Assembly (NCBI GenBank): GCA_048886185.1
Contig: JBHLKY010000001.1
Span: 60,001 to 92,000, forward strand
Reading direction: 5' to 3'
Length of the DNA: 32,000 nucleotides
Origin: Candidatus Hermodarchaeota archaeon
GTDB taxonomy: Archaea; Asgardarchaeota; Heimdallarchaeia; Hodarchaeales; Hodarchaeaceae
In this document: positions 1 through 32,000 of the stretch, in pieces
Layout of the letters: each line of letters starts with the position of its first letter
How positions within the stretch are numbered: position 1 is the stretch's first letter
Program-made: the position numbers and the translations under genes
Notes under the pieces: model-generated
The model's input: the letters and a program-made list of their open reading frames with translations, nothing else
Told to the model about the DNA's origin: nothing
The model's database searches: none

Positions 1-1
1 C

Positions 2-154
2 AGTTATTTTATCTATGTGATCCATCTCATGATCGCTGGTCCCATGTTGATAGTGGAAGTTCCATTTGGGAAATGGTCTCATATGCTCTATAGACCTCTA
101 GCAATTTATTGTGCAACAGTAAAGGAAAAAGCTAGGTTATTAGCTGGGTCTTAA
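2..154 (+). CDS. 3' end of a membrane protein, QmoC/HdrE(NarI)-like C-terminus (5'-truncated by window edge)
   Basis: Hand translation from nt 2: SYFIYVIHLMIAGPMLIVEVPFGKWSHMLYRPLAIYCATVKEKARLLAGS*, stop TAA 152-154. The HL...PxxKxxHxxYRxxA pattern resembles the heme-b-binding last helices of QmoC-type subunits. Not in the ORF track. Confidence 0.6.
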   Translation, partial: SYFIYVIHLMIAGPMLIVEVPFGKWSHMLYRPLAIYCATVKEKARLLAGS

Positions 155-400
155 AGTAATTTCAAATTGAATTGATTGTTCTAAATAATGTCTAGGACAA
201 GCTGATTCAGATGGATTCATGATAGCATCAAGAAGACATTCAATAATTGAACATTCTATTGAAAAAGTGGCGAAAATCATCAATGAACAAGTACAAATAA
301 CTGGGTACTGCTTCTGAAATACAATATTAACTCAATAATAAAATATATACTTCATTAATTATAAAAAGAAATGAAATTATAATTAATTGGAGAACTGTTA

Positions 401-1231
401 ATGGAAAGTTTTAGCTGCAGCTTGAATCATCCAATTTATGATGTCTTATCAAACAAAACTCGATTAGAAATACTTCGGATTATTGCTTGTGAACATAACT
501 ATGGGAGTCGAATTGCCTCCATTTTAAATGTATCAGCGCCAGCCATCCATAGACATCTGAAGTTCCTCTCACAAACTATGAAAGACCAAGATATGAAGAA
601 CTTTACTTTCATAAATCCATCCTATAAAACAACTGAAAGTTTTTCAGGTTATAAAGGCGCAGAAGCGACGATCTACGAAATAGGTACAAAAATTTATCTT
701 TCTTTTGCCCTATATCCCAACTTTACGCATTCACACATTTACCAATCATCAGTATCTGACGATCTACAAGAGTCAAACATCAATCCTGTACCTAATAACT
801 CAACTCCACCTAAAAACAAACCTTTTACAAGTGATAAAGAGAATAAAGAAATGGAAAAAGAAGACATATCATATAGCAAGTCTCTTAATAAGTTTTCAGA
901 ACTTTACAAACAAATCCAAGTTAAAAATCAGCATATTAGAGACTTAGAAGAGAAAATCATAGAAGAGTTTGAAGAAAAGAATAAGATAATGAAAGAAATT
1001 GATAAAGTCATTCTTGAACATAGTTCTTTAAATTTTGATGAACGAGTAAGTCTCCGTGCCTTAGCTTGTCAAGGTTCTCGTTGCCTTCCTAATCTTCCAG
1101 AATTGCTTAAAAAAGATGTAGAAATCGTTAAAAAAGTTTTAAGAAATATCAAAAGTAAAGGTTGGTTTGATTTAACAGGGGAGGAAATTGATTTCGAAAA
1201 TTTATCCGATATTCAATCTAAATCTTTTTAA
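401..1231 (+). CDS. ArsR/winged-helix transcriptional regulator with extended C-terminal coiled-coil region
   Basis: N-terminal DVLSNKTRLEILRII...IASILNVSAPAIHRHLKFL is an ArsR-type HTH. GGAGA RBS-like sequence and an AT-rich promoter region upstream. Confidence 0.8.
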   Translation: MESFSCSLNHPIYDVLSNKTRLEILRIIACEHNYGSRIASILNVSAPAIHRHLKFLSQTMKDQDMKNFTFINPSYKTTESFSGYKGAEATIYEIGTKIYLSFALYPNFTHSHIYQSSVSDDLQESNINPVPNNSTPPKNKPFTSDKENKEMEKEDISYSKSLNKFSELYKQIQVKNQHIRDLEEKIIEEFEEKNKIMKEIDKVILEHSSLNFDERVSLRALACQGSRCLPNLPELLKKDVEIVKKVLRNIKSKGWFDLTGEEIDFENLSDIQSKSF

Positions 1232-1834
1232 GAAGGGTGTCATAATAATTTCAGATCAATCCAGAGTAAAATAAATTCATTCACTCTGCAAATTTCAAAG
1301 AAAAAGTATTTTTTTGGATTATAGCGCTGAAATAGAAACAGAAATTACCTTTTTAAATAATAAATCGAAGAGACTTAAGTGGAGCCGTGAGTATTGGTCT
1401 TTCATTGCCCCACTAACCTTAGAGACAAACCAGCTTAATCTGGAAGCGAAAATGACACCTTTTAGAAAGCCAATTCCTATGATGAGATAGATGTAAATTT
1501 GGTTGTGATGACAAATTTCTCTGCAGGAACGCCAGTGACTCTGACTAGAATTCAAAATCTTTCAATAGATACTAGGGCTGATATTAGGAAAGATATCCTA
1601 ACTGTGGCTGTTGGTTGTACGATGCTTGGATTCAAAGAACGTAACTTTACCATAGCAATGACTTAAGAAACTAAACCTCGAATTTCATATCAGAAAAAAT
1701 GAATCTTAAAGATTATAGACCTAATCAGAGATTTAAGATAGGCTTAAGCTATATTAGACAATAATTAAAATATCACTCCAAATTATCAGAGTTTGATACC
1801 TATGAAGTGAAATCTAAAGTGGTGGTTAGAAAGG

Positions 1835-3244
1835 ATGGATGAATTTAGAATTGAAGTTGATAGTTTAGGTAAAGTAAAAGTTCCAAGAGAGAGATATTGG
1901 GGGGCACAAACTCAACGTTGTCTTGAAAATTTTCCTTTTAGTTCCTTAGGGAAAATTCAGTTTTCCAGTGAATTCATTCGAGCTTTGGGCGTTATTAAAA
2001 GGGCATCAGCAGAAGTTAACAGAGATCTTGGTCTATTATCAACAAAGAAGTCAGAGCTTATAGTTAAAGCTTCTCAAGAAGTTATTGATGGCAAATTTGA
2101 TAATGAATTTCCACTTGTAATTTGGCAGACTGGATCAGGTACTCAAACAAACATGAATATGAATGAAGTAATAAGTAATAGAGCAATCGAGCTTAGTGGT
2201 GGTAAAATAGGCTCTAAGTGTCCCATACATCCTAATGATGATGTCAATTTAGCTCAGTCTTCTAATGATGTAATTCCAACAGCAATGCATATTTCTGCTG
2301 TTGAACAGATAATGGTTAAGTTATTACCATCTTTGACGCATCTAAAGACCATTTTGAGAGAGAAAGAAAAAGAATTTCAAGACATCATTAAAACTGGTCG
2401 AACTCATTTAATGGATGCTACACCAATAACACTTGGACAGGAATTTTCAGGATATGTCACTCAAATATCAAACAGTGTTACACGAATTCGTAATACATTG
2501 CCTCATTTATATGATCTAGCGTTAGGAGGTACTGCAGTAGGAACAGGGTTGAATTCTCATCCTGAATACGCAGAACGGGTAGCGAAACGTATTACAGAAC
2601 TTACAGGTTATCCCTTTATATCAGGAAAAAATAAATTTGAGGGTATAGCAGCTCACGATGCAATTGTTGAAACTAGTGGGGCTCTTAAAGTTCTTGCAGT
2701 CAGTTTAATGAAGATAGCAAATGATGTTAGGTGGTTGTCTTCTGGTCCAAGAACTGGATTTGGTGAGCTTATTATCCCCGCAAACGAACCTGGATCCTCA
2801 ATAATGCCAGGAAAAGTCAACCCAACTCAACCAGAATCAGTTATTCAAGTAGTGACTCAGGTTTTAGGTAATGACGTAACAATAAGCTTTGCAGGCTCAC
2901 AAGGAAATTTTGAATTGAATGTATTTAAACCAGTGATGATTTATAATTTATTACAATCTATCCAACTACTTGCGGACGTTTCTGTGAACTTTGCAGATCG
3001 ATGTATAAAAAATCTTAAAGCTAACAAAATTAGAATTAAGGAGAATTTAGATAAGAATCTAATGCTAATAACAAGATTGAGCCCAATCATTGGATATGAG
3101 GCTGCAGCTGAAGTAGCACATGAAGCTTACAAGACTGGGAAAACTTTGAAGGAAATAATTCTTGAAAAAGGTATAATGAAAAATAAAGAGGATATAAATC
3201 GGGCCCTAGATCCAAGTAAGATGATATCACCAGGATTTCAATAA
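1835..3244 (+). CDS. fumC: Fumarate hydratase class II
   Basis: Signature GSSIMPGKVNPTQ, plus WQTGSGTQTNMN, GRTHLMDATP, GGTAVGTG and GNFELNVFKP; 469 aa. Confidence 0.97.
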   Translation: MDEFRIEVDSLGKVKVPRERYWGAQTQRCLENFPFSSLGKIQFSSEFIRALGVIKRASAEVNRDLGLLSTKKSELIVKASQEVIDGKFDNEFPLVIWQTGSGTQTNMNMNEVISNRAIELSGGKIGSKCPIHPNDDVNLAQSSNDVIPTAMHISAVEQIMVKLLPSLTHLKTILREKEKEFQDIIKTGRTHLMDATPITLGQEFSGYVTQISNSVTRIRNTLPHLYDLALGGTAVGTGLNSHPEYAERVAKRITELTGYPFISGKNKFEGIAAHDAIVETSGALKVLAVSLMKIANDVRWLSSGPRTGFGELIIPANEPGSSIMPGKVNPTQPESVIQVVTQVLGNDVTISFAGSQGNFELNVFKPVMIYNLLQSIQLLADVSVNFADRCIKNLKANKIRIKENLDKNLMLITRLSPIIGYEAAAEVAHEAYKTGKTLKEIILEKGIMKNKEDINRALDPSKMISPGFQ

Positions 3245-3384
3245 TTATTAAATCGCATTGCTAATGTTGATATTCTAAATCGATTATTCTCAACAAATAC
3301 ATGAGGACTATTTAATCTTTTAACTAAAGAATTACGAAAAAAACTATACCAAATTTTAAATCTTAGCTCTTCATTCTTTTGCAT

Positions 3385-6078
3385 ATGAATGAAATAAATG
3401 AACAGATTATATCTCAAACTAAATCTAAACAAGATTTGGGTTTAGGCGAATGTACGGTTTATAGCTTACCTACTCTAGCAAAACTTTCTGGAATCAATCT
3501 TGATAAACTACCCTTTTCTATTCGTGTACTCCTTGAAATTGGGCTACGTAATTTTGATAATAAACTAGTTACTCTCGAACATGTTAATACAATTGCAAAC
3601 TGGCCTCAAACTACTGGACAAACTATACCTTATATGCCCTCTCGTGTTCTTTTGCAGGATCTAACAGGAGTACCGTTGATTGTGGATATGGCAGCAATTC
3701 GAGATGCCATCCATGGATTAGGTGGAGATCCAGCAAAAATAAATCCTTTGATTCCGACAGATTTAGTCATTGATCATAGTGTTCAAGTGGATTATTATGG
3801 CGTTCATAATGCTTATCCGCTAAATCTAGAGAAAGAATATGAAAGGAATAGTGAGCGCTATAAATTAATAAAATGGGCTCAAAATTCATTTGATAACACA
3901 AGAATTGTCCCTACGGGTTCTGGAATATGTCATCAAGTTAATTTAGAATATCTAGCCTCAGTGGTGGATATGCGTGAATTTAGAGGTGAGATGACTGCAA
4001 TTCCTGACACATGTGTCGGTACGGATTCGCATACTCCCATGGTGAATGGAGTAGCTGTGATAGGATGGGGTGTTGGAGGAATAGAGGCAGAAGCGGTAAT
4101 GTTAGGTCAACCTTATTATATGCCATTACCAGAGGTTATTGGAATAAAACTGACTGGAACTCTATCAGAAGGGACAACCGCGACAGATCTTGTACTTACA
4201 ATCACTGAAATTCTTAGAAAAAGAAATCTTGTGGGGAGATTTGTAGAATACTTTGGTTCAGGCTTAGTTAATCTTACTGTTCCAGATCGTGCAACAATTT
4301 CAAATATGTCTCCTGAACAAGCCATTACTATTGGTTTTTTTCCAATTGATGATCAGACACTTGCTTATCTTAAATTAAGTGGTCGTGATGCAGAGCATAT
4401 TAAGTTCATCGAGAATTACGCAAAAAATCAGAGACTCTTTAGATATCAAGATTCTCCAGATCCAGAATTCTCAGAAGTTATTGAAGTTAATTTAAGTGAG
4501 GTTGAACCTTCGGTCTCAGGTCCATTGAATCCTGAAGAACAGGTTACCCTTTCAGATGTCAAACCTAGAGTACACAAGTTTTTGAATGAACATGCAGAGA
4601 GGCGGAAAAGAGATCAACTGACTGTCAAAGTTGAATTAGATGGAATACCTTGGTTCATCAAAGAGGGTGATCTAGTTATCGCTGCAATAACTTCTTGTAC
4701 AAATACCTCAAATCCTTCCGTTATGGTCGGTGCAGGGCTATTAGCTAAGAAAGCAGTAAAATTAGGGTTGCGAGTCAAGCCTATTATTAAAACAAGTCTA
4801 GCTCCTGGTTCAAAAGTTGTTACTGACTATCTTGAGGATCTTAAACTCACACCATATCTTGAATCCTTAGGGTTCCATCTTGTTGGATATGGATGCACAA
4901 CTTGTATTGGTAATAGTGGTCCTTTGAGAAAAGAGATTGAAAACGTGATAAAAGAAAATGATCTATACGTGACGTCGATTTTAAGTGGGAATAGAAATTA
5001 TGGTGGACGAATCCACCAACTCACTCGTGGAAACTTTCTTGCTTCTCCAATGCTAGTTGTAGCCTATGCTTTGGCTGGAACTATTAACATTGATGTAAAA
5101 AATGAGCCCATTGGTTACACTCCGAACGGAAAACCTATTTTTCTGAAAGATATCTGGCCCAGTCAGGAAGAAATTCAAGAAGCAATTGACAAATTTATTT
5201 CAGCGGATATTTATAGGACAGAGTACGCAAAGATAACAGAAGGTGATCCCTACTGGAAAAAATTAGTTGCTCCCACAACAACTCTCTTTGAATGGGATTC
5301 CAGTTCAACATATATTAAAAAACCTCCCTTTTTTAGTGAACGATTTTTCTCTCCCACACCTACAGAACCTGATGACATCAAGAATGCTAGTGTGCTGGTC
5401 TTGCTTGAGGATAAAGTGTCAACCGATCATATTTCTCCTGCAGGAGCTATTGCGAGTGAAAGTCCCGCAGGTAAGTATCTAATAGATAAGGGAATCCCTA
5501 AAACAGAATTTAATACATATGGTAGTCGAAGAGGGAATCATGAAGTGATGATGAGGGGTACTTTCGCCAACATTCGGGTTAGAAACCAGTTAACCCCAGG
5601 AAAAGAAGGATGGTGGACTAAATATCATCCAACTGGCGAAATCATGAGTGTATATGATGCAGCAATGAGATATGATAAAGAAAACGCTTCAACAATCATC
5701 TTAGGTTCTGATCTATATGGTGTTGGCAGTTCAAGAGATTGGGCTGCAAAAGGCCCTGCTTTATTAGGAACTAAAGCAGTAATTGCTAAATCTTTCGAAC
5801 GAATTCATCGAAGTAACCTTATTGGAATGGGGGTACTACCATTGGAATTTGAAATTGGTCAGGGATGGCAGGAACTCAGTTTAGATGGAACAGAGAAATT
5901 CGATATTGAAGGATTACGCGATGGTTTAACTCCAAAAAAGAAGCTTAAGGTGACTGCACGTAAATCGGACGGTTCCTTACTCGAGTTTTCTGTCACAATG
6001 CGTTTGGATACGGATATTGAAATTGAATACTATAAAAGTGGAGGGATCCTACAATACTTAGTTTCAACAATTGGTTAA
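3385..6078 (+). CDS. acnA: Aconitate hydratase A (AcnA/IRP-like)
   Basis: RVLLQDLTGVP, DLVIDHSVQVD, GICHQVNLEYLA, VGTDSHT, AAITSCTNTSNP, GYGCTTCIGNSG, TDHISPAG, YGSRRGNHEVM and GSSRDWAAKG. ATG at 3385 is preferred over the TTG at 3379. Confidence 0.97.
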   Translation: MNEINEQIISQTKSKQDLGLGECTVYSLPTLAKLSGINLDKLPFSIRVLLEIGLRNFDNKLVTLEHVNTIANWPQTTGQTIPYMPSRVLLQDLTGVPLIVDMAAIRDAIHGLGGDPAKINPLIPTDLVIDHSVQVDYYGVHNAYPLNLEKEYERNSERYKLIKWAQNSFDNTRIVPTGSGICHQVNLEYLASVVDMREFRGEMTAIPDTCVGTDSHTPMVNGVAVIGWGVGGIEAEAVMLGQPYYMPLPEVIGIKLTGTLSEGTTATDLVLTITEILRKRNLVGRFVEYFGSGLVNLTVPDRATISNMSPEQAITIGFFPIDDQTLAYLKLSGRDAEHIKFIENYAKNQRLFRYQDSPDPEFSEVIEVNLSEVEPSVSGPLNPEEQVTLSDVKPRVHKFLNEHAERRKRDQLTVKVELDGIPWFIKEGDLVIAAITSCTNTSNPSVMVGAGLLAKKAVKLGLRVKPIIKTSLAPGSKVVTDYLEDLKLTPYLESLGFHLVGYGCTTCIGNSGPLRKEIENVIKENDLYVTSILSGNRNYGGRIHQLTRGNFLASPMLVVAYALAGTINIDVKNEPIGYTPNGKPIFLKDIWPSQEEIQEAIDKFISADIYRTEYAKITEGDPYWKKLVAPTTTLFEWDSSSTYIKKPPFFSERFFSPTPTEPDDIKNASVLVLLEDKVSTDHISPAGAIASESPAGKYLIDKGIPKTEFNTYGSRRGNHEVMMRGTFANIRVRNQLTPGKEGWWTKYHPTGEIMSVYDAAMRYDKENASTIILGSDLYGVGSSRDWAAKGPALLGTKAVIAKSFERIHRSNLIGMGVLPLEFEIGQGWQELSLDGTEKFDIEGLRDGLTPKKKLKVTARKSDGSLLEFSVTMRLDTDIEIEYYKSGGILQYLVSTIG

Positions 6079-6140
6079 TGGAGAGTTAATCGTAGAATTA
6101 TATGTATTTTAGAAAGAACTGAAAAAGATGTGGTTAGATA

Positions 6141-6620
6141 ATGGAATATGGAGATTATATTCTTAATTTATTCCGAAAAGATCCATGCGAACGTTTAATT
6201 CGTAAACAACTTAATACTTTACCTGAAACCGCAAGTATTAGAGAAGCCATTAACTCAATGCTAGCTAATGAAATAGATTATGTATGTATATTAGACAATC
6301 AAGAGAGATTTAAAGGTATCGTAACAGAAAAACTGATTGTGCATTGGGTGAAAGATAATAATCTGAATGAGCAAGCTCCAATAAGTACAATAATGTCAAC
6401 TGAATTAGAGTGCTGTATGGATAGGAGTGAACCGATATCTAAACTTGTGATGACAATGAATAGGAATAATTTCATGCATATGCCCATCATCGCCGAAGGA
6501 AAAGTGATAGGTGTCGTTTCAGTACGTGATTTTGTTTCTTATCTCGTTGATTATTTCGCTGAGAGTATTTATACTCTCATACCAGATCAACCTGACCAAA
6601 AAAAGAGAGAAGGAGCTTGA
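6141..6620 (+). CDS. Stand-alone CBS-pair (Bateman) domain protein
   Basis: Two CBS motifs (ETASIREAINSM...VCILD...GIVTEKLI; MNRNNFMHMPIIAEGKVIGVVSVRDFV). Confidence 0.88.
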   Translation: MEYGDYILNLFRKDPCERLIRKQLNTLPETASIREAINSMLANEIDYVCILDNQERFKGIVTEKLIVHWVKDNNLNEQAPISTIMSTELECCMDRSEPISKLVMTMNRNNFMHMPIIAEGKVIGVVSVRDFVSYLVDYFAESIYTLIPDQPDQKKREGA

Positions 6621-6643
6621 CCAGCGATATTCGGTGAAATTTT

Positions 6644-8527
6644 ATGGAAGAAACAGTCTCAGAGGAGAGGAAAACAGCTCATGAAAAAGAAATTTCAATT
6701 CTTGATCATGTTGTGATTCGACTTGCAGGGGATAGTGGAGATGGTATGCAATTAGCTGGATTGAAATTTACTACAGCATCTGTTATTTATGGCAATGACA
6801 TTTCTACTTTTCCCGATTTTCCAGGAGAAATTCGAGCGCCCGCAGGTACACTTGCTGGTGTTTCGGGATTTCAGATTCATTTTTCTTCAAAGATTATCTC
6901 TACCCCTGGTGATGACTTAGATGCTCTTGTAGTAATGAATCCTGCTGCATTAAAGGTCAATCTGTCAGATTTAAAATCAAAAGGAATCCTGATAATAAAT
7001 CAAGACACATTTACAGACAAAAACTTAGAAAAAGCTGGTTATAATCAAAATCCCTTGGAGGATGGGTCACTACGAAATTATCATGTTTATCCAGTTAGTA
7101 TAACTAAACTAAATCAGGCAGCTGTGGAATCTGAAGGGCTATCTTTTAAACAAATTAACTTAACAAAGAATTTCTTTGCTCTCGGATTAATATCTTGGTT
7201 GTATGATCGTCCTCTTACCCCAACTGTTGAATGGATTGAAAAAAAATTCAAACATCGTCCTGAAATAGTAAAAGCAAATATTAAGACATTAAAAGCGGGA
7301 TATAATTTTGGAGAAACTACTGAACTATTTCCAATTCAGTATCATGTGCCCCCAGCTAAAATGAAACCAGGTCTCTACAGATACATCTCTGGTAATGAAG
7401 CCTTGAGTTTGGGTTTAATCGCTGCAGCCAATCTGGCAAAAAAGGAACTTTTTTATGGTGCATATCCTATAACACCTGCTAGTGATCTTCTACATGAGCT
7501 TGTAAAACATAAAGAGTTTGGGATACGGGTTTTTCAAGCTGAGGATGAAATAGCAGCCATTGGTTCAGCCATAGGAGCTTCATTTGGAGGAGTTCTTGGA
7601 GTTGCAGGAACATCAGGCCCAGGATTTGCCTTAATGACTGAGGCTTTAGGACTTGCAGTTATTACTGAACTTCCCCTTGTAGTAATTAATGTACAGAGAG
7701 CAGGTCCTAGTACAGGAATGCCCACAAAACCAGAACAGGCTGATCTATTACAAGCACTATTTGGTCGAAATGGTGAGTCTCCTTTGCCAGTGATTGCTCC
7801 ACAGACACCTGGGGATTGCTTTGAGATTGCAATCGAAGCAGTGAGACTCGCTACTAAATATATGACTCCCATTATAATTCTTAGTGATGGTTATGTTGCA
7901 AATAACATTGATCCATGGAAAATCCCCGATTTGCAACAGTACCAAGAAATAGAAGTTCATCATCCCTCAAGGGATATTCTCAAAAATTCTGAAGATTTCT
8001 ATCCATACATTCGAAATGAGAATTTAGCTAGGCCATGGGCAATTCCTGGCACTGTTGGATTAGAATATCGCACTGGGGGTCTTGAGAAGGAGGTTGAGAC
8101 TGGTAATGTTAGTTATGATCCTTTAAATCATGAAAGAATGGTTTTAATACGAGCAGAGAAAATTAAGAGGATTCAGAATGACATTCCATTACAAAAGATA
8201 GAGGGTCCAAAAAATGGTGATTTACTAGTCCTTAGCTGGGGTTCAACATATGGAGCAACTCATACTGCTGCGGAAAATATGAGGAAAAATGGGTATAATG
8301 TTGCAAATACAAATTTAAAATATCTAAATCCCTTTCCTCGGAATTTGGAGGAAATTTTGAAGGCTTATGATAAAATCTTAATCCCTGAGATGAATTTAGG
8401 ACAATTACAGTTTTTAATTCAGGCACGATATTCAATTGAAACTGTTAAATTATCGAAAGTACAGGGGAGACCAATCCAGGTGAGTGAGATCCAAAATAAA
8501 ATTTCAGAAATTTTAGGAGTGGAATAA
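6644..8527 (+). CDS. korA: 2-oxoacid:ferredoxin oxidoreductase alpha subunit with fused gamma domain (KorA-type, probably 2-oxoglutarate)
   Basis: N-terminal gamma domain AGDSGDGMQLAG and PGEIRAP; YPITPAS, QAEDEIAA, TSGPGF and QRAGPSTGMPTK. GGTGA RBS upstream. Confidence 0.93.
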   Translation: MEETVSEERKTAHEKEISILDHVVIRLAGDSGDGMQLAGLKFTTASVIYGNDISTFPDFPGEIRAPAGTLAGVSGFQIHFSSKIISTPGDDLDALVVMNPAALKVNLSDLKSKGILIINQDTFTDKNLEKAGYNQNPLEDGSLRNYHVYPVSITKLNQAAVESEGLSFKQINLTKNFFALGLISWLYDRPLTPTVEWIEKKFKHRPEIVKANIKTLKAGYNFGETTELFPIQYHVPPAKMKPGLYRYISGNEALSLGLIAAANLAKKELFYGAYPITPASDLLHELVKHKEFGIRVFQAEDEIAAIGSAIGASFGGVLGVAGTSGPGFALMTEALGLAVITELPLVVINVQRAGPSTGMPTKPEQADLLQALFGRNGESPLPVIAPQTPGDCFEIAIEAVRLATKYMTPIIILSDGYVANNIDPWKIPDLQQYQEIEVHHPSRDILKNSEDFYPYIRNENLARPWAIPGTVGLEYRTGGLEKEVETGNVSYDPLNHERMVLIRAEKIKRIQNDIPLQKIEGPKNGDLLVLSWGSTYGATHTAAENMRKNGYNVANTNLKYLNPFPRNLEEILKAYDKILIPEMNLGQLQFLIQARYSIETVKLSKVQGRPIQVSEIQNKISEILGVE

Positions 8528-8531
8528 TGCA

Positions 8532-9548
8532 ATGAATAAATCTGAAGAAGTTTTAGCACCAAAAGATTTTGCTACAGATCTTGATGTTCGCTGGTGTCCA
8601 GGCTGTGGAGATTATGGAATTCTTGCAAATGTCAAGAAAGTCTTACCAACTTTAAATATACCGAGGGAGAATATTGTGTTCATTAGTGGCATTGGTTGCA
8701 GTTCACGATTTCCCTATTATATGAATACATTTGGAATGAATACAATTCACGGTCGGGCTCCAGCAATCGCTACAGGACTTAAATGTAGTCGTCCTGATCT
8801 ATCTGTCTGGGTTATCACTGGAGATGGGGATGGGTTGAGTATTGGAGGGAATCACTTGATGCATGCAATGCGTAGAAATGTTGACATCAAAATTCTCCTT
8901 TTCAATAATCAGATTTATGGCTTGACAAAAGGGCAATACTCTCCAACTTCAGTTTTCGGCAAAAAAACCAAATCCTCACCCGAAGGCTCCATTGATTATG
9001 CAGTTAATCCTATTTCATGGGCTCTTGGTGCTGAGGCAACCTTCATAGCTAGAACTGTTTATTCATATGGGGATCATATGAGAGAGGTTCTCCAACGAGC
9101 TGCGAGTCACAAGGGGACAGCATTCATAGAAATTTATCAAAATTGTTTGATTTTTAATGATAGGACGTTCGAATATGCCACAGATAAAGAATTACGTTAT
9201 GATCACATCTTAGAACTCAAACATAATGAACCTATGGTTTTTGGTCGTGATGAAGAAAAAGGAATATTTCTTCACGGTTTAACACCCAAAGTCATTAGTT
9301 ACAAAGAAGCAGGCTTTACTAAGAAAGATTTACTTTACCACGATGAATATGCTTTAGAACCCACCTTGGCATTCTTTTTATCACGAATGCGGTATCCTCA
9401 TTTCCCTGAACCTGTTGGTGTATTTCGAGCAATACAAAAGGAAACTTACGATGAAATGTTAGACCGATCGATAAAAGAAGCTAAGGAGACTAGAACCAAA
9501 TCACTCCAAGATTTACTTTACGAAGGAGAAACTTGGACTGTTACCTAA
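8532..9548 (+). CDS. korB: 2-oxoacid:ferredoxin oxidoreductase beta subunit (ThDP-binding)
   Basis: WCPGCGD, SGIGCSSR, TIHGRAPAIATG, GDGDG and YGLTKGQYSPT; starts 4 nt after the alpha stop. Confidence 0.95.
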   Translation: MNKSEEVLAPKDFATDLDVRWCPGCGDYGILANVKKVLPTLNIPRENIVFISGIGCSSRFPYYMNTFGMNTIHGRAPAIATGLKCSRPDLSVWVITGDGDGLSIGGNHLMHAMRRNVDIKILLFNNQIYGLTKGQYSPTSVFGKKTKSSPEGSIDYAVNPISWALGAEATFIARTVYSYGDHMREVLQRAASHKGTAFIEIYQNCLIFNDRTFEYATDKELRYDHILELKHNEPMVFGRDEEKGIFLHGLTPKVISYKEAGFTKKDLLYHDEYALEPTLAFFLSRMRYPHFPEPVGVFRAIQKETYDEMLDRSIKEAKETRTKSLQDLLYEGETWTVT

Positions 9549-9588
9549 TTTGAAGAAAATAGACGCTAAATTAAATTAAGAGGTAACT

Positions 9589-10431
9589 TTGATGATAAAA
9601 TGTACTGTTTGTGGATATGAAAACTTACCTGGGTCATTTAACTGTTCCAATTGCAATAGTGATATTATTATTGGAAAAAGAAAACCTTTAACGGATTCTA
9701 GAATTGAGAAAGCAATATTAGAGGATTGTCTTGAGGAAGTTGGAGGAGAAGAATCATTAGCTATCGAAGTTCAACCTGATACACCAGTGAAAAAAGTAGT
9801 ACAATTGATGGTAGATCGTCAGAAATGCTCAGTAGTTGTCCTAGGATCAGGTGGATCTATTGAGGGGATTTTTACTGAACGATCTCTTCTTCGAAGAGTA
9901 TGTAATGAATCACCGATAAATGTAGATAAACCAATTAGAGAAGCGATGTTAAAAAAACCTGTTGTTCTTAAGAAGAGTGATTCAGTAGCATATGCTCTTC
10001 ATATGATGGGTGTGCAAGGCTATTCCTATGCAATCATAAAGGATGATCCTATTCGAGTAATTAACATTAGAGATATATTACACTATATAGTTGAGTTACA
10101 TCCGAGTCTTGGAGGTTTTGATAATGTTCTCAACGATTTTAAAATGGCTGTTCTCAAAAATAATACACTTTCTGAAGAAGAAAAGGAGATTATCAATCAC
10201 ATTGAAAAAAGTAAAGATCTTTTTTACAAATCCTTTACAATGGCTCGTAATACTGGTAAATTAGGGGAAACTGAGAGGATAACAAAAAAAACTTTTCTGA
10301 AGAGCTTTATTCCAGCTGTTAAAGAAATTTTTAAGGAGGAAGAATCTCTCTCTAATGAAGAAAAAATCATGCTTGAGAAGTTAATTGGGTTGATTGAGAG
10401 ATTTAAGGATCATTTTTTATCAAACGAATAA
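9589..10431 (+). CDS. Zn-ribbon + CBS-pair protein with helical C-terminal extension
   Basis: N-terminal CTVCG...CSNC, CBS motifs (VQPDTPVKKVVQLM...GIFTERSLL; SDSVAYALHMM...INIRDILHYI) and a ~110 aa helical tail. Start is TTG 9589 or ATG 9592. Confidence 0.8.
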   Translation: MMIKCTVCGYENLPGSFNCSNCNSDIIIGKRKPLTDSRIEKAILEDCLEEVGGEESLAIEVQPDTPVKKVVQLMVDRQKCSVVVLGSGGSIEGIFTERSLLRRVCNESPINVDKPIREAMLKKPVVLKKSDSVAYALHMMGVQGYSYAIIKDDPIRVINIRDILHYIVELHPSLGGFDNVLNDFKMAVLKNNTLSEEEKEIINHIEKSKDLFYKSFTMARNTGKLGETERITKKTFLKSFIPAVKEIFKEEESLSNEEKIMLEKLIGLIERFKDHFLSNE

Positions 10432-10464
10432 ATCTCTTGTAATAATTCCCTAGATGAAATGATA

Positions 10465-11820
10465 TTATTTACATTTTTTCCTAGCTATATTTGCTGCTAT
10501 CAGAATTGGATCCCAAACAGGAGCAAAGGGCGGAGCATATGAAAGATCAAGCTTCTGGATATCTTCTATTTTCATTCTTGCTGCAAGTGCTGTTGCCAAC
10601 ACATCAATTTTTTTTGCACCTAATGTACTAGGCGCTGTTATTTCAGCTCCTAGAAAAAGGTGACTTTCTGTATCAAATACAAATTGGATTGACATTTTCT
10701 TAGAGCCAGGATAGTAATGAGCAATTTCCTTACTTTCGATAGATATAGTTTGGGCATTATATCCTAGATTCTTTGCCTCTTTCTCAGTTATACCCGTCGT
10801 TGAACAATATAAATCAAGTACTTTATATATAGCTGTACCAACTACGCCTGGAAATGGAAAATCAGTTTCTCCTGAAATAACCGAACCTGCTATACGGCCT
10901 TGTTTGTTGGCAGCTGGAGCTAAAGGGAGATACACATTTTTCTTCAAAATTTGATGATAAGAAGAAGCACAATCCCCTGCAGCATAGACATCTTGAATAT
11001 TTGTTTGCATATATTCATTTGTTTTTATAGCGCCATTGGGGAGAAGATCAAGGGTGGTCTTCTTGAACATGTCTGTTGCTGGAACAACACCGATCGAAAG
11101 TTGAATAAGATTCGTTTCTATAATCTGTCCATCGTCTATGAAAACTTTTAAACGAGCATCAGAAATTGATTCGACTTTCATTACTCGCTTCTCAAGTATG
11201 ATCTTTATTCCATGCTTCTGAAGTTCTGAAGTGACATACTTTTGGCTTTCAGATCGAAAAATTAGTCGAGGTCCGATAACAGTGATTTGCTCTCCTTTTA
11301 TCCCTTGAGCAATGTATGCCTCCAACATTTCTAATCCTATATATCCACCACCTATAATCACAACAGAATCTACATGATTTTTCGCTAAGAATGATTTCAA
11401 ATATTCTGCGTGATTTAAAGTATGAACTTTGAAAATTCGAGGGTGATCAATATCTAAACATGGATCAGATTTCGCTTTGGCACCAGTTGCAATAATTAAA
11501 TAATCATATGATTTACGAAACTCCTTAGCATGCTTGAGATCCTTAACCAGAACAGATTTTGCCTCAAAATTAACTTTTATGACCTCATGGTATAAATGCA
11601 CGGGAATATTTCGATGTTCTTCTAGTTTTTCTTTCGTTAAAGTGATTAATTGATCAAGACTCTTAACCTCATTAGACACATAGTACGGTATCCCACAGGC
11701 ACCATAAGAAACATATCGGTCCTTTTCATATACATCTATTTCCCAGTCAGCATGTGTTTTGCGTATTGCACTTGCAGCACTTAAACCTGCAGGATTACCA
11801 CCAATTACTACAACCCTCAT
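10465..11820 (-). CDS. CoA-disulfide reductase / NADH oxidase family flavoprotein
   Basis: GGNPAG FAD motif, single-Cys active site SYGACGIPY, GGGYIGLE, YAAGDC, LAPAANKQGR and LSYAPPFAPVWDP. Confidence 0.9.
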   Translation of the reverse strand: MRVVVIGGNPAGLSAASAIRKTHADWEIDVYEKDRYVSYGACGIPYYVSNEVKSLDQLITLTKEKLEEHRNIPVHLYHEVIKVNFEAKSVLVKDLKHAKEFRKSYDYLIIATGAKAKSDPCLDIDHPRIFKVHTLNHAEYLKSFLAKNHVDSVVIIGGGYIGLEMLEAYIAQGIKGEQITVIGPRLIFRSESQKYVTSELQKHGIKIILEKRVMKVESISDARLKVFIDDGQIIETNLIQLSIGVVPATDMFKKTTLDLLPNGAIKTNEYMQTNIQDVYAAGDCASSYHQILKKNVYLPLAPAANKQGRIAGSVISGETDFPFPGVVGTAIYKVLDLYCSTTGITEKEAKNLGYNAQTISIESKEIAHYYPGSKKMSIQFVFDTESHLFLGAEITAPSTLGAKKIDVLATALAARMKIEDIQKLDLSYAPPFAPVWDPILIAANIARKKCK

Positions 11821-11862
11821 ACTTCTTCCTCAAAGCCAGTCAATATTCTTTTTGAAATAACT

Positions 11863-12846
11863 TTAGACAATTTGTCGTTTGATTTCTGAAGTTTCTTTAA
11901 TATGTTCTTGCTTCCAATAGGGATCACGGATGTAGATATATGCCCCATGAGCTGCGAGAGCTCCTTGAGCGGCTGCTAAAGTAGCTAGTTGATAGGGGGT
12001 AACAATATCTCCAGCTGCAAAAACTCCTTCAATATTTGTACGTTGAAGTTGATCCGTCTTTAGGAATTTTCCTTGAAATTCTAATCCTAAATCCTCAAAT
12101 ATCTCAGTATTTGGCTTTAACCCTACTGCAAGGATTACTTTCTCGACATTGAGTTCGATTTTTTCTCTAGTATTTATATCCTCTAAGATCGCCCCTTCTA
12201 CTTTACGTTGTCCAAGAATCTCTTTAATACTGACATTAGTCAGTATTTCGGCCATTTTTTCCTTTTTTACCAGATCTAAATTTTTTTCTGATGCTCTGAA
12301 GTCATTTCGACGGTGGGCCAAATAAATCTTCTGTGCAATGTTATTAAGATCTAAAACGGCATCGATGGCGGTATCACCACCTCCTACAACGAGTACACGA
12401 CGATTGTAAAAAATATCTGGTTCAATTACATAAGGATAAACCCCTCTGTCTTTGCTAGAAAGCTTTGCCTCCCCTGGAATTCCCAATTCATTAGGTTTCA
12501 TTCCTGTAGCTATAATAATAGATTTTGCTTGATAACTCGTTCCTTCAGAAGTTACAACATTAAGGTTCCTATGGATTTTTATAACTCGTTCTTTTATAAG
12601 ATGGACACCGTGATCTGCTGCTTGACGAACCCATTCTGAAACGAGATGTTCAGCACGAATGCGTGGTGTACCTGGGTAGTTGTAAATTTTCTTCTTGGGA
12701 TAAATAGTACTTAAAAGTCCTCCCCATGTGCCCCCCTCGAATACTGCTGTAACTAATCCTTTAAGCGAAGCAATAATTCCAGCAGAGAGTCCCGCTGGCC
12801 CACCTCCAATAACAATAACATCAAAGTTATTAGTTAATCCATTCAT
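11863..12846 (-). CDS. Thioredoxin-reductase-fold flavoprotein lacking CxxC, probably TrxR-type ferredoxin-NADP+ reductase
   Basis: GGGPAG, IYPKKKIYNYPG, IIIATG, GGGDTA, HRRNDFR (NADPH motif) and FAAGD. The CxxC position reads GVYPYVIEPD, and the protein contains no Cys. Confidence 0.8.
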   Translation of the reverse strand: MNGLTNNFDVIVIGGGPAGLSAGIIASLKGLVTAVFEGGTWGGLLSTIYPKKKIYNYPGTPRIRAEHLVSEWVRQAADHGVHLIKERVIKIHRNLNVVTSEGTSYQAKSIIIATGMKPNELGIPGEAKLSSKDRGVYPYVIEPDIFYNRRVLVVGGGDTAIDAVLDLNNIAQKIYLAHRRNDFRASEKNLDLVKKEKMAEILTNVSIKEILGQRKVEGAILEDINTREKIELNVEKVILAVGLKPNTEIFEDLGLEFQGKFLKTDQLQRTNIEGVFAAGDIVTPYQLATLAAAQGALAAHGAYIYIRDPYWKQEHIKETSEIKRQIV

Positions 12847-12883
12847 TTGATCACCATTTAATTTACCTATATATGTACTTTCT

Positions 12884-13981
12884 TCATTCTAGGTCTGATA
12901 ATGATAGTTTAATATCCATGGCATGTTCTGATAATCTTTCCTGAACATAAGTTCCCGATAATCTCCAGATATTACGAATTCTTCCATGTTTATCAATCAA
13001 GAAGGTTGTTCTTTCTGCCATTCCCGTTTCATTGTTTAAACAACCATAATTAGCTGAAATTTCTTTCTTTAGATCTGATATCAAGGGAAATGGAAGATGT
13101 AGACTATTTCTAAAAGATTGGAGATCTGAGACATCATCTACAGAAACTCCAATAACCTCTACATCAAGTTTCTTAAGTTCGTTATAGGCGTCTCGAAATC
13201 CTTCTGCTTCGATAATACATCCAGGAGTGTTTGCTTTAGGATAAAAGAATAGGGCAAGAGTTTTCTTGTTTTGAAAATCTGATAGTCTTATTGTTTCATT
13301 TTTATCTGTTTGAGCAATGAAGTTAGGAGCAAGATCACCAATTTCAAGGAAACCACTTTGCGTTTCAACTTTCTTGAGGGATTGTGTATCAGTTGCATAA
13401 ACTTCTTTAATTCTTTCCCAGAATGGTAGTTCTACATTTGTACTTAACATCATTGGTAGGCATAATGGGCAATCCTCCTCATGAGGCCTTCCAATAATAG
13501 GTGAAGCTACATGAAACCATGGATAAATGACATTTGAATGTAGTTCTTTTTCAAATGCTCGGACTTTTGGGTCGTTCAATCGTTCCCAAGGAGTTTCCTG
13601 ATATTTTTCATCTAACAACTGTGAAACACCTTTGAAAAGATTATTTATAACTTTCATTGCTTCAGTATCAACATCTCTCTCCCTGAATGCTGCACAAATA
13701 ATGTTTTCCGATCTTGTGTAATAAAATAACAGTTTTAAGGATCCAATACTCATACTTTGGACTTTTGTTTCTGATTCAGCAAACATCCCTGGCATTGTGG
13801 AGACAGCTGCTAAGAAAGCTGTTAGAAGTTCATCTTTTTTCCCTAACATCCCGCAGACATTTCCCCAACATCTCGAATAGATCGGTTGTCCTGAATCTTG
13901 ATAGATAATTAAGTATTCTAATTTAATTGTCCTGATCTGTTTCTTTCTTCTAAGAAAATTTACGATGGACCCAAGTTTCAT
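12884..13981 (-). CDS. Fusion: N-terminal longin-like domain, Cys/His-rich linker, C-terminal BCP/PrxQ peroxiredoxin
   Basis: Residues ~211-365 carry FFYPKANTPGC (PxxxTxxC), VIGVSVD, FPLISD and ERTTFLID. Residues ~20-155 show the longin beta-beta-alpha-beta-beta-beta-alpha-alpha pattern (EYLIIYQDSGQPIYSR, ELLTAFLAAVS, LKLLFYY, NIICAAF). The Prx call is strong; the longin call is by pattern only. Confidence 0.8.
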   Translation of the reverse strand: MKLGSIVNFLRRKKQIRTIKLEYLIIYQDSGQPIYSRCWGNVCGMLGKKDELLTAFLAAVSTMPGMFAESETKVQSMSIGSLKLLFYYTRSENIICAAFRERDVDTEAMKVINNLFKGVSQLLDEKYQETPWERLNDPKVRAFEKELHSNVIYPWFHVASPIIGRPHEEDCPLCLPMMLSTNVELPFWERIKEVYATDTQSLKKVETQSGFLEIGDLAPNFIAQTDKNETIRLSDFQNKKTLALFFYPKANTPGCIIEAEGFRDAYNELKKLDVEVIGVSVDDVSDLQSFRNSLHLPFPLISDLKKEISANYGCLNNETGMAERTTFLIDKHGRIRNIWRLSGTYVQERLSEHAMDIKLSLSDLE

Positions 13982-14611
13982 TTTTTCTTTACATCCTTTA
14001 AAATATGTTTATTAATATTATTAGAATCGTAATGAAGCGCTCGTTGGGGAAGTATCTTATGAACACGATTTTAAAATCATTGGCATACAAATTGGACAAT
14101 TTTCTTTATGATTATCTCCATTAAATGGTAAGGTGCGATAAAACCAAGGATGCATGACTTTCTTCAATAATTCCCTTTCAAATGAGATAACCATGGGATC
14201 ATTTAGTCGATCCCAAGGAGTTTTTTGAAAATCTTCGTCAATTAATTGTGTAATGTCTTGGAAAAGATCATTTATAACCCCCATTGTGTTTTTATTCACA
14301 TCTTCCTCTGGAAAGGCTAGGCATATGATATTTTCTGATTCTGTGTAACAGAATAACAATTTTAATGATCCAATACTTATATTCTGGACTTTTTCATTTT
14401 CAGATTCAGCAAACATCCTTGGCATAGTGGAGACAGCTGCTAAAAATGCTGTCATCAATTCATCTTTTTTTCCCAACATCCCACAAACATTCCCCCAACA
14501 CTTCGCATAGATTGGTTGTCCTGAATTTTGACAAATAATAACATATTCCAACTTAATTTGGTCAAGGTGTCTCTTTTTCTTAAAAACATCCATTAATGAA
14601 TTAATTTTCAT
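13445..14611 (-). repeat. Tandem gene duplication (13445-13981 vs 14057-14611)
   Basis: Similarity is visible at DNA level, e.g. gattcagcaaacatcc.tggcat.gtggagacagctgctaa and ttcatcttttttc occur in both copies. Confidence 0.9.
14057..14611 (-). CDS. Stand-alone longin-like protein, paralog of the N-terminal half of 12884..13981
   Basis: Hand alignment gives about 113 identities over ~180 aa to the fusion N-terminus, including the identical stretch CWGNVCGMLGKKDEL and H-x3-CPxCxPM. Confidence 0.8.
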   Translation of the reverse strand: MKINSLMDVFKKKRHLDQIKLEYVIICQNSGQPIYAKCWGNVCGMLGKKDELMTAFLAAVSTMPRMFAESENEKVQNISIGSLKLLFCYTESENIICLAFPEEDVNKNTMGVINDLFQDITQLIDEDFQKTPWDRLNDPMVISFERELLKKVMHPWFYRTLPFNGDNHKENCPICMPMILKSCS

Positions 14612-14866
14612 TTATTCATCTCTTCTATCAGAGTCCTTGAATAAAATTCTGTCCTATCTTTAATAATACATTAATTTGTTGAAATAAATCTTTTTCAATA
14701 TGAAATTCGTTATCATTCAGAAATTCATAACAAGCTAAATGATTAAGCTCATGAAGTTGCTTTAGCTATTTTAGACTAATAAAATATTGCTACAATTACA
14801 AGAGGCATACTGAAAAGGCATTTTTCGTCCCAATTTAATTTTAAGAAAAATATTAAGGTGAAAAAT

Positions 14867-15004
14867 TTGGCAATATGGGAATGTAGAATGTGTGGATACA
14901 CATACGATGACGAAGATCAAGGGGTTCCTTTTGAAGAGCTTCCTGATGATTGGATATGTCCTTGGTGTAAAGCTCCTAAGAAATACTTTGATAAGTATGA
15001 ATAA
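14867..15004 (+). CDS. rub: Rubredoxin, short 45 aa type
   Basis: Hand translation MAIWECRMCGYTYDDEDQGVPFEELPDDWICPWCKAPKKYFDKYE*, with CxxCG...FEELPDDWxCPxC. TTG start about 6 nt after AAGGTGA; in-frame GTG at 14858 is an alternative. Absent from the ORF track. Confidence 0.95.
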   Translation: MAIWECRMCGYTYDDEDQGVPFEELPDDWICPWCKAPKKYFDKYE

Positions 15005-15026
15005 AAGCTTTTTTCCTTTAGCTATT

Positions 15027-15590
15027 TCAGTTTTCATTATATTTATTATAATAAATGAACTCATGTAACAACTTGCGTTTAGGACGTTCTGCCTCATTTT
15101 TTCGTTGATGATCTTTAAAGAAGTCAGGAATTATGTTTGATTTTTTTCCAACAATAATAAGAGTAATTAAAAGCATTTCTTCAGGAATATCAAGTAGTTG
15201 TTTAACTTTTTCTGGGAAAAAACCTGCTATTGGATGAGCAACTAAACCTCTTTCAGTTAAGTATAAGATCATCAACGCTGTTGCCATTCCCGTATCAAAA
15301 AGAAAGTACTGACGGTTTTTTATTATACAGTCTAAGTCTGATTTAGAAAATACAGCAATAATTAGACTGGCAGCTTTTGCCCATGCGTTCCCATTAGTAA
15401 GTGTTTCGTCCTTTACACGAGTGAGTAATTCTTTCTCATAAATAAAAATAAACCTCCATGGCTGATTATTAGAACAAGATGGAGCTAATTGAGCTATTAG
15501 TGCAGTTTCTTCAATCAATTCTCTTGTAATCTCTACTGGTTCCAATGCCCTATAAGCTCTTCTCCTTTTAACTAAATTTTCAAAATTCAT
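15027..15590 (-). CDS. Nitroreductase family (FMN-dependent) protein
   Basis: RRRAYRA, APSCSNNQPWRF, FDTGMA, RGLVAHPIAGF and C-terminal RPKRK. GGTGA RBS upstream. Confidence 0.92.
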   Translation of the reverse strand: MNFENLVKRRRAYRALEPVEITRELIEETALIAQLAPSCSNNQPWRFIFIYEKELLTRVKDETLTNGNAWAKAASLIIAVFSKSDLDCIIKNRQYFLFDTGMATALMILYLTERGLVAHPIAGFFPEKVKQLLDIPEEMLLITLIIVGKKSNIIPDFFKDHQRKNEAERPKRKLLHEFIYYNKYNEN

Positions 15591-15782
15591 TACTTTTTCA
15601 CCATTTAAAACAGATTTCTGGTAAGTTTACAATTGTAAAAATGCTTTCAAGTATTTTTACTTAAACATTACCTCTGAAAATCGCAAAGAAGGTATTTAAG
15701 ATCTGAATAAGTTTGATAAAACATCATGAGTTAAGATAAAAAAAGGTATTTTCATTCTTTAAATCTAATAGAAGTGATAATT

Positions 15783-16286
15783 GTGGGAAAAACAGAAGAG
15801 AAACTAATGGCTGCATTTGCTGGGGAATCCCAAGCGAATAGAAAGTATCTTGCTTTTGCGAAAAAAGCGGAAAAAGAAGGTTTTAACCAAGTAGCTCGTG
15901 TATTTCGGGCTGCGGCGGCTGCAGAAACTGTACATGCACATGCACATTTACGTGTGTATGGAGGTATTAAATCTACTCTTGAAAATATTCAAGAAGCTAT
16001 TGGAGGAGAACACTATGAATTTGTTTCCATGTATCCAGAATTCATAGATATAGCTAAAGAAGAGGGTAGAAAAGCAGCAGAACGAAGTTTTGATCTAGCA
16101 AGACAGGTGGAAATCATCCATCATGAGCTTTATTCTAAAGCCTTAAAGGCGGTTGAAGAGGGAAAAGATCTGTCTGAAACATCATTGTTCGTCTGTAATG
16201 TCTGTGGTTACACCTGTGAAAATGAGATTCCAGATATTTGTCCTGTATGTGGAGCGTCTCACGAACGATTTACTGAGATTGAATAA
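15783..16286 (+). CDS. rbr: Rubrerythrin
   Basis: AFAGESQANRKYLAFA, AAAETVHA, GEHYE...MYP, EIIH and C-terminal rubredoxin-like CNVCGY...CPVCG. GTG start at 15783; the ORF track uses 15774. Confidence 0.95.
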   Translation: MGKTEEKLMAAFAGESQANRKYLAFAKKAEKEGFNQVARVFRAAAAAETVHAHAHLRVYGGIKSTLENIQEAIGGEHYEFVSMYPEFIDIAKEEGRKAAERSFDLARQVEIIHHELYSKALKAVEEGKDLSETSLFVCNVCGYTCENEIPDICPVCGASHERFTEIE

Positions 16287-16300
16287 TCTCTCTTGATATT

Positions 16301-16347
16301 CCAAGGATTAACCTCACTCCTTGGGGTATATCCCCTTTCTTTTTTTT
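16301..16347 (+). terminator. Putative terminator after rubrerythrin: two overlapping hairpins and a T-tract
   Basis: ccaagga (16301-07) / tccttgg (16318-24) inverted repeat, then gggg-tatat-cccc (16323-35), then tttctttttttt. Confidence 0.5.
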
Positions 16348-16443
16348 GTCTACTTTAGTCTCTAGAGACCCGCCAATGTTTTTTTTACGATTTTTTTTTG
16401 AAGAATTTTTTAAAATAACCATAAATATAGAACCTGAATAAGT

Positions 16444-17175
16444 ATGACCTCTGTTACTCTATATTTAAGCAATTTGAATGCACTTCAACCTTATATCGAT
16501 AGAAATGGACTTGTTGACTATAATCGCTTAAAAGATGATGAGTGGTTGAGAGATCAAATTAATTATATTAAATTAGTGAATATAGAGAATATGTCTCATG
16601 ATGAAGAGTTTGCTTTTTGGTTGAATGCCTACAACATACTTACCCTTAAAGGAGTGTGTATGGAATTAGACCTAGATCCACATTGGAAAGGAAATGTTTC
16701 GTATTGGAGTAAGGTGAGATTTTTTTTTCTAAGACGTTTTAATGTTGCTGGAAGAAAAATGAATTTGTGGTTTTTAGAAAATAAAATATTGCGAGGGCGT
16801 TTTAAAGATCCTAGAATTCATTTTGCGATTAACTGTGCTTCAAAATCGTGCCCTAATTTGCCAGAAAGACTTTTTGCCCCCAAGGACTTAGATAGATACT
16901 TAAATATGCTTTCTATTAATTTCATAAATGATAAAGATCATGTATTTCTTAATGAGGAAGAGAAAATCCTTTATCTTAATCCTATTTTTAAGTGGTATAA
17001 AAAAGACTTCAAAGCTCATGGTGGAGTGAAAAAATTCATATCAAAGTATTGGCAGCAGAGCGAAGAGTCAATCTTTGAAACATTTCAAATCAAATATTTA
17101 GAGTATGATTGGTCTATTAATTCTCAAGATTCTCATAAAAAACTACTGAAAATTGATGTTATAAGTAAAACATAA
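16444..17175 (+). CDS. DUF547 domain protein
   Basis: GLVDYNRL, AFWLNAYNILT, DPRIHFAINCASKSCPNL, IFKWYKKDF and YDWSIN. Confidence 0.88.
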   Translation: MTSVTLYLSNLNALQPYIDRNGLVDYNRLKDDEWLRDQINYIKLVNIENMSHDEEFAFWLNAYNILTLKGVCMELDLDPHWKGNVSYWSKVRFFFLRRFNVAGRKMNLWFLENKILRGRFKDPRIHFAINCASKSCPNLPERLFAPKDLDRYLNMLSINFINDKDHVFLNEEEKILYLNPIFKWYKKDFKAHGGVKKFISKYWQQSEESIFETFQIKYLEYDWSINSQDSHKKLLKIDVISKT

Positions 17176-17186
17176 AATAATAGGAA

Positions 17187-17903
17187 TCAAATTGATTCAA
17201 TCATTTCTTTTTCTTCAATTTCATTTAATAAAAGTTCTCCTAAGTGGTAAAGAAATGATCCAAGGAAGAAGAAGGACGTAAGAACTATAAGAATGGAGAT
17301 TAGGGAAAAAAAATATGATAATTGGTTCGATATTAAGGGAGGATTACCCATTTGGGAGAGACAAGCGCTTATTGCATAACCATCAGTGACAAATCCCAAA
17401 GAAGAGGGAAAGATTGGGAAGAGGTTAGGGAGATCAGCTAATACACCAAAGAAGAAATAAAACCTTCCAGTTTCATAAAAGATTCCTGATTTCATCCGAA
17501 GCAGTGTAATAATACAAAAAATGGTAAAAATCATAACTGAAGCGGATCCAGAAAGCATTGCAATAATAGATTGCCAACAATTGGGAAATTCATGAGAACA
17601 TACACAAGCACAACAGAATGTACCTTCAGAAAAATAGCATTCTAAGTTTGGACTTAAAGCAGGTAAAAAAAGACTTATTGAAAAGAGATGTCCTAGTTCA
17701 TGGACTAGAGTAAAAGGAAGGTAAAGAAAGCTAAATATAATTGCTAGAAGTGGAGATAGTAGGGTACATATTGGAAGTGTAAATGTGAATACAATTGAGA
17801 ATAATATTTTACCTTTTTTCATGCCTGAAGATATATCATATTTGTTTTTTTGAATCATATCCATTTGCTTCATATAATAATTCCCTAAAAAGCTTACGAA
17901 CAT
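17187..17903 (-). CDS. Membrane metalloprotease, site-2 protease (M50)-like
   Basis: Hydrophobic protein with HELGH (HExxH) in a TM segment and a downstream NLFP...TDG motif. The true start is probably downstream of 17903 (e.g. MKKGKILF). Confidence 0.7.
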   Translation of the reverse strand: MFVSFLGNYYMKQMDMIQKNKYDISSGMKKGKILFSIVFTFTLPICTLLSPLLAIIFSFLYLPFTLVHELGHLFSISLFLPALSPNLECYFSEGTFCCACVCSHEFPNCWQSIIAMLSGSASVMIFTIFCIITLLRMKSGIFYETGRFYFFFGVLADLPNLFPIFPSSLGFVTDGYAISACLSQMGNPPLISNQLSYFFSLISILIVLTSFFFLGSFLYHLGELLLNEIEEKEMIESI

Positions 17904-17973
17904 CAGAACATCAACCTAATTATTTAAAATTAACAATTGTTATTTAGAATTATTAATTATAGAGGGACAACAA

Positions 17974-18516
17974 TTGACTTCTAAATTAGAAAAATACAAG
18001 TTTGATCATGTTACTCTTGGTGTACTAAGAATAGCGATGGGTTTTGTTTTTCTATGGCCGTTCTTAGATAAAATGTTTGGTTTAGGGTTTGCTACCGCTC
18101 CTGAAAACTCGTGGCTTGCGGGTGCATCTCCTACACAAGGATTTTTGCAGTTTTATGGCGTGAATCAGAATAGTCCGTTTGCTTTTCTGTTTTCTGATGT
18201 TTTAGGTAATACCTATCAATTAGTGGACATTGCATACATGGGGATGCTATTATTTGCTGGTATTGGGTTAATATCAGGGGTTCTTGTAAGATTATCGAGT
18301 ATTTCCACAATAATCTTCTTGGCATCTGTTTATCTCTCTGAGTGGATCATTGCTCCTGCTGAAGGTACAATGGTATTCAATCCCTTAATCGATGAACACA
18401 TTATCTACATTCTTGTCCTATTATTATTCATTATAGTACCAGTTGGCAATTATCTCGGATTAGGCGAAAAATGGTCAAAGCTGTCTTTTGTAGAGAGAAT
18501 TCCCATTTTGAAGTAG
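17974..18516 (+). CDS. DoxX / TQO small-subunit (DoxD) family membrane protein
   Basis: LRIAMGFVFLWPFLDKMFG, WLAGASPTQGFL, GIGLISGVLVR, NPLIDEHIIY and LGLGEKW. TTG start after GAGGG. Confidence 0.85.
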   Translation: MTSKLEKYKFDHVTLGVLRIAMGFVFLWPFLDKMFGLGFATAPENSWLAGASPTQGFLQFYGVNQNSPFAFLFSDVLGNTYQLVDIAYMGMLLFAGIGLISGVLVRLSSISTIIFLASVYLSEWIIAPAEGTMVFNPLIDEHIIYILVLLLFIIVPVGNYLGLGEKWSKLSFVERIPILK

Positions 18517-18780
18517 GGATATACCCCTCTTCATCTCCTTATTTCTAATTTTTCTATTATCGCTTTTATAAGGATAAAAAATAAAATTGTAGCACTCCTC
18601 GGGGATGTGTTCGATCAATGTAACAATTTCTCTAACATCAACTTTTTATTAAATTACTTAAACAACATATCTTTTAATCCTATGATTTCTGAAAGGCTAG
18701 GGAGGAGATTACAAATTAGAGAAGTATTTATATCCTATCGGATTCAAACAAATGCACTCCTAAGAAATATCCGATGCTGA

Positions 18781-19641
18781 ATGAAAATGAATCTTCTTGT
18801 AATCTATAATCTAATTCTTTTAACCATGATCCGAATTATAGGTTTAGGTCTTTCTATTGAATTCTTCATAAATCTCCGAAAAAAAAGATTCATAGCTCCC
18901 ATCGCAGGTTGGGGATGTTGGGTAATAGCTGGAATATTACCAATAATTGCTGATATCCTACCTTCAGAGTTTGTAACTGAAGTTCTCCTTCTGATCAATG
19001 CAATTCTAGATGTGGAAGGACTAATACTAATTTTCTTAGGAATTTTATCCTACATTCGTTTTGTACCTGGAAAAATAATGTTTCTGGTATCGTTGGTACT
19101 TATGATCTTTCCAATAGTAACCCTTACATTATTTGGTAAAGTAATGGCATTGACATTCGCGGTTGTCCTGAATTTTGCTTCATATATTGTTATATCATTA
19201 ATAATAATTTTAAAGGGAAGAGAGGTTCATGAAATTATTGGAGATGGGGCTAAATGGTTATACTTCACATTATTTACTGTAATTTGCTACTTAATTTTGT
19301 TATGCATCCTTATCTTAACAGTTGATGATTATAGCTATGGTATATATTATTCTGTTAATACTACAGCAATAATTGGTAATTATACTATTAATATTCTGCT
19401 TACCATCCTTATTATTGTGTTATCAATTCATTTTGAAAGAGGTATCGCAAATACGGATAAAAATCAGCTAAAAGATAAATATTCACACAATATTGGAAAT
19501 ATACTCCAAATAATTGTGAGTGCAGCTTCCGTAATTGAGTTAGGGGGGCATTTGGATGATTCAGAGATTTTAAATTTGGTTTTAATCCAAGATAAATGTA
19601 ATGAAGCAGGGGAATTGATAAAAGAAATCAGAGAGCTCTAA
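18781..19641 (+). CDS. Seven-TM membrane protein with C-terminal HisKA/DHp-like helical hairpin and no ATPase domain
   Basis: Seven hydrophobic segments by eye, followed by KDKYSHNIGNILQII (H-box-like). The ORF ends about 50 aa later. Confidence 0.6.
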   Translation: MKMNLLVIYNLILLTMIRIIGLGLSIEFFINLRKKRFIAPIAGWGCWVIAGILPIIADILPSEFVTEVLLLINAILDVEGLILIFLGILSYIRFVPGKIMFLVSLVLMIFPIVTLTLFGKVMALTFAVVLNFASYIVISLIIILKGREVHEIIGDGAKWLYFTLFTVICYLILLCILILTVDDYSYGIYYSVNTTAIIGNYTINILLTILIIVLSIHFERGIANTDKNQLKDKYSHNIGNILQIIVSAASVIELGGHLDDSEILNLVLIQDKCNEAGELIKEIREL

Positions 19642-20120
19642 TAATTCGATCTCTCACAACGAGTACTTATATCAAATATTGAAAGATACTGGCTGATAAT
19701 GGATTAGAAAATAACTCTCAAATAACTATTGTTTAATTATGAACTGCGTAGAATAATTATTATAAACAGGTAATAACTATACTAGACCAGCACAATCCGA
19801 GATAATTGTCCGTCATCTAAAACAGAGAAACTTCTGAATATAGATTGAGTTCTTTAACAGTAATAACACTTATGAGTACTCATACTATAGATGAAAATCA
19901 TTTTTAAGAAGTTGATGGAGTAGAATTATTCAGCAGCTATTACTACAAAGAATGGAGAATTTACGATAGTTAACAGTTGATTATAATCTGAATCATTAAT
20001 TTTCAAGTTGTATCTATAACGTATACATGTAAAAAACAAAGTTAAAATCATAATCACTAAATTGGAGCATAACTAATTATAATGTGATTAGCCGTTTAAA
20101 CTTCTCAAAGAGGAAAGAAA

Positions 20121-20405
20121 ATGTTAAGAAGCACACGGAAACCTATACTGCCACCTCCCCGTGCTGAACATGAGTATGTAGTGTCAATACTCTCTGAACA
20201 GTGTGATGGATGTGAATTATGTGTAGAATTTTGTCCGACTCATGTGTTAGAAATCGATATGGAGGCATATAACTCACGCATGCTTCATCCTGCAACGGCT
20301 GCTAAACCAGATGAATGCGTAGGGTGTCAACAGTGTGAGAGGATTTGCCCTTCTGTCTCAATCTTTATCACAGAGATTCAAGTCCCACAGGAGGGTCAGC
20401 TATGA
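20121..20405 (+). CDS. korD: 2x[4Fe-4S] ferredoxin, OFOR delta subunit
   Basis: CDGCELCVEFCP and CVGCQQCERICP; overlaps the alpha start by 4 nt. Confidence 0.9.
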   Translation: MLRSTRKPILPPPRAEHEYVVSILSEQCDGCELCVEFCPTHVLEIDMEAYNSRMLHPATAAKPDECVGCQQCERICPSVSIFITEIQVPQEGQL

Positions 20406-21550
20406 GTAGTACCAAAACAATTTTAACCACTGGAAATTATGCGAGTGCCGAGGGAGCAATTGCAGTTGGTTGCCGATACTTTGGAGGTTATCCAATTACT
20501 CCATCCTCAGAAATTGCCCACTACATGTCGAGGCGTCTACCTCAGGTTGGTGGTACTTTTATTCAGATGGAAGATGAGCTAGCCTCAATAGTATCAGTTG
20601 TTGGCGCATCTTATGCTGGTGTTAAAGCAATGACTGCAACTTCTGGGCCAGGTTTGTCTTTAATGGCAGAAACAATTGGTTTGGGATTCATGTTAGAAGC
20701 GCCTATGGTAATTATCACGGTAATGAGAGGAGGGCCAAGTACTGGACAGCCTACTAAGGCATCACAATCTGATGTTATGCAAACACGTTACCTATCGCAC
20801 GGGGATTACGAGATGATCGTTCTTGCTCCTGCTACTGTCCAAGAATGCTATGATTTTTCTATATATGGGTTTAATTTGGCAGAAAAATATAGAACTCCTG
20901 TTATTATAGCATCAGATGGGATTGTTGGTCAAATGATGGAACCAGTTAAATATCATTCAGATTTTGAGATAATAAACCGAAAACCTCCCCAAGTTCCCCC
21001 TAACGAGTATAAACCTTTTGAAGTACTCGATGACGATTTAATTCCAGGCATGGCAATAGCTGGATCCGAATATAACTTCTATGTTACAGGTTTAACTCAT
21101 GATGACACTGGTAGTCCAGATATGACTCCAGAAAGAGCAATAAAGCTTATCACACGTCTTTGTGATAAAATTAGGAAGGCTAGGTTTGCGATTAATGATT
21201 ATGTTCCATGGCAAGAGCAATATTTAGATGATGCAGATATCATTATATTATCTTACGGTATTAATTCCAGAGGTGTTCCTGAAGCGGTTGAAAGAGCACG
21301 TAAGCATGGTCATAAAGTGGGATTCGTTAGATTACGAACCCTATGGCCGTTTCCAGAGCATATGATGGAGAAAGTAGGTCAAAATGACGTAAAAAAAGTT
21401 ATTGTGAGTGAAATGAATTATGGCCAAATAATAAGGGAAGTTGAACGATTTAGACACCTTGGATTTGAAGTTACTGGGAGCCTCGTCCCAACTACCATTC
21501 CTTTCAGTCCAAGGTTCATTTATGATGAGTTAATGAAGGAGATTAAATAA
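20402..21550 (+). CDS. korA: 2-oxoacid:ferredoxin oxidoreductase alpha subunit (short form, no gamma domain)
   Basis: GNYASAEGA, GYPITPSSEI, QMEDELAS, TATSGPG and MRGGPSTGQPT. ATG at 20402 (MSSTKTIL) is preferred over the track start 20345. Substrate not determinable. Confidence 0.9.
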   Translation: MSSTKTILTTGNYASAEGAIAVGCRYFGGYPITPSSEIAHYMSRRLPQVGGTFIQMEDELASIVSVVGASYAGVKAMTATSGPGLSLMAETIGLGFMLEAPMVIITVMRGGPSTGQPTKASQSDVMQTRYLSHGDYEMIVLAPATVQECYDFSIYGFNLAEKYRTPVIIASDGIVGQMMEPVKYHSDFEIINRKPPQVPPNEYKPFEVLDDDLIPGMAIAGSEYNFYVTGLTHDDTGSPDMTPERAIKLITRLCDKIRKARFAINDYVPWQEQYLDDADIIILSYGINSRGVPEAVERARKHGHKVGFVRLRTLWPFPEHMMEKVGQNDVKKVIVSEMNYGQIIREVERFRHLGFEVTGSLVPTTIPFSPRFIYDELMKEIK

Positions 21551-22416
21551 TGACAACAATAGATTCCATTCCAACTTCTAAAAGTTCTGAAGAGATTACT
21601 AAATTACATCCTTTACATGAAAGGCTAAACTTACATCGTTTTATTTTTTGTCCAGGGTGCTTGATAGGATCAGCTATAACATCAATTACAACCTGTTTAA
21701 AAGAAAGAGGTCTTACATCTAAAGATTATGCAGTGGTATCTGGCATTGGATGCACTGGTCGATCCAGTGGATGTTTCAATTCACCTGCTTTTCATACTAC
21801 TCATGGACGGGCAATCCCCTTTGCTACAGGTTTGAAACTAGCCAATCCTAACCTTGAAGTTGTTGTACTTTCAGGAGATGGAGATCTCTTTGCTATCGGC
21901 GGGAATCACTTCATTCATGCTTGTAGGAGAAATGTTGAGATTACTGTTATTTGTATTAATAATAATGTGTATGGCATGACAGGAGGCCAATGTGCTCCAA
22001 CAACTCAAATAGGTGATTTTACAACGACTACACCTTACGGAAACATTGAACCTCCTTTCAATTTGGTCTCTCTAGCTGCTGCATCAGGTGCCACTTATGT
22101 TGCTAGATGGCCTGGATATGATACTCTTCGTTTGAATAAAAGCATCCTAAAAGCTTTTGATAACCCAGGGTTTAGTTTCATAGAGGTTTTAGCACCTTGT
22201 TTCACCCAGTATGGTCGCAAAAATAAGCTAGGTGATGCTGTGCAGATGTTAGACTGGATCAAGAATCAAGTAAGGATTAAAACTGGGTGTCCCCCCCATG
22301 AAGCTATCTTTGACTTCAAAAAAGGTATTATAATATGTGGGGAGTTTGTTGATACTCATCGGGAGGGTTTTAGTAAGAAAATACAAGACCTTAGAGACTT
22401 GGCGCAAAAGAAATGA
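21550..22416 (+). CDS. korB: 2-oxoacid:ferredoxin oxidoreductase beta subunit
   Basis: FCPGC, SGIGCTGR, TTHGRAIPFATG, GDGDLFAIGGNHFIH, YGMTGGQCAPTT and EVLAPC. Start overlaps the alpha stop. Confidence 0.92.
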   Translation: MTTIDSIPTSKSSEEITKLHPLHERLNLHRFIFCPGCLIGSAITSITTCLKERGLTSKDYAVVSGIGCTGRSSGCFNSPAFHTTHGRAIPFATGLKLANPNLEVVVLSGDGDLFAIGGNHFIHACRRNVEITVICINNNVYGMTGGQCAPTTQIGDFTTTTPYGNIEPPFNLVSLAAASGATYVARWPGYDTLRLNKSILKAFDNPGFSFIEVLAPCFTQYGRKNKLGDAVQMLDWIKNQVRIKTGCPPHEAIFDFKKGIIICGEFVDTHREGFSKKIQDLRDLAQKK

Positions 22417-22434
22417 TGATAATAAGTGATAACT

Positions 22435-24825
22435 ATGACAGAAAGTGCAGAACAACCAACATCTGAAGCTAAAATTGGTGTTTTTCTCTGTAAATGTGGA
22501 AAAAATATTGGTGGAACAGTTGATATCGATGAGATAGCTAAAGAGGTCGAGGGGTTACCTGGAGTAAAATTGGTTCAGGTAAACACTTACACTTGTTCAG
22601 ATCCAGGACAGGTCGAGATAGAGGAAGCTATAAAGGAACAGGGGATAGAAAAGGTAGTCGTATCAGCTTGTTCGCCAAGGTTACACCTTCCGACATGGAA
22701 AAATCTGATGAAGCGTGTTGGAATGAACCCAGAAGTGGTGGAGGTTGCTAATATCCGTGAACATTGTTCTTGGGTTCATCTCCATGAAAAAGAAGAAGCT
22801 ACATTGAAAGCGAAAGAGCTAACAGAAATGGCAATAGCCAAGGCCGAATTACTGGAAGCTGTTGATGAAATCGTCGTCCCTGTTGAAAAGAGAATTCTAA
22901 TCATCGGTGGTGGGGTAGCAGGGATACAGGCTGCTTTAGATTTGGCTGATGATTATCAAGTCATTATGGTTGAAAAAAGTCCAACTATTGGTGGGAAGAT
23001 GGCTTTAATTGATAAAACTTTCCCCACCATGGACTGTTCAATTTGTATTTTAGGCCCAAAAATGGCTGATGTAGGAAACCATAAAAATATCAACTTGATT
23101 GCTAGTGCAGAGGTAACGAATATTGAGGGGTACGTAGGAAACTTTGAAGTTACCATAAAAAAGGAACCAAGATATGTAGATGAAGATCTGTGTACTGCTT
23201 GCAATGATTGCATTGATATTTGTCCTGTTAATGTTATCGATGAGTATTCAGGAAACTTGGGGTGGAGAAAGGCGATTTACATTCCTTATCCACAATCTGT
23301 TCCCGCTGCTTATCTGATAGATACTGAGAATTGCCTTGGACTCTCTCCTTTAGCGTGTGGAAAGTGTACTACTACCTGTGACAAAGAAGCTATCAATTAT
23401 GAGGACACAGAAAAGACCTATAATTTTAAGGTTGGTTCCATTATTGTTGCAACTGGTTTTCAAATTTTTGATGCCTCCAAAATTCCCGAGTATGGGTGGG
23501 GGAACTACCCCAACGTTGTGACTACTTTTGAATTTGAACGCTTGATCAATGCAGCTGGCCCTACCTCAGGAGAACTAGTCCGCCCAAGCGATCTCAAACC
23601 ACCGAAGAGTGTAGCTTTTGTTAATTGTGTTGGATCGAGAGACGTTCGATTTAATCCCTATTGCAGTAATTTTTGTTGTATGGAAGTTATAAAGGATAGT
23701 CTCTTGATTAAAGAACACTGGCCTGAGGTGGACATTTCTGTCTTCTATATGGATATTAGAGCTTTTGGAAAAGGATTTGAAGAACTCTACACTCGCTCTA
23801 GAGAAGAAGGAGTTCATTACATACGTGGTCGTCCGAGTATGATTCAAGAGGATCCTGGTACCAATAATCTTTTCGTTTCTGTTGAGGATACTCGTTCAGG
23901 AAAGCTTTTATCTAATGAATTTGATCTAGTTGTTCTATCTGTAGGTGCAGAGGGTTCACCCTATCCAATTCCATTTCCTGTTTCTAGAGATCCCAAAGGA
24001 TTCTATATCGAAGCTCATCCTAAACTAAAACCCGTTGATACACCCACTGATGGCGTTTTCATTGCTGGAGGGGCTGAAGCTCCAAAAGATATTCGTGAAT
24101 GTGTTACGCAAGCAAGTGCTGCAGCAGGAAGAGTTACGAGGTTACTCGCTAAGGGAGAGTTCTCTGTTGAGCCCTTGTACGCCTATGTCGATACTGAATT
24201 ATGCAATTCTTGTGGTAATTGTGCAAAACGTTGTCCTTATAATGCTATAACTGTGGATACAAAGAAGAAGACTCCTGCTCATGTCAATCCCATTTTATGC
24301 AAAGGTTGCGGAACATGTGCAGCAGATTGTCCAAAGGACTGCATTACAATGACTAACTTTACAGACGCTATGATCTTACGTCAAGTAGATATTGCTCTCA
24401 GGGATAACGCCTCTGAAAAAGTTTTAATCTTCGCTTGTAACTGGTGTTCTTATGGAGGCGCAGATCTGGCTGGAACCAGCCGAATTCAGTACCCAACTAA
24501 TTCACGAATCGTCCGAACGATGTGCTCTGGTCGAGTAGATATTGATTTTGTCAAAAGAGCGTTTGATCGTGGTGCTGGAGCTGTAATGTTAACAGGATGC
24601 CATCCCCAAGATTGTCATTACATTTCTGGTAATGATTGGGCCTTGAAGCGTGAGAATAGAATCCGTCGCTGGATGAAGAAGCAAGATATTGCTGATGAGC
24701 GATTTATCATTGAATGGATGTCAGCTGCTGAGGGGAAGAAATTTGCTAATACTGTGACCGAAATGAGTAAAATTGCCAGGAAAAATCATAAGGTTATCCA
24801 TGAAAAAGCAAAAGCTGCGGCTTGA
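22435..24825 (+). CDS. hdrA: Heterodisulfide reductase subunit A fused to MvhD ([2Fe-2S]) domain
   Basis: GVFLCKCGKNI, SACSPRLH, NIREHCSW, GGGVAG, DKTFPTMDCSICIL, CVGSRD...YCSNFCCM, YMDIRAFGKGFEE and four ferredoxin motifs, then MvhD motifs FACNWCSYGGAD, MCSGRVD and GCHPQDCHY. ATG 22435 (GTG 22426 alternative). Confidence 0.95.
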   Translation: MTESAEQPTSEAKIGVFLCKCGKNIGGTVDIDEIAKEVEGLPGVKLVQVNTYTCSDPGQVEIEEAIKEQGIEKVVVSACSPRLHLPTWKNLMKRVGMNPEVVEVANIREHCSWVHLHEKEEATLKAKELTEMAIAKAELLEAVDEIVVPVEKRILIIGGGVAGIQAALDLADDYQVIMVEKSPTIGGKMALIDKTFPTMDCSICILGPKMADVGNHKNINLIASAEVTNIEGYVGNFEVTIKKEPRYVDEDLCTACNDCIDICPVNVIDEYSGNLGWRKAIYIPYPQSVPAAYLIDTENCLGLSPLACGKCTTTCDKEAINYEDTEKTYNFKVGSIIVATGFQIFDASKIPEYGWGNYPNVVTTFEFERLINAAGPTSGELVRPSDLKPPKSVAFVNCVGSRDVRFNPYCSNFCCMEVIKDSLLIKEHWPEVDISVFYMDIRAFGKGFEELYTRSREEGVHYIRGRPSMIQEDPGTNNLFVSVEDTRSGKLLSNEFDLVVLSVGAEGSPYPIPFPVSRDPKGFYIEAHPKLKPVDTPTDGVFIAGGAEAPKDIRECVTQASAAAGRVTRLLAKGEFSVEPLYAYVDTELCNSCGNCAKRCPYNAITVDTKKKTPAHVNPILCKGCGTCAADCPKDCITMTNFTDAMILRQVDIALRDNASEKVLIFACNWCSYGGADLAGTSRIQYPTNSRIVRTMCSGRVDIDFVKRAFDRGAGAVMLTGCHPQDCHYISGNDWALKRENRIRRWMKKQDIADERFIIEWMSAAEGKKFANTVTEMSKIARKNHKVIHEKAKAAA

Positions 24826-24977
24826 GTAGATAAAGGGGGGATAGAATTTTTTTTAAGAACAATATCGAAGAAGAAATAAAGACTAGAGAAACCGCTACTC
24901 ATACTTTTAAATGGGATCTCTAAGCCCTTCATGAGAAAAGATCTGATATCAATGAACAAAGAAGGGATTTGGAGAAT

Positions 24978-25445
24978 TTATTCGCCAAAATCGAAATAAC
25001 TTTCTTCCACCAGCTCCCATAAATCCTTTTCAGATAAAGTTAATTTCTCTATAATCATTTTTTGAATGGTTGTTAAGAGTTTATGATGCTTTTTCTCATC
25101 GTTAAGGATCGCCCTTATGATAAGTTTTTCATTTTCGTTTTCTGTTGTGTTCAGCTTATCTTGATAGACTTCTATCGCTTGGCGTTCCAGTTCTATATGT
25201 TCAGCTATTGATTTTTTCAGTTCTTCTCCAAATTTTTCTGCTACAGAGGGAGTTGGTTTAGTATAGATACTAATCAATGCACTCAGCATACCTGCATGCT
25301 TTTTTGAGTCTAATGCAATCCCCAATATCAATTCTCGAATGAGAACATTATCTATCCCTTGAACTGCTTTTTCAGCTTTTTCAACTATTGTTTTCTCTAG
25401 AGTAATTTGATCGTTGTAGAATTCGATTCTTTCCTCTTTCCTCAT
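24978..25445 (-). CDS. Ferritin-like four-helix (di-iron) superfamily protein
   Basis: Internal two-fold repeat with LE..IALDSKKH and HIELE..ILNDEKKH; all-helical, 155 aa. Confidence 0.75.
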   Translation of the reverse strand: MRKEERIEFYNDQITLEKTIVEKAEKAVQGIDNVLIRELILGIALDSKKHAGMLSALISIYTKPTPSVAEKFGEELKKSIAEHIELERQAIEVYQDKLNTTENENEKLIIRAILNDEKKHHKLLTTIQKMIIEKLTLSEKDLWELVEESYFDFGE

Positions 25446-25601
25446 AATTTTTAATCCACCTTTTTTGATTGTGGATGATATCTAAGAATCTTTTTTAAAC
25501 CTTTAGCAGAATTTCACTGACCATAAAGATATCCGCAATAGAAATCATTTATCTCCCTAGAAGGATGAAAAGTGTACTATCTATTATTGTTATATACTTG
25601 A

Positions 25602-28736
<3,135 letters not shown>

Positions 28737-28888
28737 CTTGTTGAAATTTTGTAGAAGAAGAGAGATTTTCACTACTCAGTCTGTAATCTTTAGTAACAAG
28801 AATTTATAAATTTGTAAAAAAGTATCACAAAGTAAGCTAAGTACTGAAAATACAGCTTAAAACCTGTTAAGATAAGGATGTTTGCATA

Positions 28889-30808
28889 ATGGTATCGATA
28901 ACAAAGAAAATATTAGAAGATCATATAGTGGAAGGTAAATTCGTAATAGGTGAGGAAATTGGGATTCGCATTGATCATACACTGACTCAAGATGCCACTG
29001 GAACTATGGCATACCTCCAATTCGAGGCTATGGGGCTTGATAAGGTCAAGACTGAGCTTTCTGTGTCTATCGTTGATCATAACACTTTACAAACTGATTT
29101 TAAGAACCCTGATGATCATCGGTACCTACAATCTGTAGCAGCAAAATATGGTATTATGTTTTCTAGGCCAGGTAATGGTATTTGTCACCAAGTCTTTCTT
29201 GAGCGTTTTGCAAGGCCAGGTAAGACATTAATCGGATCGGATTCTCATACACCGACTGCTGGCGGTATGGGGTCGATTGCGATTGGTGCTGGGGGTCTTG
29301 ATGTTGCTGTAGCAATGGGAGGAGGTTTATTTTACCTTAAGACACCAAAGATTGTAGGAGTTAAACTTACAGGGTCATTACAAGACTATGTTACAGCCAA
29401 AGATGTAATTCTTGAAGTTCTCAGAAGGATATCCGTAAAAGGCGGTGTTGGCAAAATTCTAGAATATTATGGTCCAGGAGTAAAAACTTTGTCAGTACCC
29501 GAACGCGCTACAATAACAAACATGGGAGCTGAAACTGGGGCTACAACTTCGATCTTCCCCTCTGATGAAGTTACACGAGATTTTCTTAAATGGCAGAAAA
29601 GAGAAGACCAATGGGTGGAACTTCCTGAAGGAATAGATGATGATTATGATGAAATTATTGAGATTAACCTTTCAGAGCTGGAACCGCTAGTTGCGAAACC
29701 CCATTCTCCTGGTGATGTTGTTCCTCTTTCCGAAGTTGTCGGAATGAAAGTCGATCAAGTAGCAATAGGATCCTGTACTAATAGTTCCTTAAAAGACATG
29801 TTAACCGCTGCAGCTCTCCTTAAAGGACGGAAAATTCATCCTAACACAGTTCTGGGAATTTCTCCTGGATCACGTCAAGTACTAATGGAATTGGCGAAAA
29901 ACGGCAGCCTAGCTGATATGATTAAGGCAGGTGCCAGAATATTAGAAACTGCTTGTGGTCCATGTATTGGAATGGGTTTTGCTCCAAAGACAAATGGAAC
30001 AGTAGCTCGAACTTTTAATAGGAACTTTTATGGAAGAAGTGGAACGAAGAGTGCTAACGCTTATTTGGTAAGTCCAGAAGTTGCTGTTGCTGCTGCTGTC
30101 TTTGGAGAATTCACCGATCCTCGTAAATTAGGAGACTATCCCAAAATAGAGATGCCACCAGCAATTGAAATCGATGACTCAATGATTCTTCAACCGTCTG
30201 ACAAACCTGAAGAAGTAGAGATCATTCGAGGCCCCAACATTGCCCCATTACCAGAATTTTATGCGATGCCTGATGATTTCCAGATTAAAGTGCTCATTAA
30301 AACTGAGGATAACATCACAACGGATCATATCATGCCTGCAGGAGCGAAAATACTACCTTTAAGGTCTAATCTTCCAGAGATTAGCAAGTATGTGTTTGAA
30401 CAGGTAGATCCAACCTTTCCAGAGAGAGCTCTTGAAAGTAAAAAGGAAGGTGGCGGAATCATCATTGGTGGGGACAATTACGGTCAAGGATCTAGTAGAG
30501 AACATGCAGCACTCGCTCCAATGTATTTAGGAATAAAGGCTGTTCTTACAAAATCCTTTGCACGAATTCATCGTGACAATTTAATAAACTTTGGAATTCT
30601 CCCTCTGTCGTTTGCAAACACTGCCGATTATGACAAAATCAAAGAGAATGATATCCTAGAGATTAAAGGAGTACGTAAAGCCTTAGAAAGTAATGAATCA
30701 GTTGTCATCCATAATATTACTCAAGGATTTGACATCAAAACCTCATATGATCTATCTGAACGTGATCGGAAAATCCTCCTTGCTGGGGGCACGTTAAGCT
30801 ACATTTAA
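28889..30808 (+). CDS. Aconitate hydratase, short single-chain (Aquifex-type) family
   Basis: QDATGTMA, GNGICHQ, GSDSHT, IGSCTNSS, ACGPCIGMG, TFNRNF, TDHIMPAG and GSSREHAA; 639 aa. Confidence 0.9.
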   Translation: MVSITKKILEDHIVEGKFVIGEEIGIRIDHTLTQDATGTMAYLQFEAMGLDKVKTELSVSIVDHNTLQTDFKNPDDHRYLQSVAAKYGIMFSRPGNGICHQVFLERFARPGKTLIGSDSHTPTAGGMGSIAIGAGGLDVAVAMGGGLFYLKTPKIVGVKLTGSLQDYVTAKDVILEVLRRISVKGGVGKILEYYGPGVKTLSVPERATITNMGAETGATTSIFPSDEVTRDFLKWQKREDQWVELPEGIDDDYDEIIEINLSELEPLVAKPHSPGDVVPLSEVVGMKVDQVAIGSCTNSSLKDMLTAAALLKGRKIHPNTVLGISPGSRQVLMELAKNGSLADMIKAGARILETACGPCIGMGFAPKTNGTVARTFNRNFYGRSGTKSANAYLVSPEVAVAAAVFGEFTDPRKLGDYPKIEMPPAIEIDDSMILQPSDKPEEVEIIRGPNIAPLPEFYAMPDDFQIKVLIKTEDNITTDHIMPAGAKILPLRSNLPEISKYVFEQVDPTFPERALESKKEGGGIIIGGDNYGQGSSREHAALAPMYLGIKAVLTKSFARIHRDNLINFGILPLSFANTADYDKIKENDILEIKGVRKALESNESVVIHNITQGFDIKTSYDLSERDRKILLAGGTLSYI

Positions 30809-30834
30809 TGGCACTTGCTGCTCAATCTCTTTTA

Positions 30835-30919
30835 ATCCCCCCTTTTTTTCAAAAAAAACGAATATTCAGTTTCAATTCAATATGATATTTATAGGTAAAA
30901 AAGTGAAAAAAGGGAGGAT
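30835..30919. terminator. Putative bidirectional terminator between the convergent aconitase and idh-like genes
   Basis: atcccccctttttttc (30835-50) and its near-perfect inverted copy gaaaaaagggaggat (30905-19). Confidence 0.5.
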
Positions 30920-30927
30920 GAGTTTGA

Positions 30928-31998
30928 TCACTGATAACTTTGCCATTTCTGGTCTAGGTTAGGGTCTTGGAGTGTTTCATTGATGTAATCAGCGAACTCA
31001 TTGCCAGTACATCCAGTGTCCCGTCCAGTGCAAGTGATTCGCTTTTCATACTGAGAACAGATGTCTAGAGCTTTGTCTAGTTTGGATGCTTTCTCGACAA
31101 ATCCAATATGATTCAATAGCATAGCAGTGGCTTTAATGATGCTAGTTGGATCAGCATATTGAACACGGCCTTCCTCTACCATTCGAAGACCAGAACCATG
31201 TACCGCTTCAAACATGGCATATCTCTTACCAATATTAGCTGCACCTGCAGTTCCAAGACCTCCTTGAATCTGAGCTGCTTCATCCGTAATAATATCACCA
31301 TAAAGATTTGGAGCAGTAATCACTCGGAAGGAGCTTTGCCGAGCGGGATCGATGAGCTTCGCAGTCATGATGTCAATGTACCAATCATCCCATTTTACAT
31401 CGGGGTAGTCTTTCGCTACTTGTTCTGCGATCGCGAGGAATTTTCCGTCTGTTTTCTTTACGACATTGGCTTTAGTGACTACCGTGACTTTGTTGATGTT
31501 GTTCTTCTTTGCATATTCAAATGCTGCTCTGATAATTCGATCTGAGCCTTGATTTGTGATAACTTTGAAATCAATGGCCAAATCATCGGAAATATCGACG
31601 CCTTTTGATCCAAGAACGTATGCTCCTTCAGTATTTTCTCGATAAAACATCCAATCGATATTTTTTTCAGGTACACGAACAGGACGCACGTTGGCAAAAA
31701 GATCCAACTCACGACGCATTGCCACATTAGCGGATTCAATGTTAGGCCATGGAGAACCCTTCCAGGGAGTGGTTGTTGGTCCCTTCAGGATGGCATGACA
31801 TTTCTTCAGTTCTTCCAACACATCATCAGGAATAGGTTTCATTACTTTAACTCTATTTTCAATGGTCAAACCATCTATCATTCGAACTTCTACTTTTCCT
31901 GACTTAATTTCCTCTTCTAACAGGAAATTTAGAATTTTTACTGCATGCTGGGTAATTTCAGGTCCAATTCCATCTCCTCCACATGCGCCAATGATGAT
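30928..31998 (-). CDS. Isocitrate/isopropylmalate dehydrogenase family protein (5'-truncated by window edge), probably isocitrate dehydrogenase
   Basis: The frame stays open beyond the track start to the window edge: IIIGACGGDGIGPEIT... Motifs GPTTTP, LDLFANVRPV, RENTEG, KANV, NLYGDI and FEAVHGS. Specificity inferred only from the adjacent aconitase. Confidence 0.85.
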   Translation of the reverse strand: MIIGACGGDGIGPEITQHAVKILNFLLEEEIKSGKVEVRMIDGLTIENRVKVMKPIPDDVLEELKKCHAILKGPTTTPWKGSPWPNIESANVAMRRELDLFANVRPVRVPEKNIDWMFYRENTEGAYVLGSKGVDISDDLAIDFKVITNQGSDRIIRAAFEYAKKNNINKVTVVTKANVVKKTDGKFLAIAEQVAKDYPDVKWDDWYIDIMTAKLIDPARQSSFRVITAPNLYGDIITDEAAQIQGGLGTAGAANIGKRYAMFEAVHGSGLRMVEEGRVQYADPTSIIKATAMLLNHIGFVEKASKLDKALDICSQYEKRITCTGRDTGCTGNEFADYINETLQDPNLDQKWQSYQ

Positions 31999-32000
31999 TG

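Follow-up and report, generated by a model that had tools for sequence, protein, structure and literature searches.

A longin domain and a PrxQ-type peroxiredoxin (Prx) are joined in a single protein of a Heimdall-group (Hodarchaeales-type) Asgard archaeon, and the fusion is both genuine and conserved. Among the 'eukaryotic signature' folds that Asgard archaea possess are longin domains, read so far almost wholly as regulators of GTPases or trafficking. The locus described here reveals a large, unannotated longin subfamily with a conserved four-cysteine site, one branch of which has been joined to a peroxidase in an oxygen-stress island. The fusion gene (P0001) occupies positions 12884-13981 on the minus strand of the window, by which we mean the whole of the DNA analysed (32,000 nucleotides). 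ORF calling returned one uninterrupted ATG-to-TGA frame of 365 residues, as a first-pass annotation of the same DNA had reported, and the assignment draws in addition on Pfam, orthologues and an AlphaFold2 (AF2) model. From its N-terminus, the product comprises a basic, possibly amphipathic segment that is conserved in the genus and has low pLDDT (residues 1-18, 13928-13981; alignment and AF2 model), a longin core predicted from AF2 models and structure searches (residues 19-156, 13514-13927), a tail with a linker helix (residues 157-198, 13388-13513), and a PrxQ/BCP peroxiredoxin domain defined by Pfam, NCBIfam, a PDB search and a tree (residues 199-365, 12887-13387), all encoded on the minus strand.

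The junction between the two halves is not an assembly artefact, because the architecture recurs in 14 clusters of orthologues and an independent study yielded a contig that runs across the junction. The clusters came from a word-indexed search of 5.8 billion proteins; their members are 361-369 residues long, share 66-74% identity in the N-domain, and carry the Prx domain in every case. They derive from NCBI, JGI, ENA and Logan assemblies, and are labelled as Hodarchaeota, Heimdallarchaeota or Promethearchaeota MAGs. Two more distant fused forms, both Hodarchaeales-type, were also found: P0051 (360 residues) and P0070 (341 residues, 'Candidatus Hodarchaeales'). At the nucleotide level, 10-kb Logan contigs from runs X1 and X4, which may represent the source sample, cross the whole stretch without indels, and positions 13327-13719, which take in the domain junction, are matched without gaps, at 10 substitutions, by a 393-nt contig that an independent study of an estuary produced (X5).

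Assigning the N-domain from sequence alone failed, and the fold call therefore rests on predicted structures. No curated longin family in Pfam reached its threshold (Fuz_longin_1 scored 16.3 bits for the N-domain and 19.4 bits for a neighbouring paralogue, against a cut-off of 26.1), NCBIfam gave no match to the N-terminal domain, and the best hit of a PDB profile search, TRAPPC2, was non-significant (E 0.34, residues 22-138 aligned). A precomputed match to PF19036 is present in one orthologue of the stand-alone paralogue, and neither Pfam nor NCBIfam matched any thioredoxin, glutaredoxin or flavin family to fusion residues 1-198. AF2 with family alignments modelled the full-length fusion at a pLDDT of 86.1 and a pTM of 0.68, and the paralogue at 81.5 and 0.76, respectively. 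DSSP applied to these models placed strands at residues 19-28 and 33-38, a helix at 42-69, strands at 74-79, 82-88 and 93-100, and helices at 106-126 and 138-155. The resulting order across residues 19-156, β-β-α-β-β-β-α-α, is that of longin rather than roadblock domains.

An exhaustive structure comparison of the N-domain model with 48,161 PDB representatives placed synbindin (Z 12.3, rmsd 2.6 Å, 119 residues aligned) and sedlin (Z 11.3) at the top, followed by the VAMP7 longin domain (Z 10.7), SRX (Z 10.6), Sec22 (Z 10.6), the N-domains of AP mu/sigma subunits (Z ~10.4) and the Lokiarchaeal longin 8yqg (Z 9.8). Forty-one PDB chains reached Z ≥ 8 and, among the matches listed, all are longin or roadblock proteins; the 29 Foldseek matches at E ≤ 1e-3 are of the same kinds, and structure neighbours in the ESM Atlas were Asgard Fuz_longin_1 clusters together with plant TRAPP sybindin/sedlin proteins. 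On these models, residues 19-156 are predicted to form a sedlin/synbindin-like longin domain, in line with the longin topology that the first-pass annotation had proposed. The resemblance to TRAPP subunits (synbindin/TRAPPC4, sedlin/TRAPPC2), VAMP7, Sec22, Ykt6, SRX and the AP/COPI sigma/zeta chains extends over ~120-130 residues with Z from 12.3 to 8, but sequence identity to eukaryotic longins is only 5-14%. Moreover, neither the four-cysteine signature nor the C-terminal CPxC tail described below was seen in the eukaryotic longins among the matches listed, and the fusion shares none of their GTPase, SNARE or coat context.

The N-domain belongs to a family of 63 proteins at E ≤ 1e-3 in an exhaustive HMM search of 1.84 billion representatives, most of them 175-240 residues long. 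Its profile finds matches in 106 of 301 genomes of the phylum that were scanned. Those that run the full length, C-terminal segment included, come from the family and order to which the window belongs, from one other family of the class, and from a further family, in which 35 of 76 genomes have them. The hallmark is a set of four cysteines: a Cx4C motif at the β2-α1 turn (in the fusion C38, 13868-13870, and C43, 13853-13855, minus strand) and a C-terminal pair past α3, which takes the form C-x4-9-CP or, in the fusion, H-x3-CPxC (H167, C171 and C174; 13460-13483, minus strand). Nearly all full-length members have the Cx4C motif with one or other version of the second pair, and many contain exactly four cysteines. 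The W-x3-K-x2-Y motif of the linker helix in the fusion tail is likewise present in stand-alone members. This four-cysteine longin family is Asgard-wide and covered by no curated family.

The position of the fourth ligand differs among subfamilies while the number of cysteines stays at four, and cysteine and histidine exchange with one another; it is this pattern that leads us to read the motif as a ligand set, and the four cysteines probably form a metal site. Structural or redox-labile zinc is favoured over iron or an Fe-S centre as the putative metal. The opposite choice underlies an alternative that we regard as quite unlikely, in which the cysteines bind iron in a rubredoxin-like manner, or an Fe-S cluster, and the longins ferry single electrons from the TrxR-like flavoprotein encoded downstream of the fusion to the fused peroxidase or to rubrerythrin. 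CPxC is the knuckle motif of rubredoxins and zinc ribbons, and a proline after the last ligand cysteine is typical of Fe-S ligands, both of which suit an electron carrier; however, a third ligand at variable spacing and exchange between Cys and His are traits seen more typically in zinc sites, and peroxiredoxins require two-electron thiol reductants. The genomic evidence on this carrier is taken up with the locus below. One of the distant fused forms, P0070, keeps a single cysteine of the CPxC pair, and the genus-level fusion proteins have additional invariant cysteines at C96 (in β5 of the longin core, minus strand), C174 and C314.

The four-cysteine family is mostly found without any Prx, and in one Asgard family (f11) its members lie downstream of an acyl-CoA dehydrogenase gene in a conserved block at 13 of 14 loci; the longin cysteines thus did not arise to serve the peroxidase. 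The idea that longins of this family keep company with redox genes in general was rejected: among 17 stand-alone relatives, none adjoins a gene for a TrxR-like protein, CoA-disulfide reductase (CoADR), rubrerythrin or nitroreductase, and a Prx gene lies 3.6 kb from one of them.

A stand-alone, cysteine-rich longin paralogue (P0002, 184 residues; 14057-14611, minus strand), characterized by ORF calling, alignment, AF2, a complex model and a tree, lies 75 nt upstream of the fusion on the same strand and is 62% identical to the fused N-domain. It sits on the same contigs as the fused orthologues. Fused and stand-alone copies come out as sister clades (100/99) in a tree of N-domains, and since each is a single group, the duplication predates the sampled species. 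When fusion residues 1-195 were modelled together with the paralogue, the complex gave an ipSAE of 0.63 (0.61-0.64 in three runs), against 0.00 for the best control. Of 80 solved complexes, 58 attained this ipSAE mark, as did 2 of 110 mismatched pairs; the use of our own alignments makes these counts approximate. The runs had at least 93% of contacts in common, and the partner pLDDT was at least 74. The predicted interface combines α1 (residues 42-70) with an antiparallel β3-β3 pairing (residues 72-84 with 73-85), and longin and roadblock dimers in general use α1 and the edge strand β3. Because the geometry is that of the classical longin/roadblock dimer, the score may in part stem from its resemblance to solved dimers. 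From the model we infer that the fused N-domain pairs through this α1/β3 interface with the paralogue or with itself, heterodimer and homodimer fitting the model alike. At the locus of P0070, the gene upstream of the fusion was considered as a possible longin paralogue and rejected (hhalign probability 0.1%).

The C-terminal half is a complete PrxQ/BCP domain for which peroxidase activity is predicted, judging by its sequence. AhpC-TSA (PF00578) matched residues 214-337 with an E of 2.8e-37 and 127.9 bits, against a Pfam cut-off of 26; the best NCBIfam models were those of thiol peroxidase/PrxQ, all below their equivalog cut-offs. The PxxxTxxC motif and the arginine of ERTTF, both of which the first-pass annotation had recognised, are intact: P248, T252, C255 (13217-13219) and R324 (13010-13012, in AERTTF), all on the minus strand, are invariant across 13 orthologues. 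The closest solved relative is Sulfolobus solfataricus Bcp1 (3drn; E 1.9e-26, residues 212-341), which shares the PxxxTxxC motif, the arginine and the thioredoxin fold family with the fusion. Compared with PrxQ/BCP proteins, however, the fusion lacks the resolving cysteine at position +5 from the peroxidatic one, and has a 198-residue N-terminal longin module and a C-terminal helix that is found only in the fused clade. All fused forms have glutamate, glutamine or arginine at +5, whereas 104 of the 117 nearest stand-alone PrxQs have cysteine there. With the +5 cysteine missing, the fused Prx is either a 1-Cys-type PrxQ or a user of another thiol. Many PrxQs function as 1-Cys enzymes. The only other cysteine of the Prx domain in the genus-level proteins is C314 (13040-13042, minus strand), a residue that the distant fused forms have not conserved.

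The fused Prx is a distinct, always-fused PrxQ lineage. Against the 60 closest stand-alone PrxQs, drawn from the 5.8 billion proteins searched, all fused Prx domains form one clade (100/98). The nearest stand-alone proteins align over only ~77% of the domain with at most 118 bits; the Prx domains of P0051 and P0070 align from end to end at 41-47% identity, and the N-domains of these deeply diverged fused forms are ~25-30% identical. The two trees disagree on P0070, whose N-domain joins another subfamily (97/93), with long branches, although its Prx domain falls among the other fused forms. One old fusion is the simplest explanation of the fused Prx clade, with the caveat that the N-domain part, given where P0070 groups and how long the branches are, may not have a single origin. 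The stand-alone sisters closest to this clade (P0101, P0102, P0123 and P0156) also lack the +5 cysteine. That cysteine may accordingly have been lost before the fusion, in which case nothing need have taken its place, which weakens the idea that loss and fusion coincided.

The fusion lies in an oxidative-stress island. At 37 nt downstream of it is a TrxR-like FAD/NAD(P) flavoprotein of 327 residues (11863-12846, minus strand) and, after a further 42 nt, a CoADR/NADH oxidase-like flavoprotein (10465-11820, minus strand) assigned by Pfam and neighbour comparison. On the other side, a 246-nt spacer separates the longin operon from a divergent gene for a 48-residue rubredoxin (14858-15004, plus strand), found in a genome-wide Pfam scan and overlaid by a spurious minus-strand ORF. 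Beyond it lie a nitroreductase-family gene that is a conserved upstream neighbour (15027-15590, minus strand; Pfam and related loci) and a rubrerythrin with a rubredoxin-like C-terminal domain (15774-16286, plus strand; Pfam); Pfam also identified a DUF547 gene upstream of the fusion locus. Neither the rubredoxin gene nor the family-wide four-cysteine signature appeared in the first-pass annotation. Scans for sigma-70-type promoters and terminators, models that are not applicable to archaea, gave fewer matches than shuffled sequences did, and searches for RNA data sets that contain the locus listed none.

The TrxR-like protein contains no cysteine at all, the CxxC having been replaced (CAIC in Methanosarcina TrxR, 4zn0), and so it cannot be a disulfide reductase. 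Its solved homologues include the TrxR-type ferredoxin-NADP reductases 6gas and 3lzw, as well as 2zbw, which is labelled a thioredoxin reductase. A cysteine-free flavoprotein of this kind immediately beside the fusion would suit single-electron ferrying by the longins, as would the recurrence of family members beside flavoproteins: the TrxR-like protein here, a rubredoxin-reductase-like gene beside a second longin relative, and the acyl-CoA dehydrogenase of f11. However, each of these adjacencies is confined to a single genus or family and may for that reason reflect shared ancestry, and the canonical rubredoxin in the cluster weakens the electron-carrier reading by giving the TrxR-like flavoprotein an ordinary and obvious client. 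Orthologues of the TrxR-like protein also exist with no longin gene within 1.5 kb (72-77% identity in the same genus, ~50% in another family), and a general link between the cysteine-free flavoprotein and longins was rejected on that ground.

The block of nitroreductase, longin, longin-Prx and TrxR-like genes keeps the same order in six genomes of the genus. CoADR is present at the corresponding position in three of eight related loci and absent from the other five. Two genomes (G262 and G172) have no fusion gene, and in them the TrxR-like gene directly adjoins a longin of the paralogue type. We rejected this arrangement as the ancestral state, because the longin there groups with the stand-alone paralogue clade (89/76); it is more likely that these genomes lost the fusion gene.

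The genomic setting bears most directly on the suggestion, made in the first-pass annotation, that the fusion couples peroxide sensing to a longin/GTPase or membrane-trafficking network. In such an arrangement the Prx would sense peroxide and signal through the longin to a small GTPase or the trafficking machinery, in the manner of Orp1-Yap1. The longin fold, with its best matches to TRAPP subunits that act on Rab GTPases, fits this proposal, as does a genome rich in small GTPases (~65 genes, from ~63-66 Ras/Arf-type matches), and longin-GTPase fusions are documented in Asgard archaea (PMC10933270). Nevertheless, a search of the contig found no small-GTPase gene in the window or within 120 kb of the fusion: the gene lies at C1:72884-73981 and the nearest GTPase genes at C1:196930 and C1:249879. 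All identifiable neighbours are redox enzymes, no GTPase is among the annotated genes at related loci (the acyl-CoA dehydrogenase neighbourhoods of f11 and the P0070 locus), and no membrane segment was noted in the fusion. The coupling is thus not supported, although a GTPase encoded elsewhere might act in trans, and we consider a GTPase relay improbable. Together, rubredoxin, rubrerythrin, nitroreductase, the cysteine-free TrxR-like flavoprotein and CoADR point to oxidative-stress defence, not to GTPase signalling.

We propose instead, and give an even chance to, a reading in which the fusion would act in the cytosol as a thiol peroxidase with a longin scaffold, the longin domain serving as a built-in dimerisation and thiol-relay partner rather than as a GTPase regulator. 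A metal held by the four longin cysteines would staple the C-terminal tail onto the longin core, and the fused longin domain would dimerise, with the neighbouring paralogue or with itself, via α1/β3. Hydrogen peroxide would oxidise C255 to a sulfenate, for whose resolution, the +5 cysteine being absent, a thiol from beyond the Prx fold would be needed. The likeliest resolver may be the CPxC/Cys cluster of the attached longin pair, with a small thiol such as CoA as the alternative. The NAD(P)H flavoproteins encoded downstream could then return the peroxidase to its reduced state.

A plainer scheme keeps the dimer but removes the thiol traffic between domains: the metal would be purely structural, and the longin would only dimerise or localise an ordinary 1-Cys PrxQ that is recycled by CoA/CoADR or thioredoxin. 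Although this would accommodate the wide occurrence of four-cysteine longins without Prx, the missing +5 cysteine of the sister PrxQs, the CoADR gene in the operon of the host genome and the predicted longin dimer, it sits less easily with a fusion that deeply diverged lineages have retained as a single clade, with the extra invariant cysteines of the genus-level proteins, or with the five related loci that have no CoADR; we consider it unlikely. Departing from the thiol peroxidase in the other direction, the fused Prx may act as a peroxide sensor that oxidises metal-bound cysteines of the longin heterodimer, with metal release and a switch in longin conformation or partner. A variant would make the four-cysteine longins new metal-based redox carriers that serve the flavoproteins. 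We hold these last possibilities tentatively, as conceivable but somewhat doubtful. Zinc-thiolate redox switches are familiar from Hsp33 and RsrA, and peroxiredoxin thiol relays from Orp1-Yap1 and Tsa1-Pap1. As in those relays, the fusion sets a peroxidatic cysteine beside a cysteine-rich module, in this case one that is probably metal-bound, but the likeness would be a functional analogy only and implies no homology.

Natural Prx fusions are known, and the view in the first-pass annotation that BCP/PrxQ proteins are usually single-domain holds broadly but not without exception. Haemophilus PGdx is a hybrid of Prx and glutaredoxin, and in the BCP-nitroreductase of Thermotoga maritima (4eo3, itself among the matches to our Prx domain) the Prx is covalently linked to a nitroreductase domain; in both, the added domain presumably takes part in the redox cycle of the Prx. 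The partner in those proteins is a flavin or thioredoxin-fold redox domain, whereas the longin fold that takes this place in our protein is not known to have any redox role. On the longin side, Asgard longins such as 8yqg come from the same phylum as the fused N-domain and share both its fold and a tendency to fuse with other modules. The partners published so far are GTPase, roadblock and TRAPPC3 domains (Tran et al. 2024, PMC10933270); in our case the partner is a peroxiredoxin, and the longin itself carries a conserved Cys4 site. Full-text literature searches for longin with peroxiredoxin, or with cysteine or zinc in archaea, found no description of a longin-Prx architecture, as the first-pass annotation had surmised, or of a Cys4 longin. 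The longin-PrxQ fusion and the Cys4 longin family are therefore apparently new, whereas Asgard longin fusions and fusions of BCP to other domains were already known. Databases label the fusion protein only 'peroxiredoxin', and the paralogue and the four-cysteine family members 'hypothetical protein', which makes the architecture invisible to annotation-based surveys.

Debate over eukaryogenesis currently extends to the aerotolerance of the Hodarchaeales-type lineage (bioRxiv 10.1101/2025.02.26.640444). If the longin cysteines are redox-active or form a metal centre, then archaea used the longin fold for a redox function, a role so far overlooked; if the fused Prx is a sensor, the archaeal order nearest to eukaryotes would possess a redox-gated longin module. 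The fusion and its paralogue, being small and soluble, offer a two-protein system that lends itself readily to expression and testing. As a minor observation, nitroreductase, the fusion partner of the peroxiredoxin in 4eo3, is also the product of a gene that is a conserved neighbour of the longin-PrxQ fusion.

A canonical rubredoxin gene (14858-15004, + strand, 48 aa; Pfam PF00301, E 6.5e-11) is placed between the nitroreductase gene and the longin operon; on the opposite strand, a spurious 108-aa ORF of low complexity (14771-15097) masks it. Together with the rubrerythrin (15774-16286) and the Cys-free, thioredoxin reductase-like flavoprotein (TrxR-like), this rubredoxin could form a chain from NAD(P)H to peroxide. 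Another rubrerythrin-family gene (24978-25445, - strand, 155 aa; PF02915, E 4.7e-7) lies approximately 11 kb away from the redox cluster. For three consecutive ORFs of 238, 180 and 286 aa (17187-19641), the Pfam search gave no match with an E-value of 0.01 or below.

The fusion of longin and peroxiredoxin (longin-Prx) and its stand-alone, Cys-rich longin paralogue have in common a conserved basic N-terminal segment of low pLDDT, M-K-L/I ... F-K-R/K-K-K, encoded at 13928-13981 (-) and 14558-14611 (-), respectively. Many distant members of the longin family carry instead a basic C-terminal tail, which follows a W-x3-L/K-x2-Y helix. These N-terminal segments and C-terminal tails could be peptide-binding or membrane-contact elements.

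The longin-Prx gene is absent from the corresponding locus in two genomes of the genus (L046 in G262 and L045 in G172), in both of which the TrxR-like gene is directly adjoined by a paralogue-type longin; in G262, the gene for the CoA-disulfide reductase-like protein has been reduced to a 31-residue remnant. The genome studied here encodes a second, shorter longin relative of 156 aa, located outside the window on the same contig (L005:1411-1881, -; about 29.8-30.3 kb of C1), which has only a Cx5C motif and lacks the C-terminal Cys pair. Encoded next to it are a second rubredoxin and a stand-alone peroxiredoxin, together with a rubredoxin reductase-like flavoprotein and a winged-helix-like protein (wHTH). 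This longin/wHTH/Prx neighbourhood was also present in three other genomes of the same genus, and was not found in other families.

In another Asgard family, an acyl-CoA dehydrogenase gene lies directly upstream of a four-Cys longin, one of the Asgard longins with Cx4C and a C-terminal Cys pair (L019:5984-10511, with 12 similar loci: L020-L023, L026-L030, L032, L036 and L037). This conserved block also encodes a coiled-coil protein, an OB-fold zinc-ribbon protein of the ChsH2/DUF35 type and several small proteins of unknown kind.

Follow-up and report, generated by a model that had tools for sequence, protein, structure and literature searches.

Longin domains are usually treated as metal-free protein-binding modules, both in eukaryotic trafficking and among the 'eukaryotic signature' proteins of Asgard archaea, and the locus described here raises the question of what two tandem longin-like proteins, one of them fused to a peroxiredoxin (Prx), do with a cluster of cysteines and a histidine that both possess. 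In the window (the whole stretch of DNA that was analysed, 32,000 nt), gene A (14057-14611, minus strand) is an ORF for a stand-alone longin-fold protein of 184 aa that contains the Cys/His site, and gene B (12884-13981, minus strand) is an ORF of 365 aa in which a longin-like domain is joined to a BCP/PrxQ peroxiredoxin. Residues 1-186 of B (13424-13981, minus strand) are a paralog of A, with 113 identities over 182 positions by BLASTP (62%; E 2e-87; A 1-182 against B 1-181), in agreement with the value of about 63% in the original prediction, whose interval 13445-14611 corresponds to A plus residues 1-179 of B. Orthologs of A (n=14) are each 182-184 aa long, full-length orthologs of B (n=12) measure 361-369 aa, and the A clade and the clade of B N-terminal domains are sisters in the family tree (support 98/96). 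The predicted retention of CWGNVC, IIC and H-x3-C-P-x-C-x-P-M in both copies was borne out, as were the three further cysteines of the stand-alone copy: A has eight (positions 27, 38, 43, 88, 97, 172, 175 and 183) and the N-terminal domain of B five. The residues originally listed as C38, C43, C96, H167, C171 and C174 follow B numbering and are C38, C43, C97, H168, C172 and C175 in A (codon coordinates checked). The penultimate residue of A, C183 (14063-14065, minus strand), is present in all 15 A-type orthologs in the alignment and absent from B; the A-type protein of G060 has it as well.

Structural models identify the fold. AF2 models of A (pLDDT 84.8) and B (pLDDT 85.9; pTM 0.65, too low to place the Prx confidently relative to the longin domain) yield by DSSP the elements E23-28, E33-38, H42-67, E75-80, E83-89, E94-101, H107-127 and H139-157, which is the longin topology beta1-beta2-alpha1-beta3-beta4-beta5-alpha2(-alpha3). 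The best VIA-align match of the A model is synbindin (Z 11.6, 122 residues, rmsd 2.9), followed by sedlin (Z 10.3, 133 aa), and AP2 mu, VAMP7, Sec22 and the Lokiarchaeal 8yqg (Z 9.1) are further longin matches; the best matches span Z 8-11.6, the top 25 VIA-align rows are nearly all longins, and Foldseek matches for A have E values of 1e-4 to 1e-3. A roadblock identity was considered and rejected, its matches (Z 6.5-8.2) being lower and shorter (residues 16-130 only) than those of longins. In profile searches, A and B score 19.4 and 16.3 bits against Pfam PF19036 (Fuz_longin_1), below the cut-off of 26.1, and 20 of 42 family members match this model at E <= 0.01 (best 1.5e-6); A has no match in NCBIfam, and a profile search of PDB sequences returned chance matches only (E > 0.1). 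We conclude that A and the N-terminal domain of B are, as modelled, longin-fold domains and, judged by profile score, remote relatives of PF19036 and not formal members.

The Cys/His residues fall into two groups. The first is C38-W-G-N-V-C43 (A, 14483-14500; B, 13853-13870; minus strand, codons checked), which runs from the end of strand beta2 into the first turn of helix alpha1, where C43 lies in the AF2 models. The second occupies the C-terminal tail and reads H168-x3-C172-P-x-C175 in A (14087-14110, minus strand) and H167-x3-C171-P-L-C174 in B (13460-13483, minus strand; codons checked in both). In the AF2 model of B, in which residues 171-180 have a mean pLDDT of 84, a short helix starts at residue 175, immediately after C174. 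Cysteine retention alone is not significant between paralogs that are 62% identical; the signal for conserved cysteines comes from distant relatives. In the homolog alignment that the original prediction had chosen as its refutation test, the cluster persists in such relatives: the underlying comparisons extend over 22-37% identity with four to six invariant columns, and in alignments that reach 22% identity invariance is confined to columns G31, (P33), C38, C43, (F56) and C171/172. C38 and C43 are invariant in every alignment and C172 is invariant family-wide, while H168 and C175 are invariant within the A/B clade and in other clades are replaced by a cysteine 4-7 residues upstream of C172. 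A fourth ligand is thus nearly always there with a shifting position, either as His at -4 (together with C175) or as Cys at -4 to -7, and the His and Cys forms are mutually exclusive. The N-terminal pair is found in 80 of the 83 family sequences and the C-terminal ligand pair in 78 of those 80, as HxxxCxxC (35 sequences), H-x(n)-C (6) or C-x3-9-C (37); among the sequences so counted are P0042, P0047 and L026_x, which escaped the regular expression and were assigned by eye from the alignment as C-x3-C. Both halves of the site are absent in two family sequences, and a sister subfamily found across the class (the L003 type) has a local C-x5-C-K-x-[H/R]-P-D-H and no tail cysteine. C96/97 was examined as a further ligand and rejected: although the original prediction had counted it in the cluster, it is Ser in P0010 and V, I, A or M in distant homologs, lies outside the site, and its conservation stops at the close A/B clade.

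Three invariant cysteines with one movable His/Cys ligand favour a metal site over a disulfide, and ligand migration is typical of structural metal sites. The proposal of a longin subfamily with a Zn, Fe-S or disulfide switch stands as regards the subfamily and its persistent Cys/His cluster, and is narrowed as regards chemistry, the core of the site favouring metal over disulfide. The Cys/His pattern points to a site in which the four predicted ligands would lie close together and a metal, most likely Zn to judge from the ligand set, would pin the C-terminal tail to the beta2-alpha1 junction.

Whether such a site has a redox role bears on the peroxiredoxin domain of B (12971-13342, minus strand; residues 214-337, Pfam AhpC-TSA, PF00578, E 2.8e-37). 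Its peroxidatic cysteine C255 (13217-13219) sits in P-K-A-N-T-P-G-C; T252, C255 and R324 are invariant in 17 fusions, and the AhpC-TSA fold, PxxxTxxC motif and Arg of BCP/PrxQ enzymes are all present. At CP+5, where the unfused BCP of the same genome retains its resolving cysteine (C-T-K-E-A-C, C44/C49), B has Glu260, and all fusions, from all four fused BCP lineages, have E, Q or R. Read from its sequence, the Prx of B therefore lacks the usual resolving cysteine and does not qualify as an atypical 2-Cys enzyme. On the family tree, fusions to BCP fall in no fewer than two separate branches. Because every fused BCP is without the usual resolving cysteine, a redox coupling of the longin site to the Prx is plausible.

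A candidate source of reducing equivalents is encoded 37 nt downstream of B, where a thioredoxin reductase (TrxR)-like flavoprotein of 327 aa with zero cysteines (11863-12846, minus strand; Pfam Pyr_redox_2) is the likely operon partner of A and B. It has no CxxC and scores 236 bits against TIGR01292, below the cut-off of 343, so it is not a TrxR proper; a canonical TrxR (346 bits) is encoded elsewhere in the genome, and the nearest PDB entries to the flavoprotein are TrxR and TrxR-like ferredoxin-NADP reductases (2zbw, 6gas, 3lzw). The flavoprotein is 86-89% identical and adjacent in all A/B genomes. The order A-B-flavoprotein is kept in L013, L015 and L028 and, by coordinates, in G068, G075 and G076; G060 and G077, which have no Prx fusion, still have an A-type gene immediately upstream of the one for the flavoprotein, and L037, L038 and L041, of the same genus, have the flavoprotein with no longin gene beside it. 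The last gene of the string encodes a CoA-disulfide reductase/NADH oxidase-like flavoprotein (10465-11820, minus strand), which at orthologous loci is present in L013 and L035 and absent in L015 and L028. Divergent from A is an ORF for a small rubredoxin of about 45-48 aa with two C-x2-C knuckles (14858-15004, plus strand), 79-84% identical to an annotated rubredoxin at the equivalent position in L013, L015 and L028, followed by a nitroreductase (15027-15590, minus strand) and a rubrerythrin (15774-16286, plus strand), both syntenic with A/B in relatives. We conclude that A, B and the Cys-free flavoprotein form a conserved gene string, probably an operon, within a rubredoxin/rubrerythrin island.

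This setting admits a metal-free reading, in which the longin domains would replace thioredoxin as a dithiol/disulfide relay: C171/C174, C38/C43 or C183 of A would resolve the C255 sulfenate, and the flavin of the Cys-free TrxR-like enzyme would itself reduce the resulting disulfide. Such a relay would account for the CP+5 cysteine that is missing in all fused BCPs and kept in the unfused one, and it gains from the resemblance of CPxC, immediately before a helix, to glutaredoxin and thioredoxin active sites, from the gain of an invariant C183 on the flexible C-terminal end in the A clade, and from the operon link to an NAD(P)H flavoprotein without a dithiol of its own; TrxR-like YpdA/Bdr has been reported to reduce a disulfide without a CxxC. 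However, a metal accounts better than disulfides for the invariant cysteine trio and its conserved fourth His/Cys position, many relatives keep CP only and miss the second cysteine, the site is maintained also where the genome or locus has no Prx or reductase in the vicinity, and the L003 type, with His/Asp in place of the tail cysteines, would be incapable of forming disulfides. We consider this relay quite improbable.

The same neighbourhood could instead be read as that of a redox-active iron centre (a rubredoxin-like Fe, [2Fe-2S] or [4Fe-4S]), with A and the N-terminal domain of B as electron carriers that would be reduced by the Cys-free flavoprotein and feed the fused Prx or further reductases in the island that act on peroxide or oxygen. 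The solved relatives of the flavoprotein include TrxR-like ferredoxin-NADP reductases, enzymes that act on small iron-sulfur proteins, the flavoprotein gene directly follows an A-type gene even where Prx is lacking, the island holds rubredoxin and rubrerythrin, and 3Cys+1His or 4Cys ligand sets with C-x5-C and Cys-Pro also occur in Fe-S sensors and ferredoxins, IscR, SoxR, WhiB and mitoNEET being Fe-S examples of such sets. The drift of the fourth ligand, which is His at -4 or Cys at -4 to -7 and in the L003 type a local His/Asp, would nevertheless be better tolerated by Zn than by an Fe-S cluster, we know of no mechanism by which a one-electron carrier reduces a peroxiredoxin sulfenate, the adjacent rubredoxin is a more obvious substrate for the flavoprotein, and most family members are not near any reductase. 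No iron-protein model in Pfam or NCBIfam matched A or the N-terminal domain of B. An iron centre appears unlikely to us, and a Zn site remains our preferred reading.

Beyond this locus, the family is Asgard-restricted, and its members have so far been filed as 'hypothetical protein' or simply 'peroxiredoxin'; literature searches on longin with peroxiredoxin and on longin with Hodarchaeales found no description of it. Most distant members lie in non-redox neighbourhoods, and those of the distant homologs (L007-L012, L016-L029) have no redox partner in common; in the f31 clade the conserved neighbours are an acyl-CoA dehydrogenase gene and a 590-aa gene of no named function, and two Arf/Ras-type GTPase genes are found close to one distant relative. 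Two neighbours were considered as possible further members of the family and rejected: in L012 the gene upstream of the P0069 fusion and, in L007, the one that overlaps the P0034 homolog. These surroundings bear on a third alternative, an inert structural Zn in a longin domain that would serve only in dimerisation, scaffolding or targeting, for example by binding a small GTPase or, through its basic N-terminal helix, a membrane, so as to place the Prx, the Cys cluster having no part in redox chemistry. In favour of this, the site occurs throughout the family and for the most part outside redox contexts, motifs of this kind most often reflect structural Zn, GTPase genes lie near one relative, and longins are classical GTPase- and coat-binding platforms (PMC10933270). 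Yet an inert site would leave unexplained the systematic loss of the resolving cysteine in fused BCPs, the extra cysteines gained in the A/B clade and the consistent pairing of A-type genes with a neighbouring flavoprotein gene, and we regard it, like the iron centre, as an unlikely account of A and B. The site may be purely structural in distant members without redox neighbours, and possibly in A and B too.

For A and B themselves, we favour an explanation that joins the Zn site to the peroxiredoxin. Two ligands would come from the beta2-alpha1 junction (C38-x4-C43) and two from the C-terminal tail (C172 with H168, C175 being spare, or with an upstream cysteine in other clades), and the bound metal, most likely Zn, would pin the tail onto the longin core. 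The longin domain was duplicated in one Hodarchaeales genus to give the stand-alone A and the BCP-fused B, presumably co-transcribed with the Cys-free TrxR-like flavoprotein. The longin domains of A and B probably mediate their pairing: the A-B complex prediction reached an ipSAE of 0.52 (runs 0.63, 0.51 and 0.52) against 0.00 for the best control, a range in which passes are often wrong and, longin dimers being solved structures, may reflect memory, with runs agreeing in at least 50% of contacts and a partner pLDDT of at least 72. This result lends slight support to the heterodimer that had been proposed. The thiolate-rich site is probably a redox-responsive partner of the peroxiredoxin, and could act in one of two ways: the Cys255 sulfenate might oxidise the site, with release of the metal as in a switch of the RsrA/Hsp33 type, or the site might supply the missing resolving thiol. 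As a whole, this explanation (four-ligand metal-site longins, an A/B duplication and a Zn site as redox partner of a 1-Cys BCP) is tentative, its chance of being right falling somewhat short of even. The bolder version, in which the metal-thiolate longin is a new kind of redox partner, either as acceptor for the Cys-free flavoprotein and reductant or resolver of the Prx (a 'longin-redoxin') or as a Prx-driven Zn switch, we hold to be doubtful.

Even if it contains only structural Zn, this is an unannotated family with the signature C-x4-C at beta2-alpha1 plus a tail HxxxCPxC or C-x(n)-CP, and its Prx fusion ties a eukaryote-type regulatory fold to oxidative-stress defence. A whole Asgard family with a conserved, putative metal-binding Cys3-His/Cys4 site is repeatedly attached, in Hodarchaeales, the archaeal order closest to eukaryotes, to 1-Cys peroxiredoxins and an NAD(P)H flavoprotein in an oxygen-defence island. 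A redox-active site would connect oxygen stress, directly and at the biochemical level, with a regulatory fold that eukaryotes inherited, and would amount to a new recycling or sensing route through a peroxiredoxin; under a Prx-driven Zn switch, exposure to peroxide would be read out as a conformational signal on a GTPase-regulatory fold of eukaryotic type.

Among known systems, the longins of TRAPP (synbindin/TRAPPC4, sedlin/TRAPPC2) and the first longin of Mon1/Fuz/HPS1 (PF19036) also work as homo- or heterodimers, and to our knowledge have no Cys/His cluster. A and B differ from them in the C-terminal tail with HxxxCPxC or C-x(n)-CP, in the fusion of one copy to Prx and in the lack of an evident GTPase partner at the locus, no GTPase gene being found within the 32,000-nt window. 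The premise that canonical longins lack a conserved metal site must be qualified for folliculin/Lst7, which combines a longin domain with a putative Zn-binding Cys/His module, HxCx2H ... Cx2C (PMC3438538, PMC4703059). The FLCN longin is a structural match to A (6nzd_H, Z 8.0), with no sequence relation detectable in a profile search of PDB sequences. Its ligands are all N-terminal, whereas A and B draw theirs from both the beta2-alpha1 junction and the C-terminal tail, as C-x4-C plus a C-terminal HxxxCxxC. Nor do A and B have the DENN domain that FLCN carries at its C terminus, the chain stopping after the longin domain in A and running on into the Prx in B, which sets them apart from Zn-longins of the FLCN/Lst7 kind.

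The closest parallel in chemistry is with the ZAS factors RsrA, RslA and ChrR, in which HxxxCxxC with a distal Cys/His binds Zn, and oxidation leads to Zn release and a disulfide (PMC2877774). A and B have the ZAS-like HxxxCxxC with distal C38/C43 (HxxxCxxC occurs in 35 of the 83 family sequences), and an oxidative-stress setting is common to both. ZAS proteins, however, are bacterial helical anti-sigma domains unrelated to the longin fold, zf-HC2 gave no Pfam match at E <= 1, and we know of no sigma factor in archaea, so the likeness is one of functional analogy and not of membership. By fold, A and B belong to the same superfamily as the Asgard longin/roadblock proteins (asCOG families and the Lokiarchaeal Roadblock-Longin 8yqg, for example), a phylum-level expansion with extensive domain shuffling (10.1101/2020.10.19.343400; PMC10933270). 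The match 8yqg is itself a dimeric longin. In the papers examined on these proteins we found neither a metal site nor a peroxiredoxin fusion described. Peroxiredoxins coupled to their own reductants are familiar from hybrid Prx-glutaredoxin proteins and AhpC/AhpF-type systems. Although the partner domain of B has a longin and not a thioredoxin fold, and the flavoprotein lacks a redox-active dithiol, the arrangement here is like theirs in that a Prx shares its chain or operon with an NAD(P)H flavoprotein and a partner domain rich in cysteine.

Gene A, which encodes a stand-alone longin-fold protein (14057-14611, minus strand, 184 aa), and gene B, a fusion of a longin-like N-domain to a BCP/PrxQ peroxiredoxin (12884-13981, minus strand, 365 aa), are close paralogs: A aligns with residues 1-181 of B at 62% identity (E 2e-87), and residues 214-337 of B match the AhpC-TSA/BCP peroxiredoxins in Pfam (E 2.8e-37). 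All motifs listed in the original prediction occur in both copies, its residues (C38, C43, C96, H167, C171 and C174) following the numbering of B and corresponding to C38, C43, C97, H168, C172 and C175 of A; the three further cysteines ascribed to the stand-alone copy are C27, C88 and C183. Pfam searches with A and B gave only sub-threshold matches to Fuz_longin_1, which 20 of 42 family members match at E <= 0.01, and by sequence the kinship to known longins is only remote. The predicted fold supports the longin assignment, as had been proposed, because longin domains rank top in an all-against-PDB structural search (synbindin, Z 11.6; sedlin, Z 10.3; further matches to AP2 mu, VAMP7, Sec22, Lst4 and, at Z 9.1, a Lokiarchaeal longin) over residues 20-160, whereas roadblock domains match less well (Z 6.5-8.2) and along a shorter stretch, and Foldseek and ESM Atlas concur. 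Both copies open with a basic, K/R-rich, amphipathic-looking helix at residues 2-16 (14564-14608 in A, pLDDT 70-76; 13934-13978 in B, pLDDT <50), which could serve to bind a membrane or a partner.

Word-indexed searches recovered only close relatives, 14 of the A type (182-184 aa) and 12 full-length of the B type (361-369 aa), all in Heimdall/Hodarchaeales-labelled MAGs. When 1.84 billion cluster representatives were searched exhaustively with HMMER, 46 proteins passed E <= 1e-3, the most distant at about 22% identity; a profile search found matches in 230 of 400 Asgard genomes, the strong full-length ones coming from the class to which the window belongs and from one other class of the phylum. 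Every named family member comes from an Asgard MAG, and in the papers that we searched on longins, peroxiredoxins and Hodarchaeales neither the family nor its site nor the fusion was described. In a maximum-likelihood tree the A proteins and the B N-domains form monophyletic sister clades (98/96 support), from which it follows that the tandem pair is the product of a single duplication in this lineage. Other BCP fusions (P0051, P0069 and P0095, the last from Heimdall LC_3) branch elsewhere, amid unfused members; the fusion is either old, with several losses, or of multiple origins. A linker helix (L-P-x-W-x-R-I-K), kept by B and most unfused relatives, was lost from A, which gained the invariant penultimate C183.

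Within the close clade C38, C43, H168, C172 and C175 are invariant and C97 nearly so (Ser in P0010), but once distant members are aligned only G31, (P33), C38, C43, (F56) and C172 remain; C97 was rejected as a site residue, being unconserved there, and the proposed six-residue cluster retains C38, C43 and C172 as its invariant core. The tail takes two mutually exclusive forms: a His four residues upstream of C172, usually with C175 (HxxxCPxC), or a Cys three to nine residues upstream of C172 without C175. The N-terminal pair is present in 80 of 83 sequences, 78 of which also carry the tail pair, and two of the 83 lack both halves (this tally includes three C-x3-C tails that a pattern search missed and that were read from the alignment). 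A class-wide sister subfamily of longin paralogs (L003 type) has C-x5-C-K-x-[H/R]-P-D-H at the beta2-alpha1 junction and no tail Cys. In the models C38 ends strand beta2, C43 lies in the first turn of alpha1 and C174 precedes a short helix, the tail motif of B having a pLDDT of 84. Three invariant cysteines, a movable His/Cys fourth ligand and a local His/Asp variant make a tetrahedral metal site quite likely, with Zn as the single best guess; a disulfide would not give this pattern, so that of the suggested Zn, Fe-S or disulfide switch the metal readings are favoured and the disulfide fits poorly. A metal-free dithiol relay, which would work through the same cysteines, is a less likely rival.

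In the peroxiredoxin half, T252, the peroxidatic C255 and R324 are invariant among the fusions, and C314 is conserved in the close clade only. All four fusion lineages carry E/Q/R where the usual resolving Cys would stand, five residues after C255; in the genome that encodes B, the unfused BCP retains C-T-K-E-A-C. The fused enzymes are thus 1-Cys within their own domain, leaving room for a thiol or reductant supplied from outside. It had also been suggested that A and B form a heterodimer in which only one partner carries the peroxidase. ESMFold2 complexes of B(1-186), A and two Zn scored 0.63, 0.51 and 0.52 versus 0.00 in three controls, which the tool rates as weak support, a hint that the two may pair.

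A and B are followed by a TrxR-like flavoprotein gene (11863-12846, minus strand, 327 aa, zero Cys) and a CoA-disulfide reductase/NADH-oxidase-like flavoprotein gene, with gaps of 75, 37 and 42 nt; the last gene is optional among orthologous loci. Divergent from A lies a small rubredoxin ORF (14858-15004, plus strand, about 45-48 aa), whose translation probably begins with the TTG at 14867, so that the protein would open with M-A-I-W-E-C like its orthologs; overlapping ORFs at 14771-15097 (minus) and 14892-15068 (plus) look spurious. Beyond it are a nitroreductase, a rubrerythrin and a DUF547 protein. The order rubrerythrin-nitroreductase-rubredoxin / A-B-flavoprotein recurs in three other genomes (L013, L015, L028) and, judged by coordinates, in three more. 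The Cys-free flavoprotein misses the TrxR cut-off, has P-Y-V-I at the CATC position and finds its solved relatives among TrxRs and ferredoxin-NADP reductases of the TrxR-like kind. It is probably no TrxR but an NAD(P)H reductase of the ferredoxin/rubredoxin type; a canonical TrxR is encoded elsewhere in the genome. Of 21 genomes of the genus, 16 have an ortholog of 72-89% identity, and another family of the class has orthologs that are about 50% identical. In two genomes (G060, G077) an A-type gene lies directly upstream of the flavoprotein gene without a peroxiredoxin fusion, as at L034 (G060:C74, 3838-5724), where rubredoxin, an A-type longin (183 aa, ending R-S-C-S) and the flavoprotein follow one another; three other genomes of the genus have the flavoprotein without a longin neighbour. 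About 30 kb upstream of the window, at locus L003 (G000:C1:28388-31747), a second longin paralog (156 aa, C-x5-C-K-L-H-P-D-H, no tail Cys) is flanked by an NROR-like 372-aa flavoprotein and a 1-Cys peroxiredoxin; L003-type longin, flavoprotein, 1-Cys peroxiredoxin and rubredoxin also occur together in G060 and G076, and in G072 the paralog sits inside the oxidative-stress island. At L037 (7514-8742), in a related genome, a flavodiiron-type protein beside rubredoxin appears split into 139-aa and 199-aa ORFs, which may reflect a frameshift or assembly error.

Inspection of the distant members' gene neighbourhoods found no redox context. At L007 (6001-9812) the gene for the His-form P0034 (214 aa) comes after a DUF302 gene and shares a 4-nt overlap with that for a 282-aa membrane-looking protein; two small GTPase genes of the Arf/Ras type are about 2 kb away. 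At L016-L023 (f31) a Cys-form member keeps the same neighbours, an acyl-CoA dehydrogenase gene upstream and a convergent gene for a 590-aa protein without Pfam match, although this may carry no meaning because the genomes are close kin.

Taken over the A/B lineage, we infer that redox coupling of the longin site to the peroxiredoxin is plausible, given the spare cysteines (C175, and C183 in A), the anti-sigma-like motif, the absence of a resolving Cys from the fused enzymes and the constant association with an NAD(P)H flavoprotein that has no dithiol of its own. Less likely rivals are that the site carries electrons on Fe or an Fe-S cluster, with the ferredoxin-reductase-like flavoprotein serving it, or that it holds a structural, inert Zn in a longin domain used for scaffolding. 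For the favoured Zn site, the A/B motif exactly matches that of zinc-associated anti-sigma factors of the RsrA type, in which HxxxCxxC and a distal Cys/His bind Zn and oxidation leads to Zn loss and disulfide formation (PMC2877774). Folliculin/Lst7, whose longin domain carries putative Zn ligands (PMC3438538, PMC4703059), provides a precedent for a Zn-ligand longin, but with a ligand arrangement different from that of A and B.

Follow-up and report, generated by a model that had tools for sequence, protein, structure and literature searches.

A 32,000-nucleotide stretch of the genome of a Candidatus Hermodarchaeota archaeon, a Hodarchaeales-like member of the Asgard archaea (the window; positions 60,001 to 92,000 of contig JBHLKY010000001.1, assembly GCA_048886185.1) contains one tight operon in which genes for the delta, alpha, and beta subunits of a 2-oxoacid:ferredoxin oxidoreductase (OFOR) are followed by a gene for an HdrA-MvhD fusion. 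The best explanation, which we hold with moderate confidence, is that the operon specifies a four-subunit OFOR of the Kor/Oor type, with its gamma subunit supplied in trans, that is electrically coupled to an HdrA2-type module. The parts of the operon are as follows:

19642 to 20120, no strand assigned: AT-rich spacer of 479 nt on the 5′ side of delta, read from its sequence as a probable promoter region
20121 to 20405, + strand: OFOR delta subunit, OorD/KorD type, 94 aa, ferredoxin-like with a predicted 2x[4Fe-4S] (Pfam Fer4 families)
20402 to 21550, + strand: OFOR alpha subunit, 382 aa, domains I and II only (PF01855, POR_N; PF17147, PFOR_II)
21550 to 22416, + strand: OFOR beta subunit, 288 aa, thiamine-diphosphate and [4Fe-4S] binding (PF02775, TPP_enzyme_C)
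22435 to 24414, + strand: HdrA part of the HdrA-MvhD fusion (22435 to 24825), with FAD and [4Fe-4S] domains
24415 to 24825, + strand: MvhD domain of the [2Fe-2S] type, C-terminal on HdrA (PF02662, FlpD, E = 2e-44)

The gene junctions were −4, −1, and +18 nt. The delta stop and alpha start overlap by 4 nt (ATGA), the alpha stop TAA and the beta ATG have one base in common, and hdrA has two possible starts after the beta stop at 22416, GTG at 22426 (9 nt on) and ATG at 22435 (18 nt on); the sequence thus confirmed the tight operon, the overlaps, and the gap of 9–18 nt given in the earlier note. ATG 22435 is the conserved start, because at least 90% of 31 orthologues share the N-terminal MTES. 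Also correct were the statements that the 382-aa alpha has no gamma domain (Pfam found PF01855 and PF17147 in it and no PF01558) and that the window contains no hdrB, mvhA, or mvhG: no HdrB CCG domain was found within the window, the 19 CCG matches of this genome lying outside it, and no mvhA or mvhG match was found there. The claim that the window lacks gamma held for a free-standing gene but not for the domain, since PF01558 is present in the window, fused to the alpha subunit of a second, two-subunit OFOR (6644–8527) whose beta gene follows at 8532–9548. On the 3′ side of hdrA are a convergent rubrerythrin-like gene and lacZ. On the 5′ side of the spacer, the ORFs at 17974–18516 and 18781–19641 matched no Pfam family and look like hydrophobic membrane proteins.

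The three OFOR subunits, and the gamma subunit that the operon's orthogroup has for its own ('gammaH', PF01558, found in relatives), each matched their chain in PDB 8YS5. Cysteines 28, 31, 34, 38, 66, 69, 72, and 76 of delta were invariant in 31 orthologues, a set of eight that would fit two [4Fe-4S] clusters; delta matched 8YS5_D, and its best PDB matches were the polyferredoxins FwdF/FmdF. Alpha has the motif YPITP at residues 30–34, its best PDB matches were 1YD7, 8YS5_A, and 6N2N, and its identity across Asgard orthologues was 70–91%. The GDG...NN motif of beta starts at residue 109, and Cys 34, 37, 68, and 217 form a CxxC...C...C pattern when aligned to 8YS5_C, the best PDB match (218 bits). 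Among the NCBIfam models, the generic NF006412 was the top model for alpha, which passed it (479 bits, cut-off 411), and the top models for delta (OorD), beta (2-oxoglutarate-type beta), and gammaH (OorC) gave scores below cut-off. In the fusion, residues 11–659 matched HdrA of M. wolfeii (5ODC_A) with 738 bits, and every HdrA cluster cysteine and the FAD motif were invariant in the 31 orthologues, as were Cys 668, 671, 697, 722, and 727 of MvhD. The FlpD/MvhD domain (PF02662) occupied residues 666–782 in the 799-aa reading of the fusion, and residues 661–778 matched the MvhD chains of 9SW2, 8RVU, 5ODC, and 7BKB. The NCBIfam HdrA2 model NF040770 matched end to end at 1075.6 bits, a near miss of the cut-off of 1100, and the protein was therefore named HdrA2-type and not an HdrA2 equivalog.

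Conservation of the delta-alpha-beta-hdrA order, a check suggested in the earlier note, was complete in all readable related loci: hdrA directly followed beta in 13 of 13 relatives in a phylum survey, and beta was directly upstream of hdrA in 47 of 47 loci whose sequence extends beyond the start of an hdrA orthologue (at least 73% identical). About 50 related genomes, from the two Asgard lineages Hodarchaeota/Heimdall and Loki-type, preserve the link, with identities across two classes of 77–94% for HdrA and 70–90% for alpha. The arrangement is far beyond chance. In 36 fully readable loci the genes are spaced just as tightly, with beta-to-hdrA gaps of mostly 1–32 nt. The operon's beta formed a single clade with support of 99, and its HdrA a single clade with support of 100. 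The beta tree placed the operon OFOR among Asgard D-A-B-gamma enzymes, whereas HdrA grouped with bacterial HdrA; thus, the two parts have different histories. A sister bacterial HdrA-MvhD clade adjoins OFOR genes in Planctomycetota, Acidobacteriota, Fibrobacterota, Eisenbacteria, and Chloroflexota. The HdrA of CP070760.1 is without its last ~215 residues (the C-terminal ferredoxin domain and MvhD), which suggests that the full HdrA-MvhD module may not be essential. No hdrB or hdrC (CCG) was conserved beside the operon across 34 loci, and no hdrBC, hydrogenase, or other acceptor gene was conserved within it; this genome has an hdrCB-hdrA-mvhD-mvhG-mvhA cluster on a separate contig, C25. What stood of the earlier proposal that oxoacid oxidation is wired into HdrA is the gene link, very strongly conserved across lineages; the direct wiring itself is putative.

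The operon starts D-A-B as does oorDABC of the OorDABC/KorDABG enzymes (PDB 8YS5/8YS6; OorC 3G2E); unlike in those enzymes, the fourth gene is HdrA-MvhD and not gamma, which is found upstream, on the opposite strand, or far off. A sister Asgard orthogroup, with an alpha 49–56% identical to the operon alpha, reads D-A-B-gamma, often followed by hdrA-mvhD-mvhG-mvhA (L167, L168, L172). Its members are of the same family, start in the same order, and have hdrA and mvhD after the OFOR, but they keep gamma between beta and hdrA, encode HdrA and MvhD separately, and continue with hydrogenase genes, whereas here HdrA-MvhD is fused and both hydrogenase and gamma are encoded elsewhere. These loci bear on a local rearrangement, which the earlier note had envisaged as a cognate gamma elsewhere together with related D-A-B-gamma loci in which hdrA is unlinked: relatives do have the cognate gamma elsewhere, but their hdrA stays linked, and the D-A-B-gamma loci belong to the sister orthogroup.

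HdrA2 of M. acetivorans likewise has a C-terminally fused MvhD, and the M. acetivorans HdrA2B2C2 complex is a precedent in that reduced ferredoxin, the product of an OFOR, serves as its electron donor (Yan, Wang and Ferry 2017, PMC5296606). Here, unlike there, an OFOR adjoins instead of hdrB2C2, and the host is without methanogenesis. The Hdr-Flx/KorABCD/TfrAB cluster of 'Ca. Endoriftia persephone' (reductive TCA) also has a four-subunit Kor directly beside hdrA, and electrons were proposed to pass there between Hdr and the oxoglutarate enzyme either directly or by way of ferredoxin (PMC11636981). That cluster differs in having hdrBC, flxABCD, a thiol:fumarate reductase, and gamma in cis, and was read as NADH-driven and reductive (PMC11636981); the conserved set here is only D-A-B and HdrA-MvhD, and the hdrBC, donor module (Flx or MvhAG), and fumarate reductase of Kor-Hdr-Flx/Mvh-Tfr superclusters (the Endoriftia type and the Asgard 13-gene type) were not found in this operon's cluster. 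In the methanogen Hdr-Fmd supercomplexes (7BKB, 9SW6), a canonical HdrA, 55–60% similar to the operon HdrA over its full length, hands electrons to a CO2-handling enzyme directly through a ferredoxin-like subunit, without free ferredoxin. The partner there is formylmethanofuran dehydrogenase, in a complex that was shown; the complex with an OFOR is one that we infer.

In our reading, delta, alpha, and beta are subunits of a Kor/Oor-type 2-oxoacid:ferredoxin oxidoreductase with 2-oxoglutarate as the most likely substrate, the gammaH gene has probably left the operon in this lineage, its protein being supplied in trans, and the fourth gene encodes a complete HdrA2-type protein, a canonical HdrA with a fused MvhD. 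The 2-oxoacid and CoA would yield acyl-CoA and CO2, and the electrons would pass through beta and delta to HdrA-MvhD. The built-in ferredoxin delta would exchange them directly with the iron-sulfur chain of HdrA-MvhD, bypassing free ferredoxin, and the OFOR and HdrA-MvhD would act as a single electron-transfer unit. From there, electrons may go to an HdrBC-type disulfide reductase and/or an MvhAG hydrogenase, both encoded elsewhere. The similarity to Oor/Kor models and the neighboring TCA, succinyl-CoA, and methylmalonyl-CoA genes hint at a CoA-dependent oxidative decarboxylation of 2-oxoglutarate or another 2-oxoacid. The oxidative direction appears likelier in these peptide- and glutamate-degrading archaea because the Loki-type neighbors of the operon include an ADP-forming acyl-CoA synthetase (20/24 loci) and a methylmalonyl-CoA mutase (7/24), and the window also contains fumarase, aconitase, and a second Kor. 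Thermodynamically, feeding a bifurcating flavin from a donor at about −500 mV is hard to justify, except where the module does no more than relay or confurcate. A bolder version, which we put forward tentatively and would not expect to be correct, is an Asgard-specific, ferredoxin-free supercomplex in which delta docks on the fused MvhD where the methanogen hydrogenase subunit MvhG sits. If true, a C-C bond-cleaving enzyme would be a new electron-input (or output) module for the HdrA flavin, and a 2-oxoglutarate:disulfide/H+ oxidoreductase would set low-potential electron disposal in syntrophic relatives of eukaryotes.

The same genes could be used reductively, with HdrA-MvhD receiving electrons from H2, formate, or another mid-potential donor and giving the low-potential electron straight to the OFOR and HdrBC taking the high-potential one; the OFOR would then be a 2-oxoacid synthase (acyl-CoA + CO2 to 2-oxoacid), in parallel to Hdr feeding formylmethanofuran dehydrogenase in methanogens. 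The solved Hdr-Fmd structures among our PDB matches and the FwdF/FmdF matches of delta are consistent with this use, as are the Hdr-Flx to KorABCD electron flow proposed for the reductive TCA cycle of tubeworm symbionts (PMC11636981), the mvhG and mvhA genes after hdrA at sister-orthogroup loci, and a genome (G102) in which the operon stands back to back with gammaH-hdrCB-hdrA-mvhD-mvhG-mvhA. We nevertheless consider it unlikely, given that the Loki-type neighbors, which also include a thioesterase, are catabolic, that the operon has no conserved hdrBC or donor module, and that cultured relatives are described as peptide degraders relying on 2-oxoacid oxidation (bioRxiv 10.1101/2025.02.26.640444, 10.1101/726976).

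Co-transcription without a complex would explain the operon differently: both enzymes handle ferredoxin-level electrons and would communicate only through free ferredoxin, with HdrBC elsewhere, as in Methanosarcina. Such an arrangement would agree with the use of soluble ferredoxin by M. acetivorans HdrA2B2C2 (PMC5296606), with the Bathyarchaeial HdrA-MvhD relatives that have no OFOR nearby, and with the differing phylogenetic affinities of OFOR and HdrA. It is distinctly improbable, because the adjacency is without exception over about 60 loci and recurs in several bacterial phyla in different surroundings, which exceeds what co-regulation usually preserves.

Our preferred reading of a coupled, four-subunit OFOR requires a gamma subunit, for which the earlier note had offered supply in trans as the alternative to a non-canonical complex with HdrA. 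Supply in trans is the pattern in relatives: gammaH was present in 14 of 15 operon-bearing genomes (vs. 1 of 186 others); in the closed genomes nearest to this one, CP070760.1 and CP070695.1, it lies 70 kb and 2.3 Mb, respectively, from the operon. In 28 Loki-type loci it is directly upstream on the same strand, and in 4 Hodarchaeota loci it is divergent. The implied idea that HdrA takes the place of gamma is not supported; the relatives keep a dedicated gammaH orthogroup. The sole operon-bearing genome without gammaH is this 96%-complete MAG. The search for orphan gamma and hdrBC genes located gammaH in relatives and hdrCB on C25, but tblastn, HMM, and genome searches found no gammaH in this assembly, and tblastn and an HMM built from 17 gammaH orthologues found no gamma remnant in the spacer (19642–20120). 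The Lrp regulator and UbiA gene that neighbor gammaH in CP070695.1 are also missing from the assembly, and its contig C1 stops ~4 kb away from the matching position in CP070695.1. In one relative, gammaH is on a 2.2-kb contig, indicating that the gene assembles poorly. In the source metagenomes, an unbinned contig of 4.5–12.5 kb covers gammaH and its Lrp neighbor at ~83% identity, and in two runs its depth resembled the depth of a G000 contig; it is a candidate, not assignable to this organism with certainty because related Asgard populations occupy the same samples. The gammaH of this MAG is probably just unbinned. A truly gamma-less, three-subunit OFOR, in which HdrA-MvhD or one of the five other gamma domains of this genome, which could in principle substitute, covers CoA binding and stability, would fit the intact operon, the three unsuccessful searches, and the absent neighbors, but is very improbable against the retention of gammaH in 14 of 14 other operon-bearing genomes sampled and in all eight close relatives checked (two closed genomes included), its poor assembly, the end of C1, and the unbinned contig.

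Asgard archaea live on the oxidation of amino-acid-derived 2-oxoacids, with H2 or formate carrying the electrons to their partners; the route of ferredoxin-level electrons to their Hdr/Mvh machinery has been assumed. The operon is conserved and strongly purified, and ties a Kor-type enzyme to an HdrA2-type flavoprotein. It is a slimmed-down version of an enzyme pairing already noticed, in which direct OFOR-HdrA coupling is a proposal. For annotation, the lesson is that an OFOR that looks 'three-subunit' may simply be one whose gamma gene is displaced, and that binning may leave a MAG without that gene. Because the conserved operon is minimal, it offers a compact, clonable test case for direct OFOR-HdrA coupling, an idea that recurs for the carbon fixation of tubeworm symbionts and for many uncultured bacteria.

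Reading of open reading frames and Pfam domains showed that four co-directional genes fill window positions 20121–24825:

20121–20405, + strand: delta subunit of a 2-oxoacid:ferredoxin oxidoreductase (OFOR), 94 aa, with two [4Fe-4S] motifs and eight Cys
20402–21550, + strand: OFOR alpha, 382 aa, POR_N plus PFOR_II, with a YPITP motif and without a PF01558 gamma domain
21550–22416, + strand: OFOR beta, 288 aa, TPP_enzyme_C, with GDG...NN and Cys 34, 37, 68, and 217
22435–24825, + strand: HdrA-MvhD, 796 or 799 aa, a complete HdrA with MvhD (FlpD) fused at its C-terminus

The delta and alpha genes overlap in ATGA, the alpha and beta genes have one base in common, and the beta stop is followed by hdrA after 9 nt (GTG) or 18 nt (ATG 22435); re-reading of the sequence gave the same values as the earlier note. 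The start conserved among orthologues is ATG 22435. Over its full length the HdrA part aligned with HdrA of Methanothermococcus in structure 5ODC (738 bits), and all of its cluster-binding Cys were invariant in 31 orthologues. Judged from their sequences, both the OFOR and the HdrA enzymes look intact. With 1075.6 bits against the HdrA2 NCBIfam model (cut-off 1100), the HdrA part is predicted to be HdrA2-type. All four OFOR subunits, with gamma taken from relatives (orthogroup gammaH, PF01558), had counterparts among the chains of 8YS5, a four-subunit 2-oxoglutarate:acceptor oxidoreductase. The top NCBIfam models were OorD for delta, the 2-oxoglutarate-type beta for beta, and OorC for gammaH; a curated cut-off was passed by alpha alone, on a generic model. 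The OFOR part is thus a putative 2-oxoglutarate (Kor/Oor) type enzyme.

Alpha was surveyed in 201 Asgard genomes, and the matches were split into tier 1 (at least 71% identical) and tier 2 (49–56% identical). Tier 1 comprised the source genome, 5 of the 9 genomes of its genus, and 9 of the 40 of a family in another class. The best alpha matches (81–91% identical) were MAGs labelled Heimdallarchaeota or Hodarchaeota, and Loki-type ('Promethearchaeia') matches were 70–75% identical; the assembly holding the window, on its contig C1, has 4.84 Mb in 75 contigs and is 96% complete. The order delta-alpha-beta-hdrA was found in all 13 tier 1 relatives with downstream sequence, and beta was directly 5' of hdrA in 47 of 47 public loci with upstream sequence (HdrA orthologue at least 73% identical), the gap being mostly 1–32 nt in the 36 fully readable loci. 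The gene order, a check of which the earlier note had proposed, is conserved without exception. In trees, the operon's beta and HdrA each formed one single, well-supported clade.

In CP070760.1, one of the two closest closed genomes, the operon's HdrA (L119:5992–7911 = L022:12043–13782) matched residues 1–584 only; the C-terminal ferredoxin domain and MvhD were gone, and a ribosomal protein gene lay ∼100 nt or less downstream. The short form may reflect natural truncation or decay of the gene. Three loci filed under Nanopelagicaceae, Desulfobacterales, and Rhodobacteraceae MAGs (L112, L116, and L121) carried an Asgard-type gammaH-delta-alpha-beta-hdrA array with HdrA 73–77% identical, and the gammaH of L112 was 100% identical to that of one Loki-type genome; these operon contigs under bacterial names are probably mis-binned.

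Tier 2 occurred in genomes without tier 1 and had the order delta-alpha-beta-gamma, so that gamma there occupies the position of hdrA in tier 1. The earlier note had held that relatives with delta-alpha-beta-gamma and an unlinked hdrA would indicate a local rearrangement; relatives with that OFOR order do exist, but tier 2 is itself often Hdr-linked. Loci L167 and L168 read delta-alpha-beta-gamma-hdrA-mvhD-mvhG-mvhA, L172 has a variant of this array, and in L171 hdrA is upstream of the OFOR genes. A bacterial HdrA-MvhD clade, sister to the operon's HdrA, adjoins OFOR genes in five phyla, with the order delta-alpha-beta-gamma-hdrA in one Planctomycetota locus. The Planctomycetota HdrA-MvhD that follows delta-alpha-beta-gamma at L155:6001–8328 contains one in-frame stop codon, which might encode selenocysteine or reflect an error.

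A dedicated gamma subunit was found in the operon-bearing relatives. This protein, gammaH, has 188–196 aa and a PF01558 domain, and its closest structures are OorC and the gamma chain of 8YS5. It lies directly upstream of delta on the same strand in 28 Loki-type loci; four Hodarchaeota loci also have it just upstream, in divergent orientation. In the genus-mate G102 (L076 = L021, C7:136000–149825) it heads a divergent hdrCB-hdrA-mvhD-mvhG-mvhA operon, whose back-to-back neighbours are an SDR gene and the delta-alpha-beta-hdrA operon, placing the whole putative system in one 12-kb locus. In the subclade closest to the window gammaH is far from the operon, 70 kb away in CP070760.1 and 2.3 Mb away in CP070695.1, and the two are on separate contigs in three MAGs. 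Among the 201 genomes, gammaH was present in 15, of which 14 bear the operon; the sole operon-bearing genome in which it was not detected is the source genome. This co-occurrence identifies gammaH as the putative cognate gamma of the operon's OFOR. The suggestion that gamma is supplied in trans gains support from these 14 genomes and from the remote position of gammaH in the closest relatives.

No gammaH was found in the source assembly by tblastn, genome search, or an HMM built from 17 orthologues and run in six frames; the top match of the profile was to IorB (32 bits). The earlier statement that no gamma gene is in the window needs one correction: the operon's alpha lacks the domain, but within the window a gamma domain forms part of the alpha of another Kor, which has two subunits (6644–9548). 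The search for orphan gamma genes that the note had proposed gave none: each of the five gamma domains of the genome belongs to another OFOR. They are accounted for by the IorA-thioesterase-IorB set of C9, by a gamma-delta-alpha(-beta) operon on each of C6 and C16, and by two KorA genes with a fused gamma, one on C34 and the other in the window. On C9 (102018–105557, L001) the indolepyruvate-type oxidoreductase is split by the thioesterase gene, the order being IorA C-terminus, 4HBT thioesterase, IorB, and then a citrate-lyase alpha (CitF)-like gene. The 479-nt spacer upstream of delta held no gamma remnant by tblastn or the gammaH HMM. Upstream of it are two ORFs without a Pfam match, at 17974–18516 (180 aa) and 18781–19641 (286 aa), the latter also 5' of delta in L019; judged by sequence they encode hydrophobic membrane proteins unlike gammaH, and they were rejected as a hidden gamma. 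A segment of ∼7 kb (12884–19641) that separates the thioredoxin reductase gene from delta appears to be an insertion relative to CP070760.1 (L022).

In CP070695.1 gammaH adjoins an Lrp regulator and a UbiA gene, and none of the three has an orthologue in the source assembly. C1 ends ∼4 kb from the spot matching this site, and synteny comparison showed that the expected gammaH region is rearranged relative to both closed genomes. In one relative gammaH is on a 2.2-kb contig, indicating that the gene assembles poorly. Four sediment runs contain the window at 99–100% of its words, and the same runs yielded a 4.5–12.5 kb contig covering gammaH and Lrp of CP070695.1 at ∼83% identity, similar to the 76–87% between close relatives. 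In two runs its depth was 13 and 19.8, compared with 11.1 and 17.9 for a contig in the source assembly. Its 30-nt loose ends had no match in the source assembly or the compared loci, which leaves the contig an unassigned candidate. We conclude that gammaH is probably missing through binning rather than biology.

Further genes of the window lie on both sides of the operon:

1835–3244: fumarase C, in a TCA-cycle run (1835–9548) that also holds a CBS protein
3379–6078: aconitase A, same run
6644–8527 and 8532–9548: two-subunit Kor, alpha with fused gamma and beta, end of the run
28889–30808: second aconitase-family gene, downstream of the operon
30928–31881: isocitrate/isopropylmalate dehydrogenase, downstream of the operon

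An oxidative-stress island (10465–17175) encodes a CoA-disulfide/NADH-oxidase-like flavoprotein, thioredoxin reductase, a long AhpC-type peroxiredoxin, nitroreductase, rubrerythrin, and DUF547, and a rubrerythrin-like gene (24978–25445, − strand) is convergent with hdrA in the window and in relatives.

The only characterised HdrA2, that of M. acetivorans, passes electrons from reduced ferredoxin to HdrB2C2 (PMC5296606). Here delta, as a built-in ferredoxin, would give electrons to HdrA-MvhD, or receive them from it, without free ferredoxin; such direct transfer is the simplest reading. When HdrA-MvhD (796 aa) and delta (94 aa) were submitted to complex prediction, the pair scored 0.66 and an unrelated control 0.68, which speaks neither for nor against binding; the alignment used for it omitted bacterial HdrA rows, L155 carrying an in-frame stop. 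No acceptor or donor gene is conserved within the operon. In the source genome CCG domains were matched 19 times in total, and an hdrCB-hdrA-mvhD-mvhG-mvhA operon lies on C25 (37832–43946), where 2000–44000 is dense in Hdr genes, with three HdrA-HdrA(-MvhD) arrays and several HdrCB-like genes. MvhD with a double-HdrA set also lies just upstream of the window (C1:55094–58604).

The main rival concerns direction: the OFOR would run in reverse as an Hdr-driven 2-oxoacid synthase, resembling Hdr-Fmd supercomplexes or the Endoriftia model. Among 24 Loki-type loci the operon is adjoined by an ADP-forming acyl-CoA synthetase (20 loci), a DUF35 protein (18), and methylmalonyl-CoA mutase (7), and cultured relatives are reported to degrade peptides with 2-oxoacid oxidation and Mvh-Hdr (bioRxiv 10.1101/2025.02.26.640444, 10.1101/726976). 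These neighbours, the fumarase, aconitase, and second Kor of the window, and the physiology of the relatives favour the oxidative direction.

OFOR genes next to hdrA have already been described in the rTCA cluster of tubeworm symbionts (PMC11636981); our literature search found no description of korDAB-hdrA in Asgard archaea. The pairing is of a known kind, whose biochemical coupling is putative. Particular here are its minimal form, delta-alpha-beta plus a fused HdrA-MvhD with no further gene conserved, the displacement of gamma from the operon, and the strong conservation of the operon across two Asgard classes.
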